From positions 1 through 64,000 of the forward strand of contig DLMY01000030.1 of the NCBI GenBank assembly GCA_002478275.1: a DNA stretch of 64,000 bases, given 5' to 3'. Positions within the stretch are counted from its first letter, which is position 1. Every line of letters begins with the position of its first letter. A program made the position numbers and the translations under genes. The notes beneath the pieces were generated by a model. It did no database searches and was not told the DNA's origin. It was given only the letters and a program-made list of their open reading frames with translations. This DNA is from Actinobacteria bacterium UBA7524. Lineage in GTDB: Bacteria > Actinomycetota > Coriobacteriia > Anaerosomatales > UBA912. Shown here one piece after another: positions 1-64,000 of the stretch.

Positions 1-1
1 A

Positions 2-97
2 CCCGTACCCGAACCCCAGCCCGAACCGAAACCAGAACCTGCACCCGCGCCCGAACCAGAACCGGAACCTGAACCCCAGCCCGAACCGGAACCGGAG
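2..97 (+). repeat. Low-complexity coding hexamer repeat (PE/PQ dipeptides)
   Basis: Repeated CCNGAA/CCCCAG units encoding (PE)n. Confidence 0.8.
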
Positions 98-448
98 CGG
101 CCCCGGGCGGTGGTATCGCCACCACCTCCTCCGAAGGAGCCTGTGACCGAACCCCCTCCGGTGCCAGTTGTGCCGAAGCCCGCAGCGACCGTCGCGGTTC
201 CGCAGCCCGTCGCGCCTCCGGCCCCGTCCGAAGTCCCGGCCGCCACCCCGCCGGTGTCGTCCGTGATATCTTCGCGATCACGACCGACCGACATCCCCGA
301 CTACGTGCCTGCTGCACCTGTCGAGATGTGGTTCGGTGAAGCGCGTGTGGGTGTGAAGCCGGGCTCGCGTACCTACGATCAGTTCCAGAAGTACGCGCAG
401 GTCATGTTCGATGACCTCAAGCGCTCGGTGCCGCGTACGCACTCTTAG
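2..448 (+). CDS. 3' part of a Pro/Glu-rich hypothetical protein (5' truncated by window edge)
   Basis: Frame is open from position 2 (PVPEPQPEPKPEPAPAPEPEP...), followed by a Pro-rich linker and a small globular C-terminus (VEMWFGEARVGVKPGSRTYDQF); TAG ends at 448. Confidence 0.7.
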   Translation, partial: PVPEPQPEPKPEPAPAPEPEPEPEPQPEPEPERPRAVVSPPPPPKEPVTEPPPVPVVPKPAATVAVPQPVAPPAPSEVPAATPPVSSVISSRSRPTDIPDYVPAAPVEMWFGEARVGVKPGSRTYDQFQKYAQVMFDDLKRSVPRTHS

Positions 449-569
449 GGCCGGCCTGACGAGCGACCCCGGGCACAAGGCTGTTCCTGAAGTGACCTTG
501 TGCAGTACCATGAGGATATCGAATATCCACCACGCCGTACGTCGTCACCGATGCCGAAGGATCCACCAC

Positions 570-2514
570 GTGGCTGAAGCGGGACAGCGACTCGGCCAGC
601 TCCTCATGNNNNNNNNNNNNNNNNNNNNNNNNNNNNNNNNNNNNNNNNNNNNNNNNNNNNNNNNNNNNNNNNNNNNNNNNNNNNNNNNNNNNNNNNNNNN
701 NNNNNNNNNNNNNNNNNNNNNNNNNNNNNNNNNNNNNNNNNNNNNNNNNNNNNNNNNNNNNNNNNNNNNNNNNNNNNNNNNNNNNNNNNNNNNNNNNNNN
801 NNNNNNNNNNNNNNNNNGCCACTCAGGGTGCGATCCTGTCCGTCATGGCTGCGCAGATCGGGATTCCCTATATCGATTTCGTCGAGCAGAAGCCCGAGCC
901 CAACGCGGTCGCTGCGGTTCCGCGTGAACTCGCGGAGCGTTACATCCTCATGCCGATGCACGTCTCGGAGAGTGGCGAACTGGTCGTGGCGATGGCTGAT
1001 CCCCAGAACGTGTTGGCCCTTGACGACCTGCGCATCATCACAGGGCACGAGATACGGCCTGCCATCTCGACAAAAGACGACATCATCATCGCGATCGAGG
1101 AGTACTACAAGGTNNNNNNNNNNNNNNNNNNNNNNNNNNNNNNNNNNNNNNNNNNNNNNNNNNNNNNNNNNNNNNNNNNNNNNNNNNNNNNNNNNNNNNN
1201 NNNNNNNNNNNNNNNNNNNNNNNNNNNNNNNNNNNNNNNNNNNNNNNNNNNNNNNTCGAGGAGTACTACAAGGTCGCCGAGAGCACCTCAGACGATGAGT
1301 TCCTCGGCAGTGAAGACCTTGAGGGGACGGAACTCGAGCAGTTGACAGACGTCTCCTCGGAGACTCCGATCGTCAAGCTCGTGAGCTTCATGATCCAAAA
1401 AGCGGTCGCGGACGGAGCGAGCGACATCCATATCGAGCCTCAGGAGACCGATCTGCGTGTCCGGTTCCGGATAGACGGCGTGCTCCAGGAGGTTATGCGC
1501 AGCCCACGGTCGGTGCAGGCTTCGATCATCAGCCGCTTCAAGATCATGGCGGACATGGACATCGCGGAGTCACGCAAGCCCCAGGATGGTCACTGCGCGG
1601 TCACGGTCGCCGGTCAGAAGGTCGACTTCCGGGTATCGACACTCCCGACCGTGTACGGGGAGAGGGTCGTTCTTCGAATCCTGCGCAAAGACGCCATCAT
1701 GCTTCAGCTTTCGGACCTCGGTTTCCTGCAGTCCTCGCTCGACCGGTTCGAGGTCGCATTCAGGAAACCGTACGGAGCCATCCTCGTCACCGGCCCTACC
1801 GGTTCGGGTAAGTCGACGACGCTGTACGCAGCGGTGAACGTGCTCAACACACCCGACAGGCACATCCTCACTGTTGAGGACCCGGTGGAGTACCGTGTCG
1901 AAGGCGTGAACCAGTGTCAGGTCAACCCGAAGGCAGGACTGACGTTCGCACGCGCACTACGTTCGTTCCTGCGCTGCTCTCCCGACTGTATCCTCGTCGG
2001 TGAGATCCGTGACCAGGAGACGGCCCAGATCGCGATCGAATCGGCCCTTACCGGTAACCTGGTCCTTTCGACACTGCACACCAACGACTCCGCCGGCGCC
2101 GTGACACGCTTGATCGAGATGGGTGTGGAGCCGTTCCTTGTGGCCTCGGCGGTCGAGACCGTGCTCGCCCAGCGCCTGACGCGGCGGCTGTGCAAGGAGT
2201 GCAAGCAGGAAGTCCGCCTCAAGCCCGAAGTCCTCATCAAGGCGGGATTCGCCGAGGACAATCTTCCCGAAGTCGTTCACAAGGCCGTTGGCTGCAAGAA
2301 CTGCGGCAATACCGGCTATCGGGGCCGGATGGGCGTTCATGAGGTGCTGTCCATGTCCGAGGAGATACGGAGGCTGACCGTCGACGAGGCGACTGCCGAG
2401 GAGATCAAGCAGGTCGCTATCCGCGAAGGGATGCTGACACTCCGTCAGGACGGACTCGAGAAGGTGCGGATGGGAATGACGTCGATCGAAGAGGTCTTGC
2501 GAGTCATCGTATAG
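570..2514 (+). CDS. pilB: Type IV pilus extension ATPase PilB (GspE family) with MshEN-like N-terminus; interrupted by two N-gaps
   Basis: GTG at 570 after GAAGGA; RLGQLL motif; ASDIHIEP; Walker A GPTGSGKST; TVEDPVE; VGEIRD; STLHTND; CxxC...CxxC zinc motif. Flanks of the second gap overlap by 19 nt and rejoin in frame. Confidence 0.92.
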
Positions 2515-2517
2515 GGG

Positions 2518-2545
2518 TAACGTACGGGAACACTCCGGCCGATAC
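2518..2545 (+). promoter_or_regulatory. Putative sigma-28/WhiG-type promoter upstream of pilC
   Basis: TAAC-N16-GCCGATAC. Confidence 0.55.
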
Positions 2546-2653
2546 TGAGTGAGGAGTATCTTGCCAGTGAGCTTGGTTGCCTTGTGCATCGCAGCCGTTC
2601 ACGCCCGGCAAGGGACTTCGGGTCGTATGACGTAGACAGAGGAGCATCACACC

Positions 2654-3868
2654 ATGGCCACCTTCAACTACTCGGTCCGTGACAAAGCAGGCAAGATCGT
2701 CAAGGGTTCGCTGGAGGGCGAGAACCGAGAGGCGGTCGGTGCGAAGCTTCGGCAGATGGGCTACATCATCCTGGAGCTCGATCAGCAGTCTGCGTTTGCG
2801 AACCTCGGGCAGATCAAACTCGGTGGCGGCAAAGTCAAAGTCAAGGACATCACCATCTTCGCCCGTCAGTTCGCCACGATGATCAACGCAGGTCTGTCGC
2901 TGACCAAGTGTCTCACCATCCTCGGGGCGCAGACGGAGAGTGAGGCGCTCAGGACCGTCATCCAGCTTGTGGCGAAGGACGTCGAAGCGGGACAGTCGCT
3001 GTCGGATGCGCTTGCAAAGCATCCCAAGGTATTCCCCCCGATATTCGTGAACATGATCCGGGCAGGCGAGACCGGTGGTGTGCTCGACGAGGTCCTGGTG
3101 AGACTGGCAGACCACTTCGAGACGGATGCGGCGCTCAAGGCCAAGATCAAGTCCGCCATGACGTACCCGGTTGCCATGGGCGGGCTGGTCCTAGTGATCC
3201 TGGTTGCCATGATGGTGTTCGTCGTCCCAGTTTTCCAGGGCATGTTCGAGAGCATGGGCGGTGAACTTCCGTTCATGACCCAGATGCTCGTCGATATCTC
3301 TGAGTTCGTCTCAGGGGTCGGAGGTATCGTGACGGTGGCCGTCGTCGCGGGCATAGTCACTGGATTCAAGTCGTGGGTCGCTACGACTTCCGGACGCCTG
3401 ATATGGGACACCGCGAAGTTGCGGATGCCGATCTTCGGCGAGATGATCCGGAAGATGGCGGTTGCGAGATTCACGCGGACGTTCGGTACGCTGGTCTCTG
3501 CCGGTGTCCCGATTCTTTCAGCCTTGGACATCGTCGCGGACACCGCCGGCAACGCTCTCGTCGCCAAGGTGGTCAAGGACGCACGTGGGGCTATCAAGGA
3601 GGGCGAGACGATCGCCAAGCCCTTGGGCGAGTCGAACGTGTTCCCCTCGATGGTCGTGCAGATGATATCCGTTGGCGAGGAGACCGGTGCGCTCGACGCG
3701 ATGCTCAACAAGATCGCGGACTTCTACGACGAGGAAGTCGCTACCGCGGTCGACGGACTGACGTCGCTTATCGAGCCTCTGATGATGGCATCCTTGGGAG
3801 GCGTCGTCGGTACCATGGTCGTGGCGCTCTACATGCCGATGTTCAACGTCATCACGCTTGTGGAGTAG
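2654..3868 (+). CDS. pilC: Type IV pilus platform protein PilC (GspF family)
   Basis: RQFATMINAG, GETGGVLD, KIKSAMTYP, GEETGALD and EPLM motifs; three TM segments; SD GAGGAG. Confidence 0.95.
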   Translation: MATFNYSVRDKAGKIVKGSLEGENREAVGAKLRQMGYIILELDQQSAFANLGQIKLGGGKVKVKDITIFARQFATMINAGLSLTKCLTILGAQTESEALRTVIQLVAKDVEAGQSLSDALAKHPKVFPPIFVNMIRAGETGGVLDEVLVRLADHFETDAALKAKIKSAMTYPVAMGGLVLVILVAMMVFVVPVFQGMFESMGGELPFMTQMLVDISEFVSGVGGIVTVAVVAGIVTGFKSWVATTSGRLIWDTAKLRMPIFGEMIRKMAVARFTRTFGTLVSAGVPILSALDIVADTAGNALVAKVVKDARGAIKEGETIAKPLGESNVFPSMVVQMISVGEETGALDAMLNKIADFYDEEVATAVDGLTSLIEPLMMASLGGVVGTMVVALYMPMFNVITLVE

Positions 3869-3918
3869 TGTCGTAGCGGTTCTGGAGTGACCCTCGTCAC
3901 AGTACGAATTCTAATCCT

Positions 3919-3945
3919 TAAGTCCCCTCTTCCTTGCGCCGATAT
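3919..3945 (+). promoter_or_regulatory. Putative sigma-28/WhiG-type promoter of the major pilin gene
   Basis: TAAG-N15-GCCGATAT, near the consensus TAAA-N15-GCCGATAA. Confidence 0.7.
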
Positions 3946-4003
3946 ACCTGTTGAAGAGGGCGGTCGACATGGCCGCATGCCAACAGGAAGGAGGTGGACA
4001 TCG

Positions 4004-4369
4004 ATGAAGATGTTCAGGAGAGAAGAGGGCTTCACCCTCGTCGAGCTGATGGTCGTCGTTCTTATTATCGGTATTCTTGTTGCTATCGCAATCCCGGTGT
4101 TCAACTCGGCGCGCGCCACAGCCGAGCAGCGTTCGTGCCACGCCAACGAGCGTACGCTGGAAGGTGCTCTTGAGCAGTACAAGGCAGCCGTCATGGGTGC
4201 CACGAACCCGGCAGACTACGCTGGGCTCAAGGCGATCCTTGTACCGAACTACGTCAAGGAAGCACCGGTCTGCCCGACCGCTGGCGACGATACTGTCTAC
4301 AGCTTCTCGACCGACGCGAGTGGTGTCGGTAAGGTCAGCTGCTCCACGCACGGCAACTACAGCGACTAG
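4004..4369 (+). CDS. pilA: Type IV major pilin (121-aa prepilin)
   Basis: SD AAGGAGGT; class III signal MKMFRREEG|FTLVELMVVVLIIGILVAIAIP; own promoter and downstream hairpin. Confidence 0.9.
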   Translation: MKMFRREEGFTLVELMVVVLIIGILVAIAIPVFNSARATAEQRSCHANERTLEGALEQYKAAVMGATNPADYAGLKAILVPNYVKEAPVCPTAGDDTVYSFSTDASGVGKVSCSTHGNYSD

Positions 4370-4393
4370 TTAGTCCTGACTCATCGCTTCACC

Positions 4394-4423
4394 GGAAGGG
4401 CCGGCTCTCTCGCCGGTCCTTCC
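4394..4423 (+). terminator. Stem-loop after the major pilin gene (terminator or mRNA stabiliser)
   Basis: GGAAGGGCCGGC-tctctc-GCCGGTCCTTCC, 12-bp stem with one G-U pair; no U-tract. Confidence 0.55.
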
Positions 4424-4514
4424 TGCATCATCTATCCTCTTACCGTGAACGACTATCCTGTGAGACTTGATGTCAAGGCCTGTCCGCCCGGTATGAGTTC
4501 GGAGGTCAGCGGCA

Positions 4515-5339
4515 TTGTCGATGATGCCCTTACTGGTGCTTCTTGGTGTCCTTGGTCTGGCTTTCGGCAGCTTCGCGAATGTCGTCATCTGGCGGTATCC
4601 GCGTGGCGAGTCCTTGTCCAGTCCGGGCTCCCACTGTCCCGCATGCGATCACCCCGTTAGATGGTACGACAACGTCCCGGTGGTCTCGTGGCTGCTACTG
4701 CGAGCGAAGTGCCGTGATTGCGGAGGAGCTATCGCGCCGCGCTACCCGCTCGTCGAGCTGTTGTCGGGCGCGCTATGGGTGCTTGCCGGAGTGCTCTACG
4801 GTTCTACCTGGAGGACTCTGGCAGCGGTGGTGCTGTTCTACCTGCTTCTGCTGCTCACCTTCATCGATTTGGACACCATGCGGCTGCCTAACCCGATCGT
4901 CGCTATGCTGGGAGGCGGAGGATTACTGTTCGCTGTGCTGTCCCAACTCGGCGTCGCGGATATGCTCCCCTTGACCCCGGGCGGCGGGCCACTCACATCT
5001 CCTTTGCTTGCGGCGATCGCCGGGATCGTCTCCGGGGGAGGGTTGAGTCTCGGCATCGCCACGGCTTATCAGGGTGTGCGAGGCAGGGCCGGCTTTGGCA
5101 TGGGCGATGTCAAACTCATGGCGGCCTTTGGCCCGTATCTTGGCGCGTACACGCTGGCCGTCCTCTTCCTGGGCAGTGCGCTGGGGGCGGTGTGGGGGGT
5201 AGCCGGGGTCGTCACAGGCAAGAAGGACCTGGCGACACGGTTCCCGTTCGGCCCGTTCCTTGCGGTCGCGGCCGTGGTGGTCGCGGCATTCGGTCCTCAG
5301 ATATGGGGATGGTATCTGGCACTTGCGCTCGGCTCGTGA
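4515..5339 (+). CDS. pilD: Prepilin peptidase/N-methyltransferase
   Basis: GSFANVVIWRYP, two CxxC pairs, IDLD and GMGDVKL catalytic Asp motifs, PFGPFL. Confidence 0.95.
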   Translation: MSMMPLLVLLGVLGLAFGSFANVVIWRYPRGESLSSPGSHCPACDHPVRWYDNVPVVSWLLLRAKCRDCGGAIAPRYPLVELLSGALWVLAGVLYGSTWRTLAAVVLFYLLLLLTFIDLDTMRLPNPIVAMLGGGGLLFAVLSQLGVADMLPLTPGGGPLTSPLLAAIAGIVSGGGLSLGIATAYQGVRGRAGFGMGDVKLMAAFGPYLGAYTLAVLFLGSALGAVWGVAGVVTGKKDLATRFPFGPFLAVAAVVVAAFGPQIWGWYLALALGS

Positions 5340-5380
5340 GGATACGGCGCTGCCGTGTACCGTTCGTCGGCACGGGTCCT

Positions 5381-5407
5381 CAAGGAGCCCGCGTCTCGCG
5401 CCGATAT
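5381..5407 (+). promoter_or_regulatory. Putative sigma-28/WhiG-type promoter of the minor pilin operon
   Basis: CAAG-N15-GCCGATAT. Confidence 0.65.
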
Positions 5408-5460
5408 ATACTATCGGTGGAGTATGCACCTGTCCGGTGCCGGTTACAGTGAGGTGCGAG

Positions 5461-6990
5461 ATGAACATCGGGCCCAGGGGCGGCCGATACGATGACGGCT
5501 TCAGCCTGGTTGAGGTCATGGTCGCCTCATTCGTTCTCTTCTTCGTGATCACGGCGATCCTGGCGCTGACGCTTCAGAGCACTCGCATGGGCGTCGACGC
5601 CAAACAACGCACGGTCATGACCAACGCGGTGACCTCGCAGTTGGAGTGGATACGCACACTGGACTTCGAGCATCTTGCCGATGTCGTGCCTGCGGAGAGT
5701 GTCCGCACGGTCGACGGGTTCACAGTGCGCACACAGACATCGATCACTGAAGGTCAGGCCGGGACCAAGGAGATCGTGGTGACCGTCTCGGTCTCGCGCA
5801 CGGGTACGCGGACCTTGTCAACTACCCGGTTCCTGACCATGCGGGACCCCGAGAAAGCGTTGCAGGCCAGCGATCAGACCGGGCCTATCCTGGAGTTCAC
5901 CAGTCAGACCCCGGACGAGAACTCGGTGGTCTTCGGTGCAAACGTGTGGGGTGGCTCGACGCTGTACATCACGGTCAAGGCTTCCGGGCGGGGTTCGGGT
6001 GTGACAATTGACGAGTTGAAGTACATGTGTGCAGGCGGTTACCTGCGCAACGGGACCTCAGGCAGTTCTGACAATGCTGTCTGGCAGCCGATGACGAACA
6101 CAGTCACCCAATCGTTCAGATGGCATACCTTGCAGATCGACCCCAACATCCAGGACGGTTGGCGCATCGTGACCGTCGAGGCTACCGACAGCGACGGCTA
6201 CACATCACGCATAGGCAGGATGTTCTACGTCGATAACGCGCCTCCCTCACCACCCGGGGTGCCGGTCCCGGTAGTGCGAACGAACACGGATACTCGTCTG
6301 AACTGGGCGGCCGCCCTGGACGGGACGCATGATGCAAGGGAATACGGCGTATGGCCGCGCGCCGAGAACTCAGAGGGTCAGATGGTGTACACGATCCATC
6401 CTGATGACGACCCCATAAAGGTTCCTGTTGCGGTATACAACCACACGGGAGCGACGTTCAGCCGTTACACCATCGATGTCGGAGCACTGTCTCCGCGATA
6501 TCAGCGTCCGCCCATCGAGGATCGCCGTTCACCCGCGAAGCCGTTCGTCACCAAGCCACTCGCCACCGGGACCAGCATCAGCCGGTACGATGCCGATAGG
6601 CACTGGTACGGCATCGTGAACCTGAGCGTGTCGCAGCCTACGTTCCCGGTGAGCTACATCCGGTACGACCTGTACATGGGCCTGTCAAAGGACAACATGT
6701 TCCTGTACGTTTCGGACTGTGGCCCGACCTACACGAATCCGCAGATGCCGAGTGCCGCGGAGATCTCCGCTATGACCGGAAACCCGCCGGTGTTCGCACC
6801 ATACAAGCAGATCGCGAAGAGGACGAACAACGACAGGACACCGCCGGATCCGTGGCTGTTCCAGTATCGTGTGACGTTCGTGCCGTCAGGGTACCAGGGG
6901 GGCACGCAAGAGACGGTGTTCTCGAACGTCATCGGACCCATCACCGCCACGAAGAACACGGTGACGCCGATGGCGCACGTCGATTGGTGA
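5461..6990 (+). CDS. Large (509 aa) PilV-like minor pilin with C-terminal beta-rich Ig/FN3-like modules
   Basis: SD GAGGTG; ATG at 5461; DDG|FSLVEVMVASFVL class III signal; VDNAPPSPPG domain linker. Confidence 0.8.
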   Translation: MNIGPRGGRYDDGFSLVEVMVASFVLFFVITAILALTLQSTRMGVDAKQRTVMTNAVTSQLEWIRTLDFEHLADVVPAESVRTVDGFTVRTQTSITEGQAGTKEIVVTVSVSRTGTRTLSTTRFLTMRDPEKALQASDQTGPILEFTSQTPDENSVVFGANVWGGSTLYITVKASGRGSGVTIDELKYMCAGGYLRNGTSGSSDNAVWQPMTNTVTQSFRWHTLQIDPNIQDGWRIVTVEATDSDGYTSRIGRMFYVDNAPPSPPGVPVPVVRTNTDTRLNWAAALDGTHDAREYGVWPRAENSEGQMVYTIHPDDDPIKVPVAVYNHTGATFSRYTIDVGALSPRYQRPPIEDRRSPAKPFVTKPLATGTSISRYDADRHWYGIVNLSVSQPTFPVSYIRYDLYMGLSKDNMFLYVSDCGPTYTNPQMPSAAEISAMTGNPPVFAPYKQIAKRTNNDRTPPDPWLFQYRVTFVPSGYQGGTQETVFSNVIGPITATKNTVTPMAHVDW

Positions 6991-6995
6991 TTGAG

Positions 6996-7565
6996 ATGCG
7001 GTTTTGTCACGGACACATATCAGAGGAGACGGGTTTCTCGTTAGGGGAGCTACTGGTCGTTCTTGCGTTGATCGGGGTGATCCTGGCAGCGACCTTCAAT
7101 ATCCTCACCGTCGTGAATCGCTCCCGCGACGCGATCGAGCGGGAATCGCAGTTCGCCGTCGAGATAGGCGGACCTTTGCTCAATATGGAGCGCATGCTCA
7201 TGCAGGCGATCGAGATCAAGAGCTTCTCGCCGTACTCCATCGTGTTCGTCACCGACAGCGACAACAACAATCTCGTTGAATGGCATGAGATCGGGATCGG
7301 CGTTGACGGTCATCTCACCCAGAAGGCCTGGCTCACGGACGCGGGACAGAACAAGACCACTCAGGTTCTGAACGCAACGTGGTCGAAGAGCTGCACGAAC
7401 CGGACAAAGAGCATCAGGTTCATAACCGCTTATGACCTTCAGGGCAATGTTGTGGAGACGCCAGCACAGGCGAGAGCTGTTCTGATCGACATCGAGGTGG
7501 TAGTGGACGGCCATCCTTACCGGGACAGCCGCCGACTTGAGTTGCGCAATTACCGAAGGAGATGA
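6996..7565 (+). CDS. PilW-like minor pilin
   Basis: EETG|FSLGELLVVLALIGVIL class III signal. Confidence 0.82.
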   Translation: MRFCHGHISEETGFSLGELLVVLALIGVILAATFNILTVVNRSRDAIERESQFAVEIGGPLLNMERMLMQAIEIKSFSPYSIVFVTDSDNNNLVEWHEIGIGVDGHLTQKAWLTDAGQNKTTQVLNATWSKSCTNRTKSIRFITAYDLQGNVVETPAQARAVLIDIEVVVDGHPYRDSRRLELRNYRRR

Positions 7566-7566
7566 C

Positions 7567-8973
7567 GTGAAGGTGTCGCCTATCAGTCGCATCCGGGATG
7601 ACAGTGGCTACGCGATGGTAGTGGTCATGGGGGCCATAGCGCTACTCACCGTTGTCGCGGTCGGCTCGTACTTCGTCGCTTCCCAGGCACTGCACGATTC
7701 GTCACGAGTACAAGGTGAGTCCAGGGCGTTCGTGTTGGCGCAGACCGGGATGGACCGTACCCTTTCGGATTTCAAGAGTGAGAACGTTGGCGAAGCTGGT
7801 CTTGTCGTCACGGGATCGACCACTGATGGGACCTATCGTGTCGTGGTGGAGCCCGTGAGCGGCATCGAGTACAAGCTTGTCTCGACAGGCACCGCAGGCG
7901 GGATCTCTGAGTCGATCACCCTGCGGTTCCTGTACATGAGTCTCTGGGACATGAACCTTGGCGGAGGCCAGAGTTCTCCGCTTGGTGGCGGGGCAGGCTT
8001 CAATGGCAACGCGGCAGTCACAGGACCTCTGTACGTGCGCGGGGACATGATCTGGTCCTCAAACGCGAATTATGAGGGCGGTCCGCTACTGATAAAGGAC
8101 GGTGCCCTGAACGTGACTGGATCGGGTGAGCTGGGAAGGGTGCAGCCTATCCGTCTGTACGCGACCAAACCGATCCAGGGCAAGATCGGCAACGTCTATC
8201 TTGCGGCGCCGCAATCCTACTCGGTTCCCGACATCGATATCGACTGGGTCGACGGAACCTATCTGAGCGCGAGGCGTGACGATGCCATCGCACAGAGTAT
8301 GGACAATGTCATGGGAGATTCTTCCTCGAGCATCAACATCGAGACGGCGAGCGCAGGTCGTGACCCCGAGACGTACACGACGGTCGTCCCGGGTCGCCCG
8401 AAGGCAGCAGGAGCGACCGATCACTACAAACTCATCCAGGGTAATCTCTACATCAATAACTCCACGTTCGGCGAGTGGGCTCGGGCGGGGAGTGTCTATG
8501 AGGGAACAGGGATCCACGACGACTTCGCCTTCGACCATGCAAGCGGAACTCTCTACATCGAGGGCACCGTGTATGTTGACGGCAACCTGACGTTCGGACC
8601 TAACGTCCAGAGGTACATCGGCAACGGGACCATCGTCGCCACCGGCGACATCGAACTGCAGGCGTCCGGCAGACTGGAGCCCGCCGGGGGGAATGTCAAC
8701 AACGAGAACGCGCTTGGTCTTGTGACGCCCGGCAACGTCAAGATCGGCGGTAATCAGGGATCGCACTACAAGGGCGCCATCTTCTGTAACGGGACGATGG
8801 GCATGTACGGCACCGGTACCACTGTCACCGGTTCGGTCATCGCCGGTACGCTCTATGGCGATCTGCCCAACATCAAGTTGACCACCATTTCGGGACTCGC
8901 CGATTATCTTCCTGCGGGCATGCCGTACCAGGGCGGTAACCTCGTGCTCGAAGGACTCTGGACGCGACAGTAG
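7567..8973 (+). CDS. PilX/GspK-like minor pilin with a large beta-helix-like C-terminal domain
   Basis: SD AAGGAG; GTG at 7567; DDSG|YAMVVVMG lacking E5; AFVLAQTG; repeated G-x-I/L-Y-V-x-G strands. Confidence 0.8.
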   Translation: MKVSPISRIRDDSGYAMVVVMGAIALLTVVAVGSYFVASQALHDSSRVQGESRAFVLAQTGMDRTLSDFKSENVGEAGLVVTGSTTDGTYRVVVEPVSGIEYKLVSTGTAGGISESITLRFLYMSLWDMNLGGGQSSPLGGGAGFNGNAAVTGPLYVRGDMIWSSNANYEGGPLLIKDGALNVTGSGELGRVQPIRLYATKPIQGKIGNVYLAAPQSYSVPDIDIDWVDGTYLSARRDDAIAQSMDNVMGDSSSSINIETASAGRDPETYTTVVPGRPKAAGATDHYKLIQGNLYINNSTFGEWARAGSVYEGTGIHDDFAFDHASGTLYIEGTVYVDGNLTFGPNVQRYIGNGTIVATGDIELQASGRLEPAGGNVNNENALGLVTPGNVKIGGNQGSHYKGAIFCNGTMGMYGTGTTVTGSVIAGTLYGDLPNIKLTTISGLADYLPAGMPYQGGNLVLEGLWTRQ

Positions 8974-8974
8974 T

Positions 8975-9001
8975 GCAGAATCCTCTCGCTATTGCCGATA
9001 A
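8975..9001 (+). promoter_or_regulatory. Putative sigma-28/WhiG-type promoter upstream of pilM
   Basis: Perfect -10 GCCGATAA at 8994-9001; weak -35 (GCAG at N15). Confidence 0.5.
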
Positions 9002-9095
9002 CAGTCCCGAACAGGTAGAATCGCCTGTGGGAGTACGCACAACGTAGCAGTAGTCGAAGTCAGGTCGCAGCAGTAACGGCAGAAGGAGGACTCCC

Positions 9096-10354
9096 GTGGG
9101 TCTTCTCTCCCTCGGTGCCCAGCCGATGCCCATCGGTCTCGATATCGGGACCGATCATGTGCGAGCCGCGCAACTCAAATCCGTAGGCGCCGGGCACGCA
9201 CTCACTGCGTATGGCCTGGTCCCGATACCTATGGGTGCCGTGGTCGAAGGCGAGATCGTCGACACGGAAGCGGTTTCCTCGGCGATCAAGGAGTTGTGGA
9301 GACGCTACGGGCTGCACGGCAAGGACGTCGCCATCGGTGTGTCCAACCAGAAGGTCGTCGTACGCCTCATCGACCTGCCTTTCATGGAACGCGCGGAACT
9401 TGAGGGCGCGATCCAGTACCAGGCGCAAGACTACATCCCGATCCCGATAGAGGATGCAATCCTGGACTTCCAGATCATCGGCGACTACATGACGCCAGCC
9501 GATGAACACATGATGGAAGTGCTCCTCGTGGCGGCGCAGCGAGACATGATCGCCAATGCGGTCACCGCGGTCGAAGGCGCCGGTCTGCGCCTGAGCCAGA
9601 TCGACGTCACGTCGTTCGCGATCGTGCGGGCGCTGCTCGGTTCGGTCGAGAGCGTGCTACCGACCGAGGAAGAGGAGAGCGGCGAGGCGATGGCGGTGAT
9701 CCACATCTCCTCCGGTATCACGAACATCGCCGTGGTGGAGAAGGGTGTGCCGCGCTTCACGCGAGTATCGTCCATCGCCGGCAACCAGTTCACCCAGTCG
9801 ATAGCCAACGTCTTGAACCTGACCTTCGATGAGGCCGAGGAGCTCAAGATCAGGGCTGGTTTGCCAGACATCGAGGGCGGGGAACCGACAACGGACGATC
9901 AGGCGGTCCAGGTCGCGCGCGATGCGCTCGAGCGTGAAGTGAACAAGTTCNNNNNNNNNNNNNNNNNNNNNNNNNNNNNNNNNNNNNNNNNNNNNNNNNN
10001 NNNNNNNNNNNNNNNNNNNNNNNNNNNNNNNNNNNNNNNNNNNNNNNNNNNNNNNNNNNNNNNNNNNNNNNNNNNNNNNNNNNNNNNNNNNNNNNNNNNN
10101 NNNNNNNNNNNNCGCTCGACTACTACCTTACGCAGGCGACTCAGATCCGTACGATCCGCAAGATCTACATGACAGGCAGCGGGTCGAGACTGTCGCACAT
10201 AGCCAACTACATGGCCAAGGGTCTCCAGGCCGAGGTCGTGCTCTCCGACCCACTGCAGCGCATTCAGGTGGCGTCGTCGGTAGAAGCTGCAGTGACTGAT
10301 GATCGTATGGGAGCCGCTCCGGCCATCGGGCTTGCCATGGGGGGTGCGACCTGA
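9096..10354 (+). CDS. pilM: Type IV pilus assembly protein PilM (spans an N-gap)
   Basis: IGLDIG actin-fold motif; QAQDYIPIPI; VLLVAA; after the gap SLDYY...IYMTGSGS...AIGLAM. Confidence 0.92.
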
Positions 10355-10355
10355 C

Positions 10356-11158
10356 ATGGTGCGCATCAACCTGCTTCCTCCCGAGATAGGGGAGAAACGT
10401 AAACAGGAACGTCGCATCGGGCTGGCTCTGGCTGCAGGAGCGATCGTCTACGTGGCGCTGTTCCTCGTCTACGGCATCCTGGCGTGGATAGTCATGCAGC
10501 GCAACGACGAGTTGCAGTCGAACAAGGACCTTGCCGCGAATCTGCAGAACCAGGCTGAGGCGTTCAGGATCTTCGAGGACAAAGAACAGGACCTGGCAAG
10601 ACGTGTCTCAGTCGCAGAGGTGGCACTCGCCCGGCGTGCGGAATGGGGCAGAATCGCCAATGAGCTGTCGCTTGTCATGCCCAGCGATGTCTGGGTCACG
10701 AGGATCTCTGGAAACCAGGAGCAGGGATTGACCATCACGGCTCGTGCGGTCGATGCACAGACCGACATGCCTGACGCGGGGCACAAGGCGGTCGCCAAGA
10801 CGCTCATACGACTCGCCGACCTCGAGCAGGTGCNNNNNNNNNNNNNNNNNNNNNNNNNNNNNNNNNNNNNNNNNNNNNNNNNNNNNNNNNNNNNNNNNNN
10901 NNNNNNNNNNNNNNNNNNNNNNNNNNNNNNNNNNNNNNNNNNNNNNNNNNNNNNNNNNNNNNNNNNNNNNGGCTTGCGGAGCTCGATCTGCTCACCAACG
11001 TCTGGCTGATATCGTCGACGAAAGGTTCCATGTCTCTTGGCGCCGCAGGCGAGCATCCGATAATCGACTTCGAGTTGAAGAGTGACGTAGTGCGGCCTCC
11101 CGCACCCGAAGGTATCAACGCCGGCGTTCCTGCCCCGCCAACGCAGCCCGGCCAGTGA
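10356..11158 (+). CDS. pilN: Type IV pilus assembly protein PilN (spans an N-gap)
   Basis: MVRINLLP motif, one TM segment, coiled coil, MPSDVWV; post-gap frame reads LAELDLLTNVWL...PGQ with TGA at 11156-11158. Confidence 0.88.
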
Positions 11159-11182
11159 TTCGATCGATGAGGCAAGGATGAG

Positions 11183-11809
11183 ATGAAGCTGACATCGGCA
11201 CAGAAGTTCATAGCCATCGTGGTCGGACTCGTGCTGATCGCCGCGCTCATCGTATTCCTGCTTGTCTGGCCACAGGCGGCCAGACTCGCCGACCTTCAGA
11301 GCAGCATCGATGAGGCGGCGGCGGATGCGGAATCCGCTCGCATCCTGCTTGAGCAGCGACAGGCGATCAAGGCGAGATCCGCCGAGACAGAGTCTCAGTT
11401 GCTGCGCCTCGCCAACCAGCTGCCTGAGAATCCTGAGTTACCGACGTTCATCATCGAGCTGCAGGATGTCGTCAATGAGTCCGGTCTTGAGTTCGCCCGC
11501 GTGACGCCATCGGACCCCGTGCCTTCCGAGCAGGGTTATGACTCGATATCGGTGGAACTGGTCGTGAACGGGGAGTGGCCGGACATCGTGGATCTGCTTC
11601 AGCGCTTGAGGCGCATCACGCGGCAGGTACGCATCGAGCGTTTCGAAGTCGCAACGCTCAGCATGCCGGGAAGTACTGCACCCGGAGAGGTGACCGTGGA
11701 CGAGACCGAGCAGGAAACGCTGGTCGAGGGTGTCATCTTCTTGCAGGTCTATACGTTGCAGGCGCAAGGCGCGGATCCGGTCGTCCCCCCCGCGGCGCCG
11801 GCCGAGTGA
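11183..11809 (+). CDS. pilO: Type IV pilus assembly protein PilO
   Basis: N-terminal TM segment, coiled coil, LPENPELP and LRRITRQVRI; follows pilN. Confidence 0.88.
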   Translation: MKLTSAQKFIAIVVGLVLIAALIVFLLVWPQAARLADLQSSIDEAAADAESARILLEQRQAIKARSAETESQLLRLANQLPENPELPTFIIELQDVVNESGLEFARVTPSDPVPSEQGYDSISVELVVNGEWPDIVDLLQRLRRITRQVRIERFEVATLSMPGSTAPGEVTVDETEQETLVEGVIFLQVYTLQAQGADPVVPPAAPAE

Positions 11810-11829
11810 TCGTAGGTTAGGAGCACGAA

Positions 11830-12474
11830 GTGGTAGACGGGCTTACGCCACAGAGTGAGATGCCACAGCCGCTCCCCGAGGACGGCTCGCAGGGCGATGG
11901 CAAGGATTCGTTCCTTGCCAGCAAGAATGGACGCCTGGTCGTCATCGTAGGCGCCGTGGTGGCGTTCCTGGTCATCGCCGGTGTTGCGGCGTTGCTCGTC
12001 ATGAACTTCCTGTTCTCGCCGGACGACGCGGCCGACGACCTGTTGGTCGAGACTCCCAGCGTCGTTACGACCTCCACGGTCGCCATCGAAGCCGTGGCAG
12101 ATCCGGTGGAGCCCGATCCAGTGTCGATGAGCGAATTGTTCACGTTCCGCGATATCTTCGATCCGTTGCTGAAGCCGCGACCCGCGGAGGAAGCCACTCC
12201 GACCGATGATGTGACGGCGGGTGAGGTCGATACCCTCTACCTCATCAACATCATCGTGGAGGACGGGATCACCAAAGCGGTGCTTGAGTACAACGCGTCG
12301 AGGTTCAACCTTGCGGAGGGAGAGGCTCTTGCAGGCACTCCCTGGCAGGTTCTGAGCATCGGCAGCAACTCCGTTGTGATGCTGTTCGGAGACAGCCGGG
12401 TCACATTGGCCATCGGCCAGGGTGTCACCACCGATGGCTCTACAGCCGCTGGAGCTGTACCCTCAGATAAGTAG
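11830..12474 (+). CDS. PilP-like single-TM pilus accessory protein
   Basis: TM segment, RDIFDP motif and C-terminal beta domain (AEGE...WQVLSIGSNSVV); sits at the pilP position. Confidence 0.6.
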   Translation: MVDGLTPQSEMPQPLPEDGSQGDGKDSFLASKNGRLVVIVGAVVAFLVIAGVAALLVMNFLFSPDDAADDLLVETPSVVTTSTVAIEAVADPVEPDPVSMSELFTFRDIFDPLLKPRPAEEATPTDDVTAGEVDTLYLINIIVEDGITKAVLEYNASRFNLAEGEALAGTPWQVLSIGSNSVVMLFGDSRVTLAIGQGVTTDGSTAAGAVPSDK

Positions 12475-12497
12475 GCTGCAATCGGGGGAGGCTTCAG

Positions 12498-13649
12498 GTG
12501 CGCTACATCACGTCCGGTGAATCACATGGTCGTGCTTTGACCGCCATCGTGCTCGGCATGCCCGCGGGCGTCCCGATCTCGCAGACCGATATCGATAATG
12601 ACCTCGCCCGTCGTCAGTCCGGTTACGGGCGCGGTGGACGTATGAAGATCGAGAGCGATCGAGGACTTCTCCTCTCCGGAGTCCGCTTTGGCAGGACCAT
12701 CGGAAGTCCCGTGACTGTCACGATCGCGAACAAGGACTGGGAGAACTGGACCGATGTGATGGCGTCTTCGGGCAAGGACGCCGGGCGAGCCAGGATCACC
12801 GCGCCGAGGCCGGGACACGCAGACCTTTCGGGCATGCTCAAGACGCGATCGACCGACGCTCGCGACATCCTTGAACGCGCCAGTGCTCGTGAGACGGCGG
12901 CGAGGGTTGCTGCCGGTGCGATCGCGAAGTCCCTGCTCGGAGAGTTCGGTGTCCGCGTCCGGTCCTGGGTCTTCTCGATCGGTGACGTCGCGGTGCCCCT
13001 CGTTGGCGATCCCGCGGCTGTCGATTTCGACGCTGCGGAGTCGAGTGACGTCAGTTGTCCGGATGAAGTCACGGCTGAAGCGATGCGGCGTGCGATCGAC
13101 GCCGCTCGTGATGCGGGAGAGAGCCTGGGTGGGACATTCTTCGTCGTTGCCGACGGTCTGGTGCCCGGACTCGGTACGTACGCCGAGGCCGGGGGGCGGC
13201 TGGATGCACGGTTTTCCTCGGCGGTGGTGTCGATTCCGGCCATAAAGGGCGTCGAGTTCGGGGACGGCTTCGCGGCTGCCGCCCGTCCGGGATCCCTCGT
13301 TCATGACGAGATAGTGCTCGACCCGCAGCGTGGTTATTCTCGTAGGACGAACCGCGCAGGCGGGATCGAAGGCGGGATGTCGAACGGTGAGCCGATCGTG
13401 ATACGCGCGGCGATGAAGCCCATCCCCACGCTCATGACGCCGCTGCAGACGGTGGACACGGACACGGGTCAGCCGGTCGAAGCGTCCACCGAGCGCTCGG
13501 ACGTCTGTGCCGTACCGGCCGCTGCCGTCGTGGCCGAGGCCGAGGTCGCTATGGTCCTCGCCGATGCCTACCTCGACGCGTTCGGCGGGAACAACCTCGA
13601 AGACATACTCGCCGCACTGGACGCATACCGCACGAGGGTCCGCCCGTGA
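12498..13649 (+). CDS. aroC: Chorismate synthase
   Basis: TSGESHG, PRPGHAD, ERASARETA, GGIEGGMSNG, ERSDVC. Confidence 0.97.
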   Translation: MRYITSGESHGRALTAIVLGMPAGVPISQTDIDNDLARRQSGYGRGGRMKIESDRGLLLSGVRFGRTIGSPVTVTIANKDWENWTDVMASSGKDAGRARITAPRPGHADLSGMLKTRSTDARDILERASARETAARVAAGAIAKSLLGEFGVRVRSWVFSIGDVAVPLVGDPAAVDFDAAESSDVSCPDEVTAEAMRRAIDAARDAGESLGGTFFVVADGLVPGLGTYAEAGGRLDARFSSAVVSIPAIKGVEFGDGFAAAARPGSLVHDEIVLDPQRGYSRRTNRAGGIEGGMSNGEPIVIRAAMKPIPTLMTPLQTVDTDTGQPVEASTERSDVCAVPAAAVVAEAEVAMVLADAYLDAFGGNNLEDILAALDAYRTRVRP

Positions 13650-14167
13650 GCGGACACATCTTCCTGGTCGGCTTCATGGGTGCGGGTAAGTCGACCGTAG
13701 GTAAGGGCCTGGCTGCTGCTCTCGGCATGCCCTTCATCGATCTCGATGAGAGGATATCCGCCGACTCGGGGATGAGCGTCGTGCGGATGTTCGAAGACTT
13801 CGGCGAGCAGGTCTTCCGCGAAAGCGAGACAAGGGCGCTGATGTCACTGTCAGACGAAGCGCCATCAGTGGTCGCATGCGGCGGCGGGGTGGTGTTGCGC
13901 GACGAGAACAGGGTCGCGCTCAAGTCGATGGGGACGGTCGTCTACCTGAAGGTCGATGCTGCCGAGGCGCTCGCACGTATCGGGGACTCGGCGACACGTC
14001 CGCTGCTCTCGGGAGCAGGTGGCCGGATGGCGGCGACAACTCTGCTAGCCGCCCGCGAGTCCTTGTATACGGCCGTGGCGGACGTGACGATAGAGACGAC
14101 AGGCTCTTCTCCTGATGAGGTGGTCCGGCTCGTTTCGGCAAGCCTGCAGGCGGAGGCCGGGTCGTGA
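13646..14167 (+). CDS. aroK: Shikimate kinase
   Basis: GFMGAGKSTVG P-loop, FRESE, CGGG, RPLL. Confidence 0.96.
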   Translation: MSGHIFLVGFMGAGKSTVGKGLAAALGMPFIDLDERISADSGMSVVRMFEDFGEQVFRESETRALMSLSDEAPSVVACGGGVVLRDENRVALKSMGTVVYLKVDAAEALARIGDSATRPLLSGAGGRMAATTLLAARESLYTAVADVTIETTGSSPDEVVRLVSASLQAEAGS

Positions 14168-15318
14168 GGCGCGTGGGTGTCGAGATACCCGGTGCGCGAT
14201 ACGACGTGCTGATCGGCGAGGGATTGCTCTCGCGCGTCGGCCCCGTTCTTGCCGACGAATACCGTGGCGGACCGGTACCCGGACGGTTAGCGGTCGTGAC
14301 CGACGCAACCGTCGAAGGGTTGTATGCGGAGGAGGTCCTCACTTCACTTGCCGATGCTGGCTTCCTGGCCGACATCTGTGCCGTCCCGGCAGGTGAGGTA
14401 TCCAAGGACTGGGACACCGCCGGGGAGTTGTTGGAGCGCTTCGCGGACCTGGGGCTGGACCGCGACGACGCGGTCGTGGCGCTGGGCGGCGGCGTCGTGG
14501 GGGACCTTGCCGGTTTCTGCGCGGGCGTCTACATGAGAGGGATAGCGTTCGTTCAGGTGCCCACCACGCTGCTCGCGCAGGTCGATTCCTCGGTAGGCGG
14601 CAAGACGGCCGTCGATCTTGAGGCAGGTAAGAACCTGGCGGGAGTGTTCGTGCAGCCGCGGCTTGTCGTAGCCGATGTGGGGACCCTCGCCACCTTGCCT
14701 CAGGGCGAGTGGTTGAGCGGCTGCGCGGAAGTGCTGAAGTCCGCTGTCCTCAGCGGGGATGATTTCCTCGGCTGGCTTGAGAGTGAGGCCGAGGCGTTGG
14801 TCCGCCGGGAGTCGGACGCGGTCGCGGACGCGGTCGAGCGGTGTGTGCGCTTCAAGGCCGGTGTGGTCGCTGCTGACGAGCGGGAGACGGGGCTGCGCGA
14901 GTCGCTCAACCTCGGACACACCTTCGGTCACGCATTGGAGAAGGTCGCAGGTTATGGCGTGTTTCCGCACGGGATCGCGGTCGGTCTGGGGATGAGGTTC
15001 GCCGCAGGTCTTGCGGAGCGGCTCGGTCTGGCGGACCACGCGTTCACCAGGCGTCAGGAGGCACTGCTCGATGCGGTCGGACTGAGCGTCGAGGCCAGCG
15101 TGACCGGATTCGTGCCCGCTGCCGAGCGGAGTGATATGGGGGACATCCTCTGTGCTCATGAGTTACGCTTGGCTATGGGAGCTGACAAGAAGGCGCGCGG
15201 AGGTGTCGTGCGATTCGTTCTTGCATCGGCCCCGGGGAAGCACGTCGTCAAGGCTGTGTCGGACGATCTGCTCGTGAAGGAGTTGGACAGGTTCACTGGC
15301 GCCGTACTAGAGGGGTGA
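14164..15318 (+). CDS. aroB: 3-dehydroquinate synthase
   Basis: [37 protein letters not shown]. Confidence 0.96.
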
Positions 15319-15328
15319 GAGTGTCACC

Positions 15329-15772
15329 ATGATGAGAGTACTCGTTCTCAATGGCCCGAACCTCAACATGCTCGGCACGCGCGAGCCCGAGGTATACGGC
15401 ACCGCGACGTTGTCCGACATCGAGGCGCTGGTCATCGCGAAGGCCAGCGAACTCGGTGTCGAGGTAGGCTTTCGTCAGTCGAACCACGAGGGGGAGCTGA
15501 TCGATGCGCTCCAAGATGCGCAGGGGCACTACGACGCCGTCATCTTCAACCCCGGAGCGTACACGCATTACTCATACGCGTTGCGCGATGCGGTCGCGGG
15601 GTGCAGGGTGCCGGTTATCGAGATCCACCTGAGCAACGTATCCGGCCGCGAGGAGTTCAGACGCAGGAGCGTCATCGCGGAGGCCTGCGTGGGCCAGATA
15701 GCCGGCTTCGGCCCCGAGTCGTACTCGCTTGCGGTGATCGCCGCGGTCAGTGTCGTGGAGTCGAAGCGGTGA
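15329..15772 (+). CDS. aroQ: Type II 3-dehydroquinate dehydratase
   Basis: [32 protein letters not shown]. Confidence 0.96.
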
Positions 15773-16857
15773 ACGCGGATCGGAGACTCGCCGCTTTGCG
15801 TCGCCGGCTGGCAAGCGAGGAGATCGAGGCGATCATCATCACCGACGTACCCAACGTCCGTTACATCACCGGATTCGAGGGAGTGTTCGACGACGGCGCG
15901 AACGTCGCGTGCATGCTCACGGACCAGTTCGCAAGGGTCTACACGGACTCGCGATACTCCGAGGCCGTCGCGGTAGCAGCCGAAGGCACTCCGTGGATAC
16001 TGCATGTGCAAAGAGAATCCCTCTACATCGAACTGTGCGACCAGGTCGTTGCCGAGGGCGTGCAGTCCGTCGCTCTCGAGTCGAATGTACCTTACGGCCG
16101 TTTCCGCTTCCTCTCCGAGAGGTTCGGTGGACGGGTCGAGGTGGTAGACCAATGGGTGGAGGAACTCCGCCAGGTCAAAGAGGCCGCTGAGGTCGAACGG
16201 ATCACGAGAGCCGCTGAGTTGACCGTGGCAGCCTTCGAGTATGCACTTGGCTTGATCACGCCCGGTGCCACCGAAGCAGGGCTGGCCCTGGAGATCGAGT
16301 ACTTCATGCGTAGCAACGGCGCCGATGGTGTGGCGTTCGCGCCTATCGTCGCAAGTGGACCGAACGCATCCAAGCCTCATGCAGTCGCTTCGACCCGGGA
16401 GATCGGCACCGGCGACCTTGTGGTACTGGACATCGGCGCTCGCTTCGACGGTTACTGTGCCGACATGACGCGCACGGTCGCGGTCGGCAAGGCGACAGAA
16501 CGCCAGCGCGAGATCTACGAAGCGGTACTGGAAGCTCAGGAGACGGCGCTGTCTCAGATACGGGGCGGCCTGCGCGCTTCCGATGCCGATGCGCTGGCCC
16601 GAAAGTCGCTTGAGGCGAGTGGCCTTGCCGAGGAGTTCAGCCACGGCCTCGGCCACGGTGTCGGGCTTGAGGTCCACGAGATGCCATCGGTGGGCCCGAG
16701 GAGCCGGGACACGATCCTCTCGGGCTCGGTCATCACTGTGGAGCCTGGTGTCTACGTGCCGGGCTTCGCGGGTGTTAGAATCGAGGACCTGGTCGTCGTC
16801 GATGATGGCGGATCCACGCTTCTGACGACGGCCGACAAGCGCCTCATTGAGATCTGA
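15769..16857 (+). CDS. Xaa-Pro aminopeptidase (M24 family)
   Basis: GTG overlapping the aroQ stop; [43 protein letters not shown]. Confidence 0.93.
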
Positions 16858-16882
16858 CCGCACGGCGAAAGGGTTTTCCCGC

Positions 16883-17443
16883 ATGAGCGTCTCAACGAAC
16901 AACTTCAAGAACGGGATGTGTATCGTCCACGAGGGCAAGCGCTGGGTCATCGTCGAGTTCCAGCACGTGAAGCCGGGCAAGGGCGGCGCCTTCGTCAGGA
17001 CGAAGCTCAAGGAGCTCGCCAGCGGGAGAGTCGTGGACTACACCTTCCGCGCCGGCGAGAAGTTCGATGACGTCCGTGTGGAGACCAAGAAGATGCAGTA
17101 TCTGTACAACGACGGTGCCACGTTCTACTTCATGGACACCGCCTCGTACGAGCAGGTCGAGTTGCACGCGGACTTCGTCGGTGATGCGGCTCAGTGGCTC
17201 AAGGAGAACGATGAGGTCGAGGTGTTGACGGCCGACGGCGAGTACATGGGGGTCGAGCCCCCGATGTTCGTCGAACTCCAGGTGACCGAGACCGACCCCG
17301 GATTCAAGGGCGATACCGTACAGGGCGGCACGAAGCCCGCGACGCTCGAGACAGGTGCCGTCGTGCAGGTCCCCATGTTCGTCGAGACCGGCGACATCCT
17401 GAAGGTGGACACCCGGGACGGACGGTACGTGACCCGCGTCTAG
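16883..17443 (+). CDS. efp: Elongation factor P
   Basis: QHVKPGKGGAFVRTKLK, PGFKGDT, KPATLETG, VDTRDG.Y. Confidence 0.97.
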   Translation: MSVSTNNFKNGMCIVHEGKRWVIVEFQHVKPGKGGAFVRTKLKELASGRVVDYTFRAGEKFDDVRVETKKMQYLYNDGATFYFMDTASYEQVELHADFVGDAAQWLKENDEVEVLTADGEYMGVEPPMFVELQVTETDPGFKGDTVQGGTKPATLETGAVVQVPMFVETGDILKVDTRDGRYVTRV

Positions 17444-17545
17444 CACCTGGCGGCACGAGGGTGGCTCTCGTATATACTTACCTGACCGACGTTCGCGGAG
17501 ATGGCCGCGGGGTGAAGCGCACCCGCGTCACGCAAGGAGTACCGT

Positions 17546-19408
17546 ATGCGACCTGTTCACATAACCGACACGACGCTGCGCGATGCGCACCAGTCCCTCT
17601 GGGCCACACGGATGCATCTGTCCGACATGCTGCCGATCCTTGGCAAGATGGATAGCGTAGGTTACTGGTCGCTGGAGGTCTGGGGCGGAGCCACCTTCGA
17701 TGCCGCTTTGCGCTTCCTGGACGAGAACCCGTGGGACCGGCTGCGTATCATCAAACAGCATTGTCCCAAGACCCCGCTGCAGATGTTGTTGCGGGGCCAG
17801 AACCTGGTCGGTTACCGGCATTACTCGGACGAGATCTGTCGCCGGTTCGTACACGCCTCGAAACGCAACGGTATCGACGTCTTCCGCATCTTCGACGCGC
17901 TCAACGATATCCGTAACGTCGGCGTCACTGCCGAGGCGGTCAAAGAATGCGGCGGCCATTTCGAGGGTGCGATCAGCTATACCGTGAGCCCGGTGCATAC
18001 GCTGGACTCGTACCTCGAGTACGCCCAGGAGCTCAAGGACCTCGGTGCGGATACCATCGCGATCAAAGACATGGCCGGCATGCTCACGCCGTTCCGCACC
18101 GAGAAGATGGTCACCGCGCTGCGCGAGCAGATCGGCCTGCCGGTTCACGTGCACTGTCATTACATCGGCGGAATGGCCCCGATGAACTATCTCAAGGCGA
18201 CTGAGGCCGGTGCGGAGATCATCGACACCGCGGTGGTGGCGCTGGCATTCGGCAACAGCCAGCCCGCCGTCGAGATGATCGTCGCCGCGCTCAAGGAGTC
18301 CCCCTACGACACGGGACTCGACCTGGACCTTCTCTTCGAGATCGCAGAGTACTGGGAGGGCGTCAGGGAGGCCAAGAAGCTCAAGCGCGGCGTGACGTCG
18401 CTCATGCACATGGAGGTGTTCAGCCATCAGGTGCCCGGCGGCATGCTCTCGAACCTTATCAGCCAGCTGGAGCTGCAGAAGGCCAGTGGACGCTTGCCCG
18501 ACGTCCTCAACGAGATACCCAAGGTCAGGGCAGAGGTCGGGTATCCTCCGCTTGTGACACCGCTTTCCCAGATAGTCGGTACGCAGGCGGTCATCAACGT
18601 CTTGACAGGGAAGCGCTGGGCGGTTGTCCCCCAGGAGATGAAGGACTACGTCAAGGGCCTCTACGGTAAGGCTCCCGGCCCGATGGACCCCGGGGTCGTA
18701 GCGAAGGTGCTGGGCAAGGACGAGGCTCTGGCCCCCGATGTGAGACCCGGCTCGCTCGCCACTACCACCTACGCGCAGGTCGAGGCCGAGATCGCGGACC
18801 TGGCCCAATCGGAAGAAGACGTCTTGATGTACGCACTCTTCCCGAACGAAGCACGCAACTACCTCACCTTGCACCAGGAAGGCGCCGAGAGCGCCGTGTT
18901 CATGACGGGTGAGGAGATCAACACGGTCATGGAGGGAGATCAACCAGTGGATGTGAACCAGATCCGGGAGCTTATCAAGATCGTCGAGCTTTCCGGCGTG
19001 AACGAGGTCACGGTCGAGGAGGGCGGTTCCAAGGTCATCGTGCGCAAGGGTGCGGTGCTGGAGATGGCGCCCGTTGCAGCATCTGCCGCAGCAGTACCGG
19101 ACTCTGCGCCGGGCCAGGCCGCTCCCCAGGATGTCGCGGTCAAGGATCCGTCAGAACGGCCCGCGAGTTGGAAGAAGGTCGTCGCCCCTATGGTAGGCAC
19201 CTTCTACCGCGCTCCCTCACCCGGAGCCCCAGAGTTCGTCAACGTGGGGGACGTCATCGAAGAGGGTCAGGCGCTGTGCATCCTCGAGGCGATGAAGCTC
19301 ATGAACGAGATAACCGCCGAGGAGCCCGGTGTGATCCGTGAGATCTGTGTGGGCAACGCCGAGCCGGTCGAGTACGGTACCGTTCTGTTCTACTACGAGC
19401 CTCAGTAG
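17546..19408 (+). CDS. Pyruvate carboxylase subunit B / OadA-type carboxyltransferase fused to an AccB-type biotin carboxyl carrier
   Basis: TLRDAHQSL, EVWGGATFD, IKDMAG, HQVPGGM, GYPPLVTPLSQIVG; C-terminal VAPMVGTFY and EAMKLMNEI biotinylation site. Confidence 0.9.
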   Translation: MRPVHITDTTLRDAHQSLWATRMHLSDMLPILGKMDSVGYWSLEVWGGATFDAALRFLDENPWDRLRIIKQHCPKTPLQMLLRGQNLVGYRHYSDEICRRFVHASKRNGIDVFRIFDALNDIRNVGVTAEAVKECGGHFEGAISYTVSPVHTLDSYLEYAQELKDLGADTIAIKDMAGMLTPFRTEKMVTALREQIGLPVHVHCHYIGGMAPMNYLKATEAGAEIIDTAVVALAFGNSQPAVEMIVAALKESPYDTGLDLDLLFEIAEYWEGVREAKKLKRGVTSLMHMEVFSHQVPGGMLSNLISQLELQKASGRLPDVLNEIPKVRAEVGYPPLVTPLSQIVGTQAVINVLTGKRWAVVPQEMKDYVKGLYGKAPGPMDPGVVAKVLGKDEALAPDVRPGSLATTTYAQVEAEIADLAQSEEDVLMYALFPNEARNYLTLHQEGAESAVFMTGEEINTVMEGDQPVDVNQIRELIKIVELSGVNEVTVEEGGSKVIVRKGAVLEMAPVAASAAAVPDSAPGQAAPQDVAVKDPSERPASWKKVVAPMVGTFYRAPSPGAPEFVNVGDVIEEGQALCILEAMKLMNEITAEEPGVIREICVGNAEPVEYGTVLFYYEPQ

Positions 19409-19418
19409 GGGTTGGCGG

Positions 19419-20762
19419 ATGTTCTCGAAGATACTCATCGCCAACCGAGGAGAAGTCGCGCTCCGCGTCATCCGGGCGTGCAAGGAGATGGGCGTCGAGT
19501 CAGTAGCAGTCTACTCGGAAGCGGACAGGGACAGCTTGCACGCGCGAATGGCCGATCACTCGGTGTGTATCGGCCCCGCCCCTTCCGCGTCCAGCTACCT
19601 GAGCATGCCTAACGTCATCTCCGCGGCTCTGACGACCGGGGCCGAAGCCATTCATCCCGGCTACGGGTTCCTCGCCGAGAACGCCGCGTTCGCCCGCGCG
19701 GTCGGTGAATCGGGTATGGCGTTCATCGGTCCGAGTCCCGAGGCCATTGAGCGTATGGGCGACAAGGCGAAGGCGAGAGCGACCGCGATGGCCGCCGGGG
19801 TCCCCTGCGTTCCCGGTAGCGATGGCGAGATCGAAAGCGTCGAAGAGGCACTGCATTTCGCCAGACAGGTCGGGTTCCCTGTTCTCGTGAAAGCTTCGGC
19901 CGGCGGGGGCGGTAAGGGGATGCGGCTCGCCGCCGATGAACAGGAGCTTCGGACGAACTTCGCTGCCGCGAAGAACGAGGCCGCCGCCGCGTTCGGCAAC
20001 GACGGTGTCTACATAGAGAAGTTCATCACGCGTCCGCGTCACGTGGAGATCCAGGTGCTCGCGGACGATCACGGAAACGCCATACATCTTTTCGAGCGCG
20101 ATTGTTCGGTTCAAAGAAGGCATCAGAAGCTCATCGAGGAAGCGCCGTCACCCGCGATGACTCCCGAGCTGAGAACCGCGATGGGGGAGGCCGCTCTCTC
20201 GCTCGTCAGGGCGGTGGACTACCGCAACGCGGGCACGGTCGAGTTCCTGCTCGACGCGGACCGAAGCTTCTACTTCATGGAGATGAACACGCGAGTGCAG
20301 GTCGAGCATCCGGTGACCGAGCAGATCACCGGCGTCGACATCATCAAGGAGCAGATCAGGATAGCCTCAGGTCAGCCTATGAAGCATGCGGATCAGGCCG
20401 ACGTCGAATTGCGCGGCCACGCTATCGAGTTCCGCATCAATGCCGAGGATCCCGAACACGACTTCCGGCCGAATCCGGGCGAGGTCAAGGTATTCAACGC
20501 GCCCGGCGGGTTCGGGGTACGCGTGGATACCCACCTGTACTCCGGCTACCATGTCCCGCCCTACTATGATTCACTGTTGGCCAAGCTCGTTGTGTGGGGA
20601 GAGAGCCGTGCCGAGGCCATCGCCCGTGCGCGTCGGGCGCTCGACGAGTTCATCGTCGTCGGCATCCCGACCACCGTCTCGTTCCATCAGGAAGTCATCG
20701 AGACCGAAGCTTTCATCAGTGGCGAGGTCTATACTGACTTCATCGACCAGCACATGTCCTGA
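19419..20762 (+). CDS. accC: Biotin carboxylase
   Basis: KILIANRGEVA, HPGYGFLAEN, GGGGKGMR, ERDCSVQRRHQK, EMNTRVQVEH. Confidence 0.95.
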   Translation: MFSKILIANRGEVALRVIRACKEMGVESVAVYSEADRDSLHARMADHSVCIGPAPSASSYLSMPNVISAALTTGAEAIHPGYGFLAENAAFARAVGESGMAFIGPSPEAIERMGDKAKARATAMAAGVPCVPGSDGEIESVEEALHFARQVGFPVLVKASAGGGGKGMRLAADEQELRTNFAAAKNEAAAAFGNDGVYIEKFITRPRHVEIQVLADDHGNAIHLFERDCSVQRRHQKLIEEAPSPAMTPELRTAMGEAALSLVRAVDYRNAGTVEFLLDADRSFYFMEMNTRVQVEHPVTEQITGVDIIKEQIRIASGQPMKHADQADVELRGHAIEFRINAEDPEHDFRPNPGEVKVFNAPGGFGVRVDTHLYSGYHVPPYYDSLLAKLVVWGESRAEAIARARRALDEFIVVGIPTTVSFHQEVIETEAFISGEVYTDFIDQHMS

Positions 20763-20792
20763 CCGACCGGAGGCATGAGGTGAGGTGCGCAT

Positions 20793-21146
20793 ATGTCCGA
20801 TGAGATCAGACTTGAGGGGCTCGGTCTTGCGCCGGGAGTACTCGAGACCATCGTCACCTTGGCAGCTCAGGAGGTCGAAGGCGTCGCGCATGTCGGTTCA
20901 CCGGGGCTTGCCGGACTCGTGAACAAGAGCGGCGCGAGAGGTACGGCGGCAAGGCCCATCGAGATCACCGTCGACGACCAGGGTGCGATCCATGTAGCCG
21001 TGCACATAGAGATCCTTTACGGCAGTCCTCTGCGCAAGGTCGCCAGGGCCGTGCAGCAGGCGGTTGGTGACGCGGTGCTCAGTCAGGTGGGCACGTCCGT
21101 CAAGGCGGTAGATGTGTTCGTCGACGGCATCGAGTTCGGGTCGTAG
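20793..21146 (+). CDS. Asp23/Gls24 family protein (YqhY-like)
   Basis: VLETIV.LAA.EVEGV, YG..L..VA..VQ..V, VDVFVDGI; typical accC-nusB position. Confidence 0.88.
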   Translation: MSDEIRLEGLGLAPGVLETIVTLAAQEVEGVAHVGSPGLAGLVNKSGARGTAARPIEITVDDQGAIHVAVHIEILYGSPLRKVARAVQQAVGDAVLSQVGTSVKAVDVFVDGIEFGS

Positions 21147-21173
21147 GGTTCGATGACGGGTAGGCCTGCATAG

Positions 21174-21611
21174 ATGATGCTCGAACGCTCCCGTGCGCGA
21201 CGCCAGGCGCTGCACATCCTGTACCAGCGCGAGATCACTGGTGATAGCGCGGCTCGAATCCTCGCTGAAGGCCTGCACAGTCCCGAAGACGGTGAACCGT
21301 CGGAGTTCTGTCGCGCGCTACTGGACGGGGTCGAGGCCAATCAGGACAGCATCGACGAGGCACTCGGAGCGATCTCGGAGCACTGGACCGTAGCCCGGAT
21401 GCCTCTGGTCGACCGCAACATCCTGCGGCTCGCGGCCTATGAGATACTCTATGTCGATGATATCCCCGCATCGGTATCGATCAACGAAGCGGTCGAGATG
21501 GCCAAGGTCTACGGCGGGGATGACTCTTCGAAGTTCGTCAATGGGGTCCTCGGCAGGTTGGCCGAGCAGGGTGAAGCAGGGAAGGTGGGTTCGAGTCCCG
21601 AAGATGGCTGA
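21174..21611 (+). CDS. nusB: Transcription antitermination factor NusB
   Basis: RSRARRQALHILYQ, DRNILRL, INEAVEMAK, FVNGVL. Confidence 0.96.
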   Translation: MMLERSRARRQALHILYQREITGDSAARILAEGLHSPEDGEPSEFCRALLDGVEANQDSIDEALGAISEHWTVARMPLVDRNILRLAAYEILYVDDIPASVSINEAVEMAKVYGGDDSSKFVNGVLGRLAEQGEAGKVGSSPEDG

Positions 21612-21945
21612 TGAGCGATACGGTTTCGCTGAGGCACGTGAACGCCTCGAGGAGATAGTGACTCAGGTCCGAAAGAAGGACGTCTCTCTCGAGCAGAGTC
21701 TCGACTTGCTCGAAGAAGGCGTGCGGCTTGCGAACCTGTGTACCGAGCTCTCGGACCACACTGAATGGCAGAAGGTGGCCGATGAGCGCTCCGAGACCGT
21801 TGCTGACGAGAGCATGGTACCGGTCGAGGTTGTGCGGGTGGAGACGGGCGCGTCCGGTCCGGATGAGGAAGTCCCTGTGACAAGCGAGGACACTGTGGTC
21901 ACACCGGGCGAGGTCACGGTGGAAGAAGACGTCGCAGACGGGTAA
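21604..21945 (+). CDS. xseB: Exodeoxyribonuclease VII small subunit with acidic C-terminal tail
   Basis: FAEARERLEEIV...SLEQSLDLLEEGVRL...C. Confidence 0.85.
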   Translation: MADERYGFAEARERLEEIVTQVRKKDVSLEQSLDLLEEGVRLANLCTELSDHTEWQKVADERSETVADESMVPVEVVRVETGASGPDEEVPVTSEDTVVTPGEVTVEEDVADG

Positions 21946-22079
21946 CGCACCGATGACGCTCTCGCCTCGCAGGTTGTGAGAGGCGTCGCGGCAGCAGTAT
22001 GCTTGAAGACAGTCCCGCCACCCCCTGAGGCGGTCCGAGGCCGGCATCGGACACACCGCTGGTTTATAAGGAGCACCTG

Positions 22080-24023
22080 TTGGACCCCGGGCGTATCCTC
22101 GATTCCATACAATCGCCAGAGCAGCTTCGCGAACTCGATGAGGCTGCATTGAGCAAGCTCGCGTCAGAGATTCGAGCTGAGCTGATCGGTACGGTCGCGC
22201 GTACGGGCGGTCATCTCGCACCGAATCTCGGGGTCGTGGAGTTGACGCTGGGCATCCATCGTGCACTCGACTGTCCGCGAGACAAGATCATCTGGGACGT
22301 CGGACATCAGTCCTACGTTCACAAGCTCGTCACCGGCAGAGCGGAGCGCTTCGGGACGCTCAGGCAATACGGAGGGGTGTGCGGCTTTCCGAAGCGATCT
22401 GAGAGCCCTTACGACTCCTTCGACACCGGACACGCCTCGAACTCCCTGTCGATCGCCCTGGGACTCGCGGCGGCCAGAGAAGCCGCCCGAGGTGACGAGT
22501 GTATCGTGGCTGTCATCGGCGATGGGTCGATGACCGGAGGCATGGCCTTCGAGGCCTTGAACCATATCGGTCATCTCGGGATGCCTCTGGTGATCGTTCT
22601 GAACGACAACGAGATGTCGATCGCCGAGAACGTCGGCGCTTTGGCGAGCTATCTCGCGCGGGTCAGACTCGACCCGCGGTACAACCGCTTGCGTGATGAC
22701 GTGGAATCGGCACTGGCCAGGACACGCCTTGGCGCGGCCATGGTCGCCGCAGGAGAAGCAGCCAAGGAATCGGTCAAGCAGCTCCTGGTGCCCGGCATGC
22801 TCTTCGAGGAACTCGGTCTGAAGTACGTCGGCCCCATCGACGGCCATAACGTCGCGGCGGTCCAGTCGGCGGTCACCCGCGCCCGACAGGTGGACGGCCC
22901 GGTCATCATCCACGCCGTCACGAGGAAAGGGTCGGGCTACGAGCATGCAGAGGCGAAACCCGACGCCTTCCACGGCATCGGTCCGTTCTCGGTCGAGACA
23001 GGCAAGGCCAACGGAGGTGGCAGCGAGGTGCTGTCCTACACCGAGGTCTTCAGTAATGCGCTTGTGACCGAGGCCAGGCACGATGAGCGCATCGTAGCCA
23101 TCACTGCGGCGATGCCCGCGGGGACGGGTCTGGACCGCTTCGCGGAACTGTATCCGGAGAGATTCTTCGATGTCGGCATCGCCGAACAGCACGCGGTCGG
23201 GTTGGCCGCGGGCCTTGCTTTGGGTGGACGTCGGCCCGTTGTCGCGATCTACTCCACTTTCCTCCAGCGTGCGTACGATCAGGTGATCATGGACGTGGCG
23301 CTCCAGAATCTCCCTGTGGTCTTCTGCATCGACCGTGCAGGGCTCGTGGGTGAGGACGGTCCGACGCACCATGGGGTGTTCGACCTGAGCTACCTCAGGG
23401 CTGTGCCCAACCTGATGGTCATGGCGCCCTCCAGCGAGAGGGAACTCGTCAACGCCTTGCACACGGCACTCGCCGCAGGTGGGCCTGTCGCCATCCGCTA
23501 TCCGCGAGGTGGAGGCATCGGTGCGCCCGTGCCGGAACACCCTGTCGTACTTGAGGCCGGTCGGGGACAGATCCTTCGCGAGGGCGATGATGTCGCCCTG
23601 CTGGCGGTGGGCAGGATGGTGGCCATGGCTGAGACCGCCGCGGAGATGCTCGATGCGGACGGGGTGTCCGCTACCGTCATCGATATGCGATGGGTCAAGC
23701 CGATCGACCTTGAACTGATCTCTGAGGCGGCCAGGGGTCATCGACTCCTGGTCACGCTGGAGGAGAACACCGGGCTTGGAGGGTTCGGTGCTGCCGTACT
23801 CGAAGCTCTCGCCGATCTGGGATCGGAAGCTTCGGTGCTCCGCCTCGCGATCCCGGACTGTTTCGTGACGCATGGGGTTACCGGCAAACTGATGGCGGAA
23901 GTCGGTCTGACGCCAGAGGGCATCCGCGGGGCGGTCCTGGGCAGGCTCCTTGAAGTCCCCGGCACGACAGCACGCAAGGATTCCGGATATGACGCGAATC
24001 CGAGTAGACGCCGTCCTGGTTAG
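22080..24023 (+). CDS. dxs: 1-deoxy-D-xylulose-5-phosphate synthase
   Basis: TTG after AAGGAG; GGHLAPNLG, WDVGHQSY, GDGSMTGG..ND, IAEQHA, DGPTHHG. Confidence 0.97.
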   Translation: MDPGRILDSIQSPEQLRELDEAALSKLASEIRAELIGTVARTGGHLAPNLGVVELTLGIHRALDCPRDKIIWDVGHQSYVHKLVTGRAERFGTLRQYGGVCGFPKRSESPYDSFDTGHASNSLSIALGLAAAREAARGDECIVAVIGDGSMTGGMAFEALNHIGHLGMPLVIVLNDNEMSIAENVGALASYLARVRLDPRYNRLRDDVESALARTRLGAAMVAAGEAAKESVKQLLVPGMLFEELGLKYVGPIDGHNVAAVQSAVTRARQVDGPVIIHAVTRKGSGYEHAEAKPDAFHGIGPFSVETGKANGGGSEVLSYTEVFSNALVTEARHDERIVAITAAMPAGTGLDRFAELYPERFFDVGIAEQHAVGLAAGLALGGRRPVVAIYSTFLQRAYDQVIMDVALQNLPVVFCIDRAGLVGEDGPTHHGVFDLSYLRAVPNLMVMAPSSERELVNALHTALAAGGPVAIRYPRGGGIGAPVPEHPVVLEAGRGQILREGDDVALLAVGRMVAMAETAAEMLDADGVSATVIDMRWVKPIDLELISEAARGHRLLVTLEENTGLGGFGAAVLEALADLGSEASVLRLAIPDCFVTHGVTGKLMAEVGLTPEGIRGAVLGRLLEVPGTTARKDSGYDANPSRRRPG

Positions 24024-24783
24024 CCGTGGGCTGTTCCCGTCGAGGGAGCGGGCCCGGGCGGCGATACTAGCGGGCGAGGTCCGTGTCGACGGCCACATCG
24101 TGGACAAGGCCGGTACGAAGATCTCACAGGATGCCCGGATCGAGGTCGCCTCCACCCAGCGGTACGTGTCCCGGGGTGGCCTGAAGCTGGAGGGCGCCCT
24201 GAACGGCTTCTCGATGTCCGTGACCGGCATCCGCGCGGTTGACATCGGAGCGTCGACCGGTGGATTCACGGACTGTCTTCTGCAGCATGGTGCGGTGCAC
24301 GTCACGGCGGTGGATGTCGGATACGGACAATTGGCCTGGAGTCTGCGCAACGACCCGCGAGTGGACGTGTTCGAACGCACCAACATCCGCTATGTCGACC
24401 CTGAAGAGCTCGGTGCACCGTTCGACCTGGCGGTGGTGGATGTCTCCTTCATCGGGCTGCGTGTGGTGCTTCCGCATGTTCTGGGGCTCCTCGGCGAACA
24501 TGGTACGTTGCTGGCTTTGGTTAAACCTCAGTTCGAAGTCGGTAAGAGCCGTGTGGGAAAACGAGGTGTGGTGCGGGATCCCGCCCTGCACGAGGAGGTA
24601 CTCGGTGCGGTCACGGACGAACTTGGAGCGGCAGGTATGAAGGTGCGGGGGCTTCACTGGTCGCCTGTGAAGGGCCCGGAGGGTAACATCGAGTTCTGGG
24701 TGTGGGCCGACAGAGAGGGTCCTGAGGCCGTTGTGGATGTGCATGACTTGGTTGCGCGCGCACACGAGGAGCTGGGGGCATGA
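23989..24783 (+). CDS. tlyA: TlyA family rRNA 2'-O-methyltransferase
   Basis: S4 domain, YVSRGGLKL, DIGASTGGFTD, KPQFE, GNIEF. Confidence 0.96.
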   Translation: MTRIRVDAVLVSRGLFPSRERARAAILAGEVRVDGHIVDKAGTKISQDARIEVASTQRYVSRGGLKLEGALNGFSMSVTGIRAVDIGASTGGFTDCLLQHGAVHVTAVDVGYGQLAWSLRNDPRVDVFERTNIRYVDPEELGAPFDLAVVDVSFIGLRVVLPHVLGLLGEHGTLLALVKPQFEVGKSRVGKRGVVRDPALHEEVLGAVTDELGAAGMKVRGLHWSPVKGPEGNIEFWVWADREGPEAVVDVHDLVARAHEELGA

Positions 24784-25637
24784 TGAACACGCGGGTTCTG
24801 CTCGTACCGAACAACCGGAACACGAAAGCTCTCGCAGCAGCTCAGGAACTGGAGGCTTGGCTCGCCGAGGAGGGATTCGAGCCAGTGCTCGCCGCTGAGG
24901 ACGCTGCCGCAGTGGGTGTTCCTTCACGGGGGGTCGTGCCGACCGAGATAGGCACGCCGGCGCTGGCCGTCGCGCTTGGCGGAGACGGGACCATCCTGAA
25001 GGCCGTTCACGTGTTGGGTGAGGTCGACACGCCGATCCTCGGCGTCAACCTGGGCAGACTCGGCTTCCTGAGCGGTGCTTCGGGCGCGAACATGCGGGCC
25101 GCCGTGACGACCGCGCTTGCAGGCGAGGGGAAGATCGAGTGCCGCGCTACGCTTGAGGCTGAGGTCGTGATGGAAGGCCGTGTCGTCGGCCGGTACCGGG
25201 CGCTGAACGAAGTGACGCTCGGCAGGGGGAGTTCCGGACGCGTCATCGAGATCGCGCTCGATATCAACGGAGCGAGAGTCACGACCCTCACGGGAGACGG
25301 GGTCGTGGTCGCCACACCGACGGGGTCGACCGCGTACGCGCTGTCGGTCGGTGGACCGATCGTGTCGCCGGAGGTCCCGTGCCAGGTGGTGGTGCCGGTC
25401 GCCCCGCACACACTGGCTCAAAGGGCGATGGTGTTGTCGCCGAGCGATGTCGTGGACCTGAGGCTGATGAATCCAGCGCGTAGAGATGCCTGCATCCACG
25501 TCGATGGCGAGGTAATGCCTTGCAGACGCTCGATCGAGAGCGTGTCGGTTCGCAGGGGTTCCCATGAGGTCAGACTCGTGAAGCTTGAGGGCCGGGACTT
25601 CTTCGAAGTGGTCCGTGCCGAGTTCTTGGGAAGCTAG
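24780..25637 (+). CDS. nadK: NAD kinase
   Basis: GGDGT, GRLGFL, LNE, TPTGSTAYALSVGGP. Confidence 0.96.
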   Translation: MMNTRVLLVPNNRNTKALAAAQELEAWLAEEGFEPVLAAEDAAAVGVPSRGVVPTEIGTPALAVALGGDGTILKAVHVLGEVDTPILGVNLGRLGFLSGASGANMRAAVTTALAGEGKIECRATLEAEVVMEGRVVGRYRALNEVTLGRGSSGRVIEIALDINGARVTTLTGDGVVVATPTGSTAYALSVGGPIVSPEVPCQVVVPVAPHTLAQRAMVLSPSDVVDLRLMNPARRDACIHVDGEVMPCRRSIESVSVRRGSHEVRLVKLEGRDFFEVVRAEFLGS

Positions 25638-25638
25638 A

Positions 25639-27261
25639 GTGCTGCGAGAACTCCATATCAGGGACTTGGCGTTGATCGAGGACGTATGGCTGGAATTCGC
25701 GCCAGGGATGACCGTGTTGAGCGGTGAGACCGGTGCGGGTAAGACCGCGCTGGTGGGGGCGTTGAAGCTGCTGGTCGGGGAGCGCGGTGACAGCACTCTC
25801 GTGAGGGCGGGGGCACAGGAGGCGAGGGTAGAGGGCGCTTTCCTGGTCGGGGAGCGCGAGATACTCGCAAAACGACGTATCGGTGCCGATGGGCGCTCCC
25901 GGTGTACGCTCGACGGCGAGATGTCGACGGTCGGAGCATTGGCTGAGCACCTCGGCCCGCTGATCGACCTGCACGGGCAGCATGAACACCAGTCACTGCT
26001 ACAGCCTGCACGTCATGTGGGTTATCTCGACCGTTTCGCTGGCGACACGGCGACCCGGGTGCTGATGGGGTACCGCGAGCGACTCGGCGAGTATCACGAG
26101 GCAGTCGATGCTCTGGTGCGGTTGGAGCGTTCGCTTGACGAAGCCGAGAAGCGGGCCGATTATCTTCGGTTCGTTGTGGCCGAGATCGAGTCGGCTGCGC
26201 CCACGGAAGGGGAAGACGAGCTCATAGGGGCGAAGATCCCCGTGTTGCAGCATTCCGAGCGGTTGGCTGCTGCTTCGGGGGAGGCGTACCTGGCTTTGCG
26301 GGGTGAAGGTGGCGCGTCGGACATCGCCGGAGTCGCCGTCTCCGCGCTTGCGAGGACCTCGGGGCTCGACCCTGTTCTCGACGAGCTGATGGCGCGTCTT
26401 CGTGATGCTCTGGTGTCTATCGAGGACATCGGGATGGAGCTGCGCTCCTATGGCGAGGGCCTTGAGCACGCACCTGGTGAACTCGACGCTTTGCAGGCAC
26501 GCGCGGCGACGCTTGCTGGTCTTAAGAAGAAACATGGTCCATCGTTGACTGATGTGCTTCGCACGGGTGCCGAGGCCGCTGAGGGCCTAGCCGCTCTCGA
26601 TGATGGAGGTCGGGCGCTGGAACGCGCGCGAGCGGGGGTCGAAGCCGCCCGTGCGGCGCTGTCCGAGGCCGGTGAGGCATTGATCGCTCTCCGGGCCGGA
26701 GTGGTCGAGGAGTTCCTCACTCGACTTCATGCCGCGTTGGAGGACCTCTCGATGAAGGGTGCGAGGTTCGAGGTCGAATTCGAGGACCTCGCACTTTCGG
26801 ATTGGACCGAGGATGGTCCGCATAAGGTCGAGTTCATGTATGCACCGGGAGCGGGACAGCCCTTCCGTCCTCTGGCGCGGATCGCTTCGGGTGGTGAGAT
26901 CTCGCGGGTGATGCTCGCGCTCAAGGGCGTTCTGGGTAGCGCGGATGATGTCCCCGTTCTCGTGTTCGACGAGATCGATGCAGGCATCGGAGGCGCGACG
27001 GCGCTCGATGTCGGGCGTAGGTTGCGTTCGTTGGCCGAGCGCCATCAGGTTCTGGTGGTGACACACCTCGCCCAGGTCGCGGTATTCGCTGATGCACACA
27101 TGGTGGTCGAGAAGACCTCGGACGATGACGGGGTGCATACGGCGGTGAGGACCGTGGATGCGGAGGCGCGGGTCGAAGAGGTGGCACGGATGCTCTCCGG
27201 TGCTGACAGCGAAGCGAGCCGCATCCATGCCCGGGAGTTGCTTGAGTCGGCGCGTTCCTGA
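25639..27261 (+). CDS. recN: DNA repair protein RecN
   Basis: GETGAGKT, HGQHEHQ, ASGGEISR, FDEIDAG, VTHLAQVA. Confidence 0.96.
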   Translation: MLRELHIRDLALIEDVWLEFAPGMTVLSGETGAGKTALVGALKLLVGERGDSTLVRAGAQEARVEGAFLVGEREILAKRRIGADGRSRCTLDGEMSTVGALAEHLGPLIDLHGQHEHQSLLQPARHVGYLDRFAGDTATRVLMGYRERLGEYHEAVDALVRLERSLDEAEKRADYLRFVVAEIESAAPTEGEDELIGAKIPVLQHSERLAAASGEAYLALRGEGGASDIAGVAVSALARTSGLDPVLDELMARLRDALVSIEDIGMELRSYGEGLEHAPGELDALQARAATLAGLKKKHGPSLTDVLRTGAEAAEGLAALDDGGRALERARAGVEAARAALSEAGEALIALRAGVVEEFLTRLHAALEDLSMKGARFEVEFEDLALSDWTEDGPHKVEFMYAPGAGQPFRPLARIASGGEISRVMLALKGVLGSADDVPVLVFDEIDAGIGGATALDVGRRLRSLAERHQVLVVTHLAQVAVFADAHMVVEKTSDDDGVHTAVRTVDAEARVEEVARMLSGADSEASRIHARELLESARS

Positions 27262-27269
27262 GTCCGGCA

Positions 27270-27360
27270 CGGAGCCAGCCCGGGTCTGGTAGAATCCCAA
27301 GCGCTTACGCTGGGTGTGATCGAGGATGCGTTCAGACCGGAGCCAGCGCGGGGTGGTAGA
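27270..27360 (+). repeat. Imperfect ~24-bp direct repeat upstream of steA; copy 1 contains an extended -10 (TGgTAGAAT)
   Basis: CGGAGCCAGC-CCGGGTC-TGGTAGA (27270-27293) and CGGAGCCAGC-GCGGGG-TGGTAGA (27338-27360). Confidence 0.6.
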
Positions 27361-27374
27361 GAGAGGCCAGCAGT

Positions 27375-28496
27375 ATGCGGCATCAAGGCATCGCCAGGCT
27401 AGACAGGCGAACCAAGGATCTGGTCAAGCGGCTGGACTCCGACGACATCGCCGTAATAGACCATATGGATATCGACCGAGTGAGTGCTGAAGCGCTGATC
27501 GGCACGGGTGTGGAGTGTGTCGTCAACGCATCTCCGTCCATCACAGGTACGTATCCCAACGTGGGACCGCTGCTGCTTGCTCGTGGAGGCGTGCATCTGC
27601 TCGACCGAGTGGGGCCCGCTGTCTTCGAACGCATACGAGAGGGTGCTCCTATCGAGATCATCGGTACGGAGGTTTGGTCGAACGGAGAACATATAGCGTC
27701 GGGAACCTGGTTGACGGTCGAGTCCATTGAGGAAGCGATGGAGAAGGCCAAGGCCGGGATAGGGGAGCAGCTCGACAGATTCGCACGCAACACCCTCGAG
27801 TTCCTCGACAAGGAGAAGGCTCTTCTGACTGAGGCGGTCGGGATACCGCAGACTCGGGTGAGCCTCCGCGGTCGGCACGTATTGGTCGTGGTGCGGGGCC
27901 ATGGCTATCGAGAGGACCTTCAGGCGCTCAGGCCCTACATTCGCGAGATGAAGCCGGTGTTGATCGGGGTCGACGGAGGAGCCGACGCGATCCTAGAAGC
28001 GGGTTTCACTCCCGACATCATCGTGGGTGATATGGATTCTGTCACCGACGGTGCGCTGCGAAGTGGGGCCGAGTTGATCGTCCACGCCTATCCGGATGGG
28101 CGCGCTCCGGGAATGGCCCGTATCGAGTCACTGGGTATCGAGGCTTCGACATGGCCACTCGCTGCGACCAGCGAGGACCTCGCGCTTCTCCTCGCATATG
28201 AGTCCGATGCGGACCTGATCGTTGCAGTGGGTACTCACGCCAATCTGGTCGAGTACCTGGACAAAGGGCGCAACGGCATGGCTTCGACGTTCCTCGTGCG
28301 CCTGAAGGTCGGCCCTAAGCTTGTTGACGCCAAGGGTGTCAACCAACTCTATCGTTCGGCGGTGGGCACTTCGGACCTGCTACTTCTGGCGGGAGCAGGG
28401 CTGGTGGCCATCTCCGCCATAGTGACCATTTCGCCACCGGCCAGGGGACTACTGTCGCTCATCCTGCTGCGCGTACGCGCGTGGATCGGGATCTGA
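27375..28496 (+). CDS. steA: SteA-family septal protein (thiamine pyrophosphokinase-like domain, C-terminal TM)
   Basis: DRRTKDLVKRL, DIAVIDH.DID, YPNVGP, IGVDGGAD, VGDMDS, MASTFLVRLKVG..LVDAKGV; follows recN. Confidence 0.88.
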   Translation: MRHQGIARLDRRTKDLVKRLDSDDIAVIDHMDIDRVSAEALIGTGVECVVNASPSITGTYPNVGPLLLARGGVHLLDRVGPAVFERIREGAPIEIIGTEVWSNGEHIASGTWLTVESIEEAMEKAKAGIGEQLDRFARNTLEFLDKEKALLTEAVGIPQTRVSLRGRHVLVVVRGHGYREDLQALRPYIREMKPVLIGVDGGADAILEAGFTPDIIVGDMDSVTDGALRSGAELIVHAYPDGRAPGMARIESLGIEASTWPLAATSEDLALLLAYESDADLIVAVGTHANLVEYLDKGRNGMASTFLVRLKVGPKLVDAKGVNQLYRSAVGTSDLLLLAGAGLVAISAIVTISPPARGLLSLILLRVRAWIGI

Positions 28497-28518
28497 GAAG
28501 GATCGAGAGGGAAAGACC

Positions 28519-29367
28519 GTGTACAACCTTCGATACCACATCGTGTCGCTCGTTGCGGTGTTCCTGTCGCTGACGATCGGGTTGCTGCTGGGAACGATCG
28601 TCGCCGAGAGAGGTACGCTTGATGCCCAGAGAAGCGCTCTGGTCTCAAGCCTGGAACGCGACTTCGCCGAACTCTCGGAACGCAATGCGACCTTGCAGGC
28701 GGAGAACGAGACCAGAGCGGATTTCGTAGGTGCGATCCTGCCGGAGCTCATCGGCGGGAGACTTGCGGACAAGACGATCCTGCTGATCGTCAATTCCGGT
28801 CGTACCGACGGACTCGGCTCTACGCAGGAGGCTATCGTCTCGGCCGGGGGTGTACCCGTCACGCTCACGATCGAGCGGCAAGGACTGGGACTTGATGACC
28901 CGGAAGTCCAGTCCGCGCTGGGGCGTGAGTCGGATACGGACGAAGAGACCTGGCAGCGTTCTATTGAGACGAGCCTTGCTCTGGAGTGGTCGTCGGCTGG
29001 GGAGCGTCCTTTGACTGAGGCACTCATGGAGCTTGGGATCCTCGGGTATGATGGCTTCGACCCTGAGACCGCAGTGGATGCGGTCGGTGTGCTTGCATCG
29101 TGGGACATGGAGCCTGCTGAGCGGATCCTGGACATTGCCGAGCGAATGGACGAAGCCGGCACAATCGCCATAGGTATCGAGGCACTTGGACGCAACACAG
29201 GTGTAGCAGTTGCCGCTGTGGACCACGGCCTATCCGCTGTCGATCACATGAGGCTCCCGGAAGGGACGTACTCTCTCGTGATGCTGCTCGCTGGTGAGGC
29301 CGAGGGCTACTTCGGATCGGGCGATACCGCGATCGCGCGGTACCCGCGCACTCTGCGCGAGGAGTGA
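28519..29367 (+). CDS. steB: SteB / MctB (DUF3186, 'copper transporter') family protein
   Basis: RYHIVSLVAVFLSLTIGLLLG N-terminus, coiled coil, SAVDH, G.FG C-terminus; follows steA. Confidence 0.88.
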   Translation: MYNLRYHIVSLVAVFLSLTIGLLLGTIVAERGTLDAQRSALVSSLERDFAELSERNATLQAENETRADFVGAILPELIGGRLADKTILLIVNSGRTDGLGSTQEAIVSAGGVPVTLTIERQGLGLDDPEVQSALGRESDTDEETWQRSIETSLALEWSSAGERPLTEALMELGILGYDGFDPETAVDAVGVLASWDMEPAERILDIAERMDEAGTIAIGIEALGRNTGVAVAAVDHGLSAVDHMRLPEGTYSLVMLLAGEAEGYFGSGDTAIARYPRTLREE

Positions 29368-29392
29368 CGCGCAGTCCATCCGAGCGCAGCTG

Positions 29393-30118
29393 TCAGGGCG
29401 ATCGTTCGCCTTGTGGGCGTTCGTCCCGATGTTGTACCGCAAGCCGCACAAGGGCTGTGGCGACGTGGACGAACTGTCGACCACGGTGGGTGAAGCCTTT
29501 CAGATCACGGCCTGTCGCTGCATGTGTCATACGGGTCGGAATCTCGATGAGCCGCAGGCCGGCGCGAAGCGCCCAGATGGTCATGGCGACCTCGACCCCG
29601 TATCCCGAAGCGAGTGGCTGCACTGCGTGGAGTGCGGAGGCATTCAGCGCACGTTGGCCCGAGAGGGGGGCGGTGGCGTCGAAGGGGCCGCCCAGTGCGC
29701 GGATCCCGAAACGGGCGAGACCCATCACCAGACCGAAACCTGCCTTCTTCTGCGGCTTCGGGAACGCCGCTATGCTCATATCGGCCTCACCCCGGACGAT
29801 CGGCTCGAGAAGCAACGCAGCCTCCTGCGCGCTTCCGCCCAGATCGGCGTCGATGAACATGACGATATCCGCACTCCCGCACAGGTGGTCGATGCCCGTC
29901 TGAAGTGCGCCTCCCTTGCCGAGATTCGAGGTCAGCGAGAGGACTTCGGCTCCGGCCAGTCTCGCTTGTCCTACCGTGTCATCCGAGGAATGATCGTCCA
30001 CGACGACGATTCTGTCGATGCCCTTGATGGTTCGGAGTGCGTCAACGGTCGACCCGATCAGGTCCGCTTCGTCATGCGCCGGAACCAGGGCGGTGATCAT
30101 GATGCGCTCACCGGGCAT
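29393..30118 (-). CDS. Family 2 glycosyltransferase (polyprenol-phosphate sugar synthase / GpgS-like)
   Basis: VPAHDE, VVVDDHSSDDT, NLGKGGAL, FIDAD, PLSGQRA, GYGVE. Confidence 0.9.
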   Translation of the reverse strand: MPGERIMITALVPAHDEADLIGSTVDALRTIKGIDRIVVVDDHSSDDTVGQARLAGAEVLSLTSNLGKGGALQTGIDHLCGSADIVMFIDADLGGSAQEAALLLEPIVRGEADMSIAAFPKPQKKAGFGLVMGLARFGIRALGGPFDATAPLSGQRALNASALHAVQPLASGYGVEVAMTIWALRAGLRLIEIPTRMTHAATGRDLKGFTHRGRQFVHVATALVRLAVQHRDERPQGERSP

Positions 30119-31712
30119 CGGTCCGCACCCCGAGTCGGCTTACCAGACGTCGTAGCATGGAAGCGGCCAACTCGACCTCGGGAACCCGGAGTAACGTGGC
30201 CGCCAGCCAGGTGACGCCAAGACCGGCCACGCCACCCGCAAGGACGGTCCCGATCGCGCGTACGGGTTGGCCGGCGGTATCCGGGAGCATGACTGAGACA
30301 CCCCACGCGGTAAGTCCTCCCAGAGCGGAGGCCGCCATGATGCGTGCGGTCACCCAAGTGATGCCGCGGATGTCGTATCCGCCGACCTTTCTGCGCAGAA
30401 GTACCGCGAGAACGAGCATGCTTGCGCCGTAGAACACACCGTCCGCGATCGGGATACCGATCAAACCGATGCCGGCAAAGCGTGTGGTCCCGGTGGTGAG
30501 AAGAGCGTAAAGACCGATATGCAGACCGACGAGTGCAAGGTTCGCGAGCATGGGGGTACGCGTGTCTTTGAGCGAGTAGAAAGACTTCAGGATGTACATG
30601 AAGGCGGCGAAGAAGAAGAGCCCCGCGCCCCACCACTGGAGGACCGCGGTCACTGTGGGTATGTCCTCGGCGGTGAAGCGGCCCGCCCGGTACAGGGTGA
30701 CCAGAGGTTCGGCAAGTGCTATGAGCATCGCGGCCATAGGGATTATCAGCATCCCGGTCGCACGCAGCCCGCGAGAGAACTGGGCACGGAACGCGACCAG
30801 GTCACGCTTGCCTGCGGCCTCGGAAAGTTCCGTGAATATCGCAGTAGCGAGCGCAACCGCAAGCACCCCGTACGGCAGCTGGTAGAACATCCATGCGTAG
30901 CTCAGCGTCGCAGGGCCTTCGGGCGCGACCGCGAATGCGTAGGCGTTGCGGAACGAGATGGCGACCATGTTGGTCGCGACGTAGATCATGGTCGGTATTG
31001 CCATGCGCCCCATGGCACGCAGGCCAGGGTGGGAGAAGTCGATCTTGAAAGAGTAGCTCGGGCGCAGTTTGAGCAGACTCGGAATCTGTACGGCGAACAT
31101 CACGAGTACACCCAAGGTGGTGCCGACGGCCAGCCACCAGTTCGCGGGCCCCGGGTCACGGGGAGCCAGGTAGACGTATACGAACATCGTGACTATCACG
31201 ATGAGGTTGTTGAAGACCGGCCCCAGCGCCGGCCACAGGAACTGTCGCCTGGCGTTGAGGAGGCCTGCGATCACCGCTCCCGCACCGTAGAACAGCACCT
31301 GCACGGCGAAGACCCGGAAGAAGAACGTTGCGAGCAACGCCTCTTCGGGACTGGTCCGGAAGGTCTGGGTACGCACCACCGCGCCCGCCCATATCGTGGC
31401 AGCCAATGCGATGAGGCCCAAGACGATGACGGTCAGGTTGAACGTGTAACTGGCGTAGCGCCACGCGTCTTCTTCGCCGCGCTGCTCGAGACTGTCCAGG
31501 AAGACGGGGATGAACAGGGAGGAGAGGATGCCCCCCGCGACCAGCTCGTACACCATGTTCGGGATGTTGTTGGCGACGTGGTACGACGCGGCCAGTGCGG
31601 TGACGCCCAGCGCGTAGGCGGTGGCCCACATCCGGACGAATCCCGTGATGCGCGAGAGCGCCGTTGACATGGACATGACAGCTGTTGAACGCGCGATCGT
31701 GGGGCGTGTGAT
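30108..31712 (-). CDS. murJ: MurJ/MviN family (MOP) flippase; first ATG at 31676, likely start at ATC 31712
   Basis: SRITGFVR, ANNIPNMVYELVAGG.LSS.FIP, YQLPYG, FYSLKDTRTP; many TM segments. Confidence 0.92.
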   Translation of the reverse strand: MTRPTIARSTAVMSMSTALSRITGFVRMWATAYALGVTALAASYHVANNIPNMVYELVAGGILSSLFIPVFLDSLEQRGEEDAWRYASYTFNLTVIVLGLIALAATIWAGAVVRTQTFRTSPEEALLATFFFRVFAVQVLFYGAGAVIAGLLNARRQFLWPALGPVFNNLIVIVTMFVYVYLAPRDPGPANWWLAVGTTLGVLVMFAVQIPSLLKLRPSYSFKIDFSHPGLRAMGRMAIPTMIYVATNMVAISFRNAYAFAVAPEGPATLSYAWMFYQLPYGVLAVALATAIFTELSEAAGKRDLVAFRAQFSRGLRATGMLIIPMAAMLIALAEPLVTLYRAGRFTAEDIPTVTAVLQWWGAGLFFFAAFMYILKSFYSLKDTRTPMLANLALVGLHIGLYALLTTGTTRFAGIGLIGIPIADGVFYGASMLVLAVLLRRKVGGYDIRGITWVTARIMAASALGGLTAWGVSVMLPDTAGQPVRAIGTVLAGGVAGLGVTWLAATLLRVPEVELAASMLRRLVSRLGVRTDAR

Positions 31713-31894
31713 CTCAGACTCCGTTCGTAGGTCGGTAGTGCTGTCTTATTCGGCCGAACGTATTGTACCGTTCCCATCCGCTATACTTTCCGGTGGGCGC
31801 TGTTTGTCATGATTCCGTTTCGATGACAGCGACCGAATCCCCTGGAGATGTGAAGTGCACGTCGTCATGCCCGGCGTGCCTTGGAGGTGTGCGG

Positions 31895-34306
31895 ATGAAG
31901 ACATACGTATCGGTGGCAAGATCGCCGTTTCGTGCGATCGCCACCACGGGACTGCGTGCCGTGGCATCTCTGGCTCTGTGCGCATCCGTGTTGCCCACGC
32001 CATGTTCGAGCGCTTTCGCATCGACCCCGGACGTGTCTGTGCGCAGGGTCGTCATCGTGCTTGCTCCATATCTGAGCTGGTCTGACATCGAGCAGGGTTA
32101 TGCTCCCTTCCTTGCCCGACTTGCCGAGGAAGGCGCCGTAGCGAACTTGAACACCAACAGCCGGAACCGTGCCGCGGTTCGCCCGGACATCCCGGTACAG
32201 GGGGCGCTGACGCTCTCGTCGGGGGTATGGGCCGCTGCAGACCCGGACGCCGCCGCTGCATATGGGATCGATGAAGAGGTCTCGGTGGGTACGGCCGGCG
32301 ATGCATACATGAGGGTCATGGGAGTGGGGCCGGCTGAAGCCTCGATCGTCTACCTCGGACTGCCACGGGCGCAGCGGTTCAACGCGCGATCCTCCACGCT
32401 CGATGTGCGTCTCGGGGGACTAGGCGAGGCGATCACGGCAGCTGGGGGTGTGACGGCGGCGATAGGCAATTCGGACCTCGGTCATCCGGTGCGCGATGGT
32501 TGGAGGATCAGGCCTGCAGCCATCGTCGCGATGGACGAGTCAGGACGTGTCGGCCTGGGGGACGTGTCCCAGGACCTGCTCGTCGAAGACTCCCGGGCAC
32601 CGTTCGGGGTAGTCACGGATCACAACAAGTTCGCGGCGGCTTACAGGCGTACCCTTGACGAACTCGACGGGCATGAAGGCCCTCAGCTGGTAGTGCTCGA
32701 TCCGGGTGACCTGGTACGCGCTGAGGTCTTCCGGCCCGATGTCGCTGCCCAGGTCTCAGAGAGGCACCATCTTGAGGCCGTGCGCTCGCTCGACCGTATA
32801 GTAAGGCTGGTTGCCGAGGAGATGGCACAGGATGCCGTTCTCTTGGTAGTGCCGCAGACGACGACCAGGTCACTCGCCGGACCGGCGCCTTTCGTACCCC
32901 TGATCGCCTGGTCCCCGGCCGACCTTGGCTGGAGCGGCGTCTTACTCACCTCATCGTCGACCCAGCAACGTGGCCTTGTCACGAACATGGACGTTCCCGT
33001 CACGATAACGAGGTTGCTGGGGGTGGAGCGTCCCGTTTCCTTCCTGGGAAACCAGCTCGTCAGTCAGAGTGCGGAACCCACTCTGCAGCAGAGGATCGAC
33101 TACCTCCAGCACTTCAGCGATGTGGCTGTGGCGATAGAAGCAGCTCGGGTCCCGGCGATCAACACGTTCATCGGACTGACGATGCTCGTCCTTGGCATCT
33201 CCGTGTTCGTGCTCTTTCGGTTCCAGCGTTGGTCGACGAACTTTGCTGTCGGGCTTTCCTCGGCATCGAGGTCTGCGTTGCTCGCATGCCTTGCAGCCCC
33301 CTTCGCATCGACGGCGATGTTCGCGTCGGGTCTTGATCCTGTCACGCGCGAGCGGGCGTTACTGGTCTTCGGCCTTCTGACAGCCATGATCTGGGTCATC
33401 GCCATGGCCTTTTCCCGGTTCGCCGCTTTCAGGGTGCCAATGGCTCTGATCGCGCTGGGCAACGCTTTGATCTTGATGATGGACCAGTGGCTAGGAGGGC
33501 CCTGGTCCTACACGGGCATCCTCAGCTTCTCGCCATTGGTGGCGGCTCGCTATTACGGCATGGGCAACGAGGGGGCCGCAATACTGATGGGCGCCCTGCC
33601 GGTCGGCCTTGCGCTGATCATCGACGAATACGCCTCACGACGATGGACGAAGATGCTGATGCGCGTGGGCTTCCCGGTCATCGGACTGATCGCCACCATC
33701 ACCGGCGCCGCGCCCTTCTTGGGCGCGAATGTGGCTGTTGCGGTGTGGGGTGCTGTCACCTTCGCCGTCGCGTGGGCGTTGACGAACCGGATCAGGATCG
33801 ACTGGCGTGTCATCACCGTGACCGTGCTGCTGGCAGTCGTCCTCATCGCTGCCTTCTCCTTCATCGACCTTGCCAAGGAGGACGGCGCGCAGACTCATCT
33901 CGGTCGTGCGTGGAGCAGTGCCGCAGAGGGAGGGATCTCGGAGCTGTGGCTCATCGTCGTCCGCAAGGCGGAGACGAACATGCGCATCCTGACGAGGACC
34001 AACTGGTCGTACCTCCTGATCGCGGTCGTCGGATTCCTGGCGTTCATGAGGTGGCGTCCGCAGGGCGACTTCGCGGAGACCTTGCGGGAGAATCCGGCCT
34101 TCTCAGCGGCCATGGCAGGCTGTCTGGCGGGTGGCGCCGTCGCGTACGTCACCGAGGACTCCGGCATCGTCATACCTGCGCTCATGGTGCTCTATGTGGG
34201 CACGGCCATTCTCTATCTGATGTTGGGCCGGCTCGAGCGTGAGAAGCGCGTGGTTCAGACAGGAGAGACCGCGACGTCCGGTTGTGCGACCGGCTCCGGA
34301 AGCTGA
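31895..34306 (+). CDS. 803-aa membrane protein: signal peptide, alkaline phosphatase/sulfatase-like ectodomain, about 10 C-terminal TM segments
   Basis: SD GGAGGT before ATG 31895; AFA cleavage site; VVIVLAPYLSWSDI..PFLARL and GLVTNMDVPVTITRLLGV; loop motifs RYYGMGNE, THLGR, EDSG. Confidence 0.75.
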   Translation: MKTYVSVARSPFRAIATTGLRAVASLALCASVLPTPCSSAFASTPDVSVRRVVIVLAPYLSWSDIEQGYAPFLARLAEEGAVANLNTNSRNRAAVRPDIPVQGALTLSSGVWAAADPDAAAAYGIDEEVSVGTAGDAYMRVMGVGPAEASIVYLGLPRAQRFNARSSTLDVRLGGLGEAITAAGGVTAAIGNSDLGHPVRDGWRIRPAAIVAMDESGRVGLGDVSQDLLVEDSRAPFGVVTDHNKFAAAYRRTLDELDGHEGPQLVVLDPGDLVRAEVFRPDVAAQVSERHHLEAVRSLDRIVRLVAEEMAQDAVLLVVPQTTTRSLAGPAPFVPLIAWSPADLGWSGVLLTSSSTQQRGLVTNMDVPVTITRLLGVERPVSFLGNQLVSQSAEPTLQQRIDYLQHFSDVAVAIEAARVPAINTFIGLTMLVLGISVFVLFRFQRWSTNFAVGLSSASRSALLACLAAPFASTAMFASGLDPVTRERALLVFGLLTAMIWVIAMAFSRFAAFRVPMALIALGNALILMMDQWLGGPWSYTGILSFSPLVAARYYGMGNEGAAILMGALPVGLALIIDEYASRRWTKMLMRVGFPVIGLIATITGAAPFLGANVAVAVWGAVTFAVAWALTNRIRIDWRVITVTVLLAVVLIAAFSFIDLAKEDGAQTHLGRAWSSAAEGGISELWLIVVRKAETNMRILTRTNWSYLLIAVVGFLAFMRWRPQGDFAETLRENPAFSAAMAGCLAGGAVAYVTEDSGIVIPALMVLYVGTAILYLMLGRLEREKRVVQTGETATSGCATGSGS

Positions 34307-34317
34307 CAAGGGGTTTG

Positions 34318-35322
34318 ATGTCCTTCCTGTTTACAGCGACGATCATCACCACCGGCGCACTTGCTCTGGCGCTGCCATGGCTCGGGATGCGTCTGTTGTG
34401 GCCTGCTCTTGCGCGCGATGGACACCGTGTGACCAATTACCGTGGTCAGCCGGTGACACTTGGTCTGGGCCTCGTGTGGGTGGTCTGGGCTGCAGGGGTC
34501 GCATCGGCTGTGCTACTCCAGAAGGTGATGGCCCATCACATCGGCGAAGCCCTCACCCCGACAGAACTCGAAACCCTCATCGGTCAGGGTTCATGGGCCG
34601 CTGCCTCACAGGTCTCAGCTGTGTACTTCCTCGCCGTGCCGATGGTCGTCTGGGCGCTCCTCTTCGGGCTTATCGACGATGTCTGGGGCGGCGCATCGGA
34701 CAAGGGCTTCAAGGGTCATCTCTCCAGTCTCGCCCGGGGTCGCGTGAGTACCGGAGCGCTGAAGGTGCTCGGCATCGGGCTGGCGTCGTTGGGTGCAGCA
34801 TGGCTGATCGTGGTCGGACGCCAGAGCGGCTCGTCGACGCTCACAACGGGGCAGCGTTTCTGGACATGGGCACTGGCGGCAGCAGTGATCGCCCTGTCGG
34901 CCAATCTCGTGAACCTGTTCGACCTGCGTCCCGGCCGGGCGCTCAAGTTCTATGGAGCATTCTCGCTTGCAGCCATCACCGCACTGGCGACGGTGTCCAC
35001 GGTTCGCGGAGCGAGCGCGACTTCTGTCGCGGTCTGGGCCTGGCTCTGGATGATCGGACCCGTGCTGGCGGTGTGGGGGTACGACCTCAGTGAACAGGGG
35101 ATGCTGGGTGACGCAGGTGCGAACGCTGCCGGAGCCCTGGCGGGATTCATCCTGGCGTACTCGCTGCAACTCGGCGGGTTGGCCGCGGCAACGGCGGTGC
35201 TCCTCGGCATGAATGTCTTGTCTGAGAAGGTGTCGTACTCGCGCCTCATCGAGTCGAATGCGGCGCTTTCGTGGCTTGACGGCCTCGGAAGGCCGGGTGA
35301 ACACCGCAAGGAGAACGGTTGA
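34318..35322 (+). CDS. Divergent MraY/WecA-like polyprenyl-phosphate sugar-1-phosphate transferase (PNPT superfamily)
   Basis: GLIDD, NLVNLFDLRPGRA and MLGDAGAN align with DD, NxxNxxDGxDG and FMGDxG of the MraY in this window. Confidence 0.78.
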   Translation: MSFLFTATIITTGALALALPWLGMRLLWPALARDGHRVTNYRGQPVTLGLGLVWVVWAAGVASAVLLQKVMAHHIGEALTPTELETLIGQGSWAAASQVSAVYFLAVPMVVWALLFGLIDDVWGGASDKGFKGHLSSLARGRVSTGALKVLGIGLASLGAAWLIVVGRQSGSSTLTTGQRFWTWALAAAVIALSANLVNLFDLRPGRALKFYGAFSLAAITALATVSTVRGASATSVAVWAWLWMIGPVLAVWGYDLSEQGMLGDAGANAAGALAGFILAYSLQLGGLAAATAVLLGMNVLSEKVSYSRLIESNAALSWLDGLGRPGEHRKENG

Positions 35323-35417
35323 CGGACGGATATCGCCGAGAAGGTCCCCGCTTCGCGGGATGCGCGGGTATAGTGGTGGTGTGCTCTTCGACGACGGCGG
35401 GAGGCTGAAGCGTTTCT

Positions 35418-37037
35418 ATGGCAAAACATATCTTCGTAACGGGTGGAGTGGTGTCCTCGCTCGGCAAGGGGATCACAGCGGCGTCGCTGGGCAGGTTGCT
35501 CAAGTCGCGCGGAGTCAAGGTCACCATCCAGAAGCTCGACCCCTATCTCAATGTCGACCCCGGTACGATGAGCCCGTTCCAGCACGGTGAGGTCTTCGTC
35601 ACCGACGATGGCGCCGAGACCGACCTCGACCTGGGACACTACGAACGCTTCATCGACGAATCGCTCACCCGTGACTGCAACGTGACCGCGGGCAAGATCT
35701 ACCAGACGATCATCAGTCGCGAGAGGCGGGGAGATTTTCTCGGCGGGACGGTGCAGGTCATCCCGCATGTGACCAACGAGATCAAAGAACGGGTCGTCCG
35801 GATCGCCGAGGACACCAATCCCGATGTCGTCATCACCGAGGTCGGTGGGACTGTAGGCGACATCGAGTCGCTGCCATTCCTGGAATCGATCCGGCAGTTG
35901 CGCCGCGACCTGGGTCGCCAGAACGTGTGCTACATCCACGTGACGCTGGTGCCGTGGATCGCAGCGTCCTCGGAGCTCAAGACGAAGCCCACCCAGCATT
36001 CAGTTCAGGAGCTGCGCAGCATCGGTATCCAGCCGGACTTCATCGTGTGCCGTTCGGACCGGGCGATCGACGAGTCGATACGCCGCAAGATCGCGCTGTT
36101 CTGCGACGTGGAGCCGCATGAGGTGATCGCGGCTGTTGACGCCAGGAGCATCTACGAGGTCCCGCTCAACCTGTCCGCTCAGAACCTCGACGGTATGGTC
36201 ATCGAGCGGCTTGCGCTGGCGTGCGGAGAGCCCGAGATGGGGGAGTGGAAGGAGTTCGTCGAGCACTCGATGTCGATCGAGCGAGAAGTGGACATAGCTC
36301 TGGTGGGCAAGTACGTGCAGCTGCCGGATGCATATCTCTCGGTGACCGAGGCGCTCGATCACGCGGGTATCTACCACGATCACAAGGTCAACGTGCACTG
36401 GGTCGACGCCGAATCCTGTACGCCCGAGGAAGTCGACGAGATGATGGCGCGTTTCGATGGTGTCCTGGTCCCGGGCGGCTTCGGTATCCGCGGTATCGAA
36501 GGCAAGATACGCGCTGCACGTTACGCGCGCGAGAATGGAGTTCCCTATCTGGGCATCTGTCTGGGTATGCAGGTCGCGGTGAGCGAATTCGCTCGTCATG
36601 TCGCCGGGCTGGACAAGGCGAATTCGACTGAGTTCGATGCGGTGACCGAGCACCCCGTGATCGACTTGATGCCCGACCAGCACGACCTGGACGACATGGG
36701 CGGTACGATGCGTCTCGGTACGTATCCGTGCAAGGTCTCTGAGGGCACGAAGGGCTTCGAGGCATATGGCGAGGAGCTCATCTACGAGCGGCACCGTCAT
36801 CGCTACGAGGTCAACAACGCTTATCGGGACAAGCTGCTGGATGCCGGGCTGGTGATCAGCGGCCTGTCTCCCGACGGGCGTCTGGTCGAGATGGTGGAGC
36901 TACCCGACCATCCCTGGTTCGTGGGCAACCAGGGCCATCCCGAGTTCAAGAGCCGTCCTACCAGGCCCGCGCCTCTGTTCCGTGATTTCGTCGGGGCAGC
37001 GACGCGGTTCCGGGCTACGCGTGAAGCACGGCCGTGA
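35418..37037 (+). CDS. pyrG: CTP synthase
   Basis: [42 protein letters not shown]. Confidence 0.98.
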
Positions 37038-38149
37038 GCGAGCGGGTACTCGACACTTTCCTGGACCTGGTGCGGATCGACAGCCCGTCACTCTCTGAAG
37101 CCGCAGTGGCGGCGTACTGCGAGTCCGCCCTGGAGCAGGCGGGATGTGAAGTCCGCCTGGACGACAGCGCGCGCATCACGGGTTCGGACACAGGTAACCT
37201 CATCGCCACCCTTCCGGCGGTTGGCAGTGACCGCACGCTACTGTTGTCGGCCCATATGGACTGCGTCGAGCCGTGCAGGGGGGTCGTGCCGGTAGTAGAG
37301 GACGGCCTCATACGCCCCGCCGGTGAGACCGTGCTCGGCGCCGATGACAAGGCGGGTGTGGCCGCCATCATCGAGACGGTGCGAAGGCTCGCCGCGCACG
37401 ATGGACCACGACCGGCACTCCGCGTGATCCTCACCGTTGCCGAGGAGATCGGTCTGTCCGGCGCCAAGGCCCTCGATCCGAAGGACGTGAACGGCGACCT
37501 GTGCCTTGTCCTTGATGCCGACGGCGTACCTGGCGGTATCGTCATAGCCGCGCCGACCCATTACACGTTCGTTGCGACGTTCAAAGGTCTGGCGTCCCAC
37601 GCAGGGGTGGCGCCCGAGGAGGGACGCTCGGCCATAGTCATGGCCGCACGTGCGATATGCGCGATGCGTACCGGGCGGCTTGATCAAGCCACCACAGCCA
37701 ATGTCGGCACCATATCCGGTGGCACCGCCACGAATGTCGTGGCTCCGACCGCTATCGTGACCGGCGAGTGCCGCTCCCTCGACGACGCCGAAGTCGAGAT
37801 CGTCCGCCAAGAGATGGAAACGGCCATGCGCGAGGCGGCTGCGACGGGACGAGGTTCTGTCGACATCGCCTGGACCCGGGAGTACGGTTCGTTCAGCATG
37901 CCGGCGACCGGTGAACTCCCCGATCTGGTCGCTGAGGTGTGTCGTGACATCGGTCTCGTGCCGTCCACGACATCGAGCGGTGGCGGCAGCGATGCGAACA
38001 TCCTTGCCGGACACGGCGTTCCTACCCTCGTGCTCTCATGCGGCATGCAGGGACTCCATTCCACCTCGGAACGGATGGCCGTAAGCGACTTGCTCGCCCT
38101 GGCCGATCTGGTCGAAGCCGTCGCACTGCGTTTTGCGACGCAGGGGTAG
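37034..38149 (+). CDS. M20 family peptidase (peptidase T-like, YqjE-like)
   Basis: [37 protein letters not shown]. Confidence 0.92.
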
Positions 38150-38155
38150 GGCGTC

Positions 38156-39265
38156 ATGCGTCTTGTCTGGGCCACAGTGGTCGCCATCAAGGGCTCCGAG
38201 GCAGGTTCTCAGCATCTCGACGTTGCTCTGGACGACCGCACGCGAGGCCAGGCCATCGCGTACCCGCACCTGACGGGTGAGTGCCAGGTCGCCGAACGCG
38301 TACTGCTGAACACGACCGCTGTGACACTCGGGCTCGGCACGGGCGGCGTGCATTTCGTGGTCGCACGGGCGGGCAGTGGCGAGGGGGTCGCACACGAGTC
38401 GGACTCCGGCGGTCACATCATGAAGTTGCGCTACACGCCGATACAGCACGACGTGCTCTCCGTCGAGGAGCAGGAAAGCCCGCATCACGAAGTGATGCGT
38501 ACCGCCGAGGAGATCGGCGGGATGCCCGTGGCGTGTTGCGGGTTGCACAGCCACGTACCGCTGGTCGCCGCAGCGGTCAAGGAGGCGGATCCGCGGTTGC
38601 GCATCGCATTCGTGATGAGCGATCAGGCGGCGTTGCCCATCGCGTTGTCCGATCTCGTGCGGGCTTCGGTTGCGGCCGGTCTGCTGGACACGACCATCAC
38701 GTGCGGACAGGCGTTCGGGGGAGAGCTTGAGGCCGTCAATGTCCATTCCGGTCTGCTGGCCGCGCGTCATGTGTGCCATGCAGACGTCGCCATCGTGGCT
38801 CTGGGACCCGGCGTGGTCGGGACGGCGACACCACTGGGGCACGGTGGTGTCGCGCAGGGAGAGGCTGTGAATACAGCAGCTTCGCTCAAGGGGCGACCCG
38901 TGGTGGTCCCGAGGATATCCTTCGCCGATGAACGCTCGCGGCACCGCGGAGTGAGTCACCACACGGTCACCGCATTGACGCGTGTCGCCCTGGCGCCAGC
39001 ATATGTGGCGATACCGGTCGTCCCCGGCGAGTTCAGCGATGCGATCGAGGACGCGCTTGAGAGCGCCGGTGTATGGGACCGTCATGTCAGGGTGCCCCCG
39101 CTGCCCCGTACCAGTTCATCCGGTCCCTCCCTACGGGGGGTCGAGGTACGGACGATGGGCAGGTCTGCCGCTGAAGACCCCGCGTTCTTCGCTGCCGCTT
39201 ACGCGGCCGGAGATGTGTGTGTCCGCCTTGCACACGGCGAGACGGTCACCGCCGGGTCCGGGTGA
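38156..39265 (+). CDS. DUF3866-family protein of unknown function
   Basis: LNTTAV.LGLGTGG, GHIMKLRYTP.Q, LHS, T.GQAFGG, GPGVVGT, R.SFAD.R.RH.G.SHH, TMGR...ED (family recalled from memory). Confidence 0.8.
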   Translation: MRLVWATVVAIKGSEAGSQHLDVALDDRTRGQAIAYPHLTGECQVAERVLLNTTAVTLGLGTGGVHFVVARAGSGEGVAHESDSGGHIMKLRYTPIQHDVLSVEEQESPHHEVMRTAEEIGGMPVACCGLHSHVPLVAAAVKEADPRLRIAFVMSDQAALPIALSDLVRASVAAGLLDTTITCGQAFGGELEAVNVHSGLLAARHVCHADVAIVALGPGVVGTATPLGHGGVAQGEAVNTAASLKGRPVVVPRISFADERSRHRGVSHHTVTALTRVALAPAYVAIPVVPGEFSDAIEDALESAGVWDRHVRVPPLPRTSSSGPSLRGVEVRTMGRSAAEDPAFFAAAYAAGDVCVRLAHGETVTAGSG

Positions 39266-39271
39266 GCGTTC

Positions 39272-40344
39272 ATGCGGGCGCTTCTTGAGGACTTCATGGG
39301 CTACCTGGCCGTCGAGCGGGGCGCATCACCGCATACACTGGATGCGTACAGGCGTGACCTGGGCATCTACCTGGAGGTCCTGGAAACCCGATCGGTTCGC
39401 ACTCCCGACGCGGTGACCGCCGATGACGTGCTGGCTCTTGTCGGTGAGCTGCGGCGGCGAGGATTCGCGCCCAGCACGATCGAACGCAGACTGGNNNNNN
39501 NNNNNNNNNNNNNNNNNNNNNNNNNNNNNNNNNNNNNNNNNNNNNNNNNNNNNNNNNNNNNNNNNNNNNNNNNNNNNNNNNNNNNNNNNNNNNNNNNNNN
39601 NNNNNNNNNNNNNNNNNNNNNNNNNNNNNNNNNNNNNNNNNNNNNNNNNNNNNNNNNNNNNGCTTCCACAAGTTCCTCGTACGCGAGGGCCTGACGGAGA
39701 ACCAGCCTGCCACCACGGTGCCGTTGCCGAAGGTACCGCAGCGGCTTCCCGACGTCATCAGCGTCCTTCAGGCCGAGGAGCTCGTTACCCAGCCGTTCGC
39801 GGAAGGTCCCGCGGGTCTGCGTGACAGGGCGATCCTGGAGGTCCTGTATGGGTGCGGTGTCCGTGTGAGCGAGTTGACCGGTGCTGATACCGGTGATGTG
39901 GATCTCAAGGAAGGCTTCTGGCGCGTCAGCGGCAAGGGCGGGAAGGAACGCGAGGTGCCGATCGGTGGTATGGCCGCACAGGCCCTCGAGGAGTATCTGA
40001 TCTCCGGGCGTCCGTTCTTGCGTCCGAAAGGTACGACCGGGCGCCCTTTCTCCGACGCACTGTTCCTTAACGTCCGCGGCGGAAGGCTTTCGCGGCAGGC
40101 GGTCTTTCGGATGGTTCGTGCGTATGGTGGCAGGGTGGGTCTGAAGATGCATCCACACACACTCAGGCACTCCTACGCTACACATATGCTCGAAGGTGGC
40201 GCCGATCTGCGAGTCCTGCAGGACCTCCTCGGCCATGCTGATATCGCCACGACACAGGTTTACACTCACGTCGACAGGCGGCACATCCGCGAGGAGTACC
40301 TCTCGACCCATCCTCGCGCGCGCTTGCGTGTCACCGGCGTCTAA
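39272..40344 (+). CDS. xerD: Tyrosine recombinase XerD (spans an N-gap)
   Basis: VERG.S.HT..AY.RDL, RDRAILEVLYGCGVRVSE, GKGGKER, HPHTLRHS, LLGHADIATTQVYTH, HPRA. Confidence 0.93.
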
Positions 40345-40433
40345 CATGTTCTTGGCGAGGGAAGATACTCTTGGTGGAGTACGGCTGGCTCCGGTACGAT
40401 GGATGAAGACCGGAGGAATCTGTATCAAGGAGG

Positions 40434-41528
40434 ATGATGCGCGTGGACGCACGGTTCCGGAGGTTCCTGGCTCTTCTTGTCGCATTCGCGCTTCTGGCGA
40501 CGATGGCGATCGGGTGTGCGGGGACAGACGACACGACCGACGATACCGATACCGGTGACGGGGCTGCCGAGGTCGATTTCTCGGTAGCGATGATCACCGA
40601 CGTCGGAGGGTTGGGTGACAAGTCGTTCAACGACGGTGTGTACGCCGGCCTGGAGAACGCGCGCGACGATCTCGGCGTTGAGATCCGCGCAGTCGAATCC
40701 AATGAGATCGCCGACTATGAGCCCAACATCGACCAGGTGGCTTCTGCGGGCTACAACATGATCTTCACGGTAGGTTTCCTCATGACCGACACCACCATCA
40801 AGAAGGCGCCGGAGTACGAAGACGTGTACTTCGTCGGGATCGACCAGTTCATCGAGGAGCCTGCGGACAACACCGTGGGTGTCTTGTTCAAAGAGCATGA
40901 GGGCGCCTACCTGGCTGGCGTGGTCGCCGGGCTGGCCACTCTCGATCCGGACCTGGATGACCGCATCAACGATGACAACGTCATCGGCTTCGTGGGCGGT
41001 ATGGACATACCGCCGGTCGAGAAGTTCCAGGCGGGCTTCATCGCCGGTGCCCGGTCCGTGAACCCGGACGTCCAGGTGATCAGCCTCTACACCGGGGACT
41101 TCGATGACCCGGCCAAGGGCAAGGAGATGGCGTTGTCCGCTATCGACCAGGGCGCGGACATCGTGTTCGCGGCCGCTGGTCTGTCAGGAGCGGGCGGTGT
41201 TCCGGCAGCTCAGGAGAGAGGCGCACTGTTCATCGGCGTGGACCAGGACCAGTATCTTACGATCCCGGGATCGGGCGACGTCATGCTGACATCATCGATG
41301 AAGCTTCTGGATGTTGCGGCGTACGACTTGATCAAGTCAGCCGTTGACGGTGCGTTCCCCGGTGGCTCGATCGTTGAGTTCGGACTCGCCGAGGGTGGCG
41401 TGGCGCTTGCGCCGTTCCACGATTTCGAGGACAAGATCTCACAGGAGATCCTTGATGCGATAGCCAAGGCCGAGCAGGACATCCTGTCGGGCGCCATCAC
41501 GGTTCCCGCATCGAGGGCAGAGCTCTAG
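40434..41528 (+). CDS. BMP/PnrA-family nucleoside-binding lipoprotein
   Basis: Lipobox AIGC; DVGGLGDKSFN, EHEGAYLAG, FDDPAKGKE, IGVDQDQ. Confidence 0.93.
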   Translation: MMRVDARFRRFLALLVAFALLATMAIGCAGTDDTTDDTDTGDGAAEVDFSVAMITDVGGLGDKSFNDGVYAGLENARDDLGVEIRAVESNEIADYEPNIDQVASAGYNMIFTVGFLMTDTTIKKAPEYEDVYFVGIDQFIEEPADNTVGVLFKEHEGAYLAGVVAGLATLDPDLDDRINDDNVIGFVGGMDIPPVEKFQAGFIAGARSVNPDVQVISLYTGDFDDPAKGKEMALSAIDQGADIVFAAAGLSGAGGVPAAQERGALFIGVDQDQYLTIPGSGDVMLTSSMKLLDVAAYDLIKSAVDGAFPGGSIVEFGLAEGGVALAPFHDFEDKISQEILDAIAKAEQDILSGAITVPASRAEL

Positions 41529-41583
41529 AATGGTGAGTGGCATCGGTCCGATACCTGGATCGTGATGCTGAGGTTGGCAACAG

Positions 41584-41621
41584 GGGGCGGTCGCTGCGTG
41601 AATATTCGCAGCGGTCGCCCC
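41584..41621 (+). terminator. Intercistronic stem-loop after the substrate-binding gene
   Basis: GGGGCGGTCGCTGCG-tgaatatt-CGCAGCGGTCGCCCC, 15-bp stem with two G-U pairs. Confidence 0.6.
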
Positions 41622-41677
41622 TTCGCGTGATACTCGCTATTGTGATGGGGTCGGCGGACACCGCTCAGGGAGAGGCC

Positions 41678-43240
41678 ATGGATGCGGCTTTGCTTGAAGT
41701 GCGTGAGGTGACGAAGCGTTTCCCGGGGGTGCTGGCCAACGACAAGGTCAGTATGTCGCTTGAATCAGGCGAGATAGTCGCACTCCTCGGCGAGAACGGG
41801 GCCGGCAAGTCGACGCTGATGAACGTCGTCTACGGGCTGCTTTCCCCCGACGGCGGGGAGTTGTACTACGAGGGCCATCCTGTGAAGGTGCGATCTCCGC
41901 GACATGCGATCGACCTCGGAATCGGCATGGTGCACCAGCACTTCATGCTGGTGGAGCCGCTTACGGTCACCGAGAACATCGTGCTTGGCAACGAACCGAC
42001 GAAGATTGCCGGCGTCATCGACTTTTCGACGGCCAGGAAGGCTGTCGCGGAGATCTCGAAGCGGTACGGTCTCGCGGTCGACCCGGATGCGGTGATTCGG
42101 GACCTGTCGGTGGGAATGCAGCAAAGGGTCGAGATCCTCAAGGCGCTCTACCGGGGCGCGAAGATCCTGATACTGGACGAACCCACGGCGGTGCTCACTC
42201 CCCAGGAGGTCAGGGAGCTGTTCAAGGTCGTTCGCTCCCTGGTCGACGAGGGTCTGGCGGTCGTCTTCATCACTCACAAGCTCGAAGAGGTGATGGCTGT
42301 CGCCGACAGGGTCGTTGTCATGCGAGACGGACGAGTGGTCGGCGAGGCCCGCCCCAGTGAGACGGACATGGCCGGGCTGGCCAGGATGATGGTCGGGCGT
42401 GATGTCGTGTTCCGGGTGGAGAAGAAGCCCTCGGTTCGCGGGGAGACCATTCTTGAGGTCGATGGGCTCGAGGTTCTGGACGAACGGCGTCTTGAAGCCG
42501 TGCGGGGGATGTCTTTCGACGTCTGCGCAGGCGAGGTCGTCGCTTTGGCCGGGGTGTCCGGTAACGGCCAGACGGAGCTCGTCGAGGCACTTACCGGACT
42601 ACGTAGACCCGCTGCAGGCAGCGTCAGGCTTTCCGGGAAGGACATAACTCATGCCAGCGCCCGGCAGAGCATCGAGGCGGGGGTGTCTCACGTGCCCGAG
42701 GACCGTCATCGCAGGGGGATGGTCCTTGAGTTCGATCTGGCCGAGAACATGATTCTGGGGGACCATCGTCTGGAGCCCTTCTCCCGTCATGGCGTGATGA
42801 AGCCCACCGAGATAGCGCGGGTGACGGAGGAGAGGGTCGCTGCCTATGATGTGCGGACGCCTTCGATCCGAGTGCTTGGCGGAGCTCTGTCAGGTGGCAA
42901 TCAGCAGAAGCTCGTGCTCGCGCGTGAGCTGGGACGCGATCCGAAGCTCTTGATAGCCGCCCAGCCGACTCGAGGGCTGGATGTGGGAGCGATCGAATTC
43001 GTGCACCAGCAGATCCTGGCGGAACGCGATTCGGGAAAGGGCGTCTTGCTGGTGTCGCTCGAACTCGAGGAGGTTCAGGGTCTGGCAGACCGGATACTGG
43101 TCGTGTATGAGGGTCGTATCGTCAAAGAGTTCGCAGCCGGTGAGGCGAGCGATGAGGACCTCGGGCTCTATATGACAGGCGGTGGTGGCGACAAATTCGC
43201 CGAGAGCACTGAAGTCTCCGTGAAAGGGTTGGGGACCTGA
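41678..43240 (+). CDS. Nucleoside/sugar ABC transporter ATP-binding protein (CUT2, two NBDs)
   Basis: GENGAGKST, MVHQHF, LDEPTA, VPEDR, LSGGNQQK, QPTRGLD. Confidence 0.95.
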   Translation: MDAALLEVREVTKRFPGVLANDKVSMSLESGEIVALLGENGAGKSTLMNVVYGLLSPDGGELYYEGHPVKVRSPRHAIDLGIGMVHQHFMLVEPLTVTENIVLGNEPTKIAGVIDFSTARKAVAEISKRYGLAVDPDAVIRDLSVGMQQRVEILKALYRGAKILILDEPTAVLTPQEVRELFKVVRSLVDEGLAVVFITHKLEEVMAVADRVVVMRDGRVVGEARPSETDMAGLARMMVGRDVVFRVEKKPSVRGETILEVDGLEVLDERRLEAVRGMSFDVCAGEVVALAGVSGNGQTELVEALTGLRRPAAGSVRLSGKDITHASARQSIEAGVSHVPEDRHRRGMVLEFDLAENMILGDHRLEPFSRHGVMKPTEIARVTEERVAAYDVRTPSIRVLGGALSGGNQQKLVLARELGRDPKLLIAAQPTRGLDVGAIEFVHQQILAERDSGKGVLLVSLELEEVQGLADRILVVYEGRIVKEFAAGEASDEDLGLYMTGGGGDKFAESTEVSVKGLGT

Positions 43241-44340
43241 TGGAGCGAGCGGGCAAGGCTTCGGTGACACATCGCCTGTACGGGTTGCTTGAGCAGATCG
43301 CTCCTCCTTTAGTGTCGGTCGTGATCGCTCTAGCGATCAGCTCTCTGATCATCTGGGTCGTGGGCTACGATCCCGTACGGGCATTCAGCGCGCTGTTCGA
43401 TGGCGCTTTCGGCGGACCCAGGCAGATCGGCGAGACGATGCTGCGGTCCACGCCGCTGATATTCACAGGTCTTGCGGTGGCTTACGGCTTCCGGGCGGGG
43501 CTGTTCAACATCGGCGCAGAGGGTCAGCTGTTCATGGGTGGGCTCGTCGCCGCGTGGTTGGGTGTCGCGCTTGCGGGATTGCCTACCATGGTCATCGTGC
43601 CGATCATACTGGTGGCCGGTGCGGCGGCGGGAATGGCCTGGGCATTCATCCCGGCGTTGCTCAAGGCGCGTGTGGGTGCTCACGAAGTCATCACGACGAT
43701 GATGTTCACGTTCATCGCGCGCTACATCGTCTCCTGGTTGGTCACGGGTCCCCTGAAGGCACCCGGTCAGATACCTCAGACCGTTCAGCTTCCTGCGGAG
43801 TCGATGCTGCCTAAGTTCACCGATATCCTGCCGGAGTTGGGAACAGGAAGGGCGCACCTGGGGTTCGTGGTCGGCATAGCGTTGGCAGTTGTGGTCTGGT
43901 GGGTACTCAAACACACCACGCTCGGCTACGAGGCGCGGGCGGTGGGCTTCAATCCCTGGGCATCTGAGACAGGAGGCATCTCCGTCTCCCTGACGACAGT
44001 GAAGTCCCTGTGCCTGTCGGGTGCGCTTGCCGCGACGGCCGGGGTCACCGAGGTCATCGGTCTGCATGGGCGCCTGTTCGATCAGTTCTCCGCGGGCTTC
44101 GGCTTCACGGGGATCGCGGTGGCATTGCTGGCTCGCAACAACCCGCTGGCCGTCATCATGACGGCGATGCTGTTCGGTGCGCTGTCAGCGGGCTCGGGCA
44201 CGATGCAGCTGCAGGCTGACGTTCCCTCCAAGGTCGTGTTCATCATCCAGGGTCTCGTCGTGTTCCTCGTCGCTGCTCAACAGCTCGCCGTGTGGCTCTT
44301 GCGACCCTTCAAGGCGAGAGGGGGTGTCGAGAATGCTTAG
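43240..44340 (+). CDS. Nucleoside ABC transporter permease 1
   Basis: GLFNIGAEGQ, HEVITTMM, GFTGIAVALL. Confidence 0.93.
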   Translation: MERAGKASVTHRLYGLLEQIAPPLVSVVIALAISSLIIWVVGYDPVRAFSALFDGAFGGPRQIGETMLRSTPLIFTGLAVAYGFRAGLFNIGAEGQLFMGGLVAAWLGVALAGLPTMVIVPIILVAGAAAGMAWAFIPALLKARVGAHEVITTMMFTFIARYIVSWLVTGPLKAPGQIPQTVQLPAESMLPKFTDILPELGTGRAHLGFVVGIALAVVVWWVLKHTTLGYEARAVGFNPWASETGGISVSLTTVKSLCLSGALAATAGVTEVIGLHGRLFDQFSAGFGFTGIAVALLARNNPLAVIMTAMLFGALSAGSGTMQLQADVPSKVVFIIQGLVVFLVAAQQLAVWLLRPFKARGGVENA

Positions 44341-45286
44341 CGACATCCTGTCCCCGGACGTGTTCGCAGCTGCGATGCGCATCGCCACACCGTTGGCCCT
44401 CGCCGCGATCGGGGGAACCATCTGCGAACGGGCCGGTGTGGTCAACATCGCTTTGGAGGGCATGATGTTGTTCGGCGCGTTCGTGGGCGTGATCGCGGTC
44501 ACGTACGCCGGCAATCCCTGGGTGGGAGTATTCGCAGCCGCAGCGGCAGGCGCCTCTCTCGCACTGATGCACGCGTTCGCATCGGTGACGCTCAAGACCG
44601 ACCAGGTCGTGTCCGGCACGGCGATCAACATACTTGCGGGCGGTCTCACCGGCTTCTTCATGGAGGTCATCATCGGGCATCCGGGGACCACGGACCCGGT
44701 TCCGCGCCTTGTCCCGGTCTTCGACTTCCCGGTCCCGTCGGCGGGCTTCTTCGCGCCGATGTGGCGCTGGATCGATGTGATATTCCTCAGCCATACGCCG
44801 ATCGTCTACGGCACCATCCTTTTCGCCATAGTCGCGCACTGGGCATTGTTCCACACGCGTTGGGGCCTGCGCTTGCGTGCTCTGGGCGAACACCCTCGCG
44901 CGGCAGACACCGTCGGTATCAGCGTAGTGAGGGGTCGTTACTCTGCAGTCCTGTTCAGTGGGGTCCTCGCGGGACTCGCGGGAGCGAATCTGACTCTGGA
45001 GCAAGTGGGTTCGTTCACCGAGGGCATGACGAACGGCCGAGGCTTCATCGCTCTGGCGGCGAACATCTTCGGACGCTGGACACCGGGGGGATCGTACGGT
45101 GCGGCGCTACTGTTCGGGTTCGCCGAGGCGCTTCAGACGAAGCTCCAGCTTCTCCGGGACGTCATCACGATCCCGTCACAGTTCTTCCTGATGCTGCCGT
45201 ACGTGCTCACCGTCGTGGTTCTCGCCGGAGTCGTGGGTCGTGCGGTCGCCCCGGCTGCGGTCGGCAAGCCCTACGAGAAGGGGTAG
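44333..45286 (+). CDS. Nucleoside ABC transporter permease 2
   Basis: ERAGVVNIALEG, DQVVSG, GEHP.AA, GRGFIALAA, MLPYV, GKPY. Confidence 0.93.
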   Translation: MLSDILSPDVFAAAMRIATPLALAAIGGTICERAGVVNIALEGMMLFGAFVGVIAVTYAGNPWVGVFAAAAAGASLALMHAFASVTLKTDQVVSGTAINILAGGLTGFFMEVIIGHPGTTDPVPRLVPVFDFPVPSAGFFAPMWRWIDVIFLSHTPIVYGTILFAIVAHWALFHTRWGLRLRALGEHPRAADTVGISVVRGRYSAVLFSGVLAGLAGANLTLEQVGSFTEGMTNGRGFIALAANIFGRWTPGGSYGAALLFGFAEALQTKLQLLRDVITIPSQFFLMLPYVLTVVVLAGVVGRAVAPAAVGKPYEKG

Positions 45287-45290
45287 AGGA

Positions 45291-45572
45291 GTGTCTCGCA
45301 TCGCCACAGTGCCGCGTGCAGTCTTCTGGGCAGCGACGTGGGGGGTAGGGGTGGCACTTGGCGTCGCTCTTGGCGGCTGGCTCACCGTTGTGGGTGGAGC
45401 GAGCGCTCCCGGTACCGAGTCACTCGACCTTGCCGAGGACATCCTGGTCTTGCCCGGCATCGCGGGTGGAGCCGTCTTCGTGCTGCACTTGATCGGACAG
45501 TCCATCGCCGCTGCCGTCAGATCGGCCAGACCATCGCACCGCACCGACGATGAGGATCCCGCCCGCAAGTAG
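45291..45572 (+). CDS. Small two-TM hypothetical protein (93 aa)
   Basis: GTG just after the permease stop; two hydrophobic segments. Confidence 0.55.
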   Translation: MSRIATVPRAVFWAATWGVGVALGVALGGWLTVVGGASAPGTESLDLAEDILVLPGIAGGAVFVLHLIGQSIAAAVRSARPSHRTDDEDPARK

Positions 45573-45710
45573 TGCTGCCGCCAGTACGTCACCCGGAAGA
45601 TCGGGAGAGAAGTCCCCACCGCGACCGATGGCCCGAAGCGTGTAGGCGGCGGCAGCTATCGCCACCGCCGCCCACAACGGCAGTCTTATCGAGGGTCCGC
45701 GGGCGATCAC
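45420..45710 (-). CDS. Small two-TM hypothetical protein (96 aa)
   Basis: GTG abuts the stop of the DUF4349-like gene; SD GAGGTG; two hydrophobic segments and an acidic tail. Confidence 0.55.
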   Translation of the reverse strand: MIARGPSIRLPLWAAVAIAAAAYTLRAIGRGGDFSPDLPGDVLAAALLAGGILIVGAVRWSGRSDGSGDGLSDQVQHEDGSTRDAGQDQDVLGKVE

Positions 45711-46751
45711 TCACACCTCGGGTGTCTGTGGGGCTGGATTCTCATCCGGTACAGACGGTGCTTTTGAGCGCCTACGGCGCATCATCGACCTGACGAGGAG
45801 CCAGACCACGAGTCCGATGATGATGATCGGTCCCAGGGCCCCGGCGACGACGATGATACCGTTGATGGTGCCTACGAAAGCGCGGACCGCCTGGGTGAGC
45901 GAGGCGACGAAGCCCCAATCCTCACCGGCGGGCCTGACCACCGGCTTGGGACCGGTGAGTTCGATGGTCACGGTGGAGTGGGCCGCCTGACGCTCCAGCC
46001 ACGCGATCTGGGCCTGCATCGCTTCGATATCTCCGCGGATCCTTGAGAGCTCTTGTTCGACCGCGAGCATCTCGGTGACGTTCTTGGCCTGAGACAGGAA
46101 CTCGCGCAGTTGAGCCTCGGTCGCCTGCAGGTTGCCCAGACGTGCCTTGAGGTCCACATGCTCCTGAGTGACATCGCTGCTGTTCTCGGCTTCTCGCAAG
46201 ACCGTCCCCAGATCGGCGATCTCAGCCAGGAACGCGTCCAGCGAGGCCGCAGGGATGCGCACGGTGATGTAGCCGGAAAGGGCGACGTAGTCCAGTGAGG
46301 AGCCTCCTTCGCGGTAGACGGGCCCTTCATCCTCGCTGCTCACCGTCATGTTGACTACGGTGCCTTTGTGGGTCTCGGTTGAGGCGCGGATGGAGTCTAC
46401 CGCTTCTTCGACGCTGTCCACCCTCACCCGCATGTCCACGTTGCGGATGATCAGGCGGTCTTCGGCAGGTATGTCCATCGCATCGATCCCGCTACCACCA
46501 GGCGCCGGTGCGATGGAGCCGGAGCGCACGCCCTGGTCTTCGGCGGAGAGCCCGTATTCTTCGGAGACATATCCTCCGTGCTCACCTTCTCCGACGAACG
46601 CAGGCTCGATCGAGGAGACCGCGTCTTCGGAGGCTGTGGAGCCCTCGAACAACGCGCAGCCCGAGAGTAGACCGCTGGACATGAGCATGATCGCGAGCGC
46701 GGCAATGGCGACAAGCCGATGAACACTCTTCTTGTTTCGCCCTGTGTTCAT
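45711..46751 (-). CDS. DUF4349-family lipoprotein with C-terminal TM segments
   Basis: SD GGAGAAGG; lipobox LSGC; IIRNVDMRVRV, ITVRIPA, DVTQEHVDL.ARL, coiled coil, STVTIEL. Confidence 0.85.
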   Translation of the reverse strand: MNTGRNKKSVHRLVAIAALAIMLMSSGLLSGCALFEGSTASEDAVSSIEPAFVGEGEHGGYVSEEYGLSAEDQGVRSGSIAPAPGGSGIDAMDIPAEDRLIIRNVDMRVRVDSVEEAVDSIRASTETHKGTVVNMTVSSEDEGPVYREGGSSLDYVALSGYITVRIPAASLDAFLAEIADLGTVLREAENSSDVTQEHVDLKARLGNLQATEAQLREFLSQAKNVTEMLAVEQELSRIRGDIEAMQAQIAWLERQAAHSTVTIELTGPKPVVRPAGEDWGFVASLTQAVRAFVGTINGIIVVAGALGPIIIIGLVVWLLVRSMMRRRRSKAPSVPDENPAPQTPEV

Positions 46752-46789
46752 AACCTTCTCCTTACCTCCGGTTCAGCACACACAATTCG

Positions 46790-46822
46790 AAACGCCCTCC
46801 TCGAACAGGGCAGGAGGGCGTT
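46790..46822 (-). terminator. Putative intrinsic terminator after the 43-aa ORF
   Basis: AACGCCCTCCT-N10-AGGAGGGCGTT inverted repeat, ending in TTT on the minus strand. Confidence 0.6.
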
Positions 46823-46853
46823 CGTGAGAATCACAGCGAGATGTCTACGGAGG

Positions 46854-46985
46854 CTACTTGCACTTCTCCTCAAGCTTCTTGAGCTGCGTGGCAGCGTAGG
46901 CGCCGAGCGCCACGCCGATAGCCACGACCACGAAGAAGGCCAGAACAAGCGTGTTGAAGATCGGACTCGCAATGTTCGGAGTCAT
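46854..46985 (-). CDS. 43-aa single-TM small protein (absent from the ORF track)
   Basis: MTPNIASPIFNTLVLAFFVVVAIGVALGAYAATQLKKLEEKCK*; SD GGAGGTG; upstream TTGCCG-N18-TAGAAT; downstream hairpin. Confidence 0.75.
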   Translation of the reverse strand: MTPNIASPIFNTLVLAFFVVVAIGVALGAYAATQLKKLEEKCK

Positions 46986-47240
46986 CTGCGTACTTCACCT
47001 CCGTATCGCTGATCGGGTCCTGCGCAGATTCTACTTCTAAGCGCGTGTGTGCGGCAACCGCGAAAGCGATGTCAGCCCGCACTGACGATCGTGCCCCGTA
47101 TGTCACATTCCGCTGTCAACGAACGGTTCCTGCTTTGTTCATCTGCTAAGACGGACTGCACGTTCCGACGGTTCGCGGCATTCCGCCATCACCACACACC
47201 GGAATCGGGATGCACTTGCGTTCTCGTTCCCGGAGAGGCG

Positions 47241-47325
47241 AGGTGGGAGGCTGTGTACTCCTGTGGGATGGTCTCCCATAAAAGTGTTGCAAAGTGGGAC
47301 AAAGTGTCATAGAGTGTGGTGCGTG
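47241..47325 (+). promoter_or_regulatory. dcw promoter with MraZ-type 10-bp-periodic GTG boxes
   Basis: AAAGTGTTGC AAAGTGGGAC AAAGTGTCAT AGAGTGTGGT (47281-47320) plus three upstream GTG boxes; TTGCAA-N17-TAGAGT. Confidence 0.75.
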
Positions 47326-47391
47326 ATAACAGGGCGGGCATTCCGGTCCTTCAAGAGCGGGTCAGACGGAGAGAGTGGGGAGGGACGCGAC

Positions 47392-47826
47392 ATGTTTCTC
47401 GGCGAGTACCAGCACACGCTGGACGCCAAGGGTCGTGTCTCGCTGCCCGCGAGGTTCCGTGCTGAGATGACCGGCAAGATCGTCGTCGCTAAAGGGCTCG
47501 ACGAGTGCCTGTACGTGTATCCCGCTGACGAGTACGTCAAGTTCCAGGATTCCCTGCTGGAGGGTTCGGATTTCGATCCCAGGAAACGTCAACTGCGACG
47601 GTTCTTCATGGCAGGCGCCAGCGAGACTGAGCTCGACTCGGCTGGCAGAGTCTCGATCCCTGTCAACCTGCGGGAACATGCAGGTCTCGATAGGGATGTG
47701 GTGATCACCGGTAACGGTGACCGCATCGAGATCTGGGATACGAAAGCGTGGAGCGAGTACAACGACGCATCCACGGAGAAGATCGAAGACCTTGCTCAGG
47801 AGCTGGCGAGCGCCGGACTCCTCTAG
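47392..47826 (+). CDS. mraZ: Transcriptional regulator MraZ
   Basis: MFLGEYQHTLDAKGR, DSAGR, RIEIW. Confidence 0.96.
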   Translation: MFLGEYQHTLDAKGRVSLPARFRAEMTGKIVVAKGLDECLYVYPADEYVKFQDSLLEGSDFDPRKRQLRRFFMAGASETELDSAGRVSIPVNLREHAGLDRDVVITGNGDRIEIWDTKAWSEYNDASTEKIEDLAQELASAGLL

Positions 47827-47835
47827 GGATTGACA

Positions 47836-48936
47836 ATGGAATATCGGCACACCCCAGTTTTGCNNNNNNNNNNNNNNNNNNNNNNNNNNNNNNNNNNNNN
47901 NNNNNNNNNNNNNNNNNNNNNNNNNNNNNNNNNNNNNNNNNNNNNNNNNNNNNNNNNNNNNNNNNNNNNNNNNNNNNNNNNNNNNNNNNNNNNNNNNNNN
48001 NNNNNNNNNNNNNNNNNNNNNNNNNNNNNNNNNNNNNNNNNNNNNNNNNNNNNNNNNNNNNNNNNNNNNNNNNNNNNNNNNNNNNNNACCTTAGGCGGGG
48101 CAGGACACGCGAAGCGGATGGCAGATTCGATACAACCCACCGGGATCTTGGTGGGCATCGACCAAGATGATGCCGCACTTGATGCAGCAGCAGTCACACT
48201 CCGCCTCGGCCAGCAAGCCATTCTGCTCAAAGGGAACTTCGGAGACCTGGATGCGTTGCTCCAGGAAGCGGGGATCCCCTACGCAGATGCGGTTCTCTTC
48301 GACCTCGGCGTCTCCTCACCGCAACTCGATCTCGCTGAACGCGGGTTCACGTACCAGAGCGAGGCGCCACTGGACATGCGGATGGATGCGAGCGGGCCTC
48401 TCACAGCAGCGGACGTCGTCAATACATACTCCGAATCCCAGCTGGCCCGCATCATCCGCGAGTACGGGGAAGAGAGGTGGGCCTCGCGCATCGCAGAATT
48501 CATCGTAGCCGCGCGAGGCCGCCATCCCCTTGCGTCGACGGAAGACCTGGTCGACGTGATCAAGGCGGCCGTTCCCGCATCCGCCAGGCGTGAAGGAGGG
48601 CACCCTGCCCGAAGGACGTTCCAGGCTCTACGTATCGAAGTGAACCGTGAGCTGGAGGTCCTCGAACAGGGACTCCGGGCGGCCGCTCGCTGGTTGACTC
48701 CCGGAGGGCGGCTTGCCGTCATCAGCTACCACTCTCTCGAGGACCGGATAGTCAAGAAGGTCATCTCCGAACTCTCCGCTGGATGCACATGTCCACCAGA
48801 GATGCCGGTATGTACCTGCGATACCGTGCCGATACTCCGCCCGGTCACTCGGCGTCCGATCGTTCCGACCGCCGAGGAGATCGAGTCGAATCCACGCGCT
48901 CGCAGCGCGAAGTTGCGAGTCGCAGAACGGATCTGA
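47836..48936 (+). CDS. rsmH: 16S rRNA m4C1402 methyltransferase (spans an N-gap)
   Basis: HTPVL, TLGGAGH, DLGVSSPQLD, PLDMRM, FQALRIEVN, SYHSLEDR, RSAKLR. Confidence 0.96.
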   Translation: MEYRHTPVLXXXXXXXXXXXXXXXXXXXXXXXXXXXXXXXXXXXXXXXXXXXXXXXXXXXXXXXXXXXXXXXXXXXXXXXXXXXTLGGAGHAKRMADSIQPTGILVGIDQDDAALDAAAVTLRLGQQAILLKGNFGDLDALLQEAGIPYADAVLFDLGVSSPQLDLAERGFTYQSEAPLDMRMDASGPLTAADVVNTYSESQLARIIREYGEERWASRIAEFIVAARGRHPLASTEDLVDVIKAAVPASARREGGHPARRTFQALRIEVNRELEVLEQGLRAAARWLTPGGRLAVISYHSLEDRIVKKVISELSAGCTCPPEMPVCTCDTVPILRPVTRRPIVPTAEEIESNPRARSAKLRVAERI

Positions 48937-48985
48937 GTCGAGGACGTTGCGATGCGTCTGTGGAAGTGAGAGGAGATGAGAAGCT

Positions 48986-49603
48986 GTGGGACAGGCGGTG
49001 CGCAAGCGCACGAGCACGTCTTCCACGCGGACACCACGGCTTCGACTCGTCTCCAGTCGCGCTCGACGCCGCCCCACGCGTTCCTCGGCAGCACGTGAGG
49101 CGCAGTGCCGCGATCTCTTCGGCATCGCATGCCTGCTCATGCTGGTGATCGCCCTGTTCGGCGTGGGTCGCGTCATGCTGTCGGCCAAGGCCGTAGAGGC
49201 CAGCATGGACGCGAGCCGCCTGAGGAGCGATATCAAGTCAGAGCGCTATACCGGCAGCGTTCTTGAAGCCGACCGCAGTGCCCTGGCGACGCCCTCGCGC
49301 ATCGAGTGCATCGCCGAGGGGTCACTCAAGATGGCTCAGGCCCCTGAGATTCGTTACATCACCGTTCCGAAGGAATCGGGAGTCGCGGCTGCGTGTGTGA
49401 CGGCCGAACACGAGGATGCGGTTTCGACGCGGACCACGCCGCTGGTCCAGGGGGCTGCTACCGTCGGCACCGCGGATGGCGTACCCATGCCTCCGCGCAG
49501 AAGCGGAGTCGTCGCGGGCGTCATAGCATCGGTCATGGAGCTGGCCGCCGGTGAGGCTCATGTGCTGCTCGTCGGCGACGTCGGGCTCGCTACGACGAAG
49601 TGA
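48986..49603 (+). CDS. ftsL: FtsL-like cell division protein with C-terminal extension
   Basis: Lies between rsmH and ftsI; basic N-terminus, TM segment, coiled coil, L.TP.RIE.IA...L.M. Confidence 0.72.
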   Translation: MGQAVRKRTSTSSTRTPRLRLVSSRARRRPTRSSAAREAQCRDLFGIACLLMLVIALFGVGRVMLSAKAVEASMDASRLRSDIKSERYTGSVLEADRSALATPSRIECIAEGSLKMAQAPEIRYITVPKESGVAAACVTAEHEDAVSTRTTPLVQGAATVGTADGVPMPPRRSGVVAGVIASVMELAAGEAHVLLVGDVGLATTK

Positions 49604-49635
49604 GGCGGTACTTCGGCAACGGACATGGAGGCAGC

Positions 49636-51372
49636 GTGGGAGCAGTGCGCAAGAAACGGACGGCCGCTCGTGGCCGTTTCGTCTTCGTATGGGTGTGCAC
49701 GCTGCTCGCCCTCCTCGTCGTCGCGGGCAAGCTCATTCAACTCCAGGTAGTCGCCGCCCCGGCTTACGCCCAGCGGGCGGCCGCTCAACGCACGCGTGAC
49801 GTGACACTCCCTCCGAAACGCGGATCCATCTACGACCGGGAAGGGGAGCCTCTGGCCGTGAGCGTGGAGGCCAGGACCATCTACGCGACCCCTTACCTCG
49901 TCGAGGACCCTTCCAGTGCCGCGGAAGCCCTTGCAGGGATACTAGGTGGCGAAGCCGCCACGTACGAGGAACGCCTGTCCAAGAGATCCGGATTCGTCTA
50001 CATAGCCCGGAAGGTCGACATGGAGCGGGCGGTGGCCGTCGAGAAGCTCGATCTCGCGGGCATCGGATTCCTCGAGGACTCAAGGCGCACGTATCCTTCC
50101 GGCGAGCTCGCCTGCCAGGTACTCGGTTTCGTCGGAGTCGACGACCAGGGGCTTGCGGGTATCGAGCAGTACTACGATGAGATCCTGGCCGGAACGCCGG
50201 GAACGCTCCTCGCGGAACGGGATCCGTTCGGGCGCCTCATCCCCGGCGGTGTCATGCATGCCGAGGAGCCAGTGGACGGGCAGAACATCGTTCTGACCAT
50301 AGACAAGGATATCCAGTACCAGACTCAGATCGCCTTGAACGAAGCGGTCGAGAAGTGGAATGCGGCCAGCGGTACGGTCGTGATCATGGATCCTCGTAAC
50401 GGAGACATCCTCGCCATGGCTTCGTATCCCGGGTTCAATCCGAACAAGTACCGCGAGGCCACACCGGACGCGATACGGAATCGGGCTGTCACGGACACCT
50501 ACGAGCCGGGTTCGACCGTCAAGTCGCTGACCGCTGCGGCGGTCATCGACAAGGGGCTGGCCACGCCGGACACGATGTACGACTTGCCTTCGACGATCAA
50601 GGTGGGAGGCAGGACGATAGGCGAGGCACATCCGCGGCCAAGAGCCAACTGGTCTCTCACTGAGATCGTAACCAAGTCGAGCAACGTGGGGGCCGTCAAA
50701 CTGGGCATGGAGCTGGGGCCTGAGGGGCTCTATGAGTACTTCGACCGGTTCGGGTTGACGGAGAAGACAGGCGTCGATTTCCCCGGAGAGGTCAAGGGTT
50801 GGCTGCCGCCCACCGGGCAGTGGTCAGCCTCGACCATCGGTACGGTACCGTTCGGCCAGGGCGTCTCCATGACGACCTTGCAGTTGGCCAGGGCCCTTTC
50901 GGCCATCGCGAACGAGGGTGCGTTGCCGACGCCGCACTTCCTGCAGGCGCTGCCAGACGACCAGCTCACCCGTCTCGTGTGGCCCACGAAGAACGTGCTG
51001 TCTCCGGAGACGTCAAGGGTGATGCAGGAGGTGATGGGTGCCGTCATCACTGAAGGCACAGGTGGTTCCGCTGCCGTTCCCGGATATACCGTCGCCGGAA
51101 AGACGGGTACGGCACAGAAGGCGAGAACCGACGGTCGTGGTTACGCAGCCGGAAAGTACGTCGCGTCGTTCAGTGGATTCTTGCCGGCAGAGGACCCGCA
51201 GGTCCTGATCATCGTGAACATCGACGAGCCGCGAAACGCCATATACGGCGGCGTCGTTGCCGCACCGGTCTTCAGCCGCCTGGCGGAGTTCGCGGTCTCG
51301 CACCTCAAGATACCGCCCACCACGGTGCTCGGTTCTGACGACAGTACGGTAACACCTGTACCGGCACCCTGA
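49636..51372 (+). CDS. ftsI: Class B penicillin-binding protein FtsI
   Basis: RGSIYDR, R.YP.G, EPGSTVK (SxxK), SSN, KTGTAQ; exact start uncertain. Confidence 0.93.
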   Translation: MGAVRKKRTAARGRFVFVWVCTLLALLVVAGKLIQLQVVAAPAYAQRAAAQRTRDVTLPPKRGSIYDREGEPLAVSVEARTIYATPYLVEDPSSAAEALAGILGGEAATYEERLSKRSGFVYIARKVDMERAVAVEKLDLAGIGFLEDSRRTYPSGELACQVLGFVGVDDQGLAGIEQYYDEILAGTPGTLLAERDPFGRLIPGGVMHAEEPVDGQNIVLTIDKDIQYQTQIALNEAVEKWNAASGTVVIMDPRNGDILAMASYPGFNPNKYREATPDAIRNRAVTDTYEPGSTVKSLTAAAVIDKGLATPDTMYDLPSTIKVGGRTIGEAHPRPRANWSLTEIVTKSSNVGAVKLGMELGPEGLYEYFDRFGLTEKTGVDFPGEVKGWLPPTGQWSASTIGTVPFGQGVSMTTLQLARALSAIANEGALPTPHFLQALPDDQLTRLVWPTKNVLSPETSRVMQEVMGAVITEGTGGSAAVPGYTVAGKTGTAQKARTDGRGYAAGKYVASFSGFLPAEDPQVLIIVNIDEPRNAIYGGVVAAPVFSRLAEFAVSHLKIPPTTVLGSDDSTVTPVPAP

Positions 51373-51413
51373 TGAACGCACGGTACGCGTGCTAGCATAA
51401 GCAGTTCGACCGG

Positions 51414-52880
51414 ATGAGAGTGGCAGTGCAGCAGACACAGGACATTCTGGGACTCATAGGTGAAGACGAGGTCATAGAGGGCCGCCCGGCCCCCGTGAGC
51501 TCTATCGAGTACCGCTCCGGCGAGATCGTTCCCGGAAGCGCGTTCTTCTGCATCCCGGGGCTCAAGCACGACGGGCACGACTTCGTCGAAGCTGCTGTGG
51601 CCGCCGGCGCGAAGGTGCTCGTGGTCGAACGTCCTGTGTCGGGGTACCCGGGCGTCACTCAGGTTCTCGTACGTGATACTCGTCGTGCTCTCGCTCTCGC
51701 TGCTTCTGCCTTCTACGGTCACCCTTCGGCAGAGATGAACGTCATCGGTGTCACGGGAACGAACGGCAAGACCACCACGACGTATCTCGTGGACAGCATC
51801 ATGAGGTACGCAGCGCACACGACCGGCCTGATCGGTACGGTCGAGACCCGCATGCATGGTGAGAGCACGGGTTCTGAACGGACGACTCCGGAATCGGCCG
51901 ACCTGCAGCGGCTGTTCGCCACGATGAGAGACGCAGGCGTCGATACGGTCTCGATGGAGGTCTCCTCTCACGCTATCGATCTCAAGAGGGTCGACGGTGT
52001 GCGTTTCGGTGTCGCCGCCTTCACCAATCTCACCCAGGACCACCTCGACTACCATCACACCGTCGAGGAGTACGCCTCTGTCAAGAAGCGTCTGTTCCAC
52101 GAGTTCGACGTGGGTCATCGTGTCGTCAACATCGACGATCCTGTGGGCGAGCAGCTTGCGGCCGAACTGCCTGAGGTGTTGACGGTCGGAATGAACGACC
52201 GAGCGCACGTCAGTGCCACTGATATCAAGTTGTCGACCGAAGGCGCCCGTTTCACGCTCCTGACGCCCGATGGTTCGGCCGCCGTGGTGTTGCCCCTCTC
52301 CGGGGCTTTCAACGTGAGCAACGCGCTCGTCGCCGCAGGCTGCGCTGTAGCCTGCGGCATCTCGATCGGCGACATCGCGATCGGGCTTGCGAGCGCGCCT
52401 CAGGTTCCCGGGCGACTCGAGCGTATCGACGAGGGTCAGCCGTTCGCGGTGTATGTGGATTACGCGCATACCCCGGACAGTCTCGACAAGGCGATTCGCG
52501 CGGTACGCCATGTGACTTCACGCAGGGTGCTCGTGGTGTTCGGATGTGGGGGCGATCGCGACCCGGAGAAGCGGCCACTCATGGGTGCCGCCGCCTCCCA
52601 GGGAGCCGACCACATCATCGTGACGAGTGACAATCCCCGCTCCGAGGATCCGGTGGGCATCATGCTGCAGATCGAGGATGGCCTGCGACACGGCCCAGCA
52701 TCATACGAGATGGTGGTTGACCGGCGGCAGGCGATCGCCTCGGCGTTCGCCCAGGCCGAGGAGGGCGATACAGTGCTGGTGGCCGGCAAAGGCCATGAGG
52801 ACTATCAGATCTTCGCTGACCGGACGATCCATTTCGATGACCGTGAGGTTGCACGAGAGGAGTTGGGGAGCCTGTGCTGA
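51414..52880 (+). CDS. murE: UDP-MurNAc-dipeptide:meso-DAP ligase
   Basis: GVTGTNGKTT, MEVSSH, DYAHTPD, DNPR (mDAP specificity motif), GKGHE. Confidence 0.96.
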   Translation: MRVAVQQTQDILGLIGEDEVIEGRPAPVSSIEYRSGEIVPGSAFFCIPGLKHDGHDFVEAAVAAGAKVLVVERPVSGYPGVTQVLVRDTRRALALAASAFYGHPSAEMNVIGVTGTNGKTTTTYLVDSIMRYAAHTTGLIGTVETRMHGESTGSERTTPESADLQRLFATMRDAGVDTVSMEVSSHAIDLKRVDGVRFGVAAFTNLTQDHLDYHHTVEEYASVKKRLFHEFDVGHRVVNIDDPVGEQLAAELPEVLTVGMNDRAHVSATDIKLSTEGARFTLLTPDGSAAVVLPLSGAFNVSNALVAAGCAVACGISIGDIAIGLASAPQVPGRLERIDEGQPFAVYVDYAHTPDSLDKAIRAVRHVTSRRVLVVFGCGGDRDPEKRPLMGAAASQGADHIIVTSDNPRSEDPVGIMLQIEDGLRHGPASYEMVVDRRQAIASAFAQAEEGDTVLVAGKGHEDYQIFADRTIHFDDREVAREELGSLC

Positions 52881-54286
52881 CGATGGCGATAGAGACGCTC
52901 GTCGCCATCACCGGCGCCGAGCTCGTACATGGCGATCCGGGCGCGATGGTCAACGGGCTTGCGATCGACTCGCGACGTATCGAGCCGGGCAACGCTTTCG
53001 TTGCGTTCGTGGGCGAACACTCCGACGCGCACGAGTTCCTGGAAGATGCCATCTCGTTCGGCGCCAGGGCTCTCGTCGTGAGCCATCCGGTCGAACGGCT
53101 CCCCGCCGCGCTTGAGCAGGCGCGATTGCGCGAGGTGGCCGTCATCCGTGTCCCGGACCCACTCAGGGCCATCCAGCAACTCGCAACGTACCATCGCTCC
53201 CGGCTCTTCTGTCCGGTCATCGGGATCACAGGCTCGACCGGGAAGACGACGACGAAGGACTTCATAACCTCTGTTCTGTCGCAGAGTGCCCGCGTCGTCG
53301 CCACCGAAGGCAATCACAACAACGAACTCGGGGTACCACTGACCGTTCTCGAAGCCGGCGCGGACACAGATGTGCTGGTAGTCGAGATGGGTATGCGCGG
53401 CGAGGGTCAGATAGCTGAGCTCGCCGAGATATGTCGACCAACAGCTGGGCTGGTCACCAACATCGGAGTGGGCCACATCGAACTTCTGGGTTCGCAGGAG
53501 GCGATCGCGCGTGCGAAAGGTGAACTTGTCCGGGCGATAGATGAGAACGGAACGGTATTCTTGAACGGCGACGATGCCTTCAGCGACATCCTTGCTCAAG
53601 ACGCGGTGGCAACCGTCGTGAGATACGGGCTCGGTGAGGACTGTGAGATACGCGCCGAGGAGATCGAACTCGATGACCAGAGCTGTGCGGAGTTCGTTCT
53701 CGTGACACCGGAGAACCGTCAACAGGTCACGCTGAAGGTGCCCGGCCGTCACAATGTGTACAACGCGCTTGCAGCCGCAGCGGTGGGGCTGCGTCTCGGC
53801 ATGGATGTCGAGCTGGTTACCCGGGGTCTGGCGGCAGCGCGTACCGGAGACATGCGCATGCAGTCCTTCGTCACCGCAAGCGGGATACACGCTATCAATG
53901 ATGCTTACAACGCGAATCCGACGTCTATGCGTGCCGCCATCGAGATGTTGGCGGGGCTTTCCTCGGCGGATCGTCGTATCGCCGTGTTGGGGGACATGGC
54001 GGAACTGGGGTCCCTCGCGGAGCTTGCCCATTTCCGGATCGGCGAAGCGGTCGCCCGGTTGGACATCCAGCACCTCGTGACGATAGGTGAGAGGGCCAAA
54101 CGGATTGCTGATGGGGCCCGTGCAGAGGGGATGGATGACGAACGCATTCGCCCGTGTGCGACGGCGGAAGAAGCGAGTGAAGTACTCGACGACTTGCTCG
54201 AACCCGGCGATGCGGTCCTCGTGAAGGCATCGAGGGTGATGGGCTTGGAGTCTGTGGTGGAAGGGATAGTGACGCCGCGTGTTTAG
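52874..54286 (+). CDS. murF: UDP-MurNAc-tripeptide:D-Ala-D-Ala ligase
   Basis: TGSTGKTTTK, NNELGVP, EMGM, DAYNANP, GDMAELG, KASR. Confidence 0.96.
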   Translation: MLTMAIETLVAITGAELVHGDPGAMVNGLAIDSRRIEPGNAFVAFVGEHSDAHEFLEDAISFGARALVVSHPVERLPAALEQARLREVAVIRVPDPLRAIQQLATYHRSRLFCPVIGITGSTGKTTTKDFITSVLSQSARVVATEGNHNNELGVPLTVLEAGADTDVLVVEMGMRGEGQIAELAEICRPTAGLVTNIGVGHIELLGSQEAIARAKGELVRAIDENGTVFLNGDDAFSDILAQDAVATVVRYGLGEDCEIRAEEIELDDQSCAEFVLVTPENRQQVTLKVPGRHNVYNALAAAAVGLRLGMDVELVTRGLAAARTGDMRMQSFVTASGIHAINDAYNANPTSMRAAIEMLAGLSSADRRIAVLGDMAELGSLAELAHFRIGEAVARLDIQHLVTIGERAKRIADGARAEGMDDERIRPCATAEEASEVLDDLLEPGDAVLVKASRVMGLESVVEGIVTPRV

Positions 54287-55322
54287 CCTTGCTCAGTACC
54301 CGTCATACCTGGTGTTCCTGGGCGTGGTGCTCGCTCTGGTCGGATGTGGGGTGTTGTTCCCGTTCTGGATCAGGATTCTGAGGTTCCGCAATATCGGTCA
54401 GCAGGTCAGAGCTGATGGGCCGCAAGGGCATCTGGTCAAGCAGGGTACTCCGACCATGGGCGGAGTCCTCATCCTGATCATCGTGTTCGCCGTGTACGTA
54501 CTCATGGGCGATTTCGGCAGGTCGTCGCTTCTCGCCTTGGGGGCGATGGCTGCCTGCGGGTTGTTAGGTCTGATCGATGACTGGTCCAAAGTCGCTCACG
54601 AGCGGTCACTCGGGCTCACTCCAAGGGCGAAGATAGTCGGTCAGGCGCTTGTCGCTTTGGGGTTCGGGCTGCTTGCGGTGAACTGGGCGGGCGTTTCTCC
54701 CTACGTCACTTTGCCGTTCGTTCGGGGAGCACTGGACCTGGGCGCCTACTCGACGGTGCTGTCGGTGGGAGGGATGGCGATCGCCGTCCCGTGGCTGTAC
54801 CTCGCTTTGGCGTTCATCATGATGATCAGCTTCAGCAACACCGTGAACCTGACTGATGGCCTCGATGGTCTGGCCGCCGGCACGGTCACCATTGTGATGC
54901 TGGCCTATGCGGGCATAGCCTTTCGCCAGAACCGGCTTGATATCGCGCTCTTGGCGGCAAGTATCGCAGGCGCCTGTATCGGCTTCATCTGGTACAACAG
55001 CTACCCGGCCGACATCTTCATGGGAGATACGGGCTCACTCGGCCTGGGTGCGGGTATCGCGGCCCTTGCGATCATAACCAAGACGGAGCTTCTGGCCGTA
55101 CTCATTGGTGGCATATACGTGGTCGAAGGACTTTCCGTCATCTTGCAGGTCGCCTCGTACAAACTCACGGGGAAGCGGATCTTCAAGATGGCGCCCATCC
55201 ATCATCATTTCGAGATGATCGGATGGTCGGAGACCAAGGTCATGATCCGCTTCTGGATCGTCACCGGCATCATGGCAGGGACCGGGTTCGCGCTGTTCTT
55301 CGTGAGTTCGGTCAGGAGGTAG
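54279..55322 (+). CDS. mraY: Phospho-MurNAc-pentapeptide transferase
   Basis: GTPTMGG, DD, NTVNLTDGLDGL, FMGDTGS, MAPIHHHFE. Confidence 0.97.
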   Translation: MFSLAQYPSYLVFLGVVLALVGCGVLFPFWIRILRFRNIGQQVRADGPQGHLVKQGTPTMGGVLILIIVFAVYVLMGDFGRSSLLALGAMAACGLLGLIDDWSKVAHERSLGLTPRAKIVGQALVALGFGLLAVNWAGVSPYVTLPFVRGALDLGAYSTVLSVGGMAIAVPWLYLALAFIMMISFSNTVNLTDGLDGLAAGTVTIVMLAYAGIAFRQNRLDIALLAASIAGACIGFIWYNSYPADIFMGDTGSLGLGAGIAALAIITKTELLAVLIGGIYVVEGLSVILQVASYKLTGKRIFKMAPIHHHFEMIGWSETKVMIRFWIVTGIMAGTGFALFFVSSVRR

Positions 55323-55323
55323 C

Positions 55324-56694
55324 GTGTATCCGCTCTCTGGCAGCATTGCCGTGCTGGGACTCGGCAGGTCGGGTCGGGCGACCGCACACTACCTTGCCGA
55401 TCGCATCGCGGCTGGTGACCCGATCGAGGTCACCGCATACGATTCGGCGGATTCTGAGGAACTGCGCCTGTACTCGCCAGCGCTTGAGGAGGCTGGAATC
55501 CGTGTGGTCTTGGGCGCCTCTGCCGTGGAAGGAGCCGTCGATCTCGCGATAGCCAGTCCCGGAATCCCTCCGGCGAGCCCCCTGCGACGATCGGCGCAAG
55601 ACGTCGCAGAGGAGTTGATCGGAGAGATCGAGTTCGCGTTCAGGCGTTCGCGTTCCCCATGGCTTGCAGTCACCGGAACCAATGGTAAGACGACCGTGAC
55701 AAGCTTGGTCGCGCACCTCATGAGTGAGGCGGGGATACCGAACGTCTGTGTCGGCAACATCGGGGACCCGGCCATAGAGGCTGTCGACGGCGCCGGCCCT
55801 TCGACAGCCATAGTGGCGGAGGTCTCCTCCTTCCAGTTGGCGTTGTCGAAGGACTTCCACCCACGTGTATCGGTACTTCTGAACATCACGCCCGACCACA
55901 TCGATTGGCATGGCTCTCTCGATGCGTACGCTGCGGACAAGGGAAGAGTGTTCGAGAGACAGGACGCTGACGATACGGCGATCATCGATATCGACGATCC
56001 GGGGTCCGCGCCATACGCCGCTCAAGTCGCCGGCCGCGGCGTACGGGTGGTCCCTGTGTCGCTGGAACGGATGCCTGAGGGGGGCGCGGCGCTTGTCGCC
56101 GGCGAGCTCAGGCTCGACACCCCTTCTGGGCAGATCACGTTACTGTCTACGGAGGAACTTCGAATTCGGGGCGCACACAACGTGAGTAACGCCCTCGCGG
56201 CCGCGGCTGCGGTGTATGCGTGGGGAGTCCCGCCCGAGGACATAGCTGCCGGTCTCAAGACTTTCGCTCCGATAGAGCATCGTCTGCAGACGGTCGGTTT
56301 CGTCGACGGCGTCGAGTACGTCGATGACTCCAAGGCGACCAATCCCGCCGCAGCCATCAAGGCGTTGAGTGCATTCGAGGAGCGAGGGATCGTACTGCTG
56401 GCGGGAGGGCGTAACAAGGGCTCGACGTTCGAGTCGCTCGCTGACGCGGCCCGGGTCTGCAGGAGTGTCGTAGTGTTCGGCGAGGCGGGGCCGGAGATCG
56501 CTGAGAGCATGAATCAGGCAGGAGTCCCGGTGGTGGCCGAGGGCGACATGCATTCAGCCATTGTCGCCGCACGGAAGATAGCGACCGAGGGAGATGTCGT
56601 GCTGCTCTCGCCTGCGTGCGCGTCCTTCGATGAGTTCTCAGGTTACGCTGAGCGCGGCCGGGCCTTCGCACATGCCGTCGCGGGCATGAGATGA
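55324..56694 (+). CDS. murD: UDP-MurNAc-L-Ala:D-Glu ligase
   Basis: SPGIP, TGTNGKTT, EVSSFQL, DSKATN, LSPACASFD. Confidence 0.96.
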   Translation: MYPLSGSIAVLGLGRSGRATAHYLADRIAAGDPIEVTAYDSADSEELRLYSPALEEAGIRVVLGASAVEGAVDLAIASPGIPPASPLRRSAQDVAEELIGEIEFAFRRSRSPWLAVTGTNGKTTVTSLVAHLMSEAGIPNVCVGNIGDPAIEAVDGAGPSTAIVAEVSSFQLALSKDFHPRVSVLLNITPDHIDWHGSLDAYAADKGRVFERQDADDTAIIDIDDPGSAPYAAQVAGRGVRVVPVSLERMPEGGAALVAGELRLDTPSGQITLLSTEELRIRGAHNVSNALAAAAAVYAWGVPPEDIAAGLKTFAPIEHRLQTVGFVDGVEYVDDSKATNPAAAIKALSAFEERGIVLLAGGRNKGSTFESLADAARVCRSVVVFGEAGPEIAESMNQAGVPVVAEGDMHSAIVAARKIATEGDVVLLSPACASFDEFSGYAERGRAFAHAVAGMR

Positions 56695-56725
56695 GGAGCA
56701 GGGGCATGAACAGGGGATCGCTCAG

Positions 56726-57967
56726 GTGAGCGGACACCAACGATACGCGGGAGGGGCCGCCGCACGTTATCTCGTCATGGGTTCCGCGGTCTTCCTCGTG
56801 CTGATGGGTCTTGTGATGGTGTACTCGGCGGCGTCAGTGTCCGACTACGTGAATTTCGGCGACAGCATGCACCACATGAAACGCCAACTCCTGTTCGCTG
56901 CCATCGGTCTTGTGGTGCTGTTCGTTGCCCGTGCCGTTGATTTCCGGTCGCTGAAGTCCCTTGCATGGCCGTTCTTCGCGCTGTGCGTCGCCGGGCTTGT
57001 GACAGTGGCGTTGATGGGAGTCGGGAAGTGGGGCGCCACCCGCTGGATCGATTTCGGACTGTTCACTGTGCAGCCGTCTGAGTACGCGAAGCTGGCGTGT
57101 GTTCTGGTGGCTGCGCTTCTCCTCACGCAGTACTCCCAACGCCGGATCACCTCGAAGGACCTGTGGGGACGTCTCTTCGTGGCCTGCGGGATCGTGGTCG
57201 CTCTCGTGATGATGCAGCCTGACATGGGCACGACGATGGCGATACTGATCACCGTCTATCTCGTGCTGCTTCTTGGTGGTGTCGACGCTCGCATCCTTGG
57301 ATCCGTGTTCGGCGCTGGGGTTGCTGGAGCGTTGGTGCTGATCTTCGCGGCATCCTACCGCGCGGAGCGCCTCATGGCCTTTCTCGACCCGTGGTCCGAT
57401 TCCCAGGGGGCTGGCTACCAGACCATCCAGGCGATGCTCGCATTTGGCTCGGGGGGCATAGATGGTGTGGGCCTTGGCATGTCTCGACAGAAGTTCTTCT
57501 ATCTGCCGGCAGCGCATACGGACTTCATCTTCGCCATCATCGGCGAAGAGCTCGGATTGATCGGCACACTCTCTATCGTTGTGGCTTTCGCTCTGTTCGC
57601 GTACGGCGGCTTCCGGATCGCGATCAAGACCAAGGACCACTTCGGAAGGCTCGTGGCGGGCGGACTGACCGGGATGATCGTGATCCAGGCGTTGATGAAC
57701 ATGGCGGCCGTGACGAACCTCATGCCGGTGACCGGCATCACGATGCCCCTGGTAAGCTATGGGGGATCTTCGATGGTCTTCACTCTGATGTGTACAGGCA
57801 TCATCATGTCTGTGTCCTCGCACGGCGCGCACTCGGCACCTGTCAGGCGGGGACCGTCTCTCGATAAGGAGAATGGGCGTGCGGATCGTCATGAGCGGCG
57901 GCGGAACGGCCGGCCACATCTATCCAGCATTGACGGTGGCAGAAGCGCTCACAAGCGCAGGGCATGA
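56726..57967 (+). CDS. ftsW: SEDS peptidoglycan polymerase FtsW
   Basis: GATRW, QPSE, QPDMG, GYQ, HTDFIF, EELG, SYGGSS. Confidence 0.96.
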   Translation: MSGHQRYAGGAAARYLVMGSAVFLVLMGLVMVYSAASVSDYVNFGDSMHHMKRQLLFAAIGLVVLFVARAVDFRSLKSLAWPFFALCVAGLVTVALMGVGKWGATRWIDFGLFTVQPSEYAKLACVLVAALLLTQYSQRRITSKDLWGRLFVACGIVVALVMMQPDMGTTMAILITVYLVLLLGGVDARILGSVFGAGVAGALVLIFAASYRAERLMAFLDPWSDSQGAGYQTIQAMLAFGSGGIDGVGLGMSRQKFFYLPAAHTDFIFAIIGEELGLIGTLSIVVAFALFAYGGFRIAIKTKDHFGRLVAGGLTGMIVIQALMNMAAVTNLMPVTGITMPLVSYGGSSMVFTLMCTGIIMSVSSHGAHSAPVRRGPSLDKENGRADRHERRRNGRPHLSSIDGGRSAHKRRA

Positions 57968-59018
57968 CGACGTCATATACGTAGGCACATCGTCCGGCCC
58001 GGAAGCCCGTCTCGCCCGTGAGGCGGGCGTCGTCTTCCACTCGCTTCCCGCGCGTGGGTTCGATCGGTCCAGGCCACTGTCGTTGCTCCTGGCGATCTTG
58101 GTGCTGACCGTGTCGACGATCCGGGCTCTGTTCACGTTCTTGTCCCACAGGCCCGATGTCGTCGTGGGGTTCGGCGGATATGTGTCGATACCTGTCGGAT
58201 TAGCTGCGGTAGTGGCTCGCATCCCACTCGTCCTCCACGAGCAGAACTCGATTCCGGGTCTCGCGAACCGCATCCTCGCGCGTCACGCTCGCGCTGTTGC
58301 TGTGACATATCCGTCGTCTGTGCCTTACCTGCGGCAGGCGCGAAGAGTGGTGGAGACGGGCAACCCGGTGCGATCCCAGATCCTGAGGGCCGATCGTGAG
58401 CGGGGGAGGAGGCGGTTCGAACTTCCCGGTGATGCCGTGATGCTGCTCGTGTTCGGAGGTTCTCGTGGCGCCAGGCACATCAATCAGGCGTTGGCACGAG
58501 TGCTGACCGAGCTCCTCGGGCATTCGGACGTTCACATCGTGCACGTCACCGGACGAAGCGAGTATGAAGATGTTCTGGATCTCACCCGCGAAGCTGTCGC
58601 GACAGGGCGCTATCATGTCGTCGAGTACATCGACGACATGGGGTCCGCGCTTGCGGCCGCAGACGTCGTGCTGGCGCGCGCGGGAGCCACGTCAATTGCC
58701 GAGATCACCGCTCTCGGCAGGCCCGCCGTACTGGTACCCTATCCGTATGCGACCGATGACCATCAGACGTCTAATGCACGCGCGGTGGCAGACGCAGGCG
58801 GAGCGGTGTTGCTGGCCGATGAGCGGCTCGATTCGGATGACCTCACGGATGTTCTGACACGGCTGCTGACCGACGAGGCGGAACGGATCACGATGGCTAT
58901 GAATGCGGCGAAGATGGGACATCCGGAGGCAGCAGAGAACGTCGCCCAGCTCGTCGTGGATGTCGCAGATGGACCCGTGCACGGGACCCGGAAGGAACCA
59001 GAGGGCACAATTGAGTAG
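57873..59018 (+). CDS. murG: Lipid II GlcNAc transferase
   Basis: GGGTAGHIYP, GFGGY, HEQN, GGSRGA, RAGA, HQTSNA. Confidence 0.96.
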   Translation: MGVRIVMSGGGTAGHIYPALTVAEALTSAGHDDVIYVGTSSGPEARLAREAGVVFHSLPARGFDRSRPLSLLLAILVLTVSTIRALFTFLSHRPDVVVGFGGYVSIPVGLAAVVARIPLVLHEQNSIPGLANRILARHARAVAVTYPSSVPYLRQARRVVETGNPVRSQILRADRERGRRRFELPGDAVMLLVFGGSRGARHINQALARVLTELLGHSDVHIVHVTGRSEYEDVLDLTREAVATGRYHVVEYIDDMGSALAAADVVLARAGATSIAEITALGRPAVLVPYPYATDDHQTSNARAVADAGGAVLLADERLDSDDLTDVLTRLLTDEAERITMAMNAAKMGHPEAAENVAQLVVDVADGPVHGTRKEPEGTIE

Positions 59019-59040
59019 CTCAAGAGACCTGCAAGAGGCA

Positions 59041-60426
59041 ATGAGAGCGCATTTCATCGGCATCGGTGGAGCGGGGATGAGCGGGATCGCCCTTGTCATG
59101 CACGATCGCGGTGAGATCGTGACCGGTTCGGACATGAAGGAATCCCGTTACACGCGCGCCCTGACGCAGGCGGGTGTCGCGGTGGCCATCGGGCACGAAG
59201 CTTCTGCGTTGGGTGATCCGGACGTCGTCGTGGTTTCCTCGGCGATCAGGGAGGACAATCCGGAACTGGTCGAGGCACGAAAGCGAGGTATCGAGATCTG
59301 GCCACGCGCCAGGATGCTGGCTCATCTGGCGGGAGGTCGTGTCACGTTCGCGGTCGCGGGGACACACGGCAAGACCTCCACGAGCGCGATGGTCGCGACC
59401 GTCTTGGCGGGGATCGGAGCGGACCCCACGTTCGTCGTCGGCGGCGAGGTCTCGGCTTTCGGCGCGAACGCCAGAGCGGGCACGGGAGACCATTACGTGG
59501 TCGAAGCGGACGAATCGGACGGATCGTTCGTCTTTCTTGAGCCAACTATAGCCCTCGTGACCAATGTGGAGGCCGATCATCTCGACCATCACGGTTCTCT
59601 TGAGGCGATCGAAGACGTGTTCCATCAGTTCATGATGCGCTCGAGCCCTGACGGGACGCTGGTCCTGTGCGCGGATGATGAACGCCTGATCCGGATATCG
59701 GCAGACGTCCCACGTAAGACGTTGACGTACGGCTTCTCCGAGGCGGCCGATGTGCGTTGCCATTCGCTGGTCAGGGAGGGAGATGGGCACAGGTTCTTGA
59801 TAGACGTGCCTGATGGCCGAAGAGTTCAGGCGGTGATGCACGTGCCCGGTGAGCACATGGTTTTGAATGCGACAGGAGCGCTGGCCGCGCTGTTCGCTGC
59901 AGACCTGGACCTGGATGCGGCAGCGGCCGCCCTGGATTCCTTCCGTGGAGTCAAGCGCAGATTCGACAGGGTCGGTGAGAGTGGAGGAGTCACGGTCGTC
60001 GATGACTATGCGCATCACCCGACCGAGATACGCGCGACGTTGGCCGCGGCGAGGCAGTGCGGATACGAGCGAGTGTGGGCGGTGTTCCAGCCGCACAGGT
60101 ACTCCAGGACCAGAGCGTTCGCTCGTGAGTTCGGAGAAGCGTTCGAAGGTGCCGATCGTTTGGTGGTGATGGACGTCTATAGCGCGGGGGAGCCACCTGT
60201 CCCCGGCGTGACGGGAAAGACCGTCGTCGAGGCAGTGCTGGGCAACACCCCGCGCGCCCGGGTGGCCTATCTGCCCCATCGCGTCGATGTTCCGGGATAT
60301 GTCTCGCTCAATGTGCGCCCCGGTGACCTGGTGTTGACGATGGGGGCAGGGGATGTGACCAGTATGGGTTCGGAGATACTGCGCGCACTGACGCCTGCGA
60401 AGGAGGCCGCTTCCCTGTGTCCGTGA
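59041..60426 (+). CDS. murC: UDP-MurNAc:L-Ala ligase
   Basis: HFIGIGGAGMSG, GTHGKT, EADESD, DDYAHHPTE, FQPHRYSRT. Confidence 0.96.
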   Translation: MRAHFIGIGGAGMSGIALVMHDRGEIVTGSDMKESRYTRALTQAGVAVAIGHEASALGDPDVVVVSSAIREDNPELVEARKRGIEIWPRARMLAHLAGGRVTFAVAGTHGKTSTSAMVATVLAGIGADPTFVVGGEVSAFGANARAGTGDHYVVEADESDGSFVFLEPTIALVTNVEADHLDHHGSLEAIEDVFHQFMMRSSPDGTLVLCADDERLIRISADVPRKTLTYGFSEAADVRCHSLVREGDGHRFLIDVPDGRRVQAVMHVPGEHMVLNATGALAALFAADLDLDAAAAALDSFRGVKRRFDRVGESGGVTVVDDYAHHPTEIRATLAAARQCGYERVWAVFQPHRYSRTRAFAREFGEAFEGADRLVVMDVYSAGEPPVPGVTGKTVVEAVLGNTPRARVAYLPHRVDVPGYVSLNVRPGDLVLTMGAGDVTSMGSEILRALTPAKEAASLCP

Positions 60427-61334
60427 CGCATGCGTATGACGCGCTGCGTAAGGGTCTTACCGGTTCGGTCCGGCGTGATGAACCGATGTCGAGGCACACC
60501 ACCTACCGGATAGGCGGACCGGCGCAACTCCTGATAATCGCCGACACCGTCGCGGACCTGACGCTTACAACCCGGATCCTTGCCGAAGAGGGGATCGAGT
60601 GGACCGTGCTTGGCAAGGGAAGCAACGTCCTGGTCTCCGATAGGGGATACGACGGGGCGGTTCTCATCCTGGGCAGGGATTTCAAGTCGCATGAAGCCAA
60701 GGCGGGGCACTTGCGAAGCGGTGCTGGCGTGATTCTGGCACATCTGGTTCAGGACGCGTTCTCGAAGGGACTGACAGGACTTGAGTTCGCTGTGGGCATA
60801 CCCGGGACCCTGGGTGGAGCACTCGCCATGAATGCGGGGACACGAGATGCATGGATAGGGTCCATCGTCGAGAGCATCATCGTGCTCGACCCAGTGGAAG
60901 GGCTCGTGGGTCTGCGGGGTCCGGAGATCGGGTGGCAATACAGATCCAGCGGACTTACGGACCGAGGAATCGTCCTGGAGTGTGTCATGCGCGCCGAACC
61001 GGGTGACAAGGACGCTATCCGGCGCGCAATGGAGACAAGCTTCGCCAGACGTAAGAAGACGCAACCGGTAGGGCTGCCTTGTGCGGGCAGTGTGTTCGTC
61101 AACCCCGCCGACGACTCTGCCGGTCGATTGATAGAGCTATGTGGACTCAAGGGAGCCCGTGTGGGCGGAGCGATGGTGTCGGACGTTCACGCGAACTTCA
61201 TCGTGAACGCAGGAGGGGCCACTGCTCGCGACGTCCTTGAGCTCATGCACAAGGTACGTGACGTGGTCTTCGAACTGCAGGGGATTCGTTTGCGGCCCGA
61301 GATACGCTTCATGGGTGCGTTCGATGGCGCGTAG
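60417..61334 (+). CDS. murB: UDP-N-acetylenolpyruvoylglucosamine reductase
   Basis: HTTYRIGG, GKGSN, GIPGT.GG..MNAG, AGSVF.NP, HANF. Confidence 0.96.
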   Translation: MSVTHAYDALRKGLTGSVRRDEPMSRHTTYRIGGPAQLLIIADTVADLTLTTRILAEEGIEWTVLGKGSNVLVSDRGYDGAVLILGRDFKSHEAKAGHLRSGAGVILAHLVQDAFSKGLTGLEFAVGIPGTLGGALAMNAGTRDAWIGSIVESIIVLDPVEGLVGLRGPEIGWQYRSSGLTDRGIVLECVMRAEPGDKDAIRRAMETSFARRKKTQPVGLPCAGSVFVNPADDSAGRLIELCGLKGARVGGAMVSDVHANFIVNAGGATARDVLELMHKVRDVVFELQGIRLRPEIRFMGAFDGA

Positions 61335-62274
61335 AAAGGTGGTCATAGGGGCACCGCCACACGGAGGTCCGGGGGCCTCGAAGAAGGCTAGGCCTAAACC
61401 AAAGGCAAAGACTGCCGCTGTCTCGAAGCGGGAGAGCACGAGCCATCATTCTGGCAGCTCATCGGGCAAACGCACCTCCGGGGAACGGCGGAGTCCTGCC
61501 GCAAGGATGGCCTCCAACAAGCGAGAGGACCGAGAGCGGCGACTCCGTGTACAAAGGCGGAACCTCAAGTTGAAGTATATACTTGCCCTGATTGGCTGTG
61601 GCCTTGTCATCGGAGGACTGATCTCGGTATATCGATCGGACGTCTTCATGATCACCGATGTCGTCGTCGAGGGATCGGAGAGGGTATCAGCAGATGAGGT
61701 CCGGGCGCTCGCTGGTCTTGAGGTGGGTGAGACGCTGTTGCGGGTTTCGCCCGACGACGTCGAGACCGAGATCCTCAGGAATCCGTGGATCGAGACCGCC
61801 GAGGTCAGCAGGAGGTTCCCGGATACCCTGCGCATCGTCATCGGAGAGCGTCGACCTTTCGCTCTGGTCGACCACGGTGGCGCCGCTTTCCTGCTGTTGG
61901 ACTCGGCTGGCCATGTGCTCGAGGAGCGCACGCCGGACTCGACCACCACCGTCATCGTGATCCGAGATGTACCTGACCTGACCGCTGGACCTGGCGAACG
62001 TATCGATTCTCCGGTGCTTCAGAATGCACTGGCAGTGTGGTCCGGATTGAGTACCGAGATGCGGGGGATGGTCAGGGCGATCTCGGCGCCGAGTATCGAC
62101 CGGACGGCACTGATCACGCGCGACGATGTCGAGGTCTTCGTCGGTTCTGCCGAAGATATCGAGAGGAAGGATGTCGTGGCACGCAGTATCCTGGCGGAGC
62201 AGGCGGGTACTGTCGTATATATCAACGTGCGTAGTGTAGACCGTCCTACGTATCGCGGACTGGATTCACCGTAA
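61324..62274 (+). CDS. ftsQ: Cell division protein FtsQ/DivIB
   Basis: Basic N-terminal tail, TM segment, POTRA domain (PWI..A.V.R.FPDTL.I.I.ER). Confidence 0.88.
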   Translation: MARRKVVIGAPPHGGPGASKKARPKPKAKTAAVSKRESTSHHSGSSSGKRTSGERRSPAARMASNKREDRERRLRVQRRNLKLKYILALIGCGLVIGGLISVYRSDVFMITDVVVEGSERVSADEVRALAGLEVGETLLRVSPDDVETEILRNPWIETAEVSRRFPDTLRIVIGERRPFALVDHGGAAFLLLDSAGHVLEERTPDSTTTVIVIRDVPDLTAGPGERIDSPVLQNALAVWSGLSTEMRGMVRAISAPSIDRTALITRDDVEVFVGSAEDIERKDVVARSILAEQAGTVVYINVRSVDRPTYRGLDSP

Positions 62275-62297
62275 GCGCCCACGAGAGGTGATAGTGC

Positions 62298-63391
62298 ATG
62301 CGATCGATCCGATATCTTGCAGCGACATTGGCTACCACCCTGCTTGTGCTGCTTCTCGTTCCCGCATCCAAAGCATGCGCACTGGAGGTGTCCTCCTCCT
62401 CGATAGACCATCTCGAGTCCCCGGACTTCGCAGTGCGGCTCTCGAGTAGCGATCCTACCGGCACCGTCGTCCTTTCGATCGGCGACAGACCGTTGGGTAC
62501 GGTCAACGCCGTACCAGGGCAGCGTGTGGATTTCGGCAGAACCAAGCTGCGCCCGGGCAGGCATACCGCGGTCGCGCTTCTGCGGACCGCCGACGGAGTG
62601 AAGCGATCGAAGCCGTTCACGGTCCGGGTGTGGGGCAGACCGATGCCGGCGACCCTCGCGTCACCCACTCCGGGCTCGTACGCCAGTCGGTACGTCGCCG
62701 GTTTGATTCAGACGGGAGCGGCCACCACCAGGGTGGAGGTCTACCTGAATGGACGCCTCATCAGGAATGAGGCAGTGATCGAGCAGTCCACGCAGCGATT
62801 GGGAACGCTCGAACTCGGGCCGGGATCGAACACATTCAAGCTCGTGGNNNNNNNNNNNNNNNNNNNNNNNNNNNNNNNNNNNNNNNNNNNNNNNNNNNNN
62901 NNNNNNNNNNNNNNNNNNNNNNNNNNNNNNNNNNNNNNNNNNNNNNNNCGAACACATTCAAGCTCGTGGCTCACAATCCCGTGGCCCGAACCGAGTCGAC
63001 GTTCACCGTCACCCGGCTCGACTTCCCGTGGCCGACGTGCATCGTCATCGACAAGTCCGAGTTCCGGCTCTACTGGGTCAAAGACGGACAACTGGTCAAG
63101 GTCTACCCTGTCGCGCATGGCAGGGTGAACGCTCGAACGCCATCGGCGATCTGGCGTATCGACGCCAAATACTACTCTGACCCGAGGGGGGTCTACGGAC
63201 CCAGGAAGATGCGGCTGTTCAGGCAGACTTCCTCAGGATATGTCTACACCCGGTATCTGATCCACGGAACCAACCAGCCCTGGGTGATCGGCACCCAGGC
63301 ATCGGCGGGCTGCATCCGCATGTACAACGCCGATGTCCTTGAGCTTTGGCCGCAGGTGCCGCTCGGTACGATGGTCCAGACGCGGGACTGA
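62298..63391 (+). CDS. Secreted L,D-transpeptidase (YkuD domain) with N-terminal Ig-like domains; about 323 aa once the false gap is closed
   Basis: Signal peptide; IVIDKS..RLY, YPVAHG..TP, catalytic IHGT...SAGCIRM; gap flanks share 21 nt and join in frame. Confidence 0.88.
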
Positions 63392-63602
63392 CGAGGAATC
63401 CGGCCTGTTCCGGCAGCTGAACGGGCATCGCGAAGTGCACTCACCGCTTGAGAGCCTCCATCATCCTTGCCGCGTAACCTCACGCTTCACTGGGGGTTGC
63501 GTGTCTCATAAGGTTTATGCAAAGATATAGTGTTCTGACGCTAGTCTAGATGTTGACTTGAGGGTTATTCGAAGACCTCCAGTAGTCGAACGGGGAGGGA
63601 CC

Positions 63603-64000
63603 ATGCTCGAGACGGGCGCGAACTACCTGGCCGTTATAAAGGTCGTGGGTGTCGGCGGCGGTGGCACGAACGCGATCAACCGAATGGTCGAGGCCGGCAT
63701 CAAAGGTGTCGAATTCATCGCGGTCAACACCGACGCACAGGCGCTTCTGATGTCGGACGCGGACTACAAGGTGCACATCGGCGTGAACCTCACCAAGGGG
63801 CTTGGCGCCGGCGCGGACCCCGACGTAGGCCTGCAGGCTGCCGAGGAGAGCCGTGGCGAGATCAAGGAAGCGCTGCAGGGCGCGGACATGGTCTTCATCA
63901 CTGCCGGCGAGGGTGGCGGAACCGGTACGGGTGCTGCTCCGGTGATCGCAGAGATCGCCAAAGAAGAGATCGGCGCGCTGACCGTCGGTGTGGTGACCCG
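63603..64000 (+). CDS. ftsZ: Cell division protein FtsZ (3' truncated by window edge; not in the ORF track)
   Basis: [54 protein letters not shown]. Confidence 0.98.

Follow-up and report, generated by a model that had tools for sequence, protein, structure and literature searches.

The region between recN and xerD in the DNA analysed here holds a real, uncharacterised pathway, and we consider it somewhat more probable than all other readings taken together that this is the local form of an ancient and widely inherited envelope module in which SteA and SteB are genetically coupled to lipid-carrier glycan enzymes. The window, by which we mean the whole stretch of 64,000 nucleotides from contig DLMY01000030.1 of Actinobacteria bacterium UBA7524, had been annotated on a first pass as carrying a candidate SteAB-linked glycan pathway. 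Co-occurrence, linkage and natural fusions support that proposal in part, but murJ proved to be a sole copy and pyrG and xerD are better regarded as plain synteny. Literature searches found no described pathway joining these families, as the first-pass annotation had supposed.

Organisation of the locus

The features of the window on which the argument rests are the following.

25585-27261, plus strand: recN, upstream of steA
27375-28496, plus strand: steA (NF040608, PF12555, PF04263)
28519-29367, plus strand: steB (PF11382 MctB, 93.5 bits against a cut-off of 25.6)
29393-30118, minus strand: GT2, 241 aa (PF00535, 59.6 bits)
30108-31676, minus strand: murJ, MOP-family flippase (TIGR01695, 270.4 bits against a cut-off of 235.55)
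31895-34306, open frame from 31763, plus strand: 803-aa protein, 'P847' family (AF2 fold)
34318-35322, open frame from 34282, plus strand: MraY-like protein, 'P346' family, 334-346 aa (PNPT fold)
35418-37037, plus strand: pyrG, CTP synthase (PF06418, 435 bits)
37034-38149, plus strand: M20 peptidase, PepT-like (TIGR01883, 312.9 bits against a cut-off of 274.25)
38156-39265, plus strand: DUF3866 protein (PF12982, 402.8 bits)
from 39272: xerD, after the DUF3866 gene
54279-55322: canonical mraY (TIGR00445, 294 bits)
57873-59018: canonical murG, dcw cluster

All nine genes previously listed between recN and xerD are present in the order given, but GT2 and murJ are encoded on the minus strand as a unit of their own, which runs towards steAB and away from the 803-aa gene. 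The separate canonical mraY/murG pair was likewise found, in the dcw cluster about 20 kb downstream of the module. On another contig the same genome has an ordinary gene of PF00953 and one for an LCP protein.

The steA product scores 507 bits against NF040608 (cut-off 150) and matches the SteA structures 9hmy/9hmz in the PDB with an E-value of 5e-82. Judged by sequence, it is a membrane-anchored cytoplasmic SteA with a predicted thiamine-pyrophosphokinase-like domain, and the steB product is a member of the MctB/SteB family and the predicted extracytoplasmic partner of SteA. The gene steB comes after steA in 60 of the 67 related loci whose flanks are long enough. SteA/SteB is reportedly a cell-separation complex of the Mycobacteriales, represented by SteAB of C. 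glutamicum and by Rv1697/Rv1698-MctB. The window proteins are clear members of these families, and the genes are placed after recN here and in those species alike. In mycobacteria pyrG presumably stands directly 3' of steB. SteAB has been described to position a septal peptidoglycan hydrolase, and the pocket of SteA resembles a nucleotide site that GDP/UDP stabilise in one species, with no catalysis shown in the available part of that report (PMC12977500), which also contains no mention of a glycosyltransferase or of MurJ.

Conservation, co-occurrence and fusions

All of the 20 loci compared within the order, which represent about 19 families, keep the gene order as far as their contigs extend. 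In other orders of the class, 10 of the 11 loci have the 803-aa gene beside the MraY-like gene. A wider survey covered 80 named loci from Actinomycetota and one Bacillota-labelled MAG, 67 of them with at least 4 kb upstream; of these 67 loci, 63 contain steA, 60 contain a MurJ-like gene, and 59 have pyrG 3' of the module. Bacillota-type loci carry steA, GT2 and the MraY-like gene in one direction (15/15), with steB found between steA and GT2 in 13, and pyrG was detected in none of these 15. The M20 gene also occurs 3' of the MraY-like gene in three Bacillota-type loci (L169, L170, L172), while the DUF3866 gene, for whose product a sequence search for solved relatives found none, is a block member conserved in both phyla and, in L112 and L174, comes straight after the MraY-like gene. 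Both the M20 and the DUF3866 gene are conserved neighbours of the module, whereas pyrG is probably a conserved neighbour by synteny only; for pyrG, xerD, recN, tlyA and nadK, membership of an old synteny block common to Bacillota is a simpler reading than a place in the pathway. Since these five are equally faithful without a known link, adjacency alone is weak evidence.

Co-occurrence was counted in two fixed samples of 201 genomes each, one of Actinomycetota and one Bacillota-type; related genomes are not independent, so the following two-by-two counts overstate the signal.

Actinomycetota, SteA and MraY-like family: both 95, SteA only 7, MraY-like only 4, neither 95 (95/106 carriers)
Bacillota-type, SteA and MraY-like family: both 123, SteA only 2, MraY-like only 2, neither 74 (123/127 carriers)
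Bacillota-type, 803-aa and MraY-like families: both 120, 803-aa only 3, MraY-like only 5, neither 73 (120/128 carriers)

The families are thus linked and co-occur far beyond close relatives, as the first-pass annotation had anticipated. Where they co-occur, the SteA and MraY-like genes are usually adjacent. Genomes of the Bacillota-type sample have their 803-aa gene at another site, apart from the module, and because this family tracks the module while unlinked, inherited gene order cannot explain that co-occurrence.

Natural fusions were also found. Proteins of about 1760-1790 aa join an 803-like part, a GT2 and a second 803-like part, and their GT2 part matches the window GT2 from end to end (E 1e-51 to 1e-57). 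One protein of 2394 aa, present in several assemblies, adds MurJ in front of the same arrangement, and a 485-aa protein at L146 consists of GT2 and a MraY-like domain. These fusions join glyco-parts to each other, and none of those found includes SteA or SteB.

The block of the 15 Bacillota-type loci corresponds, by annotation, size and order alone, to the C. difficile cluster cdr20291_1053-1057. In the study describing it, this cluster is annotated as a pyrophosphokinase (373 aa), an exported protein (291 aa), a family 2 GT (230 aa), a GT family protein (274 aa) and a DUF3866 protein (355 aa); it is essential, and its knock-down gives chaining, short and swollen cells, with polarity not excluded (PMC12157513). 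Compared with what is reported of that cluster, GT2 is inverted in the window and forms a pair with murJ, the 803-aa gene is inserted beside the MraY-like gene, and pyrG and M20 stand between the module and DUF3866.

One may suppose that the region is old synteny without common function, that is, independent housekeeping genes that have stayed neighbours since Actinomycetota and Bacillota had a common ancestor, with SteAB unrelated to the glycan enzymes. The wider block dxs-tlyA-nadK-recN ... xerD is indeed kept in both phyla despite unrelated functions, and the 803-aa/MraY-like pair is located away from steAB in f28 lineages. Moreover, 7 of 102 SteA-positive Actinomycetota genomes are without the MraY-like family, so SteAB can work without the module; six of these are in the mycobacteria-like family f66 (5.6-7.5 Mb), in which steAB stands alone, whereas the window and most carriers have four extra envelope genes beside it. 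We nevertheless regard this explanation as unlikely. SteA and the MraY-like family have been lost together in separate lineages, with the same genomes carrying both in the mixed families f43 (8/15) and f45 (5/9) and both absent from the genomes searched in f27, f29 and f31. The faithful but unlinked 803-aa family, the joining of glyco-parts in fusions and, as far as polarity allows, the one common phenotype in C. difficile speak against it too.

The MraY-like protein

The AF2 model of the MraY-like protein (pLDDT 90.2) retrieves only MraY or DPAGT1 at Foldseek ranks 1-33, and the 346-aa protein is accordingly modelled with a MraY/GPT (PNPT) fold. A second divergent MraY-like transferase besides the canonical mraY, as first suggested, is hence borne out at the level of the predicted fold, its activity being a prediction. 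The window protein has no Pfam match even at E 10, and PF00953 is matched by 11 of 34 family members at E<=0.01. The motifs DD, NxxNxxD and GDAG are invariant in these 34 diverse members, and we take their Asp residues to be those that PNPT enzymes use. In the window protein DLRPGRA stands in place of DGxDG, without the second Asp, and the His motif of MraY is missing too. Given these losses and the failure to match PF00953, the protein may not be a working transferase.

This opens for a reading in which the degenerate PNPT protein is a sensor that binds a lipid carrier or peptidoglycan precursor without turnover and no separate polymer is made; together with the nucleotide pocket of SteA it would report precursor supply to the SteAB hydrolase switch. 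The short and divergent sequence would fit such a role, as would the GDP/UDP binding reported for SteA of one species and the location of the cell's only MurJ in the locus. The invariant Asp residues are in contrast those that a working PNPT enzyme would use, and the fusion at L146 ties the MraY-like domain to a GT2. The protein is moreover accompanied by a GT2 or GT4 and a MurJ paralogue, each dedicated to it, and by a large protein with an exported domain, as one would expect if the pathway yields a product. We hold the sensor reading to be improbable.

The 803-aa protein

The 803-aa protein has a signal/anchor helix, an ectodomain at about residues 50-395 and about 12 membrane helices, and gave no match in Pfam or NCBIfam profile searches; its family comprises 4740 cluster representatives at E<=1e-3. 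In the AF2 model (pLDDT 85) the ectodomain resembles YejM/PbgA, LtaS and sulfatases by Foldseek (E 3e-5), with LtaP also among the top matches, and VIA-align gave an alkaline-phosphatase fold (Z 22.1, rmsd 3.3, 277 residues aligned). A polytopic protein with an AlkP-like ectodomain, as noted on the first pass, is thus what the model predicts. T106, D64, D269 and D272 are invariant in the ectodomain; we presume that T106 occupies the place of the nucleophile and the three Asp those of metal ligands. The motif RYYGxGNE is invariant in 29 homologues.

LtaS/LtaP, EptA/MCR-1 and PbgA/YejM share the ectodomain fold (Z 19.4 for LtaS, 19.7 for PbgA and 17.8 for MCR-1). The 803-aa protein differs from them in its reversed domain order, with the ectodomain first and the helices after, in having neither a PF00884 match nor an invariant His in the ectodomain, and in a membrane domain with invariant motifs of its own and no assigned fold.

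GT2 and MurJ

GT2 is a soluble family-2 glycosyltransferase with a DAD motif, and its motifs are conserved in the homologue alignment. In NCBIfam its best matches (AglJ, GpgS, PpgS) all fall well short of their cut-offs, and the closest solved structure is GpgS (E ~1e-9). The window murJ is the only TIGR01695 match above cut-off in its genome (G000, 83% complete), and a single such MurJ is found in each of two closed relatives of the same order (G022 and G021). It is therefore probably a housekeeping lipid II flippase, whatever else it does, and, with its canonical-like score, its position in the locus may be housekeeping. The first-pass annotation had named a murJ that is both the only lipid II flippase and unlinked elsewhere as evidence against its proposal; it is the sole MurJ found, which bears out half of that objection. 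In the MurJ tree the support for grouping the window copy with canonical or with locus-linked proteins is 52, too low to decide between them. Actinomycetes have a second, divergent MurJ at the locus (117-153 bits) besides a canonical one (180-262 bits) in 5/5 genomes.

That the minus-strand pair is a separate housekeeping unit, a lipid II flippase with an unrelated sugar transferase, and the module the 803-aa and MraY-like proteins alone, is in keeping with the opposite strands and separate transcription, the score and sole copy of murJ and the occurrence of the latter pair alone in L066, L068 and L071, but is the least probable explanation. The same GT2 subfamily sits directly between steB and the MraY-like gene in 15/15 Bacillota-type loci, and does so in deep actinobacterial loci too. 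Fusions tie this GT2 to the MraY-like domain and to 803-aa-family domains, in one case with MurJ as well, and actinomycetes keep a MurJ paralogue at the locus.

Proposed pathway

Wall polymers primed on polyprenyl phosphate are made by WecA/TagO initiation, glycosyltransferases, a MOP flippase or ABC exporter, and an LCP ligase. The module has in common with these pathways the logic of a PNPT-fold initiator, a glycosyltransferase and a MurJ/MOP flippase. Unlike WecA/TagO, its initiator comes from a PNPT family of its own, truncated and marked by the motif DLRPGRALK, and the locus is without an LCP or polymerase gene. The outside step would fall to the 803-aa protein, of a kind that to our knowledge has no counterpart in wall polymer pathways.

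We infer each catalytic step, their order, the product and its use or sensing by SteAB as follows. At the inner membrane face the MraY-like protein would load a sugar phosphate from a nucleotide sugar onto polyprenyl phosphate, and the soluble GT2 would add a further sugar to the lipid-linked intermediate. The MurJ-type flippase, here the cell's only MurJ and probably serving lipid II as well, would carry the lipid-linked product outward. Outside, the 803-aa protein would handle this product by its alkaline-phosphatase-type ectodomain and conserved membrane domain, and may pass a phospho-sugar or a glycan on to an acceptor, either in the wall or a lipid. The scheme may also include septal targeting, and the pocket of SteA may have a part in it. 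Division and cell separation, the process that SteAB governs, would depend on the product to proceed normally.

Gene content and layout

The interval between recN and xerD lies in a metagenome-assembled genome of high GC (G000; 1.81 Mb in 60 contigs, 83% complete). Every gene that the first-pass annotation had placed there was recovered. On the plus strand, from 25.5 to 40.3 kb, the order is recN, steA, steB, the gene of an 803-aa protein, that of a 334-346-aa membrane protein (hereafter MraY-like), pyrG, an M20 PepT-like peptidase gene, the DUF3866 gene and xerD; a GT2 glycosyltransferase gene and murJ sit on the minus strand between steB and the 803-aa gene. The canonical mraY and murG do lie apart, in a complete dcw cluster at 47.8-62.3 kb.

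Features of the module and of the dcw cluster in the window
27375-28496, plus strand, steA
28519-29367, plus strand, steB
29393-30118, minus strand, GT2 glycosyltransferase (241 aa)
30108-31676, minus strand, murJ
31895-34306, plus strand, 803-aa membrane protein
34318-35322, plus strand, MraY-like protein (334 aa from this start; open frame from 34282)
47830-62274, dcw cluster: rsmH, PBP, murE, murF, mraY, murD, ftsW, murG, murC, murB, ftsQ-like
54279-55322, canonical mraY (TIGR00445, 294.3 bits)

The plus-strand genes are tightly packed: steB starts 23 nt from the end of steA, 11 nt separate the 803-aa gene from the MraY-like gene, pyrG runs 4 nt into M20, and DUF3866 is bounded on both sides by 6-nt gaps. 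A frameshift in xerD, suggested by its two frames (39272-39694 and 39718-40344), was rejected, as a run of N at about 39494-39650 falls inside the gene; in relatives xerD is a single intact frame. After xerD, at 40434-43240, come a Bmp/PnrA-type binding protein and an ABC ATPase, and the bmp gene is kept at the same position in most loci of the order. No Rfam family matched in the window, and promoter and terminator scans of it did not rise above shuffled sequence.

Conservation of the neighbourhood

Of 41 genomes of the order, 33 yielded the MraY-like gene. As far as their contigs reach, all 20 fetched loci follow the order nadK-recN-steA-steB-(GT2 and murJ, inverted)-803-MraY-like-pyrG-M20-DUF3866-xerD, with the exceptions that the 803-aa gene was missed by tblastn in loci L028 and L030 and that M20 is absent from L026. 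In locus L018 (genome G001), tblastn shows at 17826-19899, beside the full genes, a second, incomplete stretch comprising the 3′ end of recN and the 5′ end of steA. It reflects either duplication in place or a repeat in the assembly.

In other orders of the class, genome family f26 keeps all genes of the module locus except M20, and in f28 the 803/MraY-like pair is retained, in some cases by itself and apart from steA. The MraY-like family was found in none of 20, 12 and 20 genomes of families f27, f29 and f31, and SteA in none of 8, 1 and 6 genomes of the same families.

Farther afield, 80 named loci were collected from Coriobacteriia MAGs, many cultured Actinomycetes (including Oerskovia, Janibacter, Pedococcus, Knoellia, Phycicoccus, Brevibacterium and Actinomyces naeslundii), Rubrobacteraceae, Thermoleophilaceae and one Bacillota-labelled MAG. 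Among the 67 with at least 4 kb upstream, steA was present in 63, steB and a MurJ-like gene in 60 each, GT2 in 25 and a member of the 803-aa family in 24. Actinomycetes have the order steA-steB-MraY-like-MurJ-like-GT4(-803-like)-pyrG, and the deep classes steA-steB-GT2-MraY-like(-pyrG)-DUF3866. All 15 fetched Bacillota-type loci show recN, a gap of about 2.5 kb and then steA-GT2-MraY-like; in 13 of them a steB was recognised in the interval from steA to GT2, M20 and/or DUF3866 followed in nine (DUF3866 in eight), and xerD was detected in seven. In Clostridia, steAB is located after spo0A according to a study of SteAB (PMC12977500). The dxs-tlyA-nadK-recN ... xerD block (22080-27261 and 39272-40344 in the window; loci L168-L182) is common to Actinomycetota and the Bacillota-type phylum, and is a very old synteny of functionally unrelated genes.

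Co-occurrence beyond close relatives

The expectation that the families occur together beyond close relatives was upheld in two fixed samples, Actinomycetota and Bacillota-type, of 201 genomes each at a completeness of at least 90%. Related genomes being non-independent, the counts are to be read as a pattern, not as a statistical test; those for Actinomycetota take in eight genomes flagged as unpublished (G284, G212, G149, G260, G193, G307, G165 and G230), on which no other result depends.

Joint occurrence of family pairs (both; first only; second only; neither)
Actinomycetota, SteA and MraY-like: 95; 7; 4; 95
Bacillota-type, SteA and MraY-like: 123; 2; 2; 74
Bacillota-type, 803-aa family and MraY-like: 120; 3; 5; 73

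Six of the seven Actinomycetota genomes with SteA only belong to family f66 (5.6-7.5 Mb), and two of the four MraY-like-only matches are weak or partial. In the mixed families f43 (8/15) and f45 (5/9), SteA and the MraY-like protein are found in the same genomes. The 803-aa family occurs in 63 of the 201 Actinomycetota genomes, 60 of which also have the MraY-like gene. In Bacillota-type genomes the 803-aa gene is remote from steAB or on a different contig, and is flanked by a GT4 gene (Glycos_transf_1) in eight of ten loci (L191-L200); a Wzz-like chain-length gene stands beside it in L199 and a polyprenyl synthase gene in L191.

Fusion proteins

Several cluster representatives of about 1760-1790 aa join an 803-like unit, a GT2 and a second 803-like unit in one protein, and their GT2 part matches the window GT2 over its full length (E 1e-51 to 1e-57). 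A 2394-aa protein, recovered without change in length from both JGI and Logan assemblies, consists of MurJ, 803-like, GT2 and 803-like parts. The named members of one fusion cluster are Acidimicrobiales MAGs. In P0275 (1479 aa) and its cluster members two 803-like units stand in tandem without GT2, an arrangement suggesting that the 803-aa family may act as a pair. Locus L146 has a single 485-aa frame in which PF00535 precedes PF00953. None of the fusions in these sets involves SteA or SteB; SteA-SteB fusions are reported in PMC12977500. Apparent MurJ-GT4 (L141, L101) and MraY-like-MurJ (L129) fusions were withdrawn, the domains being in different frames and the long frames a by-product of high G+C.

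SteA, SteB, GT2 and DUF3866

SteA exceeded the curated whole-protein cut-off of NF040608 (507.1 bits; cut-off 150), has the SteA-like C-terminal domain (PF12555, 45.2 bits) and matched PDB 9hmy at E 5e-82. SteB is a member of the MctB/SteB family (PF11382, 93.5 bits, cut-off 25.6, residues 1-274). The glycosyltransferase is a GT2 (PF00535, 59.6 bits, cut-off 23.3) with a DxD motif, D90-A-D92 being invariant in 33 members, and scored below the cut-offs of the named equivalogs AglJ (TIGR04182, 85.7/325 bits), GpgS (NF010496, 63.4/262) and PpgS (NF058614, 51.4/370). A tie between a GpgS-like GT2 and the glyceric-acid-containing lipoteichoic acid of C. difficile was dropped when a literature search gave no support. 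The DUF3866 protein covers profile positions 1-318 of 318 (PF12982, 402.8 bits); a search by sequence found no solved relative.

PMC12977500 describes SteAB as a septal transmembrane complex, the SteB part of which binds the RipA hydrolase coiled coil. The conserved pocket of SteA is there said to resemble the nucleotide site of thiamine pyrophosphokinase, with carbohydrate binding predicted, and C. glutamicum SteA to be stabilised by GDP or UDP; the text contains neither 'glycosyltransferase' nor 'MurJ'. G000 has one LCP gene and five NlpC/P60 genes, the products of which are possible clients of SteB. When SteA, the MraY-like protein and GT2 were predicted as a complex, the score was 0.00, which gives no verdict and is uninformative either way.

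The MraY-like protein

The MraY-like protein of the window matched no Pfam or NCBIfam family, PF00953 not even at E 10 and MraY proper (TIGR00445) included, and a profile search of PDB sequences with its family returned no match. Within the family, 11 of 34 members match PF00953 at E<=0.01 (best 3.6e-7). The predicted model (pLDDT 90.2, pTM 0.90) has the ten-helix PNPT fold, and the Foldseek ranks 1-33 are exclusively MraY or DPAGT1 (best E 5.6e-5, probability 1.0, TM about 0.5), probability falling below 0.25 beyond rank 33.

PNPT enzymes carry acidic motifs on the cytoplasmic face, namely DD, NxxNxxDGxDG and GDxGS. In all 34 members D120/D121, N196/N199/D202 and D265 are invariant, and the invariant motifs of the family are GL(I/V)DD, KGFRGH, NLxNLxDLRPGRALK and MLGDAG(A/S)N; the second Asp of DGxDG is replaced, and the motif reads DLRPGRA. 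These acidic motifs align with NTVNLTDGLDGLA and FMGDTGSL of the window MraY, at a non-significant hhalign probability of 3.3%. Based on the invariant motifs, the PF00953 matches of 11 members and the confident model resembling MraY and DPAGT1, we conclude that on the predicted structure the family forms a shortened PNPT-superfamily branch of its own, neither MraY nor WecA. The proposal of a second, divergent MraY-like gene thus stands as to the predicted fold and fails as to the PF00953 and TIGR00445 profiles. The family is large, with 2043 matches among 8000 candidates scored. Among the matches listed from species-representative genomes, 412 of 601 stretches contain a confirmed relative.

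A third PNPT-superfamily gene of G000 is found on contig 30 at a distance of about 22 kb from the single LCP gene, and the two may represent a conventional wall-polymer pathway apart from the module:
G000 contig 30, 74590-75054, third PNPT-superfamily gene (PF00953, 140 bits)
G000 contig 30, 96235-96681, LCP gene

The 803-aa protein

For the 803-aa protein no Pfam family reached its cut-off, PF00884 gave nothing at E 10, and no NCBIfam family matched. Its model (pLDDT 85) consists of an N-terminal anchor helix, an ectodomain and then about 12 helices. The AlkP-like ectodomain suggested earlier is borne out in this predicted structure: the alkaline-phosphatase core alpha/beta fold aligns over 277 residues with PafA (VIA-align Z 22.1, rmsd 3.3; 71 chains at Z>=8), and Foldseek gave probability 1.0 with YejM/PbgA, LtaS and sulfatases among the best matches. 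D64, T106, D269 and D272, candidates for the active-site nucleophile (Ser/Thr/Cys) and metal ligands, are invariant in the ectodomain, an invariant His is absent, and the membrane part has invariant motifs including RYYGxGNE. In proteins of the LtaS/EptA type the membrane domain comes first and a PF00884 sulfatase domain follows, whereas here the ectodomain comes first and PF00884 is lacking. Whole-model fold searches were taken up by the ectodomain, and an ESM Atlas search with the membrane half matched unnamed Actinomycetota clusters only; neither route gave a fold for the membrane domain. In a full HMMER search, 4740 cluster representatives matched at E<=1e-3, and 1974 still did so at E<=1e-30.

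At 750316-751755 on contig 1 of G046, an f27 genome without SteA and the MraY-like protein, a 671-aa open frame matches profile positions 276-754 (E 1.7e-78), that is, only the ectodomain end and the whole membrane part.

One MurJ or two

The window MurJ scores 270.4 bits with TIGR01695 (cut-off 235.55) and 269.3 bits with PF03023. A flippase belonging to the module had been proposed, and the count of murJ paralogues answers differently by lineage. The window murJ is the sole match above cut-off in G000 (83% complete), and the single-contig relatives G022 and G021 likewise have one MurJ only, as do G110 and G041; G016 has a second copy. In all five Actinomycete genomes examined the locus copy is a divergent MurJ paralogue (117-153 bits), and a canonical copy is present as well (180-262 bits). 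A tree of 37 rows in all, drawn from 33 complete MurJ domains of fetched loci together with the window MurJ and the corresponding part of the fusion protein, with four partial rows removed (L126, L187, L186, L189), has three well-supported clades; the branching order among them has support 52, and so the Coriobacteriia copy is placed decisively with neither the canonical nor the locus-linked copies. The pathway would require a MurJ-type flippase, to which Actinomycetes would dedicate a paralogue, and in the Coriobacteriia lineage a single MurJ probably serves both lipid II and the module product.

The module and its meaning

The genes constitute a real module for a lipid-carrier glycan, conserved widely, uncharacterised to date and tied to SteAB. 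The pathway put forward in the first-pass annotation is supported in part, by conserved linkage, co-occurrence and fusions; how the glycan is built on its carrier, what the product is and how it connects to SteAB we infer. In G000 the module has an extended form, which includes the cell's only MurJ and in which the 803-aa protein adjoins the MraY-like gene. Literature searches turned up no described pathway uniting these families.

A putative counterpart, matching in annotation, size and gene order, is C. difficile cdr20291_1053-1057. PMC12157513 reports these genes as essential, with chaining and phase-bright, swollen and short cells upon knock-down, and its authors state that they 'warrant further investigation'. 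The same paper describes cdr20291_1124, a 723-aa membrane protein with a chaining phenotype and alaS as neighbour; as a candidate member of the 803-aa family it found no echo in the ten Bacillota-type 803-aa loci, none of which has alaS as neighbour.

One may speculate, at rather long odds, that the module makes an essential lipid-linked sugar or sugar-phosphate at the division site, that the SteA pocket reads the UDP/GDP by-product or the lipid intermediate and so licenses SteB-dependent wall hydrolysis, and that the 803-aa protein is a new class of outward-facing alkaline-phosphatase-type transferase. If SteA did sense in this way, daughter cells would separate only while the envelope component is supplied. 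If the 803-aa protein were such a transferase, it would detach phospho-sugars from polyprenyl carriers in the way that LtaS draws glycerol phosphate from a membrane lipid.

About half of the Actinomycetota genomes sampled, and about 60% of those of the Bacillota type, carry the module together, its putative C. difficile counterpart (matched by annotation, size and order) is reported essential, and two of its proteins, the 803-aa and the MraY-like, stand outside all curated families. A concrete parts list for experiments is provided by the fusions and by the 803-aa family, which co-occurs even where it is unlinked. The product, once known, would be a new Gram-positive envelope component, and could explain what the conserved pocket of SteA senses and tie precursor supply to cell separation.
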